A stretch of 59,270 nucleotides of DNA from Candidatus Zixiibacteriota bacterium (GCA_036481315.1 JAZGHS010000123.1:1-59270), one strand, 5' to 3'. Shown: positions 1 through 59,270, numbered from the stretch's first letter. Notes: generated from the letters alone by a model not told the origin. Program-made: numbers and translations.

Positions 1-2
1 CG

Positions 3-587
3 GCTATCAGCGATCATTTTCCGGATAATAATTTCGCGCTCGATTCGACCAATAATATCAGTTCAAGGGTCGGGGATAAGCTTACCCGTGACGCTATCAA
101 GGCGATCATTTTCGCTCTTTTCGGAATTTTGATCTACATTTGGATTCGTTTCGATTTCAGGTTTGGCGTGGCGGCTACGATCGCGACTTTCCACGATGTT
201 CTCGCGGTTTTAGGCATCTATTTTCTGCTCGATCTGGAGATTTCGCTCCTGGTGATTACGGCGTTATTGACACTGGCGGGGTATTCGCTTACCGATACGG
301 TTGTGGTATTCGACAGGATACGAGAGAATTTAAAGAATTTCCGCAGGCGCAGCGATTTTGCCTCGACCGTTAACACATCCATCAATGGTGTACTGTCCCG
401 CACGGCGATAACGTCGTTAACCACCATGATGGTCGTTCTTGTGCTCCTCATTATCGGCGGCGAGGTCTTATTCGATTTTGCCCTGGCGCTGATGCTGGGG
501 ATAATCGTGGGAACCTACAGTTCGGTATTCGTGGCCAGCCCGATCATCGTGGAATGGGAACAGCGGGCTCCTAAACGGGTGAAGTAA
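3..587 (+). CDS. secF: Protein-export membrane protein SecF, C-terminal part (5' end outside window)
   Basis: Frame 3 is open from the window edge. The translation ..AIKAIIFALFGILIYIWIRFDFRFG..TLAGYSLTDTVVVFDRIREN..SVFVASPI matches the conserved SecF TM4-TM6 region. The track start at 129 is an internal TTG. Confidence 0.8.
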   Translation, partial: AISDHFPDNNFALDSTNNISSRVGDKLTRDAIKAIIFALFGILIYIWIRFDFRFGVAATIATFHDVLAVLGIYFLLDLEISLLVITALLTLAGYSLTDTVVVFDRIRENLKNFRRRSDFASTVNTSINGVLSRTAITSLTTMMVVLVLLIIGGEVLFDFALALMLGIIVGTYSSVFVASPIIVEWEQRAPKRVK

Positions 588-612
588 GGTTTAATAAATT
601 TGATTTTACAAA

Positions 613-636
613 GGCCGCCGTTGGCGGCCTTTTTTG
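613..636. terminator. Rho-independent terminator between convergent genes
   Basis: GGCCGCC-GTTG-GCGGCC hairpin followed by TTTTTT, with AAA on the other side. It lies 26 nt after the secF stop. Confidence 0.8.
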
Positions 637-718
637 CTTATAAAGTGATTGGTGTACGTCCTCGTGCACCAATGCGGTATGTCGGCAGACGGGGACGTCT
701 ACCGACCACATCATTGGT

Positions 719-2164
719 TTATTTCAACAACACCATTTTAATATTCTCCGAACGATCCCCAGCCTCCAGCCTCGCGAAATAGACACCTGAGGGGTATTCG
801 GAAGCGTTCCATGTAATGGTATATTTCCCTGTGTTTTGATGGCCTTCATATAATATCTCGATCAGTTGACCGTGGAGATTGTAAATAGTAATACTGATAT
901 CGCTATCGAAGGGAATATCGTAGCTTATTTTCGTGAACACGTTGAAGGGATTCGGATGATTCTGGCTAAAAGCAAAGTATATAGGTAGATCATTTTCGGT
1001 TTCCACATCGCTCGTTTGATCCGGCGCTAATTTAAATAAAATCATTTTCATGGAGTTATAGCCGGCGATCGCGTGTCCCCCATCGGAGGTTTGTCGAATA
1101 GCCCTTATTTTACTTTCGGAGGACATAGGAATATTCTTATCCCATAGCAGGTTGCCGTCGAAACGGATCTTGACTATGTAAGCCCCGGGATTGCTGCCGA
1201 TGGAATAACCTCCGATAATATAACCTCTATCTGATGTCGGTGCGATGGAATGTCCTATCATTCCTGCCCCGAATCTTCTTTCCCACATCATGTAACCCAA
1301 AGATGTAATTCTCGATACATATATCTGCGGAATTCCCTCCGAGTGGTACTTTCCGCATAAAATAAAATTCTCGTAATCGGCGTAATCGACATTGAGTGCT
1401 GCGCGTCCTTCATCATCGCCACTCCCGCCGTACGTTCTTGTCACGATTTCATTTCCATGCGCGTCTGTTAATATAAAATACATATCCGAATAGAATAAAT
1501 ATTCTGTCCAGCCCAGTATCGCGTAACGACCACTCGGTGTCCGCTTTACAGACCAAGCCCTCTCATTAGAGGACGTACCGTACGTTCTCTCCCAGATCAA
1601 CTCCCCGTTTAAATCGATTTTAATAAGGTAAAAATCCTCTCCGCCCTCTCCGAAGGACGATGTCCAACCCGCCACGATATATCCCTCGTCCCCCGTCAAC
1701 TCCACGCAACGCCCTTCCTCGTCGGCTTCCCCGCCGAAAGTCCTGGACCAAACCGTATCCCCCTCGGAATTGGTTTTAACCAGGTAAACGTCCTTTTCCC
1801 CCGCCCCGAAAGAAGTTGTGTATCCGGCTATTATATAACCGCCCTCAGGAGTCTGTTTTATTGAGCGCCAGGCATCGGCAAGATTGCCCCCGTAAGATTT
1901 TGTCCAAAGGGTATCGCCATTTGAGTTTGTCTTTATCAGGCAAGCGGTAGGTCTGAAGTTACTCACGCCATAGGAGCCGACCAGCATATAACCTCCGTCG
2001 CTGGTTTCTATCATATCCCATCCTTCGGTTACTGATTCGATCTGATAGTATTTTGTCCATTCAATACTTGGCTCTTGAGCGTTCGTTCCTATTGCTGATG
2101 CTATAGAAATCGTCGCTGATAAATAGATCGTCTTGAAAAGTCTCATTTTCGGCCTTCCGGACAT
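719..2164 (-). CDS. Secreted beta-propeller-type repeat protein with T9SS C-terminal sorting domain
   Basis: Signal peptide; the real start may be the MRLFKT.. Met at 2146. About 7 copies of a ~48-aa repeat (GGY.I.G.T.SFG.G..D.YL.K....G...W). The tail is NHPNPFN..SGVYFARLEAGDRSENIKMVLLK. Confidence 0.8.
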   Translation of the reverse strand: MSGRPKMRLFKTIYLSATISIASAIGTNAQEPSIEWTKYYQIESVTEGWDMIETSDGGYMLVGSYGVSNFRPTACLIKTNSNGDTLWTKSYGGNLADAWRSIKQTPEGGYIIAGYTTSFGAGEKDVYLVKTNSEGDTVWSRTFGGEADEEGRCVELTGDEGYIVAGWTSSFGEGGEDFYLIKIDLNGELIWERTYGTSSNERAWSVKRTPSGRYAILGWTEYLFYSDMYFILTDAHGNEIVTRTYGGSGDDEGRAALNVDYADYENFILCGKYHSEGIPQIYVSRITSLGYMMWERRFGAGMIGHSIAPTSDRGYIIGGYSIGSNPGAYIVKIRFDGNLLWDKNIPMSSESKIRAIRQTSDGGHAIAGYNSMKMILFKLAPDQTSDVETENDLPIYFAFSQNHPNPFNVFTKISYDIPFDSDISITIYNLHGQLIEILYEGHQNTGKYTITWNASEYPSGVYFARLEAGDRSENIKMVLLK

Positions 2165-2243
2165 CCGAAAAAGTTTCTTTGTATTATGTTTACAAATTAT
2201 AAAACAAGTTTTGCGTGAAAAAACGTTCCGTTATTTCACCCGC

Positions 2244-4007
2244 CTATTTCAATAGCACCATCTTAATATTTTCGGTTTGCATTTCCGCCTCCAGCCGCGC
2301 GAAATAGACGCCGGAGGGGTAATGGTCGGCGTGCCAGGTGATGGTATGATATCCGGCCTGCTTGTTGCAATCGAATAATGTTGCTACCCGTTGCCCGAGT
2401 ATGTTGTAGATCTCGATTCGAACATCGGATTGCACCGGCAGGCTGTAGCGGATGGTGGTAATCGGGTTGAAGGGGTTGGGATAGTTCTGATGGAGGGAAT
2501 ACTCGATTGGCAACAGCCGTTCGCCTATTATACCTGTTGGTTCGCATCCCACTCCGAAAGTCCCGATATCTTCGCCGTTTTCTCCGGCGCCGACGCAACA
2601 GGAGTTTTCCGCCAGATAATAATTACCATCATCGGGATTGCAGAATAGAGGATCGCAATCGATATTTCCCTCGCCTTCCCAGCCGCCTTGGATGTTTGAG
2701 TAAGTAATAATAGATTCGCTTCCGGAATGTTCGTCGGGGGTGTCTCCCCAGAGAATACAGTTGACCAGTGACGGAGTCGAGGCCCCGTTCCAGATAGCGC
2801 CGCCATAATCGGCCGAATTATCTGAGAAAGTGCAATTTAATAATACAGCCTGAGAATAGGTATAATTCGATATTCCTCCGCCTGCCCCTGAAGCGTTATT
2901 ACCTGCAATAAGGCAATTTGTGATAATCGGCGAGGACATGTCGTTTGAAATCCCCCCTCCGTAATTACCGGCGGAATTGCCTGTTATCTCGCAGTTGTAA
3001 AGTTCCGGCGCGCCTCCGATATTATCCATACCGCCTCCTCCATTAAGGGCGATATTCCCTGATATGATCGTGTATTCAAATCGGGAGAGTGAATTATTGC
3101 AGTGGATACCACCACCGTAGCTGGCGGTATTATCGTAGATTTCATTTTGACGAGCTATAATGTTGGAGCCTTGAGCGAAAATCCCGCCGCCCGGTCCGAG
3201 GGCGATATTACCGCTAATAATATTATTGTCGATTATGGGATTGGAAGTATAAAAACAAAGCCCTCCGCCTTCGAAATTGGATATATTCAGGCTGATGGTA
3301 TTACCGATAATTTCGGGAGCGGAGGATGTAAAACACGCGATACCGCCTCCATATTCATATTCCGCAAGATTACCGACCAGCACGTTATTTTCTATACGGG
3401 GACTGGCATCGCTGCAGCAAATCCCCCCGCCGGCGCCCATGACTGAATTGCCGTCAATTAAATTATTATAAATATAGGGATCTGAATTCTGGCAATAGAT
3501 TCCCCCTCCGGTTAAAACCGCTGTATTTTGAGATATCGAATTATTGGCAATAACGGGATTAGAGGAATCGAAACAAGCGATTCCGCCACCGTTCGAACTG
3601 GTGTTGTTTCCCATTATGATATTATTAGCTATGGTGGGTGAAGAGTTATTGCAGTAGATACCTCTCTGGCCATGGGTTAAAGTAAATCCGGTTAATGTAG
3701 CGCTGCTGTCTTCACCTTCCGCGAATTGTACTACAGAGACGGAACCATTACCGTACATTACCGTTTCCTCAATATACGTCGTATCCCCCGTTGTCAAGAA
3801 CAGCGAGCCCAGCGTGATATTATGCCCGTTGAAATTGATATTTTCCACATAAGTCCCCGGCTGAACCAGCACCGTGTCGCCATTTGATGAAACATCGATG
3901 CCCTCCTGGATGGTGAGGTAGTCATCGGGGATGTTGATGATGGCGGCGGAGGCAGGATGGGTGATAAGAGTCGATAATATGATCATCAGTAATGTAATTC
4001 TCTTCAT
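2244..4007 (-). CDS. Right-handed parallel beta-helix (PbH1) repeat protein with T9SS C-terminal sorting domain
   Basis: Signal peptide ..HPASAA. More than 12 repeats of the N.I..N.a..GGGI type. GGWEGEGNIDCDPLF motif. Tail QNYPNPFNP..SGVYFARLEAEMQTENIKMVLLK. An AGGAG RBS sits in the 12-nt gap after the upstream gene. Confidence 0.85.
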   Translation of the reverse strand: MKRITLLMIILSTLITHPASAAIINIPDDYLTIQEGIDVSSNGDTVLVQPGTYVENINFNGHNITLGSLFLTTGDTTYIEETVMYGNGSVSVVQFAEGEDSSATLTGFTLTHGQRGIYCNNSSPTIANNIIMGNNTSSNGGGIACFDSSNPVIANNSISQNTAVLTGGGIYCQNSDPYIYNNLIDGNSVMGAGGGICCSDASPRIENNVLVGNLAEYEYGGGIACFTSSAPEIIGNTISLNISNFEGGGLCFYTSNPIIDNNIISGNIALGPGGGIFAQGSNIIARQNEIYDNTASYGGGIHCNNSLSRFEYTIISGNIALNGGGGMDNIGGAPELYNCEITGNSAGNYGGGISNDMSSPIITNCLIAGNNASGAGGGISNYTYSQAVLLNCTFSDNSADYGGAIWNGASTPSLVNCILWGDTPDEHSGSESIITYSNIQGGWEGEGNIDCDPLFCNPDDGNYYLAENSCCVGAGENGEDIGTFGVGCEPTGIIGERLLPIEYSLHQNYPNPFNPITTIRYSLPVQSDVRIEIYNILGQRVATLFDCNKQAGYHTITWHADHYPSGVYFARLEAEMQTENIKMVLLK

Positions 4008-4019
4008 TTTAGCAACTCC

Positions 4020-5357
4020 TTATTTCAACAATACCATCTTGATATTCTCCGTCAAATTCCCCGCCTCCAACCTTGCGAAATAGAGGCCGGAGGGGTAATC
4101 GTCGGCGTGCCAGGTGATGGTATGATATCCGGCCTGCTTGTCGCAATCGAATAATGTTGCCACCCGTTGCCCGAGTATGTTGTAGATCTCGATTCGGACG
4201 TCGGATTGTGATGGCAGGCTGTAGCGGATAGTAGTGGATGGGTTGAAGGGGTTGGGGAAGTTTTGCAAGAGCGAAAACCTGTTAGGAAGTTCGTTTATAA
4301 AATCATCGATAGTGACCATAACCGAGTCCCCGCCGCCGTAAGCGCCCATGTCGGAGAGGATCGTACCCAGCCCCCAATCACAATCCAACAGGCTGTCTAT
4401 GATGGCCGGACTGCCGGTATCAATACAGGGGGAGTCATACGGATCGCCGCATTCTGTGGACATGATATTAAAATGCTCGTTACGAAAAAGAAACAGCGGA
4501 TCTTCGCTGATATTCCCCTCGCCGGGCCATATAGCATACTGGATACAACAAAATGAAATCTGCGACCAAACTGAATCGTCTAAGAAAATCTCTGAACCCT
4601 CCGGCCACGAATCATTCCCCCAGACTATTGAATTTGTTAGCAGCAGTGTCGAATTACTATCGCAATAAATACCCGCCCCCACGTAGCTCCAGTTTCTGGT
4701 AACGGTGTTATTATACAATTCAAGATTGGATTCACGGCAATATATGCCACCTCCCATAAAATTAGACCAAATGCTGTTATTGGTAATCGTTAGATTAGAA
4801 TTTTCACTATAGATACCACCGCCATATGACAACATACCGTTTGCCCTATTATACCTGATTGTGTTACCGGATAATACGGCGTCTGAGGAGAAGCAATAGA
4901 TTCCACCGCCTTCAGCATTAATGTTGTAGGCTATGTTATACTCGATAATATTGTCTCTAATTATGGGGCTTGAATAGTTGCAGAAAATACCTCCTCCACT
5001 ACCGGAGGAATTATAACCGTTTCGTATAATAAATCCCATTATGCACGACCCATTGTCTTCTTCATTTTCAAATGTCACGACACTACCAGCATCATCACCA
5101 TCTATGATTGTCGAAGAGATATAATCAGTATCGCCCGTGATTAAAAACAACGAACTCAGAACGATATTATGCCCGTTGAAATTGATATTCTCCACGTAAA
5201 TCCCCGGCTGCACCAGCACCGTGTCGCCATCAGTGGAAGCATCAATACCCTGCTGGATAGTGGGGTAATCGTCGGGGATATCGATGATGTCGGCGTAGCC
5301 GGGGAGGGCATAGGCTATTATAGTGATAGTGATTAGAAGGGTTATTCTTTTCTTCAT
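4020..5357 (-). CDS. Parallel beta-helix repeat protein with T9SS C-terminal sorting domain (paralogue of 2244..4007)
   Basis: The N-terminus IIDIPDDYPTIQQGIDASTDGDTVLVQPGIYVENINFNGHNIV and the tail SDVRIEIYNILGQRVATLFDC.KQAGYHTITWHAD.YPSG.YFARLE are near-identical to the neighbouring gene. The central PbH1 repeats differ. Confidence 0.85.
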   Translation of the reverse strand: MKKRITLLITITIIAYALPGYADIIDIPDDYPTIQQGIDASTDGDTVLVQPGIYVENINFNGHNIVLSSLFLITGDTDYISSTIIDGDDAGSVVTFENEEDNGSCIMGFIIRNGYNSSGSGGGIFCNYSSPIIRDNIIEYNIAYNINAEGGGIYCFSSDAVLSGNTIRYNRANGMLSYGGGIYSENSNLTITNNSIWSNFMGGGIYCRESNLELYNNTVTRNWSYVGAGIYCDSNSTLLLTNSIVWGNDSWPEGSEIFLDDSVWSQISFCCIQYAIWPGEGNISEDPLFLFRNEHFNIMSTECGDPYDSPCIDTGSPAIIDSLLDCDWGLGTILSDMGAYGGGDSVMVTIDDFINELPNRFSLLQNFPNPFNPSTTIRYSLPSQSDVRIEIYNILGQRVATLFDCDKQAGYHTITWHADDYPSGLYFARLEAGNLTENIKMVLLK

Positions 5358-5595
5358 TGTTATTTCCAGTGAGGCCTCAATATATTAAGCCCCTACGGCA
5401 TCATTATTTTAAAAGAACAATTCTATACTCTTTTCATTCCTCCGCTTCGCTCACAACCGTTAAGCCGATAGCATCAATATAGCGATATTCCATAATATGT
5501 AAAGAAAGAACGACTGGCTAAATAGGTCTACATTAACAAATATAAACAATTTCGAATTAAGAGGTTAGATAGGCAACAATTCCGGCAATTTTCTC

Positions 5596-5623
5596 TTGAC
5601 CTATTAGTAATTGCTTCTATATT
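5596..5623 (+). promoter_or_regulatory. Sigma70-type promoter candidate for the Rieske/cyt b operon
   Basis: TTGACC (5596-5601), 16-nt spacer, TATATT (5618-5623), about 80 nt upstream of the GTG start. The same architecture recurs at 23466, 25704 and 51106. Confidence 0.45.
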
Positions 5624-5700
5624 TGCGCTCTATGTGAGGTATGGTATGGCTTGTGAAAAAAAGCGCAAAAAGCGCAAATTGATAATAGAAGGAGAATAGA

Positions 5701-6162
5701 GTGGCAGATGAAAAAATCCCTCGTCGCGAGGCGCTCAATTATCTTCTCGGCGCGGGCGTAGGCGCCCTGGGGATCGCCACACTCTACCCGGTGGTGACAT
5801 ATATCATACCCCCGAAAGCGTCCGGCGCCGGGACATCGTCGGTATCCGCCGCCAAAGTCGGCGAACTGAAGCCGAACCAGGGCAAGATATTCAAGTTCGG
5901 AAACAGCCCCGGCATATTGGTATTAAAACCGGGTGGAGATCCGGCCAGCGCGCTTGGCTACGTCGCTTTCACCGCTGTTTGCACCCATTTAAACTGCACG
6001 GTACAATACCGCGACGATCTAAAAGAGATCTGGTGCGCCTGTCACAACGGCCATTTCGATCTCAACGGGAAGGTCATGTCGGGCCCGCCTCCCACGCCGC
6101 TTCAAGAATACCGAGTGGCTATCAAAGGCGACGAGATCTTCGTCTCCAGCGAGGAGGCGTAA
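5701..6162 (+). CDS. Rieske [2Fe-2S] subunit of a cytochrome bc/b6f-type complex
   Basis: Cluster-binding boxes CTHLNC and CACHNGHF. N-terminal Tat-like PRREALNYLLGAG plus a TM anchor. GTG start preceded by AAGGAGAA. The stop lies 1 nt before the next start. Confidence 0.85.
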   Translation: MADEKIPRREALNYLLGAGVGALGIATLYPVVTYIIPPKASGAGTSSVSAAKVGELKPNQGKIFKFGNSPGILVLKPGGDPASALGYVAFTAVCTHLNCTVQYRDDLKEIWCACHNGHFDLNGKVMSGPPPTPLQEYRVAIKGDEIFVSSEEA

Positions 6163-6163
6163 T

Positions 6164-7234
6164 ATGGATTTAAAAGAAAGGCTATATAACTGGTGGAACG
6201 AGAGAGTCGATCTCGATAACCTGCTGGCCTTTTTAAATCACAAAACTGTCCCGCACCATCGTCACTCGATCTGGTATTATGTCGGCGGGATGTGTCTTTA
6301 CCTGTTTATCGTGCAGGTTATCACCGGGATTTTGCTTTTGCTTTATTATAAACCGACCGCTGAAGCGGCTTACGAATCTGTACAGTATATAATGACAGAT
6401 GTTCCATTCGGCTGGCTGGTCAGATCGATTCATTCCTATGCCGCCAACATATTCATCGGTTTGATTTTTGTGCATATGTTCTCGGTCTTTCTGATGAAAG
6501 CTTATCGTAAGCCGAGAGAATTGACATGGATAACAGGGGTCGTACTTCTATTACTGGCTATGGGATTCGGTTTCTCCGGATACCTTCTGCCCTGGAACCA
6601 GCTTGCCTATCTGGCCACCAACGTCGGCACCAATTTCGCGATCATGACTCCGGTAATCGGGGATTGGCTTTTGGTGTTCTTGCGCGGCGGAACGGAGGTT
6701 ACCGGGGCAACGTTGACCCGCTTTTTCGGTTTCCACGTGGCCGTACTGCCCGGCATCTTCACCTCTGTATTGGGTCTTCATTTGTTATTCGTGCAAAGGC
6801 TGGGGATGAGCGTCCCGATATCGATCGAGAAAGAGATCAGCGACGGCAAGGCCCAACGCGAGGAAATGCCGTTCGTCCCCAATTTTCTTTATAGAGATAT
6901 TCTCGGCTGGACGTTGGCGTTGGGATTGATCGTTTTGCTATCGTCCATGTTCCCGTGGGAGTTGGGTGAGAAAGCCGATATACTCACACCGGCGCCACCT
7001 CATGTCAAGCCGGAATGGTTTTTTGTTTTCATGTACCAGACTCTGAAATACGTCCCCAAAACTATTGGAGTGTTCGGGTTCGCTATTGGGGGCGCAGTGT
7101 GGATTTTATTGCCGTTTTTCGATAGGAAATCGAACCGCGGCGAACCGAACAAACTCTACACGGTAATCGGGGTATTCGTAGTGATCTATATGGTCGCGCT
7201 GACATTAATCGGATATCTGGCGCCGGGGGAATGA
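6164..7234 (+). CDS. Cytochrome b (fused b6 + subunit IV-like)
   Basis: Motifs ..YYVGGMCLYLFIVQVITGILL.., SIHSYAANIFIGLIFVHMF, GYLLPWNQLAY, RFFGFHVAVLP and a PEWF(F) variant of the PEWY motif. About 8 TM segments. Confidence 0.9.
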   Translation: MDLKERLYNWWNERVDLDNLLAFLNHKTVPHHRHSIWYYVGGMCLYLFIVQVITGILLLLYYKPTAEAAYESVQYIMTDVPFGWLVRSIHSYAANIFIGLIFVHMFSVFLMKAYRKPRELTWITGVVLLLLAMGFGFSGYLLPWNQLAYLATNVGTNFAIMTPVIGDWLLVFLRGGTEVTGATLTRFFGFHVAVLPGIFTSVLGLHLLFVQRLGMSVPISIEKEISDGKAQREEMPFVPNFLYRDILGWTLALGLIVLLSSMFPWELGEKADILTPAPPHVKPEWFFVFMYQTLKYVPKTIGVFGFAIGGAVWILLPFFDRKSNRGEPNKLYTVIGVFVVIYMVALTLIGYLAPGE

Positions 7235-7235
7235 T

Positions 7236-8528
7236 ATGAGAATGAAACTGATACTTCTGATTTTCGTGGTCGCCGGCTTTACCACCGCGAGGGCGAAAAG
7301 CTCAAGCTGTGTCGATTGCCATCTTTCCAGCGACTGGGTTTCCGATACCACCATCGTATCCGATTATATGTCCGGTGATATACATTTCAAGATGGGGTTG
7401 AGTTGCGACGATTGCCACGGCGGCGATCCGAAACGCGGTTTCGAGGAGGGCGATCCCGACCTGGCTATGGATCCCCTGAAAGGTTATAAAGCTCCGCCGA
7501 GCAGGACGGCCACGCCCGATTTCTGCGACCGATGTCATTCCGATATCGAGTATATGAAAAGGTACAATCCTCGCCTGCCTACAGACCAGTTGAAACTTTA
7601 CAAAACGTCGGTGCACGGCAAGCAGCTTTACCGGACCAGAGATACCAAAGTCGCCGTTTGCACCGATTGCCACGGAGTTCATAATATTCTGCCGTCGTCG
7701 GACTCGCGGAGTATGATCTATCACAACAACGTTCCGGAAACGTGCCGTAAGTGCCACGGCAGCCCTCAGTATATGAGAGGGTATAAATATAACGGCCGTC
7801 AGATACCGACAGACCAGTACGAGGAATATTCGAAATCGGTGCACGGTATCATGGTCTTGGAAGAGGGAGATAACTCGGCTCCATCCTGTAACAACTGTCA
7901 TGGTAACCATGGCGCTACTCCGCCGAATCTTATCTCGGTTTCGGCCGCCTGTGGGGAATGCCACGCATATAATCGCGATTTCTTCAACGCTTCCGTGCAT
8001 AAAGAGGTATGGGAGGATCTCGGATATCCCGAATGCGAACAATGCCATGGCAATCATCTCATCCAGCCTGCCACGGAAGGGTTGCTCGGCGTGGACGAGG
8101 GCGCGCTATGTATCCAATGTCACGATGAGGGCGACGATGGTTACGCGGCCGCGTCGATTATGAAAGCTCAAATCGATTCGCTCAAACATGCTTTGGAATC
8201 GGCTGAAAAGGTGGCTAAGGAAGCTGAGGAAAAGGGAGTGGAAGGTGGTCAGGCCAGGTTCGATCTGGGCGCGGCAAAGGATAACCTGACCCGGGTTCGA
8301 TCGGTAATTCACACTTTCGACCCGGAACAGGTCTCGGAGATTACGTCATCCGGTATAAAAGTTGCCCACGAGGTAGAAGAGATCGCAGAGTTGGCTTTGG
8401 GTGATATCAAGATCCGTCAGATCGGCCTGGCGATTTCTCTTTTGGTGATACTCTATGTGGCCCTGATTTTATGGAGAAAAATCAAGCAGGTCGATAGTAA
8501 AACCGATTTCGTAGTGCGTGATAAATAG
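7236..8528 (+). CDS. Membrane-anchored multihaem c-type cytochrome (9 CxxCH motifs)
   Basis: Signal peptide. Nine CxxCH motifs: CVDCH, CDDCH, CDRCH, CTDCH, CRKCH, CNNCH, CGECH, CEQCH, CIQCH. Helical region, then a C-terminal TM (IGLAISLLVILYVALILW). The start is 1 nt after the cyt b stop. Confidence 0.85.
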   Translation: MRMKLILLIFVVAGFTTARAKSSSCVDCHLSSDWVSDTTIVSDYMSGDIHFKMGLSCDDCHGGDPKRGFEEGDPDLAMDPLKGYKAPPSRTATPDFCDRCHSDIEYMKRYNPRLPTDQLKLYKTSVHGKQLYRTRDTKVAVCTDCHGVHNILPSSDSRSMIYHNNVPETCRKCHGSPQYMRGYKYNGRQIPTDQYEEYSKSVHGIMVLEEGDNSAPSCNNCHGNHGATPPNLISVSAACGECHAYNRDFFNASVHKEVWEDLGYPECEQCHGNHLIQPATEGLLGVDEGALCIQCHDEGDDGYAAASIMKAQIDSLKHALESAEKVAKEAEEKGVEGGQARFDLGAAKDNLTRVRSVIHTFDPEQVSEITSSGIKVAHEVEEIAELALGDIKIRQIGLAISLLVILYVALILWRKIKQVDSKTDFVVRDK

Positions 8529-8630
8529 AATAAATCGATAGTTAAGATCGAGGGGTATCGGATAGATTTTTTCGGTATCCCTTTTTTATATGAACGGATA
8601 ATCCGGTTATAAGGGCGATTTTTTTTGATA

Positions 8631-8657
8631 AACACCAAAACCGGGGTTGGGAGCCCC
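8631..8657. repeat. Copy 1 of a dispersed 27-nt exact repeat (degenerate hairpin copy)
   Basis: AACACCAAAACCGGGGTTGGGAGCCCC is identical to 16783-16809. The 3' arm of the hairpin is lost here (continues ttattt). Gapped similarity to the other copy extends about 25 nt further upstream. Confidence 0.7.
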
Positions 8658-9099
8658 TTATTTGTATTATACACCAATAAGTTACAGTCCTCGTGACCAT
8701 ATCATGACCAAAATCAATTTTCGCCTTCCTTCCCCATTTGACGCCGGATCGTCTGGCCGATGCGGTGGAAAAGTTGGAATTTAGCTGATAAAAAATACTG
8801 CTTATGCAGTTTTAACGGTAAGCACTTAATTACAAAAAGACACCATTATACCACAACAATCGCGGTTCCGACGATGTTTTGGCGAATATCATTAATCGTT
8901 TTCTCAGACTTTTTACCCATAGTATTCAACTGAAAGACTAAATTAATCGAGAATTCGTAGCGAGAAAGAAAACCGTTTGTAATGATCTACTTATAATGTT
9001 ATTATAGTCATGGAATGAGACATGGTATGACAAACCGGACGCTTACAACGGTATGTTTCAAAAAGATGTACTTTGTAATTTGCAAATCAGGAGGACACC

Positions 9100-9438
9100 A
9101 TGGCGTATACGTTTAAAGAAGAAAATGGAATAGTGGTATTTGAGTTGGCGGGCAAAATCATGGGCACCCCCGAAGACATGTCTATAATAGACAAATTCGG
9201 AGAATTGGCAGAACAGGAAAAGGTACAATTGGTGCTTGACTTATCTCGAGTAGATTGGATGAATTCCAGGGGATTGGGGATTTGCGTATCCGGAGTTACG
9301 ACAACCCGCAATCGCGGAGGCGACCTCAGGCTGGCCGCCCCCTCGGAGAATGTAAAAACCTTTTTGGATAAATGCAAAATGTTCGCCGTTATCAAAAGTT
9401 ACGATACTGTAGAAGAGGCTATAAAGAGCTTTCAATAG
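9100..9438 (+). CDS. STAS-domain anti-sigma-factor antagonist (SpoIIAA/RsbV-like)
   Basis: 112 aa. Motifs ..VVFELAGKI.., LVLDLSRVDWMNSRGLG (conserved phosphorylatable Ser context) and ..GGDLRLAAPSENVKTFLDK. AGGAGG RBS. Confidence 0.8.
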   Translation: MAYTFKEENGIVVFELAGKIMGTPEDMSIIDKFGELAEQEKVQLVLDLSRVDWMNSRGLGICVSGVTTTRNRGGDLRLAAPSENVKTFLDKCKMFAVIKSYDTVEEAIKSFQ

Positions 9439-9498
9439 TTTGTACGGTATTAATAAGATCTATATTGTGCAGAAATAGCGGGTTTAGTCCAGCCATCC

Positions 9499-12090
9499 TC
9501 AGAAACCCTCGGGCAAAGCATACCTTTTTATTAACTCTTGATAGCGCGGATTATCGCGGAATGGATCTATCCAGTGTTTGTATCTCAGCGTGTTCACGGT
9601 TATACTTGTTTCTCGAGCAAGTACAATTTCAAGCTCATCAATTGAATTCTCATATTCGCCACAATTCGCGAAAATTCTAGCTTTGGTCATATTATTTACA
9701 TCTTTTTCTAAGACGCATTCAATCGCTTCATCGCACTCTCCCAAAAACGAGAGAAGTAATCCTCGCCACCCCATACGCTTATCTGATTTTTTGTGTTCCG
9801 CCATTTTTCTTGCCTCTTCGCTATAACCTTCGAGAATGTCGAGATGGCTGAAAAAATAAAGTGAGCGCCCAGCAAAGATGTGGTTTTTGGTTGTATCCGC
9901 TTTTTGTTTACGGATATAGCTTGCTATAATCGAAACTGTTTGCAGGTCAGGTATATATCTTGTTATCCCCGAGTTATTGATAACATATTCTGTAGTATCA
10001 CAATGTTCAAGCGCTTCGCTTATAACCGGTTTTATTTTCTCTATATCTCCATAATGAGAAACCAGACCTTTAATTTTATCCTCGTAATAATATTGAACCT
10101 CCGGTTCCAGAGCAATAGCCCGATTGATAGTCTGCTCGGCTTCGTTGAATCTGCGGAGAGATCGCAAAACTGAAGCAATAGCCGCATGCCTTCTGGCATT
10201 TAACGGGTCGAGTTCAGCCGCTTTTTTTCGATTCTTCAGAGCTTCTTCAAACTTCCCTTGTCTCGCCTGTGCTGATGATATGGAATGTAGTAATTCGGGA
10301 TCGTTATGAAGTTCGGATTTTGCCATTGAATAATATTCGAGGGCACGATCATAATCGATATCAACATAGTAATAATAAGCCCCCAAGGCCAGGTATCCCT
10401 GCGGAAGTTCGGGTTGAAGTTCCAAAGATTGTTTCGCTGATTCTAAAGCGATTTTTCCATTTCTATGTTTTGGAGAATCGTATGCCCAGTGGGAATATGC
10501 CTCAGAACGCAAAGCATAGGCCAGCGCAAAAGTAGAGTCAAGAACGACAACACTGTCTAGTATGTCTTGAGCATCACTAGAACCGGAGTAATCACTTCTT
10601 CGCCTAATTTTTTGGAGGGCTTTAAGATATAGCTTATAAGCTTCAGAATTATCAGTTGGTATATTGTAGAGATTTTGCCTATCCTTTTCTAATAATGTCA
10701 AATCTAACTGCTCTACAATCTTTTCGGCGATATCGGCTTGAACTGCGAATATTTCCATCAAAGCTTGTTCATATATATCAGTCCAAATATGGCGGTCGTC
10801 GGATACTCGAATCAACTGTGGTGTGATGCGTACTTTTGATTGATCGCCGGTTTTGCTCCAGCGGACCGTTCCTTCAAGAACGTATTCGACTCCAAGCTCG
10901 CGGCCAACATCCTTCATTGTCATTTCGCCCGGTTTAATCATCATCGAACTGTACCTTGAGATCACTCCCAGCCCATCAATACCTGCCAGGCGAGAAGTTA
11001 TCTCATCTGTCATACCGTCCGCAAAATACTGATCATCGGGCGAGCCAAGGTTCTCAAATGGCAACACCGCGATCATAGGCACTTCGTCAGTGGTTCGATG
11101 GTCTTTGTTGATCGGTCCAATAGCATACATTATAGCGACGATCACAATCACCACAGAGGCGGTAATTCCTGCGATAAGCCAGGTCTTTTTCGGCTTTTGA
11201 GCTGTTATCCTCGAGTAGCCGGATTGCGATGAGTCATACATCAGTCGTTTCAAATCAGCAATGACATCCTCAGCGGATTGACAGCGCAGCTCTTTGTCCT
11301 TTTCCAGCAGTTTTGAAAGAACATCCTGCAACTTCTCAGGAACGTCTGATCTATAGCGGGTCAGCGGCTCGGCGTTGTCCTCGATGATAGCCTTGAGAGT
11401 AGCTCCCTCATTGTCCCGTTTAAACGGTGTCTTCCCCGTTATCAGTTCATAGAGAACGATACCCAATGAGAACAGATCGGAGCGATGATCGATGTCTCTG
11501 CCTGACACCTGTTCCGGCGACATATAAGAGATTGTGCCGAGGGTCGATCCCGTTCGTGTAAGTTTATCATCTCCCTTAGCCACGGCCAGCCCGAAATCGA
11601 GCAGACGTACACGCCCCTGTTTGTCGACTACGATATTAGCCGCCTTGATATCTCGATGTATTATACCCGCGCGATGTGCCTCTCCCAAACCCTGGCAGAT
11701 TTGAATAGCGTAGTCAACGATCAGGTCAAACGGGAGAGGTTTATCATGGCCAATATCACGCAGCGTCTCGCCCTCAACAAGTTCCATAACATAATAGGGC
11801 CGCCTATTGAATTCACTGACATCGTGGATGCTTATGATATTAGGGTGATTGAGCCTGGCTATCGTCTGAGCCTCGCGAACGAATCGAGTTTGAATCTCCT
11901 GGTCTGGCGAAAAGTGCGAGGGAAGGAATTTCATGGCGACCCTCCGTTTGAGCTTGGAGTCCTCCGCAAGATAAACTTCCCCCATACCACCGGCGCCAAT
12001 CTTCTCGATGATTTTATAATGAGAGATCATTGTCCCTTTAATTATGGGAACGAACGAGCGTGTGTTGTCTTCGTTATGTTCCATCGTCAT
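9499..12090 (-). CDS. Hanks-type Ser/Thr protein kinase with TM segment, TolB-N-like module and TPR repeats
   Basis: GAGGMGEVY, AMK, HRDIKAANIVV, DFGLA and SPE motifs. TM segment WLIAGITASVVIVIVAIMYAIG. AVLPFENLG..YFADGMTDEITSRL module, then TPR-like repeats. The start overlaps the upstream gene's end by 17 nt. Confidence 0.85.
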   Translation of the reverse strand: MTMEHNEDNTRSFVPIIKGTMISHYKIIEKIGAGGMGEVYLAEDSKLKRRVAMKFLPSHFSPDQEIQTRFVREAQTIARLNHPNIISIHDVSEFNRRPYYVMELVEGETLRDIGHDKPLPFDLIVDYAIQICQGLGEAHRAGIIHRDIKAANIVVDKQGRVRLLDFGLAVAKGDDKLTRTGSTLGTISYMSPEQVSGRDIDHRSDLFSLGIVLYELITGKTPFKRDNEGATLKAIIEDNAEPLTRYRSDVPEKLQDVLSKLLEKDKELRCQSAEDVIADLKRLMYDSSQSGYSRITAQKPKKTWLIAGITASVVIVIVAIMYAIGPINKDHRTTDEVPMIAVLPFENLGSPDDQYFADGMTDEITSRLAGIDGLGVISRYSSMMIKPGEMTMKDVGRELGVEYVLEGTVRWSKTGDQSKVRITPQLIRVSDDRHIWTDIYEQALMEIFAVQADIAEKIVEQLDLTLLEKDRQNLYNIPTDNSEAYKLYLKALQKIRRRSDYSGSSDAQDILDSVVVLDSTFALAYALRSEAYSHWAYDSPKHRNGKIALESAKQSLELQPELPQGYLALGAYYYYVDIDYDRALEYYSMAKSELHNDPELLHSISSAQARQGKFEEALKNRKKAAELDPLNARRHAAIASVLRSLRRFNEAEQTINRAIALEPEVQYYYEDKIKGLVSHYGDIEKIKPVISEALEHCDTTEYVINNSGITRYIPDLQTVSIIASYIRKQKADTTKNHIFAGRSLYFFSHLDILEGYSEEARKMAEHKKSDKRMGWRGLLLSFLGECDEAIECVLEKDVNNMTKARIFANCGEYENSIDELEIVLARETSITVNTLRYKHWIDPFRDNPRYQELIKRYALPEGF

Positions 12091-14656
12091 CGCCGTATTT
12101 CCTTAAAATGGCTCGGTAATGGGGATGATCTCGTAATGCGTCCCACTTCGGGTCGATTTGTAACAGATGAATGGAAAACCACGAGGGAATAGCTAAAAGA
12201 TACTCTATACATTCCAAGGCCTTATCGCATTCTCCAATTAAGGTGTAAGAAAATGCCTGATCTTCAACGCGGAAAGGACCAATAACAGCGTTTTTCGAAA
12301 CCGGGATGATTTCAACGGCCTTTTGGCTGCTAGCGATAGCCTCACCCTTTTGCCCGAGTCCGGCATAGGCTATTCCCAGCGAGCTATAAACCCGATCATC
12401 ATCCGGGCGCTTTTCCAGCTCTATTCGTAGTAGTCCGATAGCTGATTCGTATAATTCGCGAGAACGATTCTCGTCATCTAAAAGCTGGTACGTATGAGCG
12501 GCTAATAGATCTTTAAGAGTAAAATACCATTGGCCCTCATCAAAAACCACTTCGGCCTGGTCGAGAACATTTAGCGCCTCTTCATAATTTCTCGAAAGGA
12601 GTTCAAGTCGATATAATTCGAAAAGAATAGCGGCCGGTCGTTTTAATTCGCGGTCAATTCGTCTTGGCATAGCCTCCAATGTAGCTCGACCGCCTTGAAT
12701 ATCACCGTTATGCAGCCAGTAATTCCAAGCCTTGCAGATGTAAACGAATGTTTGATCGGGAGCTATCGATATGGAACGATCATAATAGTTATCCGCTTCC
12801 CTATATTTTCTCATTATCATATAAGCGCATCCGATCTCGTGAGCCAACGAAGCGTCCCGCGGACTCAATTCAAACGCTTTCTTATAATTATCAACAGTCT
12901 CGTCGATCCTACCCTGCCGCTTGATAATCGCGGCAACGACGGCCAATATCCTGGTGTCGTTTGGCAAATCTCGTTCAGCAATAGCGAATTCCTCAAGCGC
13001 TTTTTCATAATCTTGATGACACCAATGATGATAATAGCCTAAAGCCAGATGAACGTCAGGCAACGCGGGCTGTAGTTCGTGAGCGCGATCTATAGCTTTC
13101 TTAGCACTTAAAACACGTCCTTCAGTACGATCATATCCATGAAAATACAACGCTGAGTGAACCCTTGAAAGATCCGCGTAGGCCAACGCGAAATCGCCGT
13201 CAAGTTCGACCGCCCGTTCAAACATTTGTACAGCTAGCCTGAAATCCTCTTCGGCGTAATCCGGCCGCCCTGCGTATTCCAAACCACGGAGATAAGCTTG
13301 ATAAGCATCGAGATTGGACGTTGGCTTGGCTTCTACAATTCGACGTTCTGGTTCCAATAAAGCTATATTCAATTGTTCTATAACCCGTTCGGCAATTTCC
13401 GATTGAACATCGAAAATATCGTCCAATACACGATCATAACGTTCAGACCAGAGATGCGTATCGTCAGAGACCCTGATGAGCTGGGGAGTGATACGTACAC
13501 GGCTATCACCAGAACTCTTGCGATTCCAGCGTACAGTACCTTCAAGAACATAATCAACCCCCAGATCAGACGCTATTTCTTTAATGCTCGATCGTTCATT
13601 TTTATATTTCATAGCGCTGGTTCTGGATATGACTCCTAATTTGCGGACCGCTGCTAATCGGCTGGTAATCTCCTCGGTCACCCCATCCGCAAAATACTCT
13701 TCGTCGGGAGGTCCCAGGTTGTCAAAAGGCAATACGACAAGCATTTTAAGCTCGGTGGAGAATCGGGAAGAGATTTTAGATTTTGATTGATGGTGTTTTA
13801 AATCCGCTAAAAGATCAACTGCGCTTTGATACCTTGAATTAATATCTTTTCTAAGCGCCTTTTGAATAATCCGATCAAGCTCCATCGATACATTAGCCCT
13901 GAACCTCGCTAAAGGTTCAGGATCCGAATTGAGGAGCGCATGACTAACGGCGGCCTCGCTATTACCCTTAAATGGGGGGCGTCCCACTACCATTTCGTAT
14001 AATACTACACCAAGTGAAAAAAGGTCCGACCGTTGATCTATATCCTTTGCTTCGATTTGTTCCGGTGACATATAGCCAATCGTGCCGAGGGTTGAACCGG
14101 GCATAGTAAGTTTCTCAGATCCTTGAATGGCCGCCAGACCAAAATCAAGTAATTTAGCGCTACCATCGACGTCTATTACTATATTTGATGGTTTAATGTC
14201 CCGATGTATAATCCCAGCCTGGTGCGCTTTGTCGAGTCCCTCGCATATCCCGATGGCAATTTCGACAGTCTCCAATATCGATAGCTCATCGTTTTTAATT
14301 ACTTCTCTTAACACCCGACCTTCAATATGTTCCATAGCGAAATATGGGCGATCGTTATGATCGCCAACCTCATAAATGGTCACGATATTGGGATGATTCA
14401 ACTTGGCTGTCGCTTGCGCCTCGCGCTTAAAGCGCGACCTGCAGTCTTCGTCCTGGCAAAGGTGAGGAGGGAGGAATTTCAGCGCTACTTTGCGATTGAG
14501 TTCGGTGTCTTCTGCCAGATAAACCTCGCCCATACCGCCGGCGCCGATCTTCTCGATGATCTCGTAGTGGGAAATCATCGTCCCATTTGTTATTGGAACG
14601 AAAGAGCGGGTGTTGTCCATTCCGTTTTCACAGGGTTCAGATTTCACCACAAACAC
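12074..14656 (-). CDS. Hanks-type Ser/Thr protein kinase with TolB-N-like module and TPR repeats (tandem paralogue, no TM seen)
   Basis: GAGGMGEVY, ALK, HRDIKPSNIVI, DFGLA and SPE motifs. VVLPFDNLG..YFADGVTEEITSRL module and TPR repeats. The start could be the MDNTRSF Met at 14620, by homology with the neighbouring gene's N-terminus. Confidence 0.85.
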   Translation of the reverse strand: MFVVKSEPCENGMDNTRSFVPITNGTMISHYEIIEKIGAGGMGEVYLAEDTELNRKVALKFLPPHLCQDEDCRSRFKREAQATAKLNHPNIVTIYEVGDHNDRPYFAMEHIEGRVLREVIKNDELSILETVEIAIGICEGLDKAHQAGIIHRDIKPSNIVIDVDGSAKLLDFGLAAIQGSEKLTMPGSTLGTIGYMSPEQIEAKDIDQRSDLFSLGVVLYEMVVGRPPFKGNSEAAVSHALLNSDPEPLARFRANVSMELDRIIQKALRKDINSRYQSAVDLLADLKHHQSKSKISSRFSTELKMLVVLPFDNLGPPDEEYFADGVTEEITSRLAAVRKLGVISRTSAMKYKNERSSIKEIASDLGVDYVLEGTVRWNRKSSGDSRVRITPQLIRVSDDTHLWSERYDRVLDDIFDVQSEIAERVIEQLNIALLEPERRIVEAKPTSNLDAYQAYLRGLEYAGRPDYAEEDFRLAVQMFERAVELDGDFALAYADLSRVHSALYFHGYDRTEGRVLSAKKAIDRAHELQPALPDVHLALGYYHHWCHQDYEKALEEFAIAERDLPNDTRILAVVAAIIKRQGRIDETVDNYKKAFELSPRDASLAHEIGCAYMIMRKYREADNYYDRSISIAPDQTFVYICKAWNYWLHNGDIQGGRATLEAMPRRIDRELKRPAAILFELYRLELLSRNYEEALNVLDQAEVVFDEGQWYFTLKDLLAAHTYQLLDDENRSRELYESAIGLLRIELEKRPDDDRVYSSLGIAYAGLGQKGEAIASSQKAVEIIPVSKNAVIGPFRVEDQAFSYTLIGECDKALECIEYLLAIPSWFSIHLLQIDPKWDALRDHPHYRAILRKYGDDDGT

Positions 14657-14744
14657 TCCGCATTAATATCAGCGTACCAGAGAAAAATTAAGTCTTCTTA
14701 TTAAGAATAGTATATGATTAATGATCAATCAACACTTATTTATG

Positions 14745-16391
14745 CTATCGTTTCCTGCTCAAGACTATCATCGTAATGTCGTCACTACGAGGATTTTCCC
14801 CAATGAAATTATCGACCTCCGTCATGATCGTGTCCGTAAACACTTTTGGAGACTGTTCCGAACATTTCATTGCCAGTTTTTCTAATCTCTCATCGCCAAA
14901 CTGCTCATCCACGGAATTTATCGCTTCGGGAATTCCATCTGAAAAAATAAAGACAATATCCCCATCGTAAAAATCGATTGAGTCTTCTTTCCATTCATCA
15001 TAATCCATCATACCGATTGGAATCCCGGAGGCTTCGAGATATTCGGTTTTGCCGTCGCTTCGAATGAGCAAAGGAGGATTGTGGCCGGCATTAATAAATC
15101 TCATAGAATTTGATTCAGGGTTAAGTAAACCGATAAATAGAGTTGCGAAATCTCCCGGGCGGCTAAAGGTTTGCAGCTGTTTTGAGACTTTACAAACAGC
15201 ATCGAGTAAACTTATCTCCCCTACATTATAAAGTGTACGGAATGATGCCAATATATTCGATGCCTGCAGCGCCGCTCCCACCCCTTTACCCGAGACATCA
15301 GCCAAAATAAGCAAGATTCGCCCATCATCCAGTTCGATGGCATCATAAAGATCCCCTCCAACATGCTTACACTGAATCTGAAATGCGTTTAATCTGTAAC
15401 CGTCAATCGTTGGAAGCTCTTTTGGTAATAATTGCTTCTGAATTTGAGAAGCGATCGCCAACTCAGATTCAAGGATTTCTCTGGCTCGCCTTTCGCTTAA
15501 GAGATTATTATTTGTCATTTTCGCGGCAAGTATATTCGCGAATGTCGCTGTTATCCTGAGATAATCCTCTGTATAGTGGTGCGCCGGATTAGTAGTATCG
15601 GCGTATAAAATACCGAAAACCCGCCCCTCGTCATATAATGGCACAGCCATAGCGGATTTAATGCTCGATTTTATAATAGACTGTTGTTCAGCATATTTTT
15701 CTTCGGCTTGGGGATCTGAAATTAAAATGGCCTTTTTCTGACTGAGGATTTCTTTAATAATTGTCCTGGAGATACAAAATGATTTTGAATGCTTTTCGCC
15801 GGCAATACAACACGCGGACAGACAGACATCCTCTCCACTTTCATCAGTCAGGAATACGGCGATTCGTCCAGCGGGGATAACTTTTTGAAGTAATTCAATA
15901 CCTTTTTCCAGCATTTGCTCGTCATCACCAGGCAGAATTAGCATCTTACCGACTTCCGAAATTGCTTTGAAGACATTGGGATCTTCAAGAATCTTCGAGG
16001 GAAGAGGCTTGAGCGCCTCATCCATAGATATCAATGTAGCTCTAGTTAGATCTTCGTCGATATTAGTGATTTCTAATGAACTACCTTTAGTCTTCGAGAT
16101 ATCGGCCGTTGTAAATTCTAATTCTATCCTTCCAAGAGCAAAAATGTCTCCTTGCTTAAGACTAACAGGACTTTCAATTCTTTTTCCGTTAACTGTTGTT
16201 CCGTTATGGCTTCCTAGATCTGTCAGCTTGATTTTCTTTTCATTGACAATTTCAATTTTGGCATGCTTCCGGGAAACCGTGTCGTCCTCTATAACCAGAT
16301 CACATTCTAGATCCCTCCCTATAATATAGGTCCCTTTTTCAAGGTGCCAATCATGATGTTTCCTATCTGCGAGATTAAATATTCTTATCAT
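14745..16391 (-). CDS. FHA - GAF - PP2C/SpoIIE-type protein phosphatase
   Basis: N-terminal FHA domain (GTYIIGRDLECDLVIEDDTVSRKHAKIE..GSHNGTTVNG). Central GAF-like region. C-terminal PPM motifs GGDLYD, ADVSGKGVGAAL, FSDGIPEA and DDITMIVL. Confidence 0.85.
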   Translation of the reverse strand: MIRIFNLADRKHHDWHLEKGTYIIGRDLECDLVIEDDTVSRKHAKIEIVNEKKIKLTDLGSHNGTTVNGKRIESPVSLKQGDIFALGRIELEFTTADISKTKGSSLEITNIDEDLTRATLISMDEALKPLPSKILEDPNVFKAISEVGKMLILPGDDEQMLEKGIELLQKVIPAGRIAVFLTDESGEDVCLSACCIAGEKHSKSFCISRTIIKEILSQKKAILISDPQAEEKYAEQQSIIKSSIKSAMAVPLYDEGRVFGILYADTTNPAHHYTEDYLRITATFANILAAKMTNNNLLSERRAREILESELAIASQIQKQLLPKELPTIDGYRLNAFQIQCKHVGGDLYDAIELDDGRILLILADVSGKGVGAALQASNILASFRTLYNVGEISLLDAVCKVSKQLQTFSRPGDFATLFIGLLNPESNSMRFINAGHNPPLLIRSDGKTEYLEASGIPIGMMDYDEWKEDSIDFYDGDIVFIFSDGIPEAINSVDEQFGDERLEKLAMKCSEQSPKVFTDTIMTEVDNFIGENPRSDDITMIVLSRKR

Positions 16392-16492
16392 TTTGGCTTT
16401 CTGCCTACAACCTTTGCTTATTCATATTAATTTATTATAGGTGATTTCGATGAAGTTGGTCAAGATCATAAATCAGACTTATATGAATTATA

Positions 16493-16730
16493 CTATCGTT
16501 CATGTAAAAAGAGAATATTCGTTACCCGTCTTTGGATTCGTCCCACGACCGTCTTCTTCTCCACCCACCTATCGACCCGGCTCAGCCTAAACCTCACCCG
16601 ATTCCCAAGCTTCACATGCGGGATATAGCCTGTATGTTTTCATTGGTAAATAGTCGACGGCTTGACTCGGAGGTAGTCGGCGATTTTATCGATAACGAAA
16701 CTATGATATTTTTTTATCCAAACGGTTCAT
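16493..16730 (-). pseudogene. Decayed excisionase/AlpA-type helix-turn-helix gene
   Basis: The minus strand reads ..FVIDKIADYLRVKPSTIYQ*KHTGYIPHVKLGNRVRFRLSRVDRWVEKK. The in-frame TGA (16640-16642) sits where this HTH family usually has Trp. The only ATG (16730, MNRLDKK) is one frame off across an A7 run (16709-16715). Confidence 0.5.
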
Positions 16731-16788
16731 AAGCAAAATACCTCAAAACCACCCGCTTCTCCGCTTACAAGAGCCTATTGGAAACACC

Positions 16789-16821
16789 AAAACCGGGGTT
16801 GGGAGCCCCGGTTTTGTTTTT
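16789..16821. terminator. Strong hairpin terminator; also copy 2 of the 27-nt dispersed repeat
   Basis: AAAACCGGGG-TTGGGAG-CCCCGGTTTT, followed by GTTTTT. It lies 23 nt downstream of the minus-strand DinB gene and has a U-tract on both strands. Confidence 0.7.
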
Positions 16822-16843
16822 CAGAGGGTTTTATTTCCGAGGG

Positions 16844-17398
16844 TTATGTGAATACCGATTTGATACTGTCAAGCAAGATTTTGGTCGTCGAGTTTTTCTG
16901 GTCGGGCTTCCGGAATGTGGTGACCTTCTTTTTCATGCTTTTTATCGACGGGAGATTTGTCAGGTAGGTAATCTGGCCGATATGATGAGTCTCGTGCATA
17001 TAGCTATAGGCGAGATTTTGCCCTAATGTCTCGAACTGCCCCCAGCTTTTTTGATCCAGTACGGCCGGATCGGAATTCTCCAACAAATGCTCGGTCAAGG
17101 CCACGAGCCGGGCGTAGCGTTTTAGCAGTTCCGACGGTTCCGGGTATTCAGAGGGATCGTCTTTGGGAAATGTACCTCTGGCAAACAGATCGCCGAGATC
17201 GGCGGTTTGCGGATCTCCACCGAGCATTTCCACGATCTCCCCGCGGTTTAAGACGACATGCCCCAGAAGCCAGATCATTGGATTGCCCCTGTTTTCCGGT
17301 TTGATATAGAAGCTTTCCAGGGAGAATACCTTTAATAGCTTGGGAATATAGGTCCCGTTAAACCTGAATAATTCCGCCAATATCCGGGTAGTCTGCAT
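16844..17398 (-). CDS. DinB-superfamily protein
   Basis: 184 aa four-helix-bundle-type protein with the characteristic ..HETHHIGQITYL.. metal-binding His motif and an earlier LGHVV His. Confidence 0.7.
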   Translation of the reverse strand: MQTTRILAELFRFNGTYIPKLLKVFSLESFYIKPENRGNPMIWLLGHVVLNRGEIVEMLGGDPQTADLGDLFARGTFPKDDPSEYPEPSELLKRYARLVALTEHLLENSDPAVLDQKSWGQFETLGQNLAYSYMHETHHIGQITYLTNLPSIKSMKKKVTTFRKPDQKNSTTKILLDSIKSVFT

Positions 17399-17748
17399 TC
17401 GTCGCTCCTTTTATTTTTGCTTTCGATACTTAGTTCTATAGAAATTCATGCCATTTCAGGGGAAAATCGTTTATCTAAATCCCTTCTTGTTGATTCTAAA
17501 TAAGATAGAGTCGCGCCGGAATTCGCCAGAAGGCAAGTCCTCTATTCAAAAAATGAGCAATTGACAATATTCGCACAATCCGCAGGCCAATAAAGTCGGG
17601 ATTACTCCACAAAGATTGTGATAACTTTCACATAAATGATTTGCCCCGCCGGTAAATAAAGACTATCATGGTAGGGTGAAACCGAATTTAGATAAATCTT
17701 CAGCGCTCGTAGCTTCAACCAATGAAATTAATACGGGCAAGGAGAAAA

Positions 17749-18882
17749 ATGATGGATATTAGCATTGCCAGAGAAGAATATCATTACGAAAACAGGGTTG
17801 CCCTGACACCGGCGGCGGTAAAATCGTTGGTTACCGGGGGACACGACGTTTTCGTGGAAACGAACGCCGGATCGGGGGCGGGTTTTGCCGACGATCAATA
17901 TTTAAATGTCGGCGGAAGGATTGTTTATTCCAAGGACGAGGCTTTCATGAGGGGAAATATTGTCTTGAAGATTTTCCCGCCGACCCTTGAAGAGTACCAA
18001 CTGTTATCCGGTGAACAGACTATAATCTCCTTTCAACATTTGGTAACCGCCAGGAAAGAGGGGCTGGAGATATTGTTGGAGAAACGTATCAACGCAATAG
18101 GGCTTGAGGTTATAGAGGATTCCCACGGGAATCTCCCGGTTTTAATACCGATGTCGGAGTTGGCTGGCCAGATGGCGGTCTCGATTGCCAGCTATTACCT
18201 CTCGAATATCGGAGGAGGACGAGGCATATTACTCGGTGGCGGGGCCGGTATGCCACCGGCCACGGTGGTAGTACTGGGAGCCGGAATAGTCGGCCTTAAC
18301 GCGGTTCGTAACGCTAAAGGGATCGGCTGTAATGTCGTTCTGCTCGACGATAACCTGGAGCGGTTACGTTACGCCAATGAAATGTTCGGCAAACAACTGG
18401 TTACCTATCTGCCGTTTGAATACAATATCGAAAAGGTGGTTCCTTTCGCCGACGTTATCATCGGGGCGGTTTTGATTCACGGTGAGAAAACGCCGAAACT
18501 TGTGACCAAAGAGATGGTTCAGAAAATGAAACCGGGTTCGGTGATAATCGATGTCTCTATCGATCAGGGCGGTTGTATAGAAACGTCGCGGCCCACTACC
18601 TGGGCATCGCCCGCGTATACCGAATGCGGCGTAACCCATTTCTGTGTACCGAATATGCCGTCGAATGTGGGACGTACCGCCACCTACGCTCTATCGAATG
18701 CTATGCTTCCTTACATCCTGGAGATAGCTAACAAAGGTCTGAAGGCCGCGCTTGGCGACGATTCCGGGCTGGCCAGGGGCGTTTATACTTTCAACGGAGC
18801 GGTTACCAACAAAGCCGTCGCGAATAAATTCGAAATGCCACATGTCGAGTTGGCGAACGTCCTGGAAGGCGGCAGGGCATGA
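17749..18882 (+). CDS. ald: Alanine dehydrogenase
   Basis: ENRVALTPAAVKSLV..GH.V.VE..AG.G.GF.D..Y, PMSELAGQMAV, VVVLGAGIVGLNA (Rossmann fold), IGAVLIHGEKTPKLVT and IDVSIDQGGC. I chose the ATG at 17749 behind AAGGAGA rather than the track start at 17722. Confidence 0.9.
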   Translation: MMDISIAREEYHYENRVALTPAAVKSLVTGGHDVFVETNAGSGAGFADDQYLNVGGRIVYSKDEAFMRGNIVLKIFPPTLEEYQLLSGEQTIISFQHLVTARKEGLEILLEKRINAIGLEVIEDSHGNLPVLIPMSELAGQMAVSIASYYLSNIGGGRGILLGGGAGMPPATVVVLGAGIVGLNAVRNAKGIGCNVVLLDDNLERLRYANEMFGKQLVTYLPFEYNIEKVVPFADVIIGAVLIHGEKTPKLVTKEMVQKMKPGSVIIDVSIDQGGCIETSRPTTWASPAYTECGVTHFCVPNMPSNVGRTATYALSNAMLPYILEIANKGLKAALGDDSGLARGVYTFNGAVTNKAVANKFEMPHVELANVLEGGRA

Positions 18883-20177
18883 ACTGGATCGACGAGTATC
18901 AGAAGAAAAGGGTTTCCGCCGAGGAAGCGCTCAAAATTGTCAAATCGGGCGACCGGGTTTATATCCATGCCGGTTGCGCCGAACCGGAACATCTTGTTAA
19001 GGTCCTCACGGCAAGGAAAGACGAACTCGAGAACGTCGAAATAGTCCACCTTCTGACTGTTGGCGCTGCCGATTACGCCAGTCCCGAGATGGCCGGACAT
19101 TTTCGCCATCGCTCATTCTTCACGGGCAAGAATGTGAGGGAAGCGGTAAACCAGGGACGAGCCGATCAGACTCATATTTTTCTGGGTGAGGCGGAGGAGC
19201 TTTTTACCAGCGGACAGCTTCCAATCGATGTCGCTCTGATTCACTGCTCCCCGCCCGACGAACATGGATTTTTATCCTTCGGGGTGGGGGTGGAGATAAC
19301 AAAATCGGCCACAAGTGCGGCTAAATGCGTCATCGTCCAGGTAAACCCGGAGATGCCCCGAATCCTGGGAGATAATTTTATTCATGTTAAGAAAATCGAT
19401 TATCTCGTAGAGCATTCCCAGCCGATACTGGAGCTTCCTCAGGGCCAGCCGGATGAAACGTCGCGGGCAATTGGACAGCATATCGCCGAGTTGATAGAGG
19501 ACGGTTCCACGTTGCAGATGGGAATCGGTTCTATCCCTGACGGCGTCCTTTTTAATATCGGTGATAAGAACGATCTCGGGGTGCATACCGAGATGTTTTC
19601 CGACGGGGTTATCGATCTGGTGGAACAGGGTGTAATAAACAACGAGAAAAAGACTCTTCATCCGGGGAAGATCGTGGCCAGTTTTATGCTCGGCACCCAG
19701 CGATGTTTCGAGTTTGCCGATAACAACCCCTTAATCGAACTGCATCCGTCGCGCTATGTAAACAACCCCTTTATAATCGCCCAGAACGATAAAATGGTGG
19801 CTATAAACTCCGCCCTCGGGGTGGATCTGACGGGACAGGTTAATTCGGATTCGTTTGGACATTATTTCTATTCCGGTATCGGCGGCCAGGTCGATTTCAT
19901 ACGGGGCGCGGCCAGGTCCAAAGGAGGCAAACCGATTATTGCCTTGCCGTCCACGGCCAAGGGAGGCTCCATATCCAGAATCGCGCATACGTTGCCCGTG
20001 GGCACCGGCGTAACAACCAGCCGCGGGGATGTTCACTGGGTGGTAACCGAATTCGGGGCGGTGAATCTGCACGGTCGATCGGTGGGCGAGAGGGCCGGGT
20101 TGCTTATCTCGATCGCTCATCCCGATTACCGAGACGAACTCGACTCTTTCGCCAGAGAGCGTAAATGGTTCGTTTGA
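18879..20177 (+). CDS. Acetyl-CoA hydrolase/transferase family protein (4-hydroxybutyrate CoA-transferase-like)
   Basis: 432 aa. N-terminus ..VSAEEALKIVKSGDRVYI..GCAEP..L, central LQMGIGSIPD..L and ..VAINSALGVDLTGQV.S...G....SGIGGQVDF.RGA. ATGA start/stop overlap with ald. Confidence 0.85.
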   Translation: MNWIDEYQKKRVSAEEALKIVKSGDRVYIHAGCAEPEHLVKVLTARKDELENVEIVHLLTVGAADYASPEMAGHFRHRSFFTGKNVREAVNQGRADQTHIFLGEAEELFTSGQLPIDVALIHCSPPDEHGFLSFGVGVEITKSATSAAKCVIVQVNPEMPRILGDNFIHVKKIDYLVEHSQPILELPQGQPDETSRAIGQHIAELIEDGSTLQMGIGSIPDGVLFNIGDKNDLGVHTEMFSDGVIDLVEQGVINNEKKTLHPGKIVASFMLGTQRCFEFADNNPLIELHPSRYVNNPFIIAQNDKMVAINSALGVDLTGQVNSDSFGHYFYSGIGGQVDFIRGAARSKGGKPIIALPSTAKGGSISRIAHTLPVGTGVTTSRGDVHWVVTEFGAVNLHGRSVGERAGLLISIAHPDYRDELDSFARERKWFV

Positions 20178-20232
20178 TTTAATTCTCGATATTTAATCAT
20201 GGGGGCCCGGATTTCCGGGCCTCTTTTTATTA
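20173..20232 (+). repeat. Left copy of a ~60-bp direct repeat (contains the CoA-transferase stop and terminator)
   Basis: TTTGATTTAATTCTCGATATT is an exact match to 22944-22964, followed by a related hairpin and T-tract. The hairpin GGCCCGG-ATTT-CCGGGCC (20204-20221) plus TTTTT forms the terminator. Confidence 0.8.
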
Positions 20233-20438
20233 TATGGCTGATACTAATTTGTCGGAAATGATGCATCAGGATATCATCCTGACGCCACACTCCTTACTTT
20301 CACCTTTACAAACGTGGAGAAACCGCTATATTTGTTAACGCTGAGGCTTTATTAGAGTAGTAGGTCGGGTTCCGAATGAGTGAAACGAATGAGAAACCCG
20401 ACACCCTGTTTTAATAGGAGCTTAGCCGAGGGACTGGC

Positions 20439-21359
20439 ATGAAAAAGGTTATAATAATAGCGATAATGACGATAATCGGTTTTGCGGCATCGGCGTTTGC
20501 CACCATCATCGATATCCCTGAAGACTACCCTACAATCCAGCAGGGTATCGACGCAAGCGTTGACAGCGACACGGTACTTGTCCAGCCGGGGACTTATGTG
20601 GAGAATATCAATTTCAACGGGCATAATATAGTACTGGGCTCGTTGTTTTTAACAACGGGGGATACGACGTATATCGGGCAGACAGTGATTGATGGGGATT
20701 CGGCGGGACATGTAATAGAGATAACAAGTTTTGAAGATAGTTTAACTACTATTTCAGGGTTTACCATTATAAATGGAACATTCGGCGGAATTTATATTCG
20801 CGAATCTAATGTGTCGATTCTTAATAATATAATCACCAGAAATTCCTCAGGTGGCTGGGGCGGAGGCATATTTTTATTCAATAGCTCAAATAGTAAAATA
20901 AAAAATAATATAATTACCGAAAATATTTCAGATGGTTACGATGGTGGTGCAGGCGGCGGTATCTGTTGTTGGCAATCAACGATTCAATTAGACAGCAATT
21001 TTATTTGCTACAACATAGCAGAAAAAAGGCCGTTGTATGATGGAGTTGGCGGTGGGATTTATTTAAGAAATTCTACCGTTTCGATGTTTAATAATATTAT
21101 ATCCCAAAATAAGAGTTTTGCCGGAGGGTCTGGCATTTATTGTTTAGGTTCAGACAATATTGACTCTTATTTGGATATAGTCAACTGTATATTCAGTAAC
21201 AATCATGCCCAAGGTATCTTTCTCTACCGTAACGTGACTACAATAAATAATTCTATAATATGGCTAAATGGCGGAGATGAGATTGTAAATTTTTCACAAT
21301 TAACTATTACTTATTCAGATATAGAGGGGGGGATGGGAAGGTATCGGAAATATCGATAA
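20439..21359 (+). CDS. Parallel beta-helix repeat protein, 5' fragment of a frameshifted gene
   Basis: Signal peptide plus IIDIPEDYPTIQQGIDASVDSDTVLVQPGTYVENINFNGHNIVLGSLFLTTGDTTYI, the family N-terminus. PbH1 repeats. It ends abnormally (..IEGGMGRYRKYR*) just after a G7 run, and has no T9SS tail. Confidence 0.7.
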   Translation: MKKVIIIAIMTIIGFAASAFATIIDIPEDYPTIQQGIDASVDSDTVLVQPGTYVENINFNGHNIVLGSLFLTTGDTTYIGQTVIDGDSAGHVIEITSFEDSLTTISGFTIINGTFGGIYIRESNVSILNNIITRNSSGGWGGGIFLFNSSNSKIKNNIITENISDGYDGGAGGGICCWQSTIQLDSNFICYNIAEKRPLYDGVGGGIYLRNSTVSMFNNIISQNKSFAGGSGIYCLGSDNIDSYLDIVNCIFSNNHAQGIFLYRNVTTINNSIIWLNGGDEIVNFSQLTITYSDIEGGMGRYRKYR

Positions 21360-21399
21360 TGACCCACTATTTGTTGACCCGTTACTGGGCGATTATAAT

Positions 21400-22914
21400 G
21401 TGTGCGGGTCATCGCCCGTTATAAACACCGGCGATCCATCTATAATTGATCCGGATAGTACGCGATCCGATATAGGAATATTCTATGATTATCATCCTAT
21501 CTGCCCTATCGGTGAAACAAGATATGTTTCATTATTCGGAAACGACACTACTGGAAACGGGACTATCGAATTTCCATACAGAACTATCCAAATGGGAATA
21601 AATAAAGCCCTGTATGGTGATACCGTGATCGTCGATAATGGTGTTTATAATGAGGATATAAAACTTTTTTATAAAAAATTAGTTGTAGCATCAAATTTCA
21701 TATTCACAAACAATGCTCAAGATATTGTAAATACAAAGATTATGGGTGATTCGACGTCATCGGTTGTACATTTAGAATTTTCAGATGATAACGTTGAATT
21801 AAAGGGCTTCACTATAGAAAATGGATATAGCCTATATGGAGGAGGCGTTTCTATTAACTTTTCAAATGGACAATTACGAAATTGTATTATTCAAGATAAT
21901 ATGGCAAATTTACGAGGAGGTGGAATATATTGCGGTAGATATTCATTCCCGGTAATTAAAGAGAATATAATTAAAAATAATTTTACCAGGTTTGAGGGAG
22001 GAGGGGGTATATATTGTGATCAATACTCGGGTCCTACAATTATTCAGAATATTATCGATGGAAATTTAACTAGTCTTGGCGGAGGTGGAGCTGGGATTAT
22101 GGCGGATCGGAATAGCTCGCCCAAAATCATTAATAATTTAATTATTTTCAATCGATATACAATTTATCCATACGGAAACGGAGGCGGTATTTATCTGCGA
22201 CATACTATAGATCCATTAGTAATTAACAACACTATTTTTGGAAATTACAAGGGAGAAGGGCGAGGTGGTGGGATATTTACATGGAATTCAGAATCAATAA
22301 TAAAAAATAATAACATTTGGGGTAATTTTCCAGACCCGCAACTATACATACACCCAGATGGGTTCCAAGCGGAAGTCTCTTTTTGTAATGTTCAAGGGGG
22401 TTGGCCGGGTATTGGTAATATTGATGCCGAACCCCTCTTCCGCGATACGGCTAATGGTGACTTCCACCTCATGTCCACCGCTTGCGGCGATCTCTTTGAC
22501 TCACCCTGCATCGACGCTGGCGACCCGAATATTCTGGACAGCCTGTTGGATTGCGATTGGGGCCTCGGAACGATCCTCAGCGATATGGGCGCTTACGGCG
22601 GTGGGGATTCGGTCATGGTCGCTATCGATGATTACATCGTTAACCTGCCCGCTAGATTCGCGCTTATTCAAAACTACCCCAACCCCTTCAATCCATCCAC
22701 CACCATCCGCTACAGCCTGCCCGAACAATCCGACGTTCGTATCGAGATCTATAATATCCTCGGGCAGAGAGTGGCCACGCTATTTGACGGCAACAAACAG
22801 GCCGGGTATCAAACTATCACCTGGAATGCCGAGGATTACCCATCCGGCGTTTATTTCGCCCGGCTGGAGACTGAGGGACGGTCGGAGAATATCAAAATGG
22901 TGCTGTTGAAATGA
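21400..22914 (+). CDS. Parallel beta-helix repeat protein with T9SS tail, 3' fragment of the frameshifted gene
   Basis: No signal peptide; GTG track start. The same frame is open upstream to 21334 and reads WEGIGNIDNDPLFVDP.., continuing the upstream fragment. PbH1 repeats. Tail QNYPNPFNPSTTIRYSLP..VYFARLETEGRSENIKMVLLK. Confidence 0.75.
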   Translation: MCGSSPVINTGDPSIIDPDSTRSDIGIFYDYHPICPIGETRYVSLFGNDTTGNGTIEFPYRTIQMGINKALYGDTVIVDNGVYNEDIKLFYKKLVVASNFIFTNNAQDIVNTKIMGDSTSSVVHLEFSDDNVELKGFTIENGYSLYGGGVSINFSNGQLRNCIIQDNMANLRGGGIYCGRYSFPVIKENIIKNNFTRFEGGGGIYCDQYSGPTIIQNIIDGNLTSLGGGGAGIMADRNSSPKIINNLIIFNRYTIYPYGNGGGIYLRHTIDPLVINNTIFGNYKGEGRGGGIFTWNSESIIKNNNIWGNFPDPQLYIHPDGFQAEVSFCNVQGGWPGIGNIDAEPLFRDTANGDFHLMSTACGDLFDSPCIDAGDPNILDSLLDCDWGLGTILSDMGAYGGGDSVMVAIDDYIVNLPARFALIQNYPNPFNPSTTIRYSLPEQSDVRIEIYNILGQRVATLFDGNKQAGYQTITWNAEDYPSGVYFARLETEGRSENIKMVLLK

Positions 22915-22943
22915 TCTCGCAGTAAATTGTGGCGTGTTCTTTA

Positions 22944-23006
22944 TTTGATTTAATTCTCGATATTAAAGCCTGGGGCTCTGGTTTCCGGGGCCTCTTTTTT
23001 ATAATA
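22944..23006 (+). repeat. Right copy of the ~60-bp direct repeat (with terminator-like hairpin)
   Basis: TTTGATTTAATTCTCGATATT, then GGGGCTCTGG-TTTC-CGGGGCCTC (a stem kept by three G-U pairs) and TTTTTT. Even the gttc..tttga remnant of the CoA-transferase 3' end is present. Confidence 0.75.
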
Positions 23007-23118
23007 CCGAATCGATTTGAAACATCGGATTTAATTTTGCAACAATCCCCGCCGGAAATACGGGCAGGCCGTATTCAGGGTAAATCTACGTTGACGATAC
23101 GACAATGAGGGGAGAATT

Positions 23119-23304
23119 ATGAAAAAACACAAAGATTTCGTGACCCTTGAGTTGAGCGGGCAAAAACTCGATAGCCTGGTGTTTAATCTGCGCGAAAGGC
23201 TTCTAAGCGAGTTTTGGTCTACCGTTCCCGACGGTCCCGAACGCAGGAAGATACAAACGCGACTAGAGAAGAATATCTTAGCGGCGATAGACCGTAAGGG
23301 GTAG
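23119..23304 (+). CDS. Hypothetical small protein (61 aa)
   Basis: ATG preceded by GAGGGGAG. Charged helical sequence with no recognisable motif. Confidence 0.35.
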   Translation: MKKHKDFVTLELSGQKLDSLVFNLRERLLSEFWSTVPDGPERRKIQTRLEKNILAAIDRKG

Positions 23305-23465
23305 AGCTTTTTGAAATTCGGATGTGCGTTTACCGTAAATAGCGCCATTTTGGCAAAAATTCCGCATCCGCATAAGAAATAATAATTATAGTATAGCCCC
23401 GGATTTGTTTTCGTATCACTATTATAATTAGAAAAGCTGGCAATAAAAGAAACTGTATTTTTCCC

Positions 23466-23493
23466 TTGCAATATATAGCTTTTTCTCTATAAT
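23466..23493 (+). promoter_or_regulatory. Sigma70-type promoter candidate for the S8 protease gene
   Basis: TTGCAA, 16-nt spacer, TATAAT, 66 nt upstream of the ATG at 23559. Confidence 0.5.
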
Positions 23494-23558
23494 TAAACCG
23501 GTACTTCTTTAGATTCTTTAGGGTTTGCGAGATCACAACTTAAAAACGGGAGCCGGTT

Positions 23559-25610
23559 ATGGGGAAGAAACTCATCGCAGTGGTGTTTTTGTTATCATCA
23601 CTTCTCTGGAGCAGCATGGCATTGGCCTACATTCAGGAAGACAACACCCATTATCAGGACAAGTTGTTTGACAAGGAATTTCAATTAACTCCTTCTTCCA
23701 GCGAAGTCGTAGTGAAATTTAATGACACCGCAGATTTCGACCGGTTTATAAACGAATTTAATTTCCAGGAGGCTCAAATCCTGGACAGGAAGAAAAGGAT
23801 CGGCGTATATAAAGTGCCGCCCGGCATTACTCTCGCTGAAACTATCGATCTATTGACTGCGAATCCATGGGTCGAAAAAGCGGTACCCGCTTATATAGAT
23901 CAGGAAGGTTATACCAAGTACTGCGTTCCGACCGAAGTGACCGTACGATTCAATTCCGAGGTGAAGGAATCCCGGATGCTGGAGATTATCAACGAGGTCG
24001 GATCGAATATTGTAAGGAGACAATGGACGCCGGGTTACTTTACAATTCATGCCCCGATGGATAAAGGGTATTTCGAGATCATTCGCGAATTGATTTCTTA
24101 TGATGAGGTCAAATTCTCCGAACCGTCGATTATATCTTATAACGATGAGGCCTGGACGCCCAACGATACATATTTCAATTCTCAATGGGCTTTGAGAAAT
24201 ACAGGACATGTGTATACCTGTCAATCATGTTCACCGCTTTTGGATCATGATATCGACGCTCAAACCGGGTGGGATTACGGCCGGGGAGATCCCGGAGTTG
24301 TAATCTCCATTATCGATACCGGAATGGATCTTACTCATCCCGATCTGGCCGCGAACTTACTTCCCCGTAACGGACACGATTGGGATTTCGCCGATACCGA
24401 TAATTCTCCTGATGATGAAGGAAATCACGGAACCGCCTGTTCCGGTATCGCGGCCGCTGTTGCTAACAATAATATCGGAGTGGCCGGTATCGCCAACCAA
24501 TGCAGAATCATGCCCTTACGGATAAATCTAACCTCGGGTTACAATCAGAACCGAGCCGACGCTATCAATTACGCGACATCGAGAAGGCCTGATTTCGACG
24601 GTTTGATTCTCTCAAATTCATGGATAATGTCATCGGGAGATTATTCCGCGGTTCATGACGCGATCGTAAATGCCTATGCCAACGACGTTCTTGTATGCTT
24701 CGCGGCCGGCAACTACAATAGTTCCGTGGAATATCCGGCTTTATATCCCGAGGCTATGGCTATAGCCGCCTCCAGTCCCTGTGATGAACGCAAGAGTCCG
24801 ACAAGCTGCGATGGAGAAAGCTGGGGGTCTTGCTACGGATCAGAACTTGATTGCGCCGCGCCCGGTGTGCTAATCTATACCACGGATAGACAGGGTTCCA
24901 ACGGTTACAGCTCAGGCGATTATTATAATTCATTCAACGGCACGTCGTCTGCCTGCCCGCAAGTAGCGGGAGTTGCGGGGGTTGTTTGGGCGCAGAATCC
25001 ATCGTTAACCAATGTTCAGGTAAGAAACTTGATCAACAATACCGCCGATCAGGTTGGCGGATATTATTACGATCCGGGAACCGGTAAATCGAACGAGCTT
25101 GGGCACGGGCGGGTTAGTTTATCGGCCGCGGCGGGATATTCCGGCTGTTTCCAGGATTCGATCACCGTGGTGATTATGACCGATGATTATCCTACCGAAA
25201 CATCGTGGGAGATTGTCCAGCAGGGTTTCGGCGTTGTGGGTACGGGCGAAGGTTATTACGCAGGCAACAACCTTTTTGTCGAAAGTATCTGCGTAAATCC
25301 TAACGCTTGCTACGATTTTACTATTTTCGATGAATTTAACGACGGTATTTGCTGCAGTTATGGAAACGGTTATTACGAAGTATATTATAATAATCAGTTG
25401 GTCGGTTCGGGAGGGGAATTCGGTTCTTTCGAAACTGTAGCTGATATCGGCCCGGGATGCGATGCCAGCATCCCGACCCTCTCCGAATGGGGCATGATAT
25501 TATTATCGTTGATGCTCCTGGCGCTCGGAAGCGCCGCCGCGATACGTCGACGCAGGTGCGTAGCCGTGGAAGGTAAAAGAAAAAAGGCGATTTTAGCCGA
25601 CGACCAATAA
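23559..25610 (+). CDS. Subtilisin-like (S8) serine protease with IPTL-CTERM-type sorting tail
   Basis: Signal peptide and propeptide-like region. Catalytic motifs VISIIDTGMD (Asp), GNHGTACSGIAAA (His) and FNGTSSACPQVAGVAG (Ser). C-terminus IPTLSEWGMILLSLMLLALGSAAAIRRRR. Confidence 0.9.
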   Translation: MGKKLIAVVFLLSSLLWSSMALAYIQEDNTHYQDKLFDKEFQLTPSSSEVVVKFNDTADFDRFINEFNFQEAQILDRKKRIGVYKVPPGITLAETIDLLTANPWVEKAVPAYIDQEGYTKYCVPTEVTVRFNSEVKESRMLEIINEVGSNIVRRQWTPGYFTIHAPMDKGYFEIIRELISYDEVKFSEPSIISYNDEAWTPNDTYFNSQWALRNTGHVYTCQSCSPLLDHDIDAQTGWDYGRGDPGVVISIIDTGMDLTHPDLAANLLPRNGHDWDFADTDNSPDDEGNHGTACSGIAAAVANNNIGVAGIANQCRIMPLRINLTSGYNQNRADAINYATSRRPDFDGLILSNSWIMSSGDYSAVHDAIVNAYANDVLVCFAAGNYNSSVEYPALYPEAMAIAASSPCDERKSPTSCDGESWGSCYGSELDCAAPGVLIYTTDRQGSNGYSSGDYYNSFNGTSSACPQVAGVAGVVWAQNPSLTNVQVRNLINNTADQVGGYYYDPGTGKSNELGHGRVSLSAAAGYSGCFQDSITVVIMTDDYPTETSWEIVQQGFGVVGTGEGYYAGNNLFVESICVNPNACYDFTIFDEFNDGICCSYGNGYYEVYYNNQLVGSGGEFGSFETVADIGPGCDASIPTLSEWGMILLSLMLLALGSAAAIRRRRCVAVEGKRKKAILADDQ

Positions 25611-25703
25611 AAAATAAGACATTAGTGTCTCTATTTGTGTGTCGTGTAACGGTTTACTCTCTAGACAGTTCAAGGTCTAATCAGCTCAATCCTTTTTAAA
25701 GAG

Positions 25704-25732
25704 TTGACAATCTACTTGCCATATTCTATAAT
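25704..25732 (+). promoter_or_regulatory. Consensus sigma70-type promoter candidate
   Basis: TTGACA (25704-25709), 17-nt spacer, TATAAT (25727-25732), about 90 nt upstream of the start at 25823. Confidence 0.55.
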
Positions 25733-25822
25733 GATATTGGAATCTGCTTTGATTAGCATCTTGGGGATCTTAAGCAACATAATCTGTACAAATTGAAAAC
25801 AATTCTTTAATAGGAGGAAGAT

Positions 25823-27916
25823 TTGAAAAAAATCGTCCTGTTTTCATGCCTGCTTTTGTGGATTTGCGTTCCGGCAACTATGGCTGATTGGAATGACGGC
25901 GACGGTCACAAGATGCATTATCCTCAGCATCCCGATCCAAATGGATGGGATGTTAATTGTACGGGTAACGTCGGGTTGCCGAATTCCATAATGCTGGCCG
26001 ATGATTTTGAGTGCATTGAAACAGGCTTTATCAAGGACATACATTTCTGGGGTTCATGGAAACATGGCCTCGAGGGCCAGGTAATAATGTTCCATTTGGC
26101 AATTCATGAAAACATTCCTGTTGGCCCGTACGGATATAGCGTCCCCGGCGCTCAATTATGGCCACCGGATGGCAGTCCATACGAGGTATCTGATGCTATA
26201 GTCAGACCTGGTGATCCCCCCGGTCTTCAAGGATGGTATGATCCGATGACCGGTGAGATCATTCCTGAAGATCATACGAATTATTTCCAGTATAATGTCT
26301 TTTTGCCGGAACCGTTTTGGTTCGAGCAAACAGCCGGTGAAATTTACTGGTTGAGAATTGTGGCATTTGTCCAGGATGAGGTAAACACGGCCTGGGGTTG
26401 GAAAACCTCGATGGATCCTCAATTTATGGATAGCGCCGTATGGAAATCCTATACCCAGGGCGGAGAATGGGGGGAGCTACACGAACCGGTAGTTCCCATT
26501 ATAAATGATTTCGCAGTAGCGTTCGATCCGGACGGATTATTTATAACTGGCTGGGGAACTGACTCTTTCGGTCAGGGCTGGTATGAATACCCGAATTTCG
26601 GATGGTGGAATATCTGGTTCTATGATCATCCTTTTGATTACGAACGTATGAAACAAATCGTAGTTTTCGGCATTGTATTTCCAACACAACCGGGTCTTCC
26701 TATGTATGTCGAAATAGCGGTTAATTGGTCCACAGACCAGTGGCCGCCCGGTACCCCTGAGCCGCCCCTGCCACCTCTCGATCCTACAGAAGAAGAAGCA
26801 GTTATTGGCCGCCAGATTATTTGGGCAGGTGACGTCGAAGGACCGATCGAGGGGTTTTTCGAAATATTAGAGTATAACCCCGAATGGGTTTCAATCGATG
26901 TTCGCGGATACAATTTTACTCTTGCGGAAGGACAAATTAACCATACCTGTATGCCACGTGATCCCCAGCCGCAATCGCTCGATCTTGCTTTCGTGATTAC
27001 CAGCGGCCCCCAGGCGGATGTTCCGGTATACGATCTCTGGGAGACACCCGCCGGAAATAATACTTATGTGGACCTGGGATGCGATCCAAGCACTCCCCCG
27101 CTTCCGGCTGATTTCTTCGGGCCGGGATCAGATCCGTTCGAAGGTCAGGTAGCCTGTGTGGGTGAACCTCTTCAAACATCGCCCCCAAATATCCTCGGAC
27201 CGACAGACACTATTGTAAAAAGGGCAAGAGCTGCTGATTTACCGGCATGCGATTGGTCGGATGCCATAGAAATCGAAATCGTAGCCTTGAATCTCGTAAG
27301 CGTAGAGCCGATAACCGTTACATACGAGGGTGGAACGTATCCCGAGCTATGGGATCTCAGAGTTTGCTTATCCGATCAGCAGCAGCTTCCGGGATCGATG
27401 ATTATTGAGCAGCATTGCGATCAAGGTGGCTACTTCTTAGCTAATTTTCCGGTTTTAGCCAAATTGATATTTACCAGAGTCGATCCGCCTTACGATCAGT
27501 TGGTATATGATCTGGGAATGAATGGACATCCCCCGATAATATACGATATCGTACCCAGCGGCTGGCTATTCACCGACCCGGGACTCGGAATTTATGTTTC
27601 TCCGGGCGATGTCGACGTAGAGAACTGCGATTATCTCGGCACCACTATCGGACGGAGCGCTGTCGATCTGATTCCGGGGATACAAGGTTTACCCTGCGAT
27701 GACTGTGGCGTTCCCCCCGATGGCTATGATATTCCCATAACTGAGGTGTTCTATCTCCCCGAGCTCTGCGGCGAACAGTATATCAGGCCGCCGCATGACG
27801 TTGCCCAGGATATCCCGACTCTCTCCGAATGGGGTATGATATTATTCTCGTTAATGTTGCTTGCGCTCGGAAGCGCCGCCGCGATACGTCGCCGCAGGCA
27901 AGTAGCTGTTGGTTAG
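25823..27916 (+). CDS. Secreted protein of unknown function with IPTL-CTERM-type sorting tail
   Basis: TTG start behind AGGAGG. Signal peptide. Trp/Pro-rich sequence with no catalytic motif recognised. C-terminus IPTLSEWGMILFSLMLLALGSAAAIRRRRQVAVG. Confidence 0.75.
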   Translation: MKKIVLFSCLLLWICVPATMADWNDGDGHKMHYPQHPDPNGWDVNCTGNVGLPNSIMLADDFECIETGFIKDIHFWGSWKHGLEGQVIMFHLAIHENIPVGPYGYSVPGAQLWPPDGSPYEVSDAIVRPGDPPGLQGWYDPMTGEIIPEDHTNYFQYNVFLPEPFWFEQTAGEIYWLRIVAFVQDEVNTAWGWKTSMDPQFMDSAVWKSYTQGGEWGELHEPVVPIINDFAVAFDPDGLFITGWGTDSFGQGWYEYPNFGWWNIWFYDHPFDYERMKQIVVFGIVFPTQPGLPMYVEIAVNWSTDQWPPGTPEPPLPPLDPTEEEAVIGRQIIWAGDVEGPIEGFFEILEYNPEWVSIDVRGYNFTLAEGQINHTCMPRDPQPQSLDLAFVITSGPQADVPVYDLWETPAGNNTYVDLGCDPSTPPLPADFFGPGSDPFEGQVACVGEPLQTSPPNILGPTDTIVKRARAADLPACDWSDAIEIEIVALNLVSVEPITVTYEGGTYPELWDLRVCLSDQQQLPGSMIIEQHCDQGGYFLANFPVLAKLIFTRVDPPYDQLVYDLGMNGHPPIIYDIVPSGWLFTDPGLGIYVSPGDVDVENCDYLGTTIGRSAVDLIPGIQGLPCDDCGVPPDGYDIPITEVFYLPELCGEQYIRPPHDVAQDIPTLSEWGMILFSLMLLALGSAAAIRRRRQVAVG

Positions 27917-27946
27917 AAAATAAATCGATACGCCGATCAATAAAAT

Positions 27947-27975
27947 AGCCGCCCGAAACCGGGCGGCTTTGCTTT
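27947..27975. terminator. Bidirectional rho-independent terminator
   Basis: AGCCGCCCG-AAAC-CGGGCGGCT, followed by TTGCTTTT and preceded by AAAAT. It lies between convergent genes. Confidence 0.75.
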
Positions 27976-27992
27976 TGGGAAAAAAATTTAGC

Positions 27993-28637
27993 CTACTTGG
28001 CGGTTTCCGTCGGCGCCAGGCCGGTGGAACTGAAAAGATCGATATTTATCACCTGCTTATCATCGAGCTTCAATATAACGAACTTCGGTATTTCTATATT
28101 ATGATCGGTAAGGAAAATGTCGAAAGTCCCCTCGATATGAAGCAGATCGCCCGGCAGCCGGGGTCTGGTGCTTTCCGATTCGGCGAAATAGGTGACTGTT
28201 AGATGAATAATCATCGGTTTGGTTACGCCGTGTACGGTGAAATTTCCCTCGACCTTCAACTCAATCGGTTTTTGGTCCTCCAGTACGGTTGCGCTTGATT
28301 CCACAACCCGGCTCAATTCGAAAACCGCCTTGGGATATTGTTCTGTCTCCAGGTAATTATCGCGCATATGCCCATCGCGCATATCGATCCCGGTCTTGAC
28401 GCTGGCCAGGTCGACCTCGAATTTACCGTTAATCGCGCTGTTAATATTATTTATATCGACCTCGATAAAACCTCTGGCGCGGGATGTTTTGCCCACGATA
28501 GTTTCCAGCGGCGCTTTCGACGTGAAAGTGACCACGTCGCGGCCCTTCTCATCATTAACATAAAAAGTCTTCGAATCCTGAGCGACGGCAGTTACGGCCA
28601 TCAGAAATAAAACCGGTAAAAGCATCATTTTTTTCAT
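27993..28637 (-). CDS. YceI-like periplasmic protein
   Basis: Signal peptide. Beta-barrel-like pattern ..VTFTSKAPLETIVGKTS...G.IEVD.. and ..KVEGNFTVHGVTKPMIIHLTV.., typical of the YceI family. Confidence 0.6.
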   Translation of the reverse strand: MKKMMLLPVLFLMAVTAVAQDSKTFYVNDEKGRDVVTFTSKAPLETIVGKTSRARGFIEVDINNINSAINGKFEVDLASVKTGIDMRDGHMRDNYLETEQYPKAVFELSRVVESSATVLEDQKPIELKVEGNFTVHGVTKPMIIHLTVTYFAESESTRPRLPGDLLHIEGTFDIFLTDHNIEIPKFVILKLDDKQVINIDLFSSTGLAPTETAK

Positions 28638-28758
28638 TTAAAATCTCCTTGTTATGGAAACCACAATCAATATCATTAAACTCATCGAGCTTTTCTCCGG
28701 TTCCCGATTATTGAATTGCCTCTTGACTGAATCGACCGACCACCCCTAAGTTATATTT

Positions 28759-29433
28759 ATGATAAGATTAAGCGTGGATTTGGAACCGCTTTACCGTCTG
28801 TATAATATTGACGGGACCCAAGCGCATAAACCGTTGCTGAAACACGCCCTGGCTCTGGAAGCGGCGGGGGTGGACGGTGTCGTTTTCGGTGTTGAAGGGG
28901 CTTATGATTCGGGTCGTCGACGGGTAATGACCGCGCTTTCCGAAAACCTCGATATCAACCTCTCAGTGAGAACATCGATAGAAGAACAATGGATCGACGC
29001 TCTTCTGGAAATCAAGCCGTCGCTGGCAATTTTCGCTTTTGACGGTAATTATGAGGATTCTTATAAAGATGTTATTACACGTTTGCAGGTGGAGAATATC
29101 CTGGTGGCATTCGAGATAAAACCCCAGATCGAGCTGGTTAAAAAGGCCGCCAGGCTCAAAGGCGATTTCCTCGTTTTCGATAGCGATTTATACGTCGATG
29201 CTAAAAGCCTCGGTGAGCGGATCGAACAGCTCAACCTGATATCGAAAGCGGCGGCGTTGGGATCCAGGCTGTCCATGGGATCGGTCGCGGCCGGTGATTT
29301 CGATAAGCAGAGGTTAGTCAAACTCGCCGAAACAAAAACGGTAGAAGAGATATTCTCAGGCTTGCCGCTTATCACTGACTCTTTATTGTCGGGCTATGCC
29401 GAAGCGGTCAAATCGTTGAGATCATATTTGTAA
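28759..29433 (+). CDS. PdxJ-like TIM-barrel protein with catalytic residues replaced
   Basis: From memory, it is colinear with PdxJ. LSVDLEPLYRL.N..G matches LGVNIDHIATLRNARG, EAAGVDGV matches EQAGADGI, and EIKPS matches ETKPH. At the C-terminus, ..VDAKS...EQL..ISKAA..GSRLSMGS matches ..ADAKT..EL.RIAKAA..GLKVNAGHG. The His, Arg and Glu positions are substituted. Confidence 0.5.
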   Translation: MIRLSVDLEPLYRLYNIDGTQAHKPLLKHALALEAAGVDGVVFGVEGAYDSGRRRVMTALSENLDINLSVRTSIEEQWIDALLEIKPSLAIFAFDGNYEDSYKDVITRLQVENILVAFEIKPQIELVKKAARLKGDFLVFDSDLYVDAKSLGERIEQLNLISKAAALGSRLSMGSVAAGDFDKQRLVKLAETKTVEEIFSGLPLITDSLLSGYAEAVKSLRSYL

Positions 29434-29617
29434 GGTTCTGATCTTTATTTACAATTGAATGCATCATCGACTCCCGATATCTTGTAACAGGTCAATAATA
29501 TCCGATCGGCGGGCGGAACAAATTTGCTCGACAGACGCATAATAATCCTGGAACGCAAATTAGTCCGTATTTGTTGTTATCGTCAGGAATTTAAACTGCC
29601 GGGGAGAAGCGCGAGCC

Positions 29618-30520
29618 ATGTTAACCGGAGTACATTTTTTACTAACCTATAAATGCACATTTGAGTGCGATCATTGTTTCCTGTTTTGCGGGCCCAATGC
29701 CGAGGGCGTCTTCACTATCGACCACGTGCAAAACGTACTCGGGCAGATGAAAGAAACCGGTACGATCGACACCGCCTATTTCGAGGGTGGAGAGCCGTTT
29801 TTGTATTACCCACTTATGGTCGAATCGCTCCGGCTGGCTAAATCGATGGGGTTTAAAGCCGGGGTTGTTACTAACGCATATTGGGCGGAATCGGATCGTG
29901 ACGCCGAACTCTGGTTGAAACCGCTGGCTGATATCGGTATCGACGACCTCTCCGTTTCCGATGACGATTTTCATTACCCTGACGGCGGAGAAACGTCCGC
30001 GGCAAGAGCGGCGAAAGCGGCGAAGAATCTGGGGATACCATGCGGCGCTATCTGTATCGACGCTCCCAAAGTGGTAACCGATGATAAGAAATGGAAAGGC
30101 GAGCCGGTTGTCGGTGGCGATGTGCTTTTTAAAGGACGGGCGGTGGATAAACTCGACAGCAATCTTCCCAGACGGATGTATAGTGTTTTCGATGAATGTC
30201 CTCATGAGGATTTTGAGGATCCCGGACGAATACACCTTGACCCTTTTGGTTACGTTCACGCCTGCCAGGGGATAGTTATCGGCAACGTTTGGAAGACGCC
30301 ATTAAAAGAGATAATGGAAAAATACGATCCCGAATCTCATCCGATAATCGGTCCGTTAATCAAGGGCGGCCCAGCCGAACTTGCCCGCAAATTCAATTTT
30401 GATATAACGTCGGGATTTATAGATCACTGCCATCTCTGCTTCGAGATCAGACGTGGTCTGCTCGATAGATTCCCCGATATCCTCACTCCGAAATTGGTTT
30501 ACGGGGTAGAGGATCGGTGA
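29618..30520 (+). CDS. Radical SAM protein
   Basis: CTFECDHC is a CxxxCxxC motif at residues ~13-20. GGEPFLYY is the SAM-binding GGE motif. Additional C-terminal Cys residues (CPHE, HACQG, HCHLC). Confidence 0.8.
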   Translation: MLTGVHFLLTYKCTFECDHCFLFCGPNAEGVFTIDHVQNVLGQMKETGTIDTAYFEGGEPFLYYPLMVESLRLAKSMGFKAGVVTNAYWAESDRDAELWLKPLADIGIDDLSVSDDDFHYPDGGETSAARAAKAAKNLGIPCGAICIDAPKVVTDDKKWKGEPVVGGDVLFKGRAVDKLDSNLPRRMYSVFDECPHEDFEDPGRIHLDPFGYVHACQGIVIGNVWKTPLKEIMEKYDPESHPIIGPLIKGGPAELARKFNFDITSGFIDHCHLCFEIRRGLLDRFPDILTPKLVYGVEDR

Positions 30521-30589
30521 TCGGTCGGTTTTTTAAAAGAATCCAATTTTAGTCAATGGTTTTAACAAAAGAGTATTATATTATTAGTC

Positions 30590-31147
30590 ATGGTTGATAA
30601 CGATAAATTTCGGGGAAAATATAGAATTGGATCAACGCGATTGAAATCCCATAACTATGGTGAAAATGGCTATTATTTTATCACTATTTGCACAAAGAAT
30701 AAGGATAATTTCTTCGGGGATATTGTTGATGATAAAATGGATTTATCATTCATCGGAAAAGTCGCAGATAAATTCTGGAGAGAGATCCCAGAACATTTTC
30801 CGTTCGTCATATTGGATGAATTTATCATTATGCCAAACCATATTCATGGGATAATTATTATTAATAAGGAAGAATTACAGGCGGTAGAGACGCACAATCG
30901 TGCGTCTCTACAATATAAAAATAAATTCGGTTCGCAATCGAAGAATCTGGGATCGATTATAAGAAATTACAAATCCGCTGTTAAAAAATACGCTATGATT
31001 CAACAGATCGTGTTCGCCTGGCAACCTCGTTTCTACGATCACATTATACGAAACGAAAGATCATTAGTGAAAATCCGTGAGTATATAAGGTCTAATCCCA
31101 CGATGTGGGATAAAGATGCGATTAATACTGAGAATCTGTTTCTTTGA
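30590..31147 (+). CDS. REP-associated tyrosine transposase-like (IS200/Y1 HUH family) protein
   Basis: YFITICTKN, HUH motif MPNHIHGIIII, GSQSKNLGSIIRNYKSAV (catalytic Tyr region) and WQPRFYDHIIRNE. Single gene with no flanking IS ends seen. Confidence 0.8.
   Translation: MVDNDKFRGKYRIGSTRLKSHNYGENGYYFITICTKNKDNFFGDIVDDKMDLSFIGKVADKFWREIPEHFPFVILDEFIIMPNHIHGIIIINKEELQAVETHNRASLQYKNKFGSQSKNLGSIIRNYKSAVKKYAMIQQIVFAWQPRFYDHIIRNERSLVKIREYIRSNPTMWDKDAINTENLFL
30884..30911. repeat. Perfect 12-bp-stem palindrome inside the RAYT-like CDS
   Basis: GTAGAGACGCAC-AATC-GTGCGTCTCTAC, encoding ..VETHNRASLQ.. between the HUH and Tyr motifs. Confidence 0.9.
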
Positions 31148-31207
31148 ATAAAACGGAGTAGAAAGTTATTGCAATTAGATCAAATTGTACAGGGATTTGA
31201 GACATGG

Positions 31208-33211
31208 CTATTTCAACAGAACGCACTTGCGCGTCTCTACATAATCCCCGGCCTCGATCCGATAAAAATAAACTCCCGATGATACAACCTCCGCGTCCCA
31301 GACTATAGAATGCGACCCTGCGGACTGAAGCCCGGCAGACAGCGTTTCGATTCTTCGGCCGAGAAGATCGTAAACGGTCAGCGTGACCTGTTGCGGTTCG
31401 GGTAATGAAAATGCAATGGAGGTAGTGGCGTTGAAGGGGTTGGGGTAATTCTGTCTAACAATAAACTGATTAGGTATGGCTACTACTTCTCTAATTCCGG
31501 TCTCTGGATCAAACCGCAAGATCATCAGTGAATACCAGTCGGCTACGTAAGTGAAATTGTCAGCCACGAAAACACCCGTAGCACGTCCTGTATCGTAGCG
31601 CTCGGAAAATGTCGGGTTTGAGGGATTGGAGACATCGATTATCTCAAGGCCGCCCCCATTCCCATACCTTTCATCAGCTACATAGGCGTAACTGCCGGAG
31701 ACGAAAACGTCGCTAGCATCAACGCCCGGCATATCGTAGCTTCCTGCAAATATCGGGTTTGAGGGATTAGAAACATCGATTATTTGAAGGCCATCATAGC
31801 CAGCAGCCAAATAGGCGTAGCTACCGGAGACGAAAACGTTTTCTTCATAACCCGGCAAATTATAGGATCCGGCAAATATCGGGCTCGACGGGTCGGAGAT
31901 GTCTATTATCTGAAGGCCAAAATCATAATCAGCCACATAGGCGTGACTGCCGGAGACAAAAACACTCAAAGCCCTGCCCGGGGTATCGTAGCTTCCGGTA
32001 AAAGTCGGGTTTGAGGGGTCGGAGACATCAATTATATATAGGCCAGAATCAAATACGGCTACATAGGCGTAGTTGCCAGAGACGAAAACTTCTGCGGCAC
32101 CAAGCGGTGTATTGTAGCTTCCGGAAAGAGTTGGGTTTGAGGGGTCGGTGACATCGATAATCTCAAGGCCGCCCCAATACCAGCCGACAGCCACATAGGC
32201 GTAACTGCCGGAAACGAAAACACCTTCAGCAAACCCGGGTGTATCGTAGCTTCCGGCCAACGTCGGGTTCGAAGGGTTGGATACGTCTATTATCTGAACG
32301 CCGGAATACCCATCAACCGCATAGGCGTAGCTGCCGGAAACGAAAAAGACTCCAGCAGAACCGTAGCTTCCGGCAAACTCCGGATTTGAGGGTTCGGAAA
32401 CGTCCAAAATCAGAAGACCATAATGCAGATTATTCACATAGGCGTAATTGCCGGAGACGACAACGCCCCAGGTATATCCCGAGAAAGTGTGGTTTCCAAC
32501 GAATGTCGGGTTCGAAGGGTCGGAGACGTCTATTATATCAAGCCCACCTATGCCCGGATCCCATCCACCAGACCAGGTTACATAGGCGTAACTGCCGTCG
32601 ACGAAAACGTCCGCGACAGAAAGAGGTGTATCGTAGCTTCCGGTAAATATCGGATTTGAAGGGTCGGAGACGTCTATTATCTGAAGGCTATCAGCAACCA
32701 AATAGGCGTAGCTACCGGAGACGAAAACGATACTTGCATCTGTATTGTAGCTTCCGGCAAAAGTCGGGTTTGAGGGGTCGGAGACGTCGATTATATAAAG
32801 GCCAGAATCCCTAACGCATACATAGGCGTAGCTGCCGGAGATGAAAACGCTGAAAGCATAATCCGGTGTATCATAGCTTCCGGCAAATATCGGGTTTGAA
32901 GGATCGGAGACATCGATTATCTGAAGGCCAGATTCTCCATCAGCTAAAAAAGCGTAATTGCCGGCTACGTCAATAACTCCTCCAAAACCATCACAATAAA
33001 ACTGACTGACAAAAGACGGGGAAGATGCATCCGTGATGTCAAGGATTACCAGACCATTACGAAAAGCACAATAGGCGTAATCGCCAACGACTTTAACATC
33101 GTTGGCATCCGTCCAGAGTGTTGAGCCCACATACTCAACATTCTGGGCTAATGCGGAGTTGGCCAATGACAGGCATAATATCGCCAACATTAAAACTCTA
33201 ACAATATTCAT
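31208..33211 (-). CDS. LVIVD-repeat beta-propeller protein with T9SS C-terminal sorting domain
   Basis: Signal peptide. About a dozen ~40-aa repeats (GLQIIDVSDPSNP.F.GSYDTPG.A..VFVSGSYAYVA). Tail QNYPNPFNATTSIAFSLP..SGVYFYRIEAGDYVETRKCVLLK. Confidence 0.85.
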   Translation of the reverse strand: MNIVRVLMLAILCLSLANSALAQNVEYVGSTLWTDANDVKVVGDYAYCAFRNGLVILDITDASSPSFVSQFYCDGFGGVIDVAGNYAFLADGESGLQIIDVSDPSNPIFAGSYDTPDYAFSVFISGSYAYVCVRDSGLYIIDVSDPSNPTFAGSYNTDASIVFVSGSYAYLVADSLQIIDVSDPSNPIFTGSYDTPLSVADVFVDGSYAYVTWSGGWDPGIGGLDIIDVSDPSNPTFVGNHTFSGYTWGVVVSGNYAYVNNLHYGLLILDVSEPSNPEFAGSYGSAGVFFVSGSYAYAVDGYSGVQIIDVSNPSNPTLAGSYDTPGFAEGVFVSGSYAYVAVGWYWGGLEIIDVTDPSNPTLSGSYNTPLGAAEVFVSGNYAYVAVFDSGLYIIDVSDPSNPTFTGSYDTPGRALSVFVSGSHAYVADYDFGLQIIDISDPSSPIFAGSYNLPGYEENVFVSGSYAYLAAGYDGLQIIDVSNPSNPIFAGSYDMPGVDASDVFVSGSYAYVADERYGNGGGLEIIDVSNPSNPTFSERYDTGRATGVFVADNFTYVADWYSLMILRFDPETGIREVVAIPNQFIVRQNYPNPFNATTSIAFSLPEPQQVTLTVYDLLGRRIETLSAGLQSAGSHSIVWDAEVVSSGVYFYRIEAGDYVETRKCVLLK

Positions 33212-33343
33212 AATATCCTCTCAGCGAAGTATTTATCCCGTTGCCAATCGCAGATGTAAAATACCTTGATAATAATATGGATAACTAATTCTATTTGGAT
33301 GTCAAGGGAAAAATGGACTTGAGGTTGCTGGAATTTTAAATGC

Positions 33344-34600
33344 CTATTTCAGCAACACACACTTCCGTGTCTCATTGTAATCCCCAGCCTCGATCCGATA
33401 GAAATAGACTCCGGATGATACATCCTCCGCGTCCCAGACTATCGAATGCGATCCAGCGGGTTGTGTTCCTGCTAGGAGCGTCTTGGTATTACGTCCTAAC
33501 AGATCGTAGATCTCAATGCGAACTTCGCTTTCGTTCGGCAGGTCGTAGCGGATGGTGGTGGACGCGTTGAAGGGATTGGGATAGATTTGAATCGAAGCAA
33601 TACGGATTGCAGGATCGAGACTTTCATTAATAATGGTAGGCAGAAATTGCAGTATATCGAGCCTCGAGGAGATGATAGCATAAATATACCCATTTTCTAC
33701 GAAAAGGTCCTTACAAAAGGACGAAGCATAAAACGCTATTAAAACCGGATTTGAAGGGTTTGAGATATCAAGAATTATAACTCCTCGGTTTCCAGCGGCT
33801 AAATAGGCGTAATCTCCTTCGCAGTAAATTTTTTCGAATGCGTATTCGGAATCGTACTGCCCGACTCTAAAAGGCTCGTCCGGATTTGATACATCTATTA
33901 TTTGAAGTCCCTCTGTTGAGGGAATATATGCATGATTATCATGCACGAATATATCCTCGGTACGCGAAAGATCATCAATAGATACGATAAACTCTGGATT
34001 ATATGGATCGTAAATATCGACTATTTTCATGGCTTCCCCATGATAATCGGTTATAAATGCATAAGATTCTTTAATATACAACTCACGCGCATCATTACTA
34101 TTAATCAATATCTCGCTCATCAGGATCGGTTCGAGCATATTCGTAATATCCAATATATGCAAGCGATAACAATCAATAACGTACGCTATATTGTTGAAAA
34201 CAACGACATCGTGCACGACACCGCCGCACTCGTACGACATTACAAATAAAGGGTCTGATTGATCCCGGACATCAACAATTGATAGATCGCTATATCCGTT
34301 TGCCAGGAAAGCGTATTCATCGCCAACGGAAATATTGTAAATATCCGCGGTGGAATCCAAGATCCCAGCTATGTACGGTGCTGTAGGATTCGAAACGTCA
34401 ACTATCTGTAGATTAGGTTGCCGGCCAGCAATATAGACAAATGTATCTCTTACCTGAAGAACCCAGGGATCTTCCAGTTGGCACGATCCTATTAATTCGA
34501 TCTGTGCATAGGTATATGTATCGCTAAATAAAACTAGTACTGCCAATATTAAAAGACCTGGAATTCTAATGACCGCGTTTTTCAAGGATTCCCTTAACAT
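33344..34600 (-). CDS. LVIVD-repeat protein with T9SS C-terminal sorting domain
   Basis: Repeats of the form L.I.D(V/I)SNP..P. Tail QIYPNPFNASTTIRYDLP..AGSHSIVWDAEDVSSGVYFYRIEAGDYNETRKCVLLK, close to the 31208 gene's tail. Confidence 0.8.
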   Translation of the reverse strand: MLRESLKNAVIRIPGLLILAVLVLFSDTYTYAQIELIGSCQLEDPWVLQVRDTFVYIAGRQPNLQIVDVSNPTAPYIAGILDSTADIYNISVGDEYAFLANGYSDLSIVDVRDQSDPLFVMSYECGGVVHDVVVFNNIAYVIDCYRLHILDITNMLEPILMSEILINSNDARELYIKESYAFITDYHGEAMKIVDIYDPYNPEFIVSIDDLSRTEDIFVHDNHAYIPSTEGLQIIDVSNPDEPFRVGQYDSEYAFEKIYCEGDYAYLAAGNRGVIILDISNPSNPVLIAFYASSFCKDLFVENGYIYAIISSRLDILQFLPTIINESLDPAIRIASIQIYPNPFNASTTIRYDLPNESEVRIEIYDLLGRNTKTLLAGTQPAGSHSIVWDAEDVSSGVYFYRIEAGDYNETRKCVLLK

Positions 34601-34752
34601 ATGTAACTAAATTAACATGCCAAAACCGCGTTGCCTCTTCAAATATAGATACTATCGTAAATTGGTCAAGTTATTTATCCCTTGAACATTCCGAATATTC
34701 CTCGAATAATAGGGTATAATCTAACGGGTCCTCTTTGATAAGGAGGTGTACA

Positions 34753-35007
34753 ATGTTCGAAAAAAGATTACGGGCGTTCAGCTATGCGGTCGGGATGACA
34801 TTTATTGTTATCGCCCTGCTCAATTTATTCAACTTCATCGTCTATTCGATGATGATCGAATGTGTCCTCGATTTCTGGCCCTTCACAATTCTCACACCGG
34901 CCGAGATGATCGAATATATGCTCGAAATTAAACTGATGGGGGTGTTTATCGGGGCGGTGTTCTTGGTGAGCTATTTCTGGGGGAAAAGGCTAAGCAAGAC
35001 TCAATAG
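34753..35007 (+). CDS. Small membrane protein (hypothetical)
   Basis: ATG at 34753, 7 nt after AAGGAGG; the track start at 34735 is TTG. Three hydrophobic segments. A GTCAGGAGC-GCGGG-GCTCCTGAC hairpin follows at 35007-35029. Confidence 0.5.
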   Translation: MFEKRLRAFSYAVGMTFIVIALLNLFNFIVYSMMIECVLDFWPFTILTPAEMIEYMLEIKLMGVFIGAVFLVSYFWGKRLSKTQ

Positions 35008-35041
35008 TCAGGAGCGCGGGGCTCCTGACCTACGACAGGGA

Positions 35042-35566
35042 TTATATCGCGCCCTCATGCTCCAAAAGCCATTTTTTGCGCCAGATACCCCCGGCGAAAC
35101 CGGTAAGAGCCCCCGATTTGCCGATCACCCGATGACAGGGAACGATAATCGAAATCGGATTGGATCCTATCGCCATCCCCGCGGCTCGGGCGCCGTTGGG
35201 CTTGCCCACCCGTTCAGCGATTTTGCCGTAATTAACAGTTTTTCCATGAGGGATTCTGCCCAACTGTTTCCAGACGCTTTTCTGGAAATCCGTTCCCATC
35301 GCCTTCAACGGCAGCTCGAATCTCGAAATCTTGCTGTCAAAATAAAGCCTCAACTGTTTCCGGGTCAGCTTTAACGTATTAGTATTGGCCTCTTTTAAAT
35401 CGGTTTTGAGTTTTTTGCCCAGTGGTTTTAAGATCGTCTCAGGCTTTTTCCGATCGAGAAATCCAAGCAGGCAAAGCCTGTTATTGTACGATGCCGCCAC
35501 CATGTCGCCCAAGGGCGTTGCGAATTTCTGATAGTGAATCGGTTGGATATTAGCCGATGATTTCAA
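35042..35566 (-). CDS. ogt: Methylated-DNA--protein-cysteine methyltransferase
   Basis: Active-site PCHRVIG, with upstream ..FQKSVWKQL..IP.GKTVNYG.IA...G.P.GARA.G.A.G.NP.. Confidence 0.9.
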   Translation of the reverse strand: MKSSANIQPIHYQKFATPLGDMVAASYNNRLCLLGFLDRKKPETILKPLGKKLKTDLKEANTNTLKLTRKQLRLYFDSKISRFELPLKAMGTDFQKSVWKQLGRIPHGKTVNYGKIAERVGKPNGARAAGMAIGSNPISIIVPCHRVIGKSGALTGFAGGIWRKKWLLEHEGAI

Positions 35567-35733
35567 ATCGTCCTCCCTTTTTTGCGCGTATCATAAGATA
35601 AGGATTGAAAACCGCTTGTCGAGTAAAATCGTCGGATCGCGGAGAAAGCGGGCGATAATTAGACGACAAAACCTGTTAAAAATCATTTGACTAAGAGGTC
35701 GATATACCGATACTTATTAGACAGGAGAGGAAT

Positions 35734-36972
35734 ATGTTTAGAAGAGGACTGACAATTTTAATTTCGGTAACGGTATTATTTGCCGGATGCAGCGATAAAA
35801 CCACCGAGCCGGGCGATCCGACGCCCATAAGAATAACAAGCCCGACCAACAACTCCACCTTGAGCGAGCCGGCAACGATCGTGGCGGCCGCCGGCGAAGG
35901 TTATGCGCTCGATCGTGTTGATTTCTATGTCGACGGCGATTCGGTCTGGACCGACTTTTATTCCCCGTACGGATATTACTGGAATGTCTACGTTTATTCG
36001 AGTAACACCCAACATACTCTCTTCGCGATAGGATATACCGCTGATAGCAGTTACACGTCGGCCTTAATAAATGTCGATGTTGCCTTTACCTCGGGGTTTG
36101 CGTTTTTATCGGTTTACGTTCCCAGTTCTCAGGCCTGCTATGGTGTCGTCAATTATCAAAATGTCATGTTCGCGGCCACCGGACCCGACGGCCTCGAGTT
36201 GATCGATATTTCGGATAAAGCGTCGCCAGACTATATCTCCCGCTACGATAGCCCCGGGCAGGCCATAAAATCCGACGTATCTTTTCCCTACGTCTTTATT
36301 GCCGACATGAGCGAAGGTGTAACCAGGGCAGATTTTTCCGATCCATATTTGCCTGTACAGCGGGGAGCATACACATCGCAGGGGTCGGTTAACGATGTTG
36401 CTGTTTCTGAAAACTATCTTTTCGTTGCAGAAAACGACGGGGTTAGCGTAGTTGGTTATTCGAATCCCGATAACATGAATTTCATCTCCAAGGTATCGAT
36501 GGCCGATCAGGATCAACCGCAATTCGTGGTTGCCCGAGGCGATACGGCATTCGTGGCCGCGATCGATAAATTTTATATCATAGACTTTACGATTCCGGCA
36601 TCGCCGCTAATTATCAGCACGTTCGCCACTCCGGGGCAGGCTAAAGGTGTGGCTGTTGACGGTAACCTGGCGTTTATCGCCGACGGCCCCGAAGGAGTAA
36701 TCGCGTTATCCATTGCCGATCCCACAAGCCCTGTCGAGGCGGGACGATATACAACAGGTCAGAATTTCTCCACGGTCGACGTATCGAATTATACGCTGTT
36801 CGCCGGCGCGCTTTCGGGGGGTGTTTACGCGTTGGATTACAGCCAGCCGGATACATTGACGTTTGCGCACCAGTTCGATACCGGCGATATGGTCTGGCAG
36901 GTTCACTCCGATCCGCCGTACCTGTATATTGCTACCAGCGGTAATGTCAATATCCTTCGCTATTTTAGATAA
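35734..36972 (+). CDS. LVIVD-repeat lipoprotein (no T9SS tail)
   Basis: Lipobox LFAGCS. N-terminal Ig-like region, then repeats (GLELIDISDKASPDYISRYDSPGQA.., ..IIDFTIPASP..). It ends ..NILRYFR without the NPFN..LLK tail. Confidence 0.75.
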   Translation: MFRRGLTILISVTVLFAGCSDKTTEPGDPTPIRITSPTNNSTLSEPATIVAAAGEGYALDRVDFYVDGDSVWTDFYSPYGYYWNVYVYSSNTQHTLFAIGYTADSSYTSALINVDVAFTSGFAFLSVYVPSSQACYGVVNYQNVMFAATGPDGLELIDISDKASPDYISRYDSPGQAIKSDVSFPYVFIADMSEGVTRADFSDPYLPVQRGAYTSQGSVNDVAVSENYLFVAENDGVSVVGYSNPDNMNFISKVSMADQDQPQFVVARGDTAFVAAIDKFYIIDFTIPASPLIISTFATPGQAKGVAVDGNLAFIADGPEGVIALSIADPTSPVEAGRYTTGQNFSTVDVSNYTLFAGALSGGVYALDYSQPDTLTFAHQFDTGDMVWQVHSDPPYLYIATSGNVNILRYFR

Positions 36973-37032
36973 TCCTCTTGCCTCTTTAAGTTTTTTATAT
37001 ATCTTTACGCGAAATTTATTTGTAATCGAAAG

Positions 37033-37518
37033 ATGGGTGAAATGGAAAAATCTCTTGTCGGCGATCCGGTCTTATGGCCGGGGCTAATATATTCCCCATT
37101 AAATAATCAGGGTCTTATTTTCGCGGTCGGCACGATAGCCGAAAAAATCGGGCTTATTTTCGAGGAATTGCACGATTCGGGAAAAACTGCGATCTGCCGT
37201 CGCAAAGCAGAAAACGGCTGGCAGAGAATAAGAGTTGCGTTAGAGCTGAAAAGCTCCGAATTTAGCGCGGGCAAAGATGAAGTAGATCTATTAATCTGCT
37301 GGGTCGACGATTCCGACGGTAATTCAATCCCAATAATAGAACTTATTAACTTTTCACCGGTTAGCGATAATGTGCAAAAAGATTCACCGGCTTCTCCTGC
37401 TAACATAATCCAGGAAAATGTCAGGAATGATTTTTTGGCCGGAAAAGAGGTTCGTGAATCTTTCGAGGAAACTATCCGCGAATTGGACAGCAGAATAAAA
37501 AATTTAAAAAGCATGTAA
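37033..37518 (+). CDS. Hypothetical protein, possibly PD-(D/E)xK-fold
   Basis: The pattern N.QGLIFAVG..AEK.GLIFEE...., ..IRVALELKSSEF.., DLLICWVDD resembles a recurrent uncharacterised nuclease-fold family. The RBS is weak. Confidence 0.35.
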   Translation: MGEMEKSLVGDPVLWPGLIYSPLNNQGLIFAVGTIAEKIGLIFEELHDSGKTAICRRKAENGWQRIRVALELKSSEFSAGKDEVDLLICWVDDSDGNSIPIIELINFSPVSDNVQKDSPASPANIIQENVRNDFLAGKEVRESFEETIRELDSRIKNLKSM

Positions 37519-37687
37519 AATTTACTTGCTATTTATCGATTATTTACGATATTATCGACGTCTTCGCATTGCTGGCGGGGTTTAATTTTAAGGCCCTATG
37601 AAGCGCGGAAAACTAAATGATGACTTAAATTAGGTGAGGTTCTCGGGTTTCGAGACTATTACCTTATTTAAAAACTGGAGATTGGAT

Positions 37688-39898
37688 ATGACCGGGAGAA
37701 ATTCCAATTTACTATCGCCTCTGGTTTTAGCCGCGGCGTTTTTTGTTGTTTTGGGATCGAGCGTTTCGGTTTTCGCTCAAGATCCCGACCTTCCCGATTC
37801 AATGTATATAGGCAATCCCGACGGGTCTGTGTTATTTGCCGACATTAACACTCAGATTGCGATTCCAATCTGGGTAAAAACAGACGATTCGGTTACTTTC
37901 GTGCATATTCCGTTATCTACCGACGACGAATATTTCACGTCCCGGGACGATGGTATATTGTATCCACCGTTTAGTTTATGGGACGATGTGCAATTTCTGG
38001 AGTCTAACGCCGATCCTCAGCATCAGGGCTGGACAAATCAAAGTATTCTCGGTTACGCTTATATCAGCAATCCACGCGATCCGCAAAATTTCCTTTATAC
38101 TAATTACGAATGGGTGCATATCGGCGATTTCCTCGTGCAGACTCTCGATGATATCGGCATTTATGGCGACACCACTTGTCTCGAAGAGGGTTTCAATCCG
38201 TACTACGGGCCGCTGTTGTGGGGATTGCAGGATGGCGTAACGCAATTCATACCGCATTCCGCGTTTTCATGTATTTCCTTTATCGATAATATCCCGCCGG
38301 AAATAATCGAGCCGGAATACGATTTATCCATCGCGGTCAATCATCATTTTCCCTTAACTTATGAAGTGATAGCTACCGATGATGAAGAGGATGTTATAGA
38401 TCTTTCACTGGAATTTGACGCTAATAATTACGAATTTGAGACCATTCAAGCTTATCCCGGCTATACACATAAGAGATTTACCTGGATTCCGCAGGACGAC
38501 CACGTGGGAACCTATACAGCCGTTTTCACGGCCGACGATGGCAACGGCGGCGTTGTCGTTCGTACTATAACGATCGAATCTTCGCCGACTGTTCTCGATA
38601 TTCCCGAGGTAAACGTTCTGCTGGGGATGATCGTGGATATTCCGATCAACCTCGATAGCAGAGGGATATCGTCATACATAGGTGGATTTGAGATTCTGAT
38701 TAGATACGACGCGCCCATGATAAGTGTGCTGTCGGTTTCGCGAACCGAGAGGCTTGCTGACTGGGATTATTTTAATGTACATTTTGAGGATACAAGCGGT
38801 ATCAGGATCGTGGGTTTAGCCGATGTTACCGGTAACGGTATCGCGTTACCCCCCGGCGACAACGCCATAATAATGCTTCACTGTTATATTAGCGATGGCG
38901 ACGAGTTTCTCGGCGAATATGGTTGGTTACGTTTTTTAACCAACGATTCCAATGATAATACCATGTCCGATACAACCGGCTACCTGTTGATTCATCCGGA
39001 GCTTGACGATGGTTGGGCGCATGCTATAGGACCAGATGATGTAGTTATCGGCGATATCAATCTAAACGAAATGGCCTGGGAAATCGCAGACGGAATACTC
39101 CTGGCGAATTACCTGGTCGATCCCGAAGGATTTCCGCTTAGTCCCATACAATTGATAGCGTCGAATACGAATGGAGATGAAGACGAGGGTACGGTTGCCG
39201 ATCTGATTTTCCTTCTTAACGTATTATTAGGCGAATATGCTCCTCCGAGGATCAATTACGGCCTTGACATGAACGCGGTGATATCGATCGAGGATATGGG
39301 TGTCTCCGACGACCGATTTATAGTCGGTTATGATTCGGATATCCCGGCCGGCGGCGCTCTGATAAGAATCGATCATGGCGGCGCAGAGATCGGCGAAGTG
39401 ATTTCCCGTACGGATATGAATATGCAATATAGCGATAAAGACGGGATCCTCTCGGTGCTTCTTTTCGATATGGAAGGCGATTATATTAATCCGGGTACGG
39501 AACTCTTCGAGTTTAATATAATATCCGGAAAGCTTAAACCGTCATTCACACAACTGCAGGTTTCGGATCGATTCGGGAATCAAATTCCTGTAGAGGGGCG
39601 GATCGAGACGGGGCTTCCGGATGCTTATCAACTTTACGGAGCTTATCCCAATCCGTTTAACGCCTCCGCCAACATAAGCTTCAGCTTACCGTCGGTCTCC
39701 GACGTGGAGCTTACTATTTTCAATGTTCTCGGTCAGGAAGTCAGATCCATAACGGTCGAGAATATGTCTCCCGGCCTGGGATCGATAAACTGGGACGGTA
39801 CTACCGAGAGAGGTAACACCGCGGCGTCAGGGGTATATCTTTATAGAATAGAGGCCGGCGACTTCTCGGCAACGTCGAGAATGGTCCTGCTCAAGTAA
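37688..39898 (+). CDS. Secreted cadherin-like + cohesin-like + dockerin-like protein with T9SS tail
   Basis: ATG at 37688 gives the signal peptide ..VLGSSVSVFAQD; the track start at 37634 is GTG. Cohesin-like GMIVDIPINLDSRGISSYIGGFEILIRYDAPMISV. Dockerin-like GDINLNEMAWEIADGILLANYL and NTNGDEDEGTVADLIFLLNVLLG. Tail AYPNPFNASANISFSLP..GVYLYRIEAGDFSATSRMVLLK. Confidence 0.8.
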   Translation: MTGRNSNLLSPLVLAAAFFVVLGSSVSVFAQDPDLPDSMYIGNPDGSVLFADINTQIAIPIWVKTDDSVTFVHIPLSTDDEYFTSRDDGILYPPFSLWDDVQFLESNADPQHQGWTNQSILGYAYISNPRDPQNFLYTNYEWVHIGDFLVQTLDDIGIYGDTTCLEEGFNPYYGPLLWGLQDGVTQFIPHSAFSCISFIDNIPPEIIEPEYDLSIAVNHHFPLTYEVIATDDEEDVIDLSLEFDANNYEFETIQAYPGYTHKRFTWIPQDDHVGTYTAVFTADDGNGGVVVRTITIESSPTVLDIPEVNVLLGMIVDIPINLDSRGISSYIGGFEILIRYDAPMISVLSVSRTERLADWDYFNVHFEDTSGIRIVGLADVTGNGIALPPGDNAIIMLHCYISDGDEFLGEYGWLRFLTNDSNDNTMSDTTGYLLIHPELDDGWAHAIGPDDVVIGDINLNEMAWEIADGILLANYLVDPEGFPLSPIQLIASNTNGDEDEGTVADLIFLLNVLLGEYAPPRINYGLDMNAVISIEDMGVSDDRFIVGYDSDIPAGGALIRIDHGGAEIGEVISRTDMNMQYSDKDGILSVLLFDMEGDYINPGTELFEFNIISGKLKPSFTQLQVSDRFGNQIPVEGRIETGLPDAYQLYGAYPNPFNASANISFSLPSVSDVELTIFNVLGQEVRSITVENMSPGLGSINWDGTTERGNTAASGVYLYRIEAGDFSATSRMVLLK

Positions 39899-39933
39899 GC
39901 CTTTACTAAGTAAACATCGAGAGTTTTTCATAT

Positions 39934-39962
39934 AACCCGAATTCGTCACTCATGTTCGGGTT
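39934..39962 (+). terminator. Possible terminator hairpin
   Basis: AACCCGAA, 13-nt loop, TTCGGGTT, followed by TATCTTAT, 36 nt after the stop. The loop is long and the U-tract weak. Confidence 0.35.
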
Positions 39963-40096
39963 TATCTTATACTCTCCGATTCATTCTGCAACAATTCTCT
40001 AACACAACATGAAACATCATATGATGACATTTTATAATCTCCTTTCGTAAGCGGGTATTTACCCGAACCTATCTCTTAAGAGAGGTGGGTTTATTA

Positions 40097-41185
40097 ATGA
40101 GCGATATAAAAAATGCAATACTTATAGTCTGTGTCTTATTGATATCCTGTTCCTCTAATCCTACGGTTAATATGGAAAATAACGTAATCTTATATTGTTC
40201 TTACCCGGCGGACAATTTCTCTCCTATGATTAGCTTTGCCAGGATAAAGGTAAATGCACCCGATCAGGTCACCCTTGTCGATTCGATAATGACCGTGGAA
40301 TTGGGAATCTCCGCCGGTATGTTGTCGATTGAATTGAATGTCGATCCCGGGCTTGGAAGACGTTTCAAGGTTTCCTTGCTGGATAGCGATAGCCGGGAGT
40401 TGTTTTGCTCGACAGCGATTGCCGATATTTCAGAAAACAATCATCATAGCATAAGCTTGTCTCTAAGCCAATCGGGGTACGGGTCGGCCTTATCCGTTAT
40501 AATATTCCGCGACCTCTTACCCTGGGATAGCCGGGCTTTAGATTCCGCGCTTTCCGAAATGGGCCTGGATCGGGGAACCGGGGAGAATCAATTCTATATT
40601 TACCCGTCGTCGGAAATGGCAAATATCGAGATGAGGCCGGGTATAGATCTGGTAGTCATCTCCAATGATCAACCGCAATACTTTTACGATAACTACGCCG
40701 CTAACCACGATAGAATTGAACAATTCGCGCGCGACGGGGGTACCCTGCTCTGGTGTGCCTGCGATATGGGCTGGAATTATGGTTCGATCGACGCCGCAGG
40801 ATTGATTCTGCCCGGCTCGGTGACGATCAGCTACTCTCTCGATCAAATCAATTTGGTTTCGACCCCCGGGTATAGTATGCTCGATGGTTTTGCCGACACG
40901 CTTTTCGGTAATTACGCCAGCCAGATAATTTTCACCAATTTGCCCGCGGGCTCTATAGAGTATTTGAAAGACTCAAGCGATAATCCCACCTTGATAGGGT
41001 TCGCGGTTGAAGAGGGTTGGGTGTTGGTTTCGGGCCAGCCCCTCGAATATAATTATGATCGAAAAGATGTATACAATATCGGAGATTTGCTTCCCCAGGT
41101 TATCCGATTCCTTCTGGGTATCGGACCGGGGGAGTCTTTATCCCTATTACCTGGCATAGGGACGTTCGTCGAGAAAGACGGTTAA
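40097..41185 (+). CDS. Hypothetical lipoprotein
   Basis: The ATG at 40097 gives MSDIKNAILIVCVLLISCSSNP (lipobox). The C-terminal half looks like a flavodoxin/GATase1-like alpha/beta region (DLVVISNDQP..FARDGGTLLW). No catalytic motif called. Confidence 0.55.
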   Translation: MSDIKNAILIVCVLLISCSSNPTVNMENNVILYCSYPADNFSPMISFARIKVNAPDQVTLVDSIMTVELGISAGMLSIELNVDPGLGRRFKVSLLDSDSRELFCSTAIADISENNHHSISLSLSQSGYGSALSVIIFRDLLPWDSRALDSALSEMGLDRGTGENQFYIYPSSEMANIEMRPGIDLVVISNDQPQYFYDNYAANHDRIEQFARDGGTLLWCACDMGWNYGSIDAAGLILPGSVTISYSLDQINLVSTPGYSMLDGFADTLFGNYASQIIFTNLPAGSIEYLKDSSDNPTLIGFAVEEGWVLVSGQPLEYNYDRKDVYNIGDLLPQVIRFLLGIGPGESLSLLPGIGTFVEKDG

Positions 41186-41342
41186 TGCGAAGCTTGACCT
41201 TATTCCGATGGGAGGGGACGTCTCGCCAGTAAATATATACGTTGTTCCGGTCGGGGGAACATGGAGGTTTCTCCGAGAGGATAAAACCGGTCTCGATTCT
41301 GAAATCGGGGCCGGATTAATATTTTGAAGCATGAGTACTTAT

Positions 41343-42578
41343 TTAGCTGACAGTATCGGGCAAGGCGCTATTTTCAGCGCGGCCGTAGAGTGCCAGAGCC
41401 AGGCCGCCTATCCCCATCATAATGATAACGAGGGAAATCAGGTATCCCAGAACGGGCAAAAACGAGAGGGCTACAAGTATAATCATGCCCAGCGTATAAC
41501 ATCCGTAACCGGTCGATTTACCCGAGCCGATATTCATTAAACGGCAGATAAGCCGTCCTATAAACAACGAGGCGTAGACGCCGCCGGCAAAACACGCTAT
41601 GCCGAAAGCCAATATGCCCACAGCCCCCAGGGGCGCTCCGAATATCGATAACAGCAAAATCAAAATTCCCACCGGCGATAAAAACAGAATCGCGAATCCC
41701 AAACCGATACTGGGGAATGTTTTTGCCCCGAGAACGTTCTCGGTTTTTCTACACAGTTCTTTCGAAGCCATGATAAAGAGGTTGCCCGATATGAAAAGTC
41801 CGATCCAGAGAAAGATCATAGCCAGAAGGCCTGGTAACGGTATCACCGAGAAAATGAAAAACACAAGCGAGAAAAAAGATAAGCTCAAAAAATATCCCCT
41901 GTGCGATATCAACCATGTAAACGCGGAAATGAATGAGGAATCTTCCTCATCTTCAACGACGCACTGGGTCCATTTGATCTCCCCCGCTATGATATCGGGA
42001 TCGACGATCTCGCCTTTTTCGGGACTGCAGTAAATCAAATCGCCTTTTATTAAAGCCTCAGGCGAGATACTTAAATCATCTCCCTCGAAATGAAAATCAC
42101 CGCCGATCTCACCCGATATAACGGCGCTATTCGATTCGATAACCAGGTCTTTTATGACACGGCCCCGGAAGATCACCGTTTCACCATAAAGATTGGCGTT
42201 GGCGCCGATTGACGTTTCCGGCCCGATAACAATCTTTTGGGCGAAAGCCAAAGCGTTCCGACCGATCGGAGCGTTGAGGTTGATTTCCTGGGCGAATCCA
42301 ATAAAACTCCTGCCGATCGGTTCGAGGCTTTCGACCGTTTTGCAGGCTACGTTTAAGTTCCCAGCTATAGAATCCGCGGTCACAAATTCGTTACAGGCGG
42401 CGTACAGATCTCCCCGTACCTTGCCGTCAAAACGAATCTGATTGCCAGCGATGAAGACATCGTCATTATAATCTTCTTTTATTACTGTGTTCTTATCTTC
42501 GGTATTTATAAATTGAGTCCCGCGGGCGTGGCCCGCAAGCGAAACGAAAGCGAATATTAATATTACGATTCTATTCAT
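41343..42578 (-). CDS. Membrane protein with N-terminal bactofilin-like beta-helical repeat domain
   Basis: Signal peptide. Repeated (I/V).G.(I/V)..(D/N)(L/V) segments, as in polymer-forming cytoskeletal/DUF583-type proteins. About 5 C-terminal TM segments. Confidence 0.5.
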   Translation of the reverse strand: MNRIVILIFAFVSLAGHARGTQFINTEDKNTVIKEDYNDDVFIAGNQIRFDGKVRGDLYAACNEFVTADSIAGNLNVACKTVESLEPIGRSFIGFAQEINLNAPIGRNALAFAQKIVIGPETSIGANANLYGETVIFRGRVIKDLVIESNSAVISGEIGGDFHFEGDDLSISPEALIKGDLIYCSPEKGEIVDPDIIAGEIKWTQCVVEDEEDSSFISAFTWLISHRGYFLSLSFFSLVFFIFSVIPLPGLLAMIFLWIGLFISGNLFIMASKELCRKTENVLGAKTFPSIGLGFAILFLSPVGILILLLSIFGAPLGAVGILAFGIACFAGGVYASLFIGRLICRLMNIGSGKSTGYGCYTLGMIILVALSFLPVLGYLISLVIIMMGIGGLALALYGRAENSALPDTVS

Positions 42579-42718
42579 AACAACCCCCGGACTTCAAACA
42601 TGTCAATTTTCTCCCCCTCTTTAGATTACGACCGTAACGTTGATTTGTTACCCATTTTATAAGATCATTGTCAAGAGAATTCTTGCGCGCTTCGGGGTTC
42701 GATGTTATTATTTGAACT

Positions 42719-43279
42719 ATGAGTTCTTCCGTTCCGAAAAAGCAACCTTCGACGGTGGATAATTATCCCATCAGAATAATCGCGGTAAGGTGGTTTTTTA
42801 TCGCTGCGGAGATGGGGTTGGCGACATATTTCGCTTTTCTGTTCACCATGTTTAACCTGGGCTTCATTTTCCTAATCTACGGATTTATTTCCGCTTTCGT
42901 TCTGTTGCCGCTGATCCGCTGCGTGCGATGTTATTATTACGGCAAACGATGTAATTTCGGATGGGGGAAACTTGTCGCGTTTCTTTTTCCGAAAGCTGAC
43001 GATGGAACCTTTTCGTCGCGATACGGCTATTCCTTCATATTCTGGCCATTGAGGATTATTCCGATCGGGGTCGGATTCATTCAAATAATCGATGGATTCA
43101 TGAGTGGTTTTGGTTTCGTTCCCCAAGGGCTTTTGGGTATTTACTTTATAGTCATTTTCCTTCATCGAAAATTCTATCGTAAGGCGGCCTGCTCTCGATG
43201 TCGCCAGAGATCGGAATGCCCGGTCTACGATTCTTCCATTATGCGGGGAACCGCTGGGAATCCACCAACCGTCGGTTGA
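42719..43279 (+). CDS. Integral membrane protein with Cys clusters (hypothetical)
   Basis: Four hydrophobic segments. CVRCYYYGKRC and CSRCRQRSEC motifs. Confidence 0.5.
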   Translation: MSSSVPKKQPSTVDNYPIRIIAVRWFFIAAEMGLATYFAFLFTMFNLGFIFLIYGFISAFVLLPLIRCVRCYYYGKRCNFGWGKLVAFLFPKADDGTFSSRYGYSFIFWPLRIIPIGVGFIQIIDGFMSGFGFVPQGLLGIYFIVIFLHRKFYRKAACSRCRQRSECPVYDSSIMRGTAGNPPTVG

Positions 43280-43315
43280 AAGAAAATTCTGTGATTTAGC
43301 TCAGCGGAGGATATT

Positions 43316-45040
43316 ATGAATTCGCTTTTATTCGGAGGCTTAGCGCTTTTCTCGCTTTATCTGGGATACAGGTTTTACGGTGGTTTTATCGCCCGGAAAC
43401 TCATAAGCCCCGACGATAAATATCCTACCCCGGCGATAACCGAAAATGACGGTGTTGATTACTCCCCTGCTAAAACACCGATGCTTTTCGGCCACCATTT
43501 CTCATCTATCGCCGGCGCCGGCCCGATAATCGGGCCGCTGATCGGCGTTACGTTCTTCGGATGGCTGGCCGCCGCGATCTGGATTATCGTCGGATCGATT
43601 TTCATGGGCGCCGTCCACGATTATACGTCGATGATGATCTCGGTGCGAAATAAGGGTAAGTCGATCGCCGAAATCGCGGGGACCTCCCTTGGAAATCGCG
43701 CTAAGACTATCTTTTCCATCTTTCTATGGATCGCCCTCGTTCTCGTGGTTGCCGCATTCGGTGACGCTACCGCGCAGACATTGGTTAAAAAGCCCCAGAT
43801 AGTCATTCCGACATTCGGCCTTGTCTTGCTGGCTACTGTTTTCGGCCGTTTGATTTATAAAATAAAAATACCTTTACCAATTGGAACCATAATAGCCCTG
43901 GCAGGGCTCGGGGGATTTATCTACCTGGGAGAGTTATTCCCTGTTTCCGTACCAGAAACGATACTCGGTATGTCGGATGTCAGGTTCTGGTTTTGGGTAT
44001 TAATGATTTACGCTTATATCGCCTCGGTCATACCGGTCTGGGTTTTATTACAGCCCCGGGATTATATCTCCAGCTGGTTACTATATCTTGGTTTGGGATT
44101 AGGATTTACCGGATTGATTATCTCAAATCCCGATCTTCAGGCTCCGGCAATAGTCGCTTTTAACAGCCCCGACAAGGGACCTATCTGGCCGATGCTTTTC
44201 GTATTAATCGCCTGCGGAGCGGTAAGCGGTTTCCATTCGCTGGTGGCCAGCGGAACGACCGCTAAACAACTGAGTCGAGAGGGATTAGGACTTAAGGTCG
44301 GTTACGGTTCGATGATTTTAGAAGCGGTTTTGGCGATCATGGTCGTCATGATTGCGGGGGCGGCATTAGTCTGGGATCCATCCGCCGCGAAATCCACTTT
44401 TGGTTTACAGTACCTTATGAAATCAGCAGGTGCGGGCGGTGGCGGCGGGCCAATTGTAGCGTTCGCCACCGGATTTGGAAAAGTAGCCGAGAATATTCCT
44501 GGATTCACCCTGCTGGCGGGGATTTACTTCGGAATGCTTATGCTCAACGCTTTTGTCATCACTACCCTCGATACAGCCACCCGTCTGGGGAGATTTATCC
44601 TTACCGAAATCGCAGGTGAAAAACGATCGATTCTAAGCAATAAATGGCTGGCTACTGGTATAACTGTAGCCTTTTCAGGGATTATAGCTTCCACCGGAGG
44701 AGTAAAAACCATCTGGCCGATATTCGGGGCGGCAAATCAGCTTGTGGCGGCCCTGGCCCTGGTCGTGGTGTCGTCGTATTTAATAGGGGTGAAAAAGCCG
44801 GCGATCTATACCGTGATTCCCGCTATTTTCATGTTGATCACCACAATGGGAGCGTTGATTATTCAGATGATCGGCTTCTTCAATTCCGGAGCGCCTCACG
44901 GTTATCTTCTTGGTGTTGTTTCGTTTATGCTAATAGTGCTGGCAGCTTATATCGCTATAGAGGCAAAAGACATCTTGTTATTTATAAAAAACAAACGTCC
45001 CGCCATTTCCAATCCCCATCCTGCCTGGTCTGATAACTGA
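43316..45040 (+). CDS. cstA: Carbon starvation protein CstA (peptide/pyruvate transporter family)
   Basis: Motifs ..YRFYG.FIARK.., DGVDY.PA....LFGHHFSSIAGAGPIIGP and TLDTATRLGRF. Many TM segments. Confidence 0.9.
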   Translation: MNSLLFGGLALFSLYLGYRFYGGFIARKLISPDDKYPTPAITENDGVDYSPAKTPMLFGHHFSSIAGAGPIIGPLIGVTFFGWLAAAIWIIVGSIFMGAVHDYTSMMISVRNKGKSIAEIAGTSLGNRAKTIFSIFLWIALVLVVAAFGDATAQTLVKKPQIVIPTFGLVLLATVFGRLIYKIKIPLPIGTIIALAGLGGFIYLGELFPVSVPETILGMSDVRFWFWVLMIYAYIASVIPVWVLLQPRDYISSWLLYLGLGLGFTGLIISNPDLQAPAIVAFNSPDKGPIWPMLFVLIACGAVSGFHSLVASGTTAKQLSREGLGLKVGYGSMILEAVLAIMVVMIAGAALVWDPSAAKSTFGLQYLMKSAGAGGGGGPIVAFATGFGKVAENIPGFTLLAGIYFGMLMLNAFVITTLDTATRLGRFILTEIAGEKRSILSNKWLATGITVAFSGIIASTGGVKTIWPIFGAANQLVAALALVVVSSYLIGVKKPAIYTVIPAIFMLITTMGALIIQMIGFFNSGAPHGYLLGVVSFMLIVLAAYIAIEAKDILLFIKNKRPAISNPHPAWSDN

Positions 45041-45240
45041 CCGTGAAAAATGATTCCATTTGAAATGTCAAGTTCGTGAATATTATGTAAACCCGCGTTT
45101 TTTATTAAGCCTTGCCCGAATTGTTCGAAAAAAGAATAAGGAATTCTATACAACCGTTTACGCAAAAGGCAGCGGTTTAGGCCTTTAACTAAATGGGAAA
45201 TATGTCGATAAATAAACTGAACAGATTCAGATAGGAAGTA

Positions 45241-46950
45241 ATGGCAAAAATGTCCAAGGATTTGACACCAAAATCACAATATGAGACCACCAGCAAAATC
45301 AGCATTGCATCGGAACTCAAAAAGTTTTCCGCCCCGAAGACCGATTTCAGAATCGGGGATAGCGATGAGATAGCGCTTGGCCGCGATGATCTACGGGCTC
45401 TATACGAAGTTGCCAAAGCGGTAAACTCGTCATTGATTCTGGATGAGATCCTGATTATCGTGATGAAGAAATCTATCGAATTGCTCAAGGCCGAAAGAGG
45501 CTTTTTGATGCTTCTCGATTCCGACGGGGAATTACAATTTAAAACCGCTCATAATATTAATAAAAGCGAACTGAAAAAAAGCGATCTTCAGATATCATCC
45601 TCAATCGCGGCCGGAGTCGTTCAGGACGGGAAATCGATTTACACCGCCGACGCCATGACCGACAAGCGATTCGCGCATAAACAATCGGTACTGGAGATGA
45701 ATATACGTTCGGCTATGTGTGTACCCTTGAGAATCAAAGACCAGATAATAGGAGTCGTTTATCTGGATAATTCCGCGGGAGCAAACATATTTTTAAAATC
45801 CGATCTGTACCTGTTTGAGTTATTCGCCGATCAGGCGGCTTTGGCAATTCATAACGCCCAATTATACTCCGACGTTTTCGATCTTCAAAGATTGCAGGAA
45901 GCCATTCTGGATAAAACCCCCGTTGGGATCATGGTTCTGGCCGAAAACGGAAGGATGGTATCCTATAATAACGTGGCGTATACCTTACTTCAAAAAGCAG
46001 ATCTTTTACCTATCGAAGACTCCGAGGAATTGGTGAATAATAATTTTCTAGAAAGGCTCTCGGAATCAGAAATAGAATTTTTCCGCGATAATATCGCCAA
46101 ATCCGCGTTTCAACCCGTTGAGATACTTTCGAGAAGATTGAAGACTCGGACCGAGGATATAGTATTCCGTTACAAGTTTTCTCCTTTTCTTCATGTCGAC
46201 GAGGGTTTCAACGGGAGGATTATAGTAATAGAGGATATCACCGAAAAAGTCCTTTTAGAGCAATTTTTAATTCTGTCGGAGAAGATGGCGGCTAAAGGGG
46301 AGATGGCCGCGGCGATCGGACACGAATTAAACAATTATCTAACCTCTATATCGGTCAACGCCCAGTTACTGAGCAAAGTAATTGAAAAGGGGCAAACCGA
46401 GAAAATCCCGGTGAAAGTTAACGCCATTCTCGACGGTATCGACAAGATGAAAAGGTTTACCACCGGGTTGATGGACTATTCCGCTCTGGAGGTGACAAAG
46501 TCTTATCACAACATCGTATCGGTAATCGACGAGGTTGTTTTCTTCGTCAAACCACTTGAGAAATTCAAGAAAATAACCGTCGAGGCCAACATCCAGCAAT
46601 CTATCCCCGAAGTCTCGATTGATGTCGGGCAGATAAATCAGGTCATTCTGAATCTCCTGATGAACGCCGCCGAAGCAATAGGGGATTCCGGGATTAAGAG
46701 AGGGCAGATTAATATCAATGTCAGGCTAGACGGGTGCTGCTTGCTGATTTTAATTTCGGATAACGGACCCGGAATAAGCGAAGAGATATTTTCCAATCTG
46801 TTTATGCCGCATATTACATCGAAAAAATCCGGCCATGGGCTGGGGCTTTCTACAAGTCTCAGGATAATGAAAAACCATGGCGGAGATATTTCGGTATCGA
46901 ACAACCAATCGGGGGGCGCCACTTTCACCGTGTCGCTTCCGTTGGAGTGA
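45241..46950 (+). CDS. GAF/PAS sensor histidine kinase
   Basis: GAF-like region (..RGFLMLLD.DGEL.F..A..). PAS-like region. H-box AAAIGHELNNYL, N-box LNLLMNAAEA, and G-boxes DNGPGI and GHGLGLS. Confidence 0.85.
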   Translation: MAKMSKDLTPKSQYETTSKISIASELKKFSAPKTDFRIGDSDEIALGRDDLRALYEVAKAVNSSLILDEILIIVMKKSIELLKAERGFLMLLDSDGELQFKTAHNINKSELKKSDLQISSSIAAGVVQDGKSIYTADAMTDKRFAHKQSVLEMNIRSAMCVPLRIKDQIIGVVYLDNSAGANIFLKSDLYLFELFADQAALAIHNAQLYSDVFDLQRLQEAILDKTPVGIMVLAENGRMVSYNNVAYTLLQKADLLPIEDSEELVNNNFLERLSESEIEFFRDNIAKSAFQPVEILSRRLKTRTEDIVFRYKFSPFLHVDEGFNGRIIVIEDITEKVLLEQFLILSEKMAAKGEMAAAIGHELNNYLTSISVNAQLLSKVIEKGQTEKIPVKVNAILDGIDKMKRFTTGLMDYSALEVTKSYHNIVSVIDEVVFFVKPLEKFKKITVEANIQQSIPEVSIDVGQINQVILNLLMNAAEAIGDSGIKRGQININVRLDGCCLLILISDNGPGISEEIFSNLFMPHITSKKSGHGLGLSTSLRIMKNHGGDISVSNNQSGGATFTVSLPLE

Positions 46951-46954
46951 CGTA

Positions 46955-49900
46955 GTGGACGATCGCCTTATCAAGGGGCGATACAAGCTGCTGGGATTAA
47001 CCGGCGAAGGAGGGCTCGCCCGTGTCTTCCGCGCCGTAGATAACTTTACAGATAATGAAGTTGCTGTAAAGGAGATTAGGGATGATGACCCGGCCGTAAT
47101 CGAATCGGTCGAAAGGGAATATCGATTCGCCGCCCTCAATAGTCATCCGTCCCTTGTTCCCACCTTATCGATATGCCGGGACAGCAAATCTGTTATTACG
47201 GTTATGCCTTTTATCGAGGGCATCGATTTACGTACATTCCCGAATCGTTGTTCGATGAATGAATACCAGATCGACCGGATCATTGTCTCTTTATTAGAAG
47301 CCGCCGCGTTTATTCATTTTTCCGGCCATATTTACAACGACTTCAAACCCGAAAACATACTGATTTCCGGGGATATAAAAGAGGGGTCCCGGAAAATCCC
47401 CCGGCTTGTGCTTCTGGATTATAATCTTATATCGGCTATCGGAGAGAACGTTTCCAAGCGAGGAACAATCGAATACGTGGCGCCGGAAATACTGCTCGGG
47501 CAACAGCCCGATCTATATTCCGATCTTTACTCCCTCGGAGTAGTAATCTACGAGCTTCTTTCAGGGGCGGTACCGTTCTCGTCGAAATCCACCGATAAGC
47601 TGATCAAGCTTATTACAGAGGACGGTTCGATCGATTATTCAAAGATACCCGAAAAATACAGGGATGGCTTAAGAGCTCTTCTCGCTAGGGATATCGCTCA
47701 AAGACCATCGGGTGCACGCGAGGCCGCCGGCACCTTTAGTCTTGAATCGATATTCGATTCGCTGTACCGGACGAGAATAGACCACTATCTTTCAGCGGGA
47801 ATTCCACCGTTCAACCGGGATCTCGCCGTAAGTTTCGAAAGCTATTTGAAGGGAATGTCCTGCAAGATTTTCTCCATCCGTTCGCTTAATCATAATCGCA
47901 TGGCGATTAATTATCTGGCAGCCGAGTATGAGTTGAGAGGTTACAACGTATGGCGAATCGGGCCGGAGATGAGACCGGATAACGCTTTAGATTATCTTAA
48001 GAAAATCAAATCGTGGCGAAATGACTACTCCGATGGGAAATCTATATTATTAATCGATCATCTCGAAGCTCTGGATAATACAGTGCTCTCATATCTGAGG
48101 AGCACGGCAGGCCCCGCTAACGGTCTTCCGGTAGCGGCGGGTGTCAATAGGTGGATCGAACCTGCTATTTCAACCGACGTTTTCGATCCTTTAAAAAATC
48201 AAACGAAAATCGGCGCCACCGCGACATCACTGAAAGCATACCTGAAAAAAGAAGATCTCGATTTTAACTTCGACGATCTTTCCCGCTGTTCAGGCGGTGA
48301 CCCGACTATGGTTTATCTTCACCTTAAATACGCTCTCCTGGAAAACGGTCCCGTCACGCTTTCTAAGAGTTTCGATGATCGCATACGAATCGAGGCCCTC
48401 CCTGTAACAGCGCGAGATAAGATAATCGCCCGGATATTCGATTCTCTGAGGGATGATCAAATCGACATACTAAAAAAACTCTCCGTTTGGGGAGATTCGA
48501 TCCCCATGCTCATCCTGGCGGCTTTAGGCCGCGGGAAACAGATGTTAATCGATGAGTTACTCAAGTCGGGACGTTTGATTCCCGAAAAGGACGCTGTATC
48601 TTTTTCGTCGGGTAATGCCAGGGATTTTGTTTGCGAAAGCGTACCTGATGAAGAGAAAAGACGTTATCACGGTTTCTGGGCCGAGGCTGTAGAAGAGTGG
48701 TTATCGGAGACCGACGATTACATCGAATCCGCCGCTTGCCATTGGGGAGGATCGGAGGATATTTGTCGGGGATATAAGGCTAATTATATTGCCGCGCTTG
48801 AGTTTTTCAAAAAGGGCGAGCTCTCAAAAGCGGAATTTTACGCCGATAAAACGCAGGTCTTGGCGGAGGCTGGTGGGGGCTCCGTCGCCGATTCCCTGGC
48901 TGTCTACGCTGACATTTATAAAGAGAAGGGCGATTATAGATCAGCTCGCGTGAAATACCTCGAGTTATTAAGAAATATCAGGCTCAAAGGAGACAAGGAG
49001 TTTGAAGCTAAAACGGATAAGAATCTCGGGGATTTATATCGGTCGATTAGGAAGACCAGAAAAGCGGTATATTATATCAACGCCGCGCTGAAACTATATA
49101 TGGAATTGGGTGATGATCAGGGTGTCGCCGATTGTAATAACAATATCGGATTGACTTACTGGATCGACGAACAATACGATAAAGCACTGGAATCATTTTC
49201 GAAAGCGTTTGAGGCAAATAGAAAAGTCAATAATCAGCGAGAACTTGCCAAAATTCAATCCAATCAGGGGATTATCAAGGATATTGTCGGAAAAACAAAA
49301 GAGGTTGCCGATCATTTCATCAAGGCGCTTCGCTACGCCTCGGAGTCCGATGACCCAAGGTTAGAAGCGCTGATTTCGAATAATCTCGGGTATTTTTATA
49401 TCAGGCAGGGTGAATACAAAGAGGCCAATAAGTATCTTCGCGCCACCCTGGCGATCTCGGAAAAAATAGGCTATACCGAGGGAGTTATAAACTCGCTTTC
49501 CAATCTGGGTTTGAGCTACTTACGGTCGGGCGATCTTTTCGCGGCTGTTGATTTCGACCAGAAAGCGCTTGAAACGGCAGAGTCGTTGGGAAGCAGGCAT
49601 CTCGCCGCCTCGGCGGAACTCTATCTGGCCGAGGCCTGTATCCTCATGGGGAATTACTCACTAGCCGATAGCGTTTTGAGTTCGATAGAAGCGGGTAAAG
49701 CGATCGAAGAAGATAAATCGTTGAAATCGCAAACAGAATTACTGCGCTCCGGATTGATGATCTCACTGGGGGACACATGTTCTGCACACGATTTCGCCGC
49801 GAGGGTTTTACTGGAAGCGGAATCGGTCGGAGATACGAGGCTCAAGATCGAGGCTGAACTCTCTTTAGCCAGAGCATTTCTCGATGATCGTAAACATGGC

Positions 49901-50413
49901 GCTTTGGTCGGATTGTCAGAGGCGGCGGAAACAGCATCGACCCTGGGACACGATGACCTTTTATCTGCCGCCGGTATTTTACTGGCCTCCTTTTATACTC
50001 TAAAAGAGGATTTTTTTAATGCCGAGGGTTGGCTGGATCGCGTTCTTTTATCCCAGGATCTTACCAGGGAGTCTCTTATCAAAGCGAAAATACTGGTCTC
50101 GGATCTTTATCGACTTAATGGAAGGTATGACGACGCTCTCGAGATCCTTTACGAAATCGAGAGTTTAGCGGCGGTCTCGGGATTTGTTCCTCTCGCTTTT
50201 AGAGCCGCGGTAATCTTATCCGAAATATTCCTGGCCTGTTCTAAACTTTCCAGACTCAAGGAAACTATCGATAGGGCTCTTTCCTATAGAGCCAAACTGC
50301 TCTCGGCGTTACCGGAATCCGCTTCCGCGTCAACTCTCGAACAGACATCATATATGAAACGTTTTAGTTCCGTAATTACGAAGACCGACAATAAAGTATT
50401 TTTAAGTGTCTAA
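46955..50413 (+). CDS. Atypical (non-RD) Ser/Thr kinase domain protein with long TPR-rich C-terminal region
   Basis: GEGGLARV, AVKE, YNDFKPEN (in place of HRDLKPEN), DYN (in place of DFG) and VAPE. Many TPR-like repeats in the C-terminal 600 aa. I chose the GTG at 46955, 8 nt after GGAG and 5 nt after the HK stop, over the overlapping track start at 46877. Confidence 0.8.
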   Translation: MDDRLIKGRYKLLGLTGEGGLARVFRAVDNFTDNEVAVKEIRDDDPAVIESVEREYRFAALNSHPSLVPTLSICRDSKSVITVMPFIEGIDLRTFPNRCSMNEYQIDRIIVSLLEAAAFIHFSGHIYNDFKPENILISGDIKEGSRKIPRLVLLDYNLISAIGENVSKRGTIEYVAPEILLGQQPDLYSDLYSLGVVIYELLSGAVPFSSKSTDKLIKLITEDGSIDYSKIPEKYRDGLRALLARDIAQRPSGAREAAGTFSLESIFDSLYRTRIDHYLSAGIPPFNRDLAVSFESYLKGMSCKIFSIRSLNHNRMAINYLAAEYELRGYNVWRIGPEMRPDNALDYLKKIKSWRNDYSDGKSILLIDHLEALDNTVLSYLRSTAGPANGLPVAAGVNRWIEPAISTDVFDPLKNQTKIGATATSLKAYLKKEDLDFNFDDLSRCSGGDPTMVYLHLKYALLENGPVTLSKSFDDRIRIEALPVTARDKIIARIFDSLRDDQIDILKKLSVWGDSIPMLILAALGRGKQMLIDELLKSGRLIPEKDAVSFSSGNARDFVCESVPDEEKRRYHGFWAEAVEEWLSETDDYIESAACHWGGSEDICRGYKANYIAALEFFKKGELSKAEFYADKTQVLAEAGGGSVADSLAVYADIYKEKGDYRSARVKYLELLRNIRLKGDKEFEAKTDKNLGDLYRSIRKTRKAVYYINAALKLYMELGDDQGVADCNNNIGLTYWIDEQYDKALESFSKAFEANRKVNNQRELAKIQSNQGIIKDIVGKTKEVADHFIKALRYASESDDPRLEALISNNLGYFYIRQGEYKEANKYLRATLAISEKIGYTEGVINSLSNLGLSYLRSGDLFAAVDFDQKALETAESLGSRHLAASAELYLAEACILMGNYSLADSVLSSIEAGKAIEEDKSLKSQTELLRSGLMISLGDTCSAHDFAARVLLEAESVGDTRLKIEAELSLARAFLDDRKHGALVGLSEAAETASTLGHDDLLSAAGILLASFYTLKEDFFNAEGWLDRVLLSQDLTRESLIKAKILVSDLYRLNGRYDDALEILYEIESLAAVSGFVPLAFRAAVILSEIFLACSKLSRLKETIDRALSYRAKLLSALPESASASTLEQTSYMKRFSSVITKTDNKVFLSV

Positions 50414-50420
50414 TTAAAAA

Positions 50421-50438
50421 GGGCCGCTTACGCGGCCC
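50421..50438. terminator. Shared hairpin terminator between convergent genes
   Basis: GGGCCGC-TTAC-GCGGCCC. The AAAAA on the left gives a U-tract for the minus-strand small ORF. It lies 8 nt after the kinase stop. Confidence 0.6.
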
Positions 50439-50456
50439 GGTGTCTCAAGTAGAAAA

Positions 50457-50534
50457 TCAGGAACCTGCCCCAATATAACCACCCGGGGCAATTCTTTCCT
50501 CGAGTTCCTCAATGACAAGGACTAATTCTACCAT
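50457..50534 (-). CDS. Candidate 25-aa peptide gene (MVELVLVIEELEERIAPGGYIGAGS)
   Basis: ATG 6 nt after GGAGGA. TATAAT box (50569-50564, minus strand) 29 nt upstream of the ATG. The terminator hairpin begins 18 nt after the TGA. It is too short for the ORF track. Confidence 0.4.
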   Translation of the reverse strand: MVELVLVIEELEERIAPGGYIGAGS

Positions 50535-51105
50535 TACCCTTCCTCCTTCCGGAGCTGTTGCGGATTATACCCTGTGCAGATCCTGCCGAGGCAATCTCCG
50601 GTTTAATTGCCACACCGGACCTAAATTTGTTTAAAAATGAAACGATTATCAGTCGATCTGTCAAGAGGAAAATGCAAACTATTACAAAAATGATGAAAAG
50701 GATTTCACCATGCTACCCCCCCCGGAAAAAACGTCAATCAGCTAACTGCATGATACATAATTACTTATATTTTTAGACGGGATTTCGTCAACGGGTTATC
50801 GAATTTCTTTATTATTATGTCAACTTCTTGCTATATATTATGTTAACTAATCCACGGTCAAGGAAACCGGCGCTTGCCATGGAATAACGCGGGTAATTAT
50901 TGAACTTTTCAAAGATTATAATCCGGCACTTTTTAATAAATATGTAATTTATAGACACTTTTTTCCGTTAGCTCAAGCAGGCTGGAATAAACAATGCTCT
51001 TATTGATTTGATAAAAAGGGTGTTTGACCGGATCTATCGATTTCTATGTCATTAAAGGGTGCCTAATGAGGCGATAGGCCCTACATAAAATTGTACAAAA
51101 AATAC

Positions 51106-51133
51106 TTGACATAACGCTCTTAAATCTTATATT
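51106..51133 (+). promoter_or_regulatory. Sigma70-type promoter candidate ahead of the cohesin/dockerin cluster
   Basis: TTGACA (51106-51111), 16-nt spacer, TATATT (51128-51133). It leaves a ~285-nt leader before 51418. Confidence 0.45.
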
Positions 51134-51417
51134 TTCCCATGCCTGAAGTAATTCCGCGGTAACTACGTGGTACTTGACGCTTCGCTTCAATGGCCAGGAA
51201 TTGGGTGGATTAAGTAAAACAATTTCTTAAAGGTGTTACGGTCAAGGGGGAGGTTTTTTCCTCGGCCTTGAAAGGACAGCTTTTATGATTACTATCGACG
51301 GTTCTGTTTCCGAGAAAACCTTGATCAGGTGGTTTGTTGCAGTTTCAGAAGAAGCGAAAATTGGTTATAAATATAGTCATCAACCCATAATAACTGAGTA
51401 TCTCGCAAAAGGGGAAA

Positions 51418-52197
51418 ATGGGAGAAAAGCTTAGTATGAGAAGAACTGTCGAAGCCTTTGTAGTTTTGCTGTTTACGACATTCGCGAGCGTTTATGGACA
51501 GGAGTATTGCGTCCCCGAGGATGGGCAGTATCCGCCTGAAGCCGACGTGACATTGACAATCGGTTCGCCGTGCGACTCATCGGAGATTGTCGGCATTCCA
51601 ATCTATCTCGATAACCCTTGTCCTGTTGGCGGTTTCGAAATGGAGATCGTCCTAACCGACCCCAACTTGGGCGTATATTTTGATGAGACGAACCCCGATG
51701 TCGCCGATCTGATTGGCAGCAGAAATACCGAATGGGGGTTTTTCAGCTTCAATGTGAATAATCCGACGACAATTACCGTTCTGGCCATAGGTCCCGGAGG
51801 ATCTCAGCCTAGTTTGCCGCCAGGCACTGGTCTTTTATTCACAGTGCATCCCAGCCTGGAGGGCACGGTCGATAATTGCCAGATGGTTAGGTTCGGGGCT
51901 ATTGATCACGTTTTCGACGAATCGGGTTATGTCGAATATGGCAGGATTCACGAACAGGGCACTCTTTGTATCGGCTGTGAACCGTCCTGGAGAAGGGGCG
52001 ACGCCAATCGTTCCGGCACTCTTAATATCGCCGATGTCATAACCTTATTTAATCACCTCAGAGGTTCCCCCATATGTTTCGGAGGATGTATTTGTACCGG
52101 CGATTTTAACAATTCTGGATCTATTAATATCTCCGATGTTATCGATATGTTCACGTATTTGAAAGGACAGGGCGAACAACCTGTGCCCTGTAATTGA
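51418..52197 (+). CDS. Secreted cohesin-like + dockerin-like protein (no T9SS tail)
   Basis: Signal peptide. Cohesin-like SEIVGIPIYLDNPCPVGGFEMEIVLTDPNL. C-terminal dockerin pair GDANRSGTLNIADVITLFNHL and GDFNNSGSINISDVIDMFTYL. It ends ..PVPCN. Confidence 0.75.
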   Translation: MGEKLSMRRTVEAFVVLLFTTFASVYGQEYCVPEDGQYPPEADVTLTIGSPCDSSEIVGIPIYLDNPCPVGGFEMEIVLTDPNLGVYFDETNPDVADLIGSRNTEWGFFSFNVNNPTTITVLAIGPGGSQPSLPPGTGLLFTVHPSLEGTVDNCQMVRFGAIDHVFDESGYVEYGRIHEQGTLCIGCEPSWRRGDANRSGTLNIADVITLFNHLRGSPICFGGCICTGDFNNSGSINISDVIDMFTYLKGQGEQPVPCN

Positions 52198-52338
52198 TTT
52201 AGTAGTTTTTTGTTTACGAATATGATTTTAAAAATACCTGATTTCTTTGTGAAGGGGGTGAGAGCCTAGAGAAAAGAGAGACTATTAAGAGGGGAATTCG
52301 TATGTTTGCGTGGAAAGGGAGTTCCATATCCGGCAAAC

Positions 52339-52364
52339 AAGGCGTTAATTGTTAACGCCTTTTA
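52339..52364 (+). terminator. Hairpin (terminator/attenuator) between the first two cluster genes
   Basis: AAGGCGTTAA-TTG-TTAACGCCTT followed by TT(A). It sits about 35 nt upstream of the AAGGAG RBS of the 52400 gene. Confidence 0.45.
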
Positions 52365-52399
52365 CACAATAGTTTTGATGATTATTTAAGGAGTAAAAC

Positions 52400-54616
52400 A
52401 TGAAAAAATTGTTGCTGTTGGCTTTAGCTGTCGCTTTAATGTTCAGCTTAGCTTCGGCTCAAAACGCTAAGATGGTGGTTGGTCCGCTCAATGGTGATGA
52501 CGCCGGCGAATTAATCGTGACAAATGGTTCGGCCGTTACTATTCCCGTATTTGTGCGTACCGCTCCTGGTATCAACATTATCGGTGGTCACTGGGCGATT
52601 GCCACTAAAGATCAGCATGTCGCTTCCCGTGACGGCTGGGGTTACGATTTCTATCCGTTCACCGATCAGGGAGAGGGCAATGATTGGCAGTCGATGACTG
52701 TTCTTGCCGCCACAGCTGATCTCGTAATACCGGATTATACATACCAGGGATTACTCATGGTTAAGGATTTCCCCAGAGATCCTTTCCCGGAATGGGGAAT
52801 TAATACCGATGGCGCATGGTGGCAGGTCGCCGAAATATACATGACCACCACCGAAGAGAATGAATTTGATCTTCCCTTCTGTGACGCTTTCGAGATTGGT
52901 ACAGATGGCGGTCCTGGTGGCAACGGTGCCATGGTATGGGCCGAATTCAGCCAGGGAGAGCTGGATCCTGAAAGTATCGAATACAGTTTTTCCTGCCTGA
53001 CTTTCACCAGTAACACCGATCCCGTATGGTGTGAGCTTACTTCAGAGTATTGCGGTGATGCCGGTTTCGAAGTTTGCTTCGATCTCTGCGGCACCGATGC
53101 CAACCTCGATAACGACCTGCATATCGTTCAGGTCGGCGGCGAAGGCACTTACACCGAAGCAGAAGGTGGTGAAGGCGGCGTAACTTCCGGTACATGGTGT
53201 GGTACTCTTGAAGCTGGTACTTATGTTCTCGATTTCGAACTTCAAGATGGTGCCGGCCCTCCATTCCCGATGTCGTTTACCGTAAATGTTGGTGATATCG
53301 CTATGGATATCGCTAATGTCAGCGGATTCGGCGGCGGAACGGTTTCTGTTCCGGTAACTCTTCATACCTGCGCGTTTGAAATGGGCGGCCTGGAAGCTTA
53401 TGTCGGTTGGGATCCTACAGCCGTAACACTGACAGGCGTTACTCCTACCGGTCGTATTGACGACGGTAACGAGTATTTCAATGTCAACTTCAGTGACCCC
53501 TGCGAAGAGTGTCCTGATGATGACGCGGTAAGGATCACCTGGATCTCCGATATCAATAATGGTGTCGATCACGCTCCGGCTTATCCGGGCGACGATCCTA
53601 TCGTTATGCTGCATTTCGCGATTTCCGATGATCTTCCTTGGGGAATGGTTATTCCGATTAATTTCCTGATCCCGCATTATTCGGACAACACGGTATCCGA
53701 CGAAAGCGGTTATGTTTGGTTCCGTCCTGCGTTGACCGATGGTTCGATCACAGTTATCGATCCTTCGACCTACAAGGGTGACCCCAACATGAACGGTTGG
53801 TTCTATGAAGTCGGTGACGCGGTATTGGTTGCCCGTCGTCTGATCAGTGGCTACGGCGTCTGGTCTGAGAACGGTTCCGGCGATGACGCTATCCAGGAAG
53901 CTTCGTCTGACCTGAATAACAACGGTGTTACTGATGTTGCCGACCTCGTTCGCTTCATCAATATCATTAATGGTACTATCAATCCTCCGAAACTAGATCC
54001 TGCCTCTGCCGTTGCTGAGGTTAGTATCTCTTCGGTGATTGAGGATAATATTGAAGTTACCATCAATTCCGGTTTGGATATTGGTGGCGTACTTCTTTCG
54101 ATCGACCATTCCGGAGTTGAGATCGGCACACCGGTCGCCAACGGCATGAACTTCCTCGCGGAAGACAAAGACGGCGTCTTAAACGTTGTCGTTTATTCCA
54201 TCGAGGGTAATACCCTTGCCGCCGGCAATACGAATGTCATCTCCATCCCGGTTATCTCGAACAACAATGGTTCGATTGAGATCGTGGAAGCTTCATCTGC
54301 CGACGCTTACGGACGTCTGCTGGAGACCACCGCTTTGGTGATTACTCCTCTGCCGACTGAGTACGCTGTTGAGCAGAATTACCCGAACCCCTTCAACGCC
54401 AAGACCATGATCAGCTTCGATATGCCTGAGGCCAATGACGTTACCGTAGATATCTACAGCGTCACCGGTCAGCTAGTCGAGTCGATCTCCGGTCATTATG
54501 AAGCCGGTTCGCATTCGGTCAATTGGGATGCTTCTAATGTTGCTTCCGGTGTTTACTTCTACAAAGTAGCCACCGACAGCTTCTCGCAGACCATGAAAAT
54601 GACCTTGCTGAAGTAA
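52400..54616 (+). CDS. Secreted multi-module cohesin-like/dockerin-like protein with T9SS tail
   Basis: Signal peptide ..SLASAQ. The N-terminal domain is homologous to that of the 37688 gene. Cohesin-like GGGTVSVPVTLHTCAFEMGGLEAYVGWDP. Dockerin-like GDPNMNGWFYEVGDAVLVARRL and SDLNNNGVTDVADLVRFINII. A second cohesin-like module follows. Tail QNYPNPFNAKTMISFDMP..GVYFYKVATDSFSQTMKMTLLK. Confidence 0.85.
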   Translation: MKKLLLLALAVALMFSLASAQNAKMVVGPLNGDDAGELIVTNGSAVTIPVFVRTAPGINIIGGHWAIATKDQHVASRDGWGYDFYPFTDQGEGNDWQSMTVLAATADLVIPDYTYQGLLMVKDFPRDPFPEWGINTDGAWWQVAEIYMTTTEENEFDLPFCDAFEIGTDGGPGGNGAMVWAEFSQGELDPESIEYSFSCLTFTSNTDPVWCELTSEYCGDAGFEVCFDLCGTDANLDNDLHIVQVGGEGTYTEAEGGEGGVTSGTWCGTLEAGTYVLDFELQDGAGPPFPMSFTVNVGDIAMDIANVSGFGGGTVSVPVTLHTCAFEMGGLEAYVGWDPTAVTLTGVTPTGRIDDGNEYFNVNFSDPCEECPDDDAVRITWISDINNGVDHAPAYPGDDPIVMLHFAISDDLPWGMVIPINFLIPHYSDNTVSDESGYVWFRPALTDGSITVIDPSTYKGDPNMNGWFYEVGDAVLVARRLISGYGVWSENGSGDDAIQEASSDLNNNGVTDVADLVRFINIINGTINPPKLDPASAVAEVSISSVIEDNIEVTINSGLDIGGVLLSIDHSGVEIGTPVANGMNFLAEDKDGVLNVVVYSIEGNTLAAGNTNVISIPVISNNNGSIEIVEASSADAYGRLLETTALVITPLPTEYAVEQNYPNPFNAKTMISFDMPEANDVTVDIYSVTGQLVESISGHYEAGSHSVNWDASNVASGVYFYKVATDSFSQTMKMTLLK

Positions 54617-54640
54617 TTCGAAGTTTCTTCGGAATTACGG

Positions 54641-54670
54641 GGATAAGAGAGGGTTTTCCCTCTCTTATCC
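54641..54670 (+). terminator. Strong hairpin after the 52400..54616 gene
   Basis: GGATAAGAGAGGG-TTTT-CCCTCTCTTATCC, a perfect 13-bp stem 25 nt after the stop. No clear U-tract follows. Confidence 0.55.
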
Positions 54671-54964
54671 TCAAAATTAAACTTCAAGCGTAAAGGAGGG
54701 GGTGGTTAATGGCGCGGATTTGCAATTGATTTGTTTTTTTTTGCAGGAGTAGTTTGTGAACAGTAGTACTTTGTTTCTTTCAGCCGGTTACGGCCATTAC
54801 ATTTCAATAAAATCGATTGTTTTACTACAAATTATATTATTCGGGAAGATCAAGTATAATAGTGAGTTATATGTTCTTAACCTTATGATGCTGAAAAAGT
54901 TATACTGGCAAAGGCATATATTTTGCTCATCTTTTAGTTTGGAGAAATATGAGGGAGTTTTCAT

Positions 54965-55834
54965 ATGCGAAAAATTAGCGAAAAAGGGGGAATTTTGAAG
55001 GCCACAATCGGTTTTTTAATGTTAGCAATTTGCCTGGCGAATTCGGGCCAAGCCCAATCACCTGATAGTCTTATGATTTCCAGCGCCAGCGGGCCTCCCG
55101 GAGGATCCGCTGTCGTTTCAGTCTTTCTGAAAAATACCCAATTTTCGGTAAGTGGATTCACTGCCAGGATTGTTTTCGCCGACTCCACTATCGCCGTCTT
55201 TTCCGACTTGGAGCGTGGCGACGATGTAGTCGATTTTGAACATTTCAACTGGGTTCTATCCGACGGAACCTGCAGGATCGTGGGATTGGATAATCTCCCC
55301 GGAGGTGATAACCCGTCGCCCTTACCCATTGGGATTCATGAGCTTGCAAAAATCCATATCGACATAGCCGAAAACGCTCCGTGGGGCGAGATGGATACGA
55401 TATATTTCGCCTCCGATGAGTTTCCGCCCGATGGGGATAACTCGATATCCGACTCGACCGGATACATATTTGAAATTCCCACCATGGTATCGGGCATGCT
55501 TCTTCTGGATATTTTCAACGATGTGGACGGTTCCCATGCCGTTTTGCCATTAGGTATAGAACTAAAGCAGAATTATCCCAACCCTTTTAATGCTCAAACG
55601 ACCATATCATTCGAACTATCCGAACGCGCCGAGAACACGTCGGTGAAAATTTACGACATGGTCGGGCGTTTGGTCAGGACATTTAACTGGCGGGATCTGC
55701 CAGCGGGTTTGCACAATACTGTCTGGAACGGCTCTGATACTCGAGACAATATTGTGTCATCCGGCATTTATTTTTTCAGGTTGGAAGTGGATTCGCATCC
55801 CGTTCAAACCATGAGAATGACGCTACTTAAGTAG
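54965..55834 (+). CDS. Secreted cohesin-like protein with T9SS tail
   Basis: GAGGGAG RBS and signal peptide. Cohesin-like GPPGGSAVVSVFLKNTQFSVSGFTARIVFADS...GDNSISDSTGY. Tail QNYPNPFNAQTTISFELS..GIYFFRLEVDSHPVQTMRMTLLK. Confidence 0.8.
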   Translation: MRKISEKGGILKATIGFLMLAICLANSGQAQSPDSLMISSASGPPGGSAVVSVFLKNTQFSVSGFTARIVFADSTIAVFSDLERGDDVVDFEHFNWVLSDGTCRIVGLDNLPGGDNPSPLPIGIHELAKIHIDIAENAPWGEMDTIYFASDEFPPDGDNSISDSTGYIFEIPTMVSGMLLLDIFNDVDGSHAVLPLGIELKQNYPNPFNAQTTISFELSERAENTSVKIYDMVGRLVRTFNWRDLPAGLHNTVWNGSDTRDNIVSSGIYFFRLEVDSHPVQTMRMTLLK

Positions 55835-55908
55835 TTTGAAATCGGTAGTTTTTTGAAGATAATAATTAAGATTCGAGCCCGATTTTTTCGTGGCCAGGAG
55901 GGAATGAA

Positions 55909-56739
55909 TTGAGAAAATTTCTACCCGTTGTATCATTTTTCTCATTATTTCTATATTGTTGCTTTCCTGTATGGGGACAGGAAATCTCCGAAATCGATAC
56001 CATTAGTGTTTCCGGATTCGAAGGATATCCCGGGGATACGATTTTAGCGCCCGTCGATCTTGTAAATACTTTCGATGTTACCGGTTTCAGCCTCCGGATT
56101 CTCTATGACTTCAGCGCGTTTTTGCCTCTTGAGGTTGTTATTGTTGATAGATCAGCTCATTTTGACTTTTTCGGCGCAAATCTCACCGAACCGGGTGTTA
56201 TCGGGTTTGTAGCCACGTCGATGATTCCTCGCGATAATGTGATTCCACCGGGGAGCGGATCTATTGCCCTGATGACGATCCTGATCAGGGATGAAGCGTT
56301 CCCGGGGTCTTACGATTTTATATTCGAGAATGTTGACGAGAACTCTTACGATAACAATCTCAGCGATACCAATGCCACGCTTATTGTTCCTGTACTCGCC
56401 GACGGCGCTATAGATGTTTTATCTCAGACCCTAATCGGCGATAACTCTTCGGGGCCGTCGGAATTCGAGTTGAGCCAGAATTATCCCAACCCGTTTAATA
56501 TGAAAACGACAATTTCGTTTTCCGTGAAGAATCCGGGGCATGTAGATCTCGAAATTTATGATATTTTGGGACAAAGGGTAGCCACTTTGTTTTCCGGTTA
56601 CGTCGAGGCCGGGATACGCAGTTTTGATTGGGACGGCGAAATATCGGCCGGTAAAGAACAATCATCGGGTGTCTATTTCTATAGATTGAAAACCATGTGG
56701 GGGGAATCCGTAACCAAAAGGATGACGCTACTAAAATGA
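55909..56739 (+). CDS. Secreted cohesin-like protein with T9SS tail
   Basis: TTG start after AGGAGGG. Signal peptide. Cohesin-like GYPGDTILAPVDLVNTFDVTGFSLRILYDFSAFLP...YDNNLSD. Tail QNYPNPFNMKTTISFSV..GVYFYRLKTMWGESVTKRMTLLK. Confidence 0.8.
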   Translation: MRKFLPVVSFFSLFLYCCFPVWGQEISEIDTISVSGFEGYPGDTILAPVDLVNTFDVTGFSLRILYDFSAFLPLEVVIVDRSAHFDFFGANLTEPGVIGFVATSMIPRDNVIPPGSGSIALMTILIRDEAFPGSYDFIFENVDENSYDNNLSDTNATLIVPVLADGAIDVLSQTLIGDNSSGPSEFELSQNYPNPFNMKTTISFSVKNPGHVDLEIYDILGQRVATLFSGYVEAGIRSFDWDGEISAGKEQSSGVYFYRLKTMWGESVTKRMTLLK

Positions 56740-56752
56740 TAGGGTTAGCGAT

Positions 56753-58870
56753 ATGAAGAAATTATTTCTTCTCTTGATTGTCGGAACGATTTTGGCGGCT
56801 GGTTGGTCTGACGCCAGCGCGCAGATTTACTCCGACCAGGATACCATGGCCTTAATGGACGCCTACGGTAATCCGGGCGATACGGTTGATGTTTATTTCA
56901 ATATGATCAATACCACAGTGGCCGTGGCGGGGGTTTTTCATCGAATAGTATATGATGAAAACATCCTGGAGGCCGTAAACGTGGAATGTGTGGATAGGGG
57001 TTGCGAGTTTCCATTGTTGGGAAGCAATCTTACCGTTCCCGGCGTTGTTCAATTCTCCATGTATGATTTGTCCGGCGAGGTAACCATTCCGAGGGGCGAG
57101 GGACCGGTGGCGAAAGTCACTTTCGCCGTAAGCCAGTTTGTTGCCCCCGGTACCAATATTCTCCTTGAATTCGAGGATGATTGGCAGAGTTTAAATGGTT
57201 GGGCGGATTCCATTCCGGAAAACCCGAACCTGATAGTCCCCATTCTCATTCCGGGAAATTTCCAGGTGGGCGGTGGACCTAATAATATGGCACCGGTTAT
57301 AGGTAATATCGCAGGTCAGCAGGTAGCCGAGGGGCAGATACTGCAATTTTCGGTAACCGCTCATGATTTCGATGCCGATCCTATTACGTTAACTGCTCTC
57401 GATATTCCTCTCAACGCTACTTTCCCGCAGGTTCAGGGCGATTCGATGGTGATAGGGACATTTGTGTTTAGTCCCAATTTTGACCAGGGACCGGATACCG
57501 TAATAGTAACTTTCACGGCCACCGACGATCATAATAATGTAACCACCAGACCGGTTCAGATAGTCATACTCGACCAACCAAACAATATTATGAGGGTGGT
57601 ATCCAATCAGGGAGGGATACCCGGGGCCGATCTTCGCCCCATGAACATTAACCTGTTCAATACGAGCCCCATCTACGGTTCGCAATTCGAGATTTTATAC
57701 GATCCCGAACAAATCGATGTCTGGAGTGTCAATTCAACGTATCGATGCACCAATATGTGGTTCAACTCAAATGAGCCCGATCCCGGCAGGATAATAGTAG
57801 TTATATTTTCCGTGGGCAGTGATACGATAGCGGCGGGCGATGGTCCGCTTGTCGAACTTGTTATAAACGTGAACTCGTCGGCTTCGTTCGGCCAAACCGG
57901 TATTCAATTGATTGAAGCGACCGAGGTCATTGATTCGGCCGGAACGAGTAAAGAGCTTACCGCCGAAAACGGCTATTTCACCGTCGATCCATTCGGGGAC
58001 GCCAATTTGGATGGTCTTGTTACGGTCGGTGATTGCGTATCTATAGTGGCGTATATTATCGGACGGCTGGAATTCAGCGAAAGGCAGTTTGACGCCGCCG
58101 ATATCGACAGTTCAGGATGGGTAAATATCGGAGATCTTCAGAGCATCATAAATGTGATTCTAGAGGTTGTCACCCCCCGATTGTCTTATCCCTTCGACGA
58201 TCCTCTTGTCAGCGTGGAGTTGATAAAGGATCGGGTTCCATCAGGCGATATTCTCGATATACCTCTTTATACGGTAATTCAAGAGGAAGCGTCGGCGGTA
58301 CAGTTCGAGGTTTCCTATAACGCTAATAAGATGACCGGACTGGAGATAGTAAAGGGTGATATTGCCTCGGACATGACTCTTGATTACACCATTTCCAACG
58401 GCGGGATCAAGGGGATATTGTATAATTTAAGCGGGGCAAGTATCGGCCCCGTGTCGGGCGATCTGTTCGATATTGCATTTAGAATAGACTCGGGCGATTT
58501 TGATCCTGATTTCGATATTGAACTAAGCGAATTTTTGGTCGTAAACCCCACCGCTGGTTTTATGCCGGTGGAGATAAAAGGACGTCTTCCGGAGAGTTTC
58601 CTGCTCTCGCAGAATTACCCCAATCCTTTTAACGCCAATACTAATATTCGATTCGATCTGCCGTCCGAGGGATGGGCGGAGCTTTCGGTTTATGATCTAT
58701 TGGGACGCAAAATAACCGTTCTTCTAAATGAATATCTTCCAGCTGGCAGTCACCTGGTTACCTGGGATGGACGAGCCGGCGATGGCAATATGATGGCAAC
58801 GGGTGTTTACTTCTATCGCCTTAAGGCCACGAATTTTGACAAAACAAAGAAGATGCTTTTGATGAAGTAA
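56753..58870 (+). CDS. Secreted protein with three cohesin-like modules, a cadherin-like module, a dockerin-like module and a T9SS tail
   Basis: Starts 13 nt after the previous stop. Cohesin-like GNPGDTVDVYFNMINTTVAVAGVFHRIVYD. Cadherin-like NMAPVIGNIAGQQVAEGQ..FSVTAHDFDADPITL. Second cohesin-like IPGADLRPMNINLFNTSPIYGSQFEILYDP. Dockerin-like GDANLDGLVTVGDCVSIVAYI and ADIDSSGWVNIGDLQSIINVI. Tail QNYPNPFNANTNIRFDLP..GVYFYRLKATNFDKTKKMLLMK. Confidence 0.85.
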   Translation: MKKLFLLLIVGTILAAGWSDASAQIYSDQDTMALMDAYGNPGDTVDVYFNMINTTVAVAGVFHRIVYDENILEAVNVECVDRGCEFPLLGSNLTVPGVVQFSMYDLSGEVTIPRGEGPVAKVTFAVSQFVAPGTNILLEFEDDWQSLNGWADSIPENPNLIVPILIPGNFQVGGGPNNMAPVIGNIAGQQVAEGQILQFSVTAHDFDADPITLTALDIPLNATFPQVQGDSMVIGTFVFSPNFDQGPDTVIVTFTATDDHNNVTTRPVQIVILDQPNNIMRVVSNQGGIPGADLRPMNINLFNTSPIYGSQFEILYDPEQIDVWSVNSTYRCTNMWFNSNEPDPGRIIVVIFSVGSDTIAAGDGPLVELVINVNSSASFGQTGIQLIEATEVIDSAGTSKELTAENGYFTVDPFGDANLDGLVTVGDCVSIVAYIIGRLEFSERQFDAADIDSSGWVNIGDLQSIINVILEVVTPRLSYPFDDPLVSVELIKDRVPSGDILDIPLYTVIQEEASAVQFEVSYNANKMTGLEIVKGDIASDMTLDYTISNGGIKGILYNLSGASIGPVSGDLFDIAFRIDSGDFDPDFDIELSEFLVVNPTAGFMPVEIKGRLPESFLLSQNYPNPFNANTNIRFDLPSEGWAELSVYDLLGRKITVLLNEYLPAGSHLVTWDGRAGDGNMMATGVYFYRLKATNFDKTKKMLLMK

Positions 58871-58949
58871 CCCGGTAACCGTTTATTTCGCGGGGGCGTG
58901 ATAATGGTAATAACGGTAATACCGAAATTTGGCTATTCTTGAGGCGGTA

Positions 58950-59270
58950 ATGAAGATAATAAAGATTTCTTTAACTGTACTTGTTTTTATCGGTTTTACT
59001 TATTCGCTGTCGTCGGCGCAGATGGTGGAGTCGCTTTACGCTGATTCCTCGTTTTCGAGTATGCCGATCGACTCCGCAGCCAATTGCTATGGTCCTCCCG
59101 ACGGCACGGTCGCTCATATAGACAGTAATCTGGCCAATTACGAAATATGGACTTTCGATTTCGACAGTACTTTTAGCGCAGGATTACCGATAATATCATC
59201 GCAGATTTTCATCACCCATTATCAAGCGGGATGGGTTGACGATACGCTGGTCATTGAGTATTTCGACGGT
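58950..59270 (+). CDS. Secreted hypothetical protein, 5' part (runs off window end)
   Basis: ATG after GAGGCGG. Signal peptide MKIIKISLTVLVFIGFTYSLSSAQ. The frame stays open for 107 codons to the last base. It is not in the ORF track because no stop is reached. Confidence 0.6.
   Translation, partial: MKIIKISLTVLVFIGFTYSLSSAQMVESLYADSSFSSMPIDSAANCYGPPDGTVAHIDSNLANYEIWTFDFDSTFSAGLPIISSQIFITHYQAGWVDDTLVIEYFDG

Follow-up and report, generated by a model that had tools for sequence, protein, structure and literature searches.

Six co-directional genes encode cohesin, dockerin and T9SS tail modules

The window, a 59,270-nt stretch of DNA from a Candidatus Zixiibacteriota bacterium, ends in six genes (g1-g6; 51418–59270), which an ORF check placed on the + strand where the original prediction had put them. 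Eight of the modules they encode are cohesins or cohesin-like, three are dockerins and four are T9SS type A C-terminal domains (CTDs). The module calls are supported by Pfam and NCBIfam scores, PDB profile matches, AlphaFold2 (AF2) models searched with Foldseek, and profile-profile comparisons. On inspection, each of the six N-termini opens with a K/R-rich segment and contains a hydrophobic core as well as a cleavage-type motif (A/G-Q), which agrees with the signal peptide proposed for each product. A T9SS tail scored above cut-off (TIGR04183, PF18962) at the extreme C-terminus of g2, g3, g4 and g5, hence in four proteins as proposed beforehand, and was not found by these profiles in g1. No catalytic family in Pfam or NCBIfam matched any of the six products, as had also been noted.

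The first gene, g1 (51418-52197, +), encodes a tail-less protein of 259 aa in which the signal peptide is followed by a cohesin-like module (aa 40-188; nt 51535-51981) and a Cys-rich dockerin (aa 189-252; nt 51982-52173). Ten Cys residues are invariant, there are 17 orthologues of 56-80% identity, and the protein is a candidate adaptor. g2 (52400-54616, +; 738 aa; Por_Secre_tail 47 bits, TIGR04183 47.6 bits) is composed of a signal peptide, an N-terminal module (aa 22-200), an Ig domain (205-295), a cohesin (296-452), a dockerin (455-526), a third, cohesin-like module (535-648) and a T9SS type A CTD (651-738). About 75 full-length orthologues of g2 were found, and its family aligns with that of g5 over 558 columns (hhalign 100%, E 2.8e-49). 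A distant g2 paralogue lies outside the cluster (37634..39898, +) and comprises an N-terminal module, Ig, cohesin, degenerate dockerin, cohesin-like module and CTD; it matches g2 over its full length (phmmer 3e-66), in agreement with our own HMMs and with its tail and Big_9 matches.

g3 (54965-55834, +; 289 aa) and g4 (55909-56739, +; 276 aa, TTG start) each combine a signal peptide and one cohesin (aa 33-180 and 27-170, respectively) with a T9SS CTD (199-289 and 186-276), which makes both candidate single-cohesin surface anchors. The tail scores are 34 bits (PF18962) and 33 bits (TIGR04183) for g3 and 43.5 bits (TIGR04183) for g4. g5 (56753-58870, +; 705 aa; Big_9 26.7 bits, tail 27.9 bits), with about 70 full-length orthologues, reads signal peptide, Coh1 (aa 26-172), Big_9 Ig (177-277), Coh2 (278-410), dockerin (412-472), Coh3 (482-610) and T9SS CTD (616-705), and is a candidate adaptor and anchoring scaffoldin. 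Only the 5’ end of g6 is present (58950..59270, +; 107 aa), covering a signal peptide and the first part of a ~170-aa N-terminal domain, since the window ends with its contig 321 bp into this gene.

The window in general is rich in T9SS-tailed proteins, and no T9SS machinery genes were found within its 59 kb. A secreted S8 subtilase at 23559 carries IPTL-CTERM and is devoid of a dockerin.

Promoter region and g2-g3 hairpin

Upstream of g1, about 1,000 bp (50414-51417) are free of credible ORFs and have a GC content of 35-39%, compared to 47-52% in the genes. The AT-rich non-coding stretch described in the original prediction is therefore present, at a length of ~1 kb instead of 880 bp. It includes the cluster promoter (51097..51133, +), consisting of an A-tract, a -35 element TTGACA (51106-51111), a 16-nt spacer and a -10 element TATATT (51128-51133), which is followed by a 5’ leader of ~280 nt. 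TTGACA-N16-TATATT reached a scan score of 11/12, and promoter-like sites as a class were not above chance in the upstream region (17 vs 15.3 ± 4.2). The motif and its upstream A-tract are unchanged in all seven aligned syntenic loci while the flanks are only ~41% identical, and this conservation of the very site proposed substantiates the promoter candidate.

Directly 3’ of the g2 stop codon, between g2 and g3, a conserved hairpin with a 13-bp stem was identified (54641..54670, +; GGATAAGAGAGGG-TTTT-CCCTCTCTTATCC). It was found in six loci, with three base pairs preserved via two-sided changes. Because a U-tract is missing, its function can only be surmised; it is possibly a terminator, an attenuator or an RNA-stability element.

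The modules resemble cohesins and dockerins rather than generic Ig folds

At a Pfam cut-off of 24.1 bits for Cohesin (PF00963), g5 reached 72.3 bits over three stretches, while g2 (21.9 bits) and g4 (21.4 bits) remained slightly below it; the g4 orthologue in L002 scored 37.8 bits. PF00963 gave no match to g3 and g1. Homology links the g3 module to g4 (1e-30) and, in a search with our own HMM, to the g2 cohesin (1e-17), and the g4 cohesin resembles g5 Coh1 (1.4e-17). The g1 module aligned with Coh2-Doc of g5 (hhalign 91%, E 1e-6), and its top 20 Foldseek matches were exclusively cohesins, despite a poor model (AF2 pLDDT 59; below 50 in the dockerin part). The g5 cohesin matched the profile of the CipC cohesin (2vn5, 4e-6), and the best single-domain matches of the g5 model (pLDDT 81.7) were again cohesins (6kgc_A, TM 0.87, rmsd 2.0 Å; 4ums, TM 0.82). 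Cohesin-like modules thus occur in all five complete products, as claimed in the original prediction, with the exception that aa 22-200 of g2, its N-terminal module, showed no detectable relationship to cohesins or to any other family. Among themselves the window cohesins are 16-34% identical, and each averages 43-71% identity with its own orthologues.

Paired dockerin segments were recovered in the three proteins for which EF-hand-like pairs had been described, g1, g2 and g5, with 19.0, 13.8 and 23.9 bits, respectively, against a cut-off of 22.9 bits (Dockerin_1, PF00404). Their Ca-loop positions 1, 3, 5 and 12 are canonical and unchanged across orthologues. In g5, D416, N418, D420, D427, D450 and D461 are invariant in 38 orthologues. 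In the g2 dockerin, Ca loop 1 is longer by a one-residue insertion. PDB profile matches were obtained with the g5 dockerin (CelS dockerin 1daq, 7e-5) and with that of g1 (E 0.009). Because the profile matches to CipC and CelS coincide with the structural match to 6kgc_A, the modules are, as judged from sequence profiles and models, true cohesin and dockerin relatives rather than generic Ig folds.

It is very improbable that the modules do not pair at all, the proteins being independent T9SS surface proteins of Ig-like beta-sandwiches that were clustered by tandem duplication, with EF-hand pairs that are calcium-stabilised structural modules or bind carbohydrates or other ligands. Several modules do lie below the Pfam cut-offs, T9SS-tailed proteins are frequent in the window, and Peer et al. 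(cited in PMC8542988) are said to have reported in 2009 many non-cellulosomal cohesin and dockerin modules without a demonstrated partner. However, the fold matches point specifically to cohesins, the dockerins and their Ca-loop residues rank among the best-conserved parts, and cohesin-only (g3, g4) and dockerin-only (g6, S8 subtilase) proteins are neighbours in fixed order across nine loci.

Putative dockerin-bearing cargo extends the locus in relatives

Gene order and module strings are common to the nine loci examined (window/L001, L002, L004, L005, L086-L089), so that the neighbourhood proved to be conserved; orthologues in the relatives are 45-70% identical. In L089 the g5 orthologue is directly followed by P0228, a protein of 5,529 aa with 56 Big_9-like Ig repeats and a C-terminal dockerin but no CTD. 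Its counterpart in L004 has 2,657 aa, 26 repeats and a Dockerin_1 match of 33 bits. In all three loci where its gene is fully assembled, this giant protein ends in a dockerin and has no T9SS tail; the remaining gene copies are interrupted by contig ends or an N gap. The N-termini of g6 and P0228 share 62% identity, and g6 also matches the downstream protein d1 of L002 at 4e-32, which suggests that g6 is the start of a giant Ig-repeat protein of the type that is dockerin-ended in relatives. Downstream of the giant gene, both L004 and L089 encode a Doc–Coh–CTD protein, as well as an S8 subtilase whose end is a dockerin or resembles one; L089 additionally has a dockerin-tailed protein of 1,344 aa. 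The full L089 locus comprises about 9-10 cohesins and 7 dockerins.

The end of the window is therefore the 5’ (scaffold) half of a longer, Zixibacteria-wide locus. Since the contig stops inside g6 while the relatives carry cargo genes beyond this point, the view of an enzyme-free cluster with unknown cargo was a truncation artefact.

These cargo genes bear on two further readings. Combining cohesin and dockerin in three proteins makes self-assembly plausible, and together with the four type A sorting domains this retains part of the self-assembling T9SS scaffold originally envisaged, which in relatives would nevertheless bear cargo. In its strict form, as a surface coat or sheath lattice in which g1, g2 and g5 chain head-to-tail on g3/g4 anchors and the structure itself is the function, that original idea is quite improbable. 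It would account for the mixed composition of three of the five complete proteins and for the strict conservation of Coh-Ig-Coh-Doc-Coh-CTD in two paralogous families, but the dockerin-only proteins of the relatives (giant fibre, S8 subtilase, 1,344-aa protein) fit anchoring of cargo better.

A true cellulosome with glycoside hydrolases encoded elsewhere in the genome is barely credible. The modules come closest, in both sequence and structure, to clostridial type I cohesins and dockerins, and the scaffoldin clusters of cellulosome producers are likewise enzyme-free (PMC5934362). Yet no CBM or glycoside hydrolase was detected in any of the nine loci, the dockerin proteins encoded there comprise an Ig fibre, a subtilase and an unassigned protein, and the cohesins are non-redundant, in contrast to enzyme-recruiting scaffoldins.

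A proposed surface complex for adhesion and proteolysis

Because the cluster continues in relatives with a giant dockerin-tipped fibre and a dockerin-bearing protease, it probably builds a cell-surface complex for adhesion and proteolysis rather than a cellulose degrader. We consider it reasonably probable that the locus specifies a Ca-dependent cohesin-dockerin complex at the outer membrane, in which T9SS-anchored, non-redundant cohesins tether an adhesin-like fibre and one or more proteases. Sec would export all products, and the predicted cleavage sites precede a Gln. T9SS would then take g2, g3, g4 and g5 (and g7 in relatives) over the outer membrane via the type A CTD and fix them there, so that about eight mutually dissimilar cohesins would be presented at the surface. 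The dockerins are expected to dock into specific cohesins, with the single-cohesin, tailed proteins g3 and g4 as anchors; the adaptors, able to chain together, would be g1 (Coh-Doc) and the Coh-Ig-Coh-Doc-Coh-tail proteins g2 and g5. Putative cargo encoded beyond the window end would include the giant fibre, with 26-56 Ig repeats, a C-terminal dockerin and a novel distal N-terminal domain, and, with dockerin-like ends, the S8 subtilase (L004, L089) and the 1,344-aa protein (L089). From its repeat number, we estimate that the fibre could reach at least 200 nm, and its architecture suggests an adhesive role. The net function would be fibre-mediated attachment to particles or cells combined with localised proteolysis, with no part for cellulose breakdown.

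Defined pairing is favoured by cohesins that are dissimilar to each other yet kept among orthologues, and by the roughly matching cohesin and dockerin numbers in L089. Anchoring by ScaE in Ruminococcus flavefaciens and the proposals for Cloacimonadota and Planctomycetes support the tethering model by analogy. Against it stand the sub-cut-off Pfam scores of cohesins (g1, g2, g3, g4) and dockerins (g1, g2), the poor g1 model, the g2 N-terminal module with no detectable relative, the occurrence of the cargo genes in relatives but not on this contig, and the lack of a T9SS tail in g1, g6 and the dockerin-bearing enzymes. These tail-less proteins would have to cross the outer membrane by some route; if they are retained in the periplasm, the tethering model fails.

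A mainly protein-degrading, cellulosome-like machine, in which the cohesins recruit dockerin peptidases from the whole genome and the giant Ig protein, instead of being an adhesin, binds substrate or acts as a spacer, is unlikely. It draws on the locus-encoded S8 subtilase of L004 and L089, on another secreted S8 subtilase, in the window itself, and on published in-silico models in which peptidases are attached likewise (PMC8542988, PMC6461901). However, there is only one recognisable enzyme among about nine genes, and the neighbour that stays constant is the fibre gene; the window subtilase bears IPTL-CTERM instead of a dockerin, and no further dockerin was found anywhere else in the 59 kb. 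Moreover, an open recruiting scaffold is disfavoured by cohesins that are all different and close in number to the locus-encoded dockerins.

Comparison with known systems

No literature proposal of a non-cellulosomal cohesin–dockerin surface complex was found for Zixibacteria. The claim that the system is not a described one holds to this extent; similar complexes have been proposed elsewhere (PMC8542988, PMC6461901), and enzyme-free scaffoldin (sca) gene clusters are usual in cellulosome producers (PMC5934362). The sca cluster of R. flavefaciens (ScaC-ScaA-ScaB-CttA-ScaE) is likewise a same-direction series of genes for non-catalytic cohesin and dockerin proteins, in which ScaE, a single-cohesin anchor, holds ScaB and the non-enzymatic binding protein CttA through their dockerins (C-terminal in CttA), and ScaC, ScaA and ScaB are adaptors with cohesin and dockerin (PMC5934362). 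Dockerins with insertions in atypical Ca loops, like that of g2, also occur there. R. flavefaciens, however, is a Gram-positive Firmicute that uses sortase for attachment to peptidoglycan, whereas the T9SS CTD suggests outer-membrane anchoring in a diderm. Its cargo amounts to ~200 dockerin CAZymes and a cellulose-binding protein, as opposed to an Ig fibre of 2,600-5,500 aa and a subtilase without CBM or glycoside hydrolase, and its cohesins form few redundant groups, while each Zixibacteria cohesin is unique.

Closer in cell envelope is 'Ca. Stygibacter' (Cloacimonadota), an FCB-group diderm for which a T9SS-CTD cohesin scaffoldin-like protein at the surface, with dockerin-bearing partners including an S8 peptidase, was proposed in silico only (Williams et al. 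2021, PMC8542988). That system relies on a single 3,755-aa scaffoldin, which carries CBM2/CBM3 besides its tandem cohesins; GH18, GH57 and C25 are among the dockerin-bearing enzymes. Here, at least five small to medium cohesin proteins occur in a fixed, operon-like order without CBM or glycoside hydrolase, accompanied by a giant dockerin-tailed fibre and conserved phylum-wide. The peptidase-binding 'planctosome' of freshwater Planctomycetes, also an in-silico proposal (Andrei et al. 2019, PMC6461901), is similarly non-cellulosomal, belongs to an outer-membrane bacterium and combines an anchor, a dockerin-cohesin adaptor and peptidase cargo. It differs in lamin-tail instead of T9SS CTD anchoring, in M12B and M14 peptidases as cargo and in having no giant fibre, and a conserved multi-gene locus was not described.

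The best module matches are clostridial type I pairs (C. cellulolyticum CipC Coh1-Cel5A Doc, 2vn5; C. acetobutylicum CohA2-Doc0917, 6kgc), whose dockerins share with those of Zixibacteria the duplicated 12-residue Ca loops, each followed by a helix. Identity is only 10-21%, and the clostridial pairs differ in their host proteins, in how they are secreted and in their cargo.

With respect to the fibre, SprB of the Bacteroidota member Flavobacterium johnsoniae is a very long, repetitive Ig-like T9SS surface filament for attachment or motility, which bears its own T9SS C-terminal domain. In the Zixibacteria fibre a dockerin replaces the CTD, so that its attachment, and possibly its export, would need a cohesin partner.

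A co-directional cluster of cohesin, dockerin and T9SS sorting modules

Six genes were delimited on the + strand near the right end of the window: g1 (51418–52197, 259 aa), g2 (52400–54616, 738 aa), g3 (54965–55834, 289 aa), g4 (55909–56739, 276 aa, TTG start), g5 (56753–58870, 705 aa) and g6, of which 107 aa are encoded from 58950 up to the window end. Since this is also the contig end, g6 is cut by the assembly. Open reading frames together with Pfam, NCBIfam, structure and profile matches confirmed the predicted cluster of cohesin, dockerin and type IX secretion (T9SS) tail genes. g2, g5 and a distant g2 paralogue outside the cluster (37634–39898, +) share a common plan consisting of signal peptide, N-terminal module, Big_9 Ig domain, cohesin, dockerin, cohesin-like module and T9SS tail (hhalign 100%, E 2.8e-49 over 558 columns; phmmer 3e-66). 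The N-terminal module is a cohesin in g5; that of g2 (aa 22-200) had no Pfam match and no relation to the cohesin or Ig profiles of the locus (hhalign 1% or less). g3 and g4 consist of a cohesin and a tail, and g1, which is tail-less and has ten invariant cysteines, combines a cohesin-like module with a Cys-rich dockerin. In total, the cluster portion in the window comprises eight cohesin or cohesin-like modules, three dockerins and four tails, and the rest of the 59 kb contained no further cohesin or dockerin except in the paralogue at 37634.

Membership in the cohesin family PF00963 was defined by a score above the curated cut-off of 24.1 bits. This value was exceeded by g5 (72.3 bits, three stretches) and by the orthologues of g4 (37.8 bits); g2 (21.9 bits) and g4 itself (21.4 bits) scored slightly below it, and no PF00963 match was obtained for g3 or g1. 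Profile-profile comparisons related the second cohesin of g2 to the first of g5 (98%), the g1 module to the second cohesin of g2 (66%) and the third g5 module to Coh2 of the same protein (95%), by which similarity this third module is classified as a diverged cohesin. Moreover, g3 and g4 are full-length paralogues (1e-30), the g4 cohesin is similar to Coh1 of g5 (1.4e-17), the g3 cohesin matches the central cohesin of g2, and residues 62–257 of g1 aligned with the stretch of g5 that spans Coh2 and the dockerin (hhalign 91%, E 1e-6). A profile built from 38 g5 orthologues matched the solved structures of the CipC cohesin 2vn5 (4e-6) and the CelS dockerin 1daq (7e-5) as well as a FlgD/PorU-type tail.

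As a structural test, models of g5 and g1 were searched for a nine-stranded jelly-roll beta-sandwich that fits solved cohesin structures more closely than generic Ig or FN3 folds. The best single-domain Foldseek matches of the g5 AlphaFold2 model (pLDDT 81.7) were the cohesins 6kgc_A (TM 0.87, rmsd 2.0 Å) and 4ums (TM 0.82). The g5 search is informative only at this single-domain level, as the top ranks of the full-length search were generic multi-Ig arrays (PrgB, ciliary proteins) with TM below 0.2. The g1 model, built with AlphaFold2 from 18 close orthologues, was poor (pLDDT 59, dockerin part below 50), and its match to cohesins, which made up all of the top 20 (TM 0.58-0.71), is a coarse fold match only. 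The modelled modules thus show the cohesin fold in g5 and roughly resemble it in g1 and, as originally predicted, are not merely generic Ig-like domains.

For Dockerin_1 (PF00404, curated cut-off 22.9 bits), g5 scored above the cut-off (23.9 bits) and g1 (19.0 bits) and g2 (13.8 bits) below it; the g1 family profile matched the solved dockerin 2y3n_B (0.009), and the dockerin profiles of the locus are mutually related (93-97%). The original prediction had staked the dockerin assignment on Ca-binding geometry. Type I dockerins are defined by two duplicated segments, in each of which an EF-hand-like Ca loop of 12 residues (D/N at positions 1, 3, 5, 9 and 12) precedes a helix. Canonical loops were found in g5 (DANLDGLVTVGD and DIDSSGWVNIGD) and g1 (DANRSGTLNIAD and DFNNSGSINISD), and in g2 the second loop DLNNNGVTDVAD is accompanied by a first loop with one extra residue (DPNMNGWFYEVGD). 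The key loop positions are invariant across orthologues, and the g5 model places helices at 425-435, 443-449 and 459-469. Judged by these features, duplicated EF-hand-like dockerin segments are present. The g1 model is uninformative on intramolecular cohesin-dockerin contact, and a reading in which the modules do not pair at all was given lesser weight beside these invariant loops.

A distinct, Cys-rich type of dockerin, whose conserved cysteines lie in the linker and behind the second helix (51418-52197 in the window; 28121-30688 and 31279-35313 in the related locus L089), is common to g1 and to the S8 subtilase and 1,344-aa protein encoded further downstream in L089, and is unlike the conventional dockerins of g2, g5 and g6.

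T9SS type A cargo was recognised by a domain above the cut-offs (23 bits for TIGR04183, 27 bits for PF18962) at the extreme C-terminus combined with an N-terminal signal peptide. Such domains, finishing 1-12 residues before the stop, were found in g2 (47.6 and 47.1 bits with TIGR04183 and PF18962, respectively), g3 (33.4 and 34.1 bits), g4 (43.5 and 28.7 bits) and g5 (42.4 and 27.9 bits), and were absent from g1 and g6-type proteins. In NCBI, the Zixibacteria orthologues are annotated as "T9SS type A sorting domain-containing protein". Other T9SS-tailed proteins are abundant across the window; SprA/Sov, PorV, PorU, GldK-N or PorK-N were not found within its 59 kb. Family membership as cohesin, dockerin and T9SS cargo can be assigned for the strongest modules and is supported by homology for the others.

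By inspection, all six N-termini resemble Sec signal peptides with predicted cleavage just before a Gln. A Gln after the predicted signal-peptidase site also occurs in several other secreted proteins of the window, encoded at 37634, 719(-), 31208(-) and 33344(-). A signal-peptidase site followed by Gln is the "Q-rule" of Bacteroidetes (N-terminal pyroglutamate), which is apparently also used in this Zixibacteria-like genome.

The locus of relatives continues with a giant fibre and a subtilase

Full-length orthologues numbered about 70 for g5 (700–713 aa, 45–84% identity), about 75 for g2 and 17 for g1, and every named orthologue of these three genes stems from a Zixibacteria MAG. Synteny was reconstructed through exact-protein look-ups for nine loci (window/L001, L002 from CP070742.1, L004, L005, L086, L087, L088 and L089), which all display the gene order g1, g2, one to three cohesin–tail genes, g5 and a Big_9-repeat gene, with identical module strings. 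A scan of genome contigs with a g5-alignment profile had been discarded, since the T9SS tail motif QNYPNPFN dominated its matches and left no usable synteny; among the 80 loci listed nearly all were tail-only matches (Ignavibacteria, Calditrichia, Bacteroidota and others). Relatives of the g5 tri-module dockerin–cohesin-like–T9SS tail (residues ~393-444 to 705) were seen outside Zixibacteria at 26-30% identity, in Bacteroidota and Ignavibacteriae MAGs (L009, L013, L019, L056, L062). From these sequence matches, the unit may be widespread across the FCB group.

The 107-aa g6 fragment shares 62% identity with the N-terminus of its L089 orthologue, P0228, which directly follows the g5 orthologue. 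P0228 comprises 5,529 aa; a signal peptide and a novel ~170-aa N-terminal domain that had no Pfam match precede 56 Ig repeats of the Big_9 type, and the protein ends in a dockerin, with no T9SS tail. In L004 the product of the gene after g5 measures 2,657 aa, has 26 repeats and matches Dockerin_1 at 33 bits, and in L005 the giant gene is fragmented with a dockerin at its end. A C-terminal dockerin was hence present in all three completely assembled copies, a count that leaves out copies cut by contig ends or by the N-run in CP070742.1. The latter copy (L002) was considered as a dockerin-less counter-example and rejected, as an assembly gap interrupts the gene.

The giant Ig-repeat gene is a recurrent assembly breakpoint: the window and the contigs of L086, L087 and L088, four in all, terminate within it, the "complete" genome CP070742.1 carries its N-run there (L002 ~14560-14700), and apparent frameshifts split g2 and the giant gene in the long-read assemblies L004 and L005. 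Because assemblies break at this gene, published gene models of the giant protein are mostly truncated. The contig under study almost certainly broke within the Ig repeats.

In L089 and L004 the next genes in order encode a 492-aa dockerin–cohesin-like–tail protein (g7) and an S8 subtilase (g8), the latter ending in a Dockerin_1 domain in L004 and, in L089, in a Cys-rich dockerin-like segment resembling that of g1. The L089 locus goes on with a 1,344-aa protein (g9) that has a Cys-rich dockerin-like end and no Pfam match. Since the locus continues with dockerin-tailed genes in relatives, the window shows the scaffold half only. As originally noted, Pfam and NCBIfam matched no catalytic family in the six window genes; as a description of the system, the original prediction of an enzyme-free scaffold of unknown cargo reflects the contig break, and the loci of relatives supply a dockerin-tailed fibre and an S8 subtilase as concrete candidate cargo. 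The scaffold modules and surface-sorting signals of that prediction stand, but the reading as enzyme-free and of unknown cargo does not.

A putative surface complex assembled by cohesin-dockerin docking

In the cellulosomes of Gram-positive bacteria, cohesin-dockerin pairs serve as the classic connectors of high affinity, and to our knowledge almost no function has been assigned to their many non-cellulosomal relatives. The closest working analogue to the Zixibacteria locus is the sca cluster of R. flavefaciens, which combines the single-cohesin surface anchor ScaE, adaptors carrying cohesin and dockerin, and non-enzymatic CttA tethered by a dockerin (PMC5934362). The same logic is found here, with cohesin–tail proteins (g3, g4), proteins combining cohesin and dockerin (g1, g2, g5) and dockerin-tailed g6, g8 and g9 in relatives, these anchor, adaptor and cargo roles being assigned from architecture. 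R. flavefaciens differs in being Gram-positive, in its anchor and in its CAZyme cargo. A true cellulosome had lesser weight and was rejected in the strict sense, since glycoside hydrolases (GH) and carbohydrate-binding modules (CBM) are missing from the examined loci: the genes of the window (Pfam, NCBIfam) and those of the eight related loci yielded neither.

We consider that the locus on balance probably encodes an adhesion-plus-proteolysis surface complex. The cluster products would be exported by Sec, and g2–g5 would then be exported and attached to the surface by T9SS, as is type A cargo in Bacteroidota. Specific dockerins would dock in a Ca-dependent manner on specific cohesins, g3 and g4 anchoring the complex and g1, g2 and g5 serving as its adaptors. 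The giant fibre, tethered by its C-terminal dockerin, would project its N-terminal domain far from the cell, with a reach of more than 200 nm at about 4 nm per Ig domain (a rough, uncomputed estimate), and the subtilase would be tethered alongside. A complex that is mainly proteolytic would likewise accommodate the dockerin-bearing subtilase and received lesser weight; the giant dockerin-tailed fibre is part of the same locus.

The eight cohesins share 16–34% identity with each other and on average 43–71% with their own orthologues, the best-conserved modules being the dockerins and tails (66–74%). As the cohesins are mutually dissimilar and their number in the full L089 locus (~9–10) roughly matches that of the locus-encoded dockerins (7), a defined hetero-complex is suggested rather than an open enzyme-recruiting scaffold. 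A self-polymerising coat, for which g1, g2 and g5 would provide cohesin and dockerin on the same chain, was given lesser weight than the adhesion-plus-proteolysis complex. Cohesin and dockerin partners are probably encoded side by side.

Signal peptide and dockerin are present in the tail-less g1, fibre, S8 protease and 1,344-aa protein, which raises for T9SS the question of how large dockerin proteins devoid of a sorting domain leave the cell. Another route, an unrecognised signal, or exit bound to tailed cohesin partners are possible. The most far-reaching version would be a docking machine of defined stoichiometry operating across Zixibacteria, in which about nine dissimilar cohesins would each have one cognate dockerin, and the four tail-less proteins just named, the ~5,500-aa fibre among them, would bind their tailed cohesin partners in the periplasm and cross T9SS as a complex. 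Because only domain logic speaks for such hitch-hiking export, we regard it as improbable. If true, no piggy-back export route would have been described for T9SS before, and cohesin-dockerin pairing would be an export-targeting as well as an assembly device.

The original claim that no standard system of this kind has been described holds for Zixibacteria: the literature searched contained no paper joining this group with dockerin, T9SS or type IX secretion, papers mentioning both "Zixi" and "cellulosom" described no such system, and none were found on Latescibacteria with cohesin and dockerin. It does not hold for the general idea, which has published in-silico precedents in diderms. A model for Cloacimonadota has S8 and C25 peptidases and GHs dock, through their dockerins, on a scaffoldin that carries a T9SS C-terminal domain (PMC8542988); for Planctomycetes, a "planctosome" that binds peptidases has been proposed (PMC6461901), and in Omnitrophota dockerins on a giant ORF were suggested as adhesins (PMC10066038). 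The Zixibacteria locus is unusually clean and testable, and distinctive in its phylum-wide fixed order, multiple small cohesin–tail anchors, Coh–Ig–Coh–Doc–Coh–tail adaptors, giant dockerin-tailed fibre and non-redundant cohesins. With five scaffold genes here, about nine genes in relatives, one invariant promoter and ~70 orthologue sets, it offers a compact conserved test case. If the proposed complex exists, an uncultured phylum that is often met with in sediments and groundwater tethers a fibre of several thousand residues and one or more proteases to a diderm surface via T9SS and cellulosome-style connectors. Orthogonal, dissimilar cohesin-dockerin pairs could also serve as parts for synthetic protein assembly.

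Conserved non-coding elements and genomic surroundings

The cluster is preceded by ~1,000 bp without credible ORF and with a GC content of 35–39% (vs 47–52% in the genes). The sequence AAAA…CTTGACA-N16-TATATT at 51097–51133 was invariant in all seven aligned loci, in spacers that have otherwise diverged. Since promoter-like matches in this upstream region are no commoner than in shuffled sequences, this conservation outweighs the bare motif match as promoter evidence. Within 51097-51175, the leader start 3' of the promoter is conserved across loci as well (consensus TTGCCTAAAGTAGCTCCGC..TAACTTCG) and is followed by ~250 nt of poorly conserved 5' UTR before the g1 start; it matched no Rfam family and could be an operator or leader element. 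Rfam gave no match at gathering threshold anywhere in the window, and in the 1-kb upstream region sub-threshold matches only, on the terminator hairpin of the kinase gene.

Directly 3' of the g2 stop, a perfect 13-bp hairpin (54641-54670) lacking a U-tract is kept in 6 loci, with 3 pairs maintained by two-sided changes, and may split the cluster into the expression units g1-g2 and g3-onward. Further into the g2-g3 spacer (~54715-54755), a conserved block (TGCAAATGATTTGTT..TTGTTGCAGGAGTAG) with the inverted repeat TGCAA...TTGCA looks like a regulator binding site or internal promoter. A sigma-54 promoter in this spacer was ruled out, as conservation does not extend to the GG of the -24 element.

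Further 5', a Ser/Thr kinase–TPR gene (46877) and a GAF histidine kinase gene (45241) immediately precede the cluster in eight loci out of nine, L002 being the exception; given this retention, the pair may regulate the cluster. Altogether, three large Ser/Thr kinase-TPR proteins and an FHA-GAF-SpoIIE (PP2C) phosphatase are encoded at 9499-16391 (-) and 46877-50413 (+). Elsewhere the window holds ordinary chromosomal genes (SecF, Rieske/cytochrome b, multihaem cytochrome, PdxJ). No tRNA was found in the window.

An S8 subtilase (23559-25610) and a DUF7901 protein (25823-27916) are both secreted and end in IPTL-CTERM, a C-terminal sorting signal distinct from the T9SS tail; as more than ten T9SS-tailed proteins are encoded in the same window, two surface-sorting systems coexist. 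Just upstream of the g2 paralogue at 37634, three adjacent genes (31208-36972) encode LVIVD beta-propeller proteins, two with T9SS tails and one with a Big_7 domain and a lipoprotein-like N-terminus.
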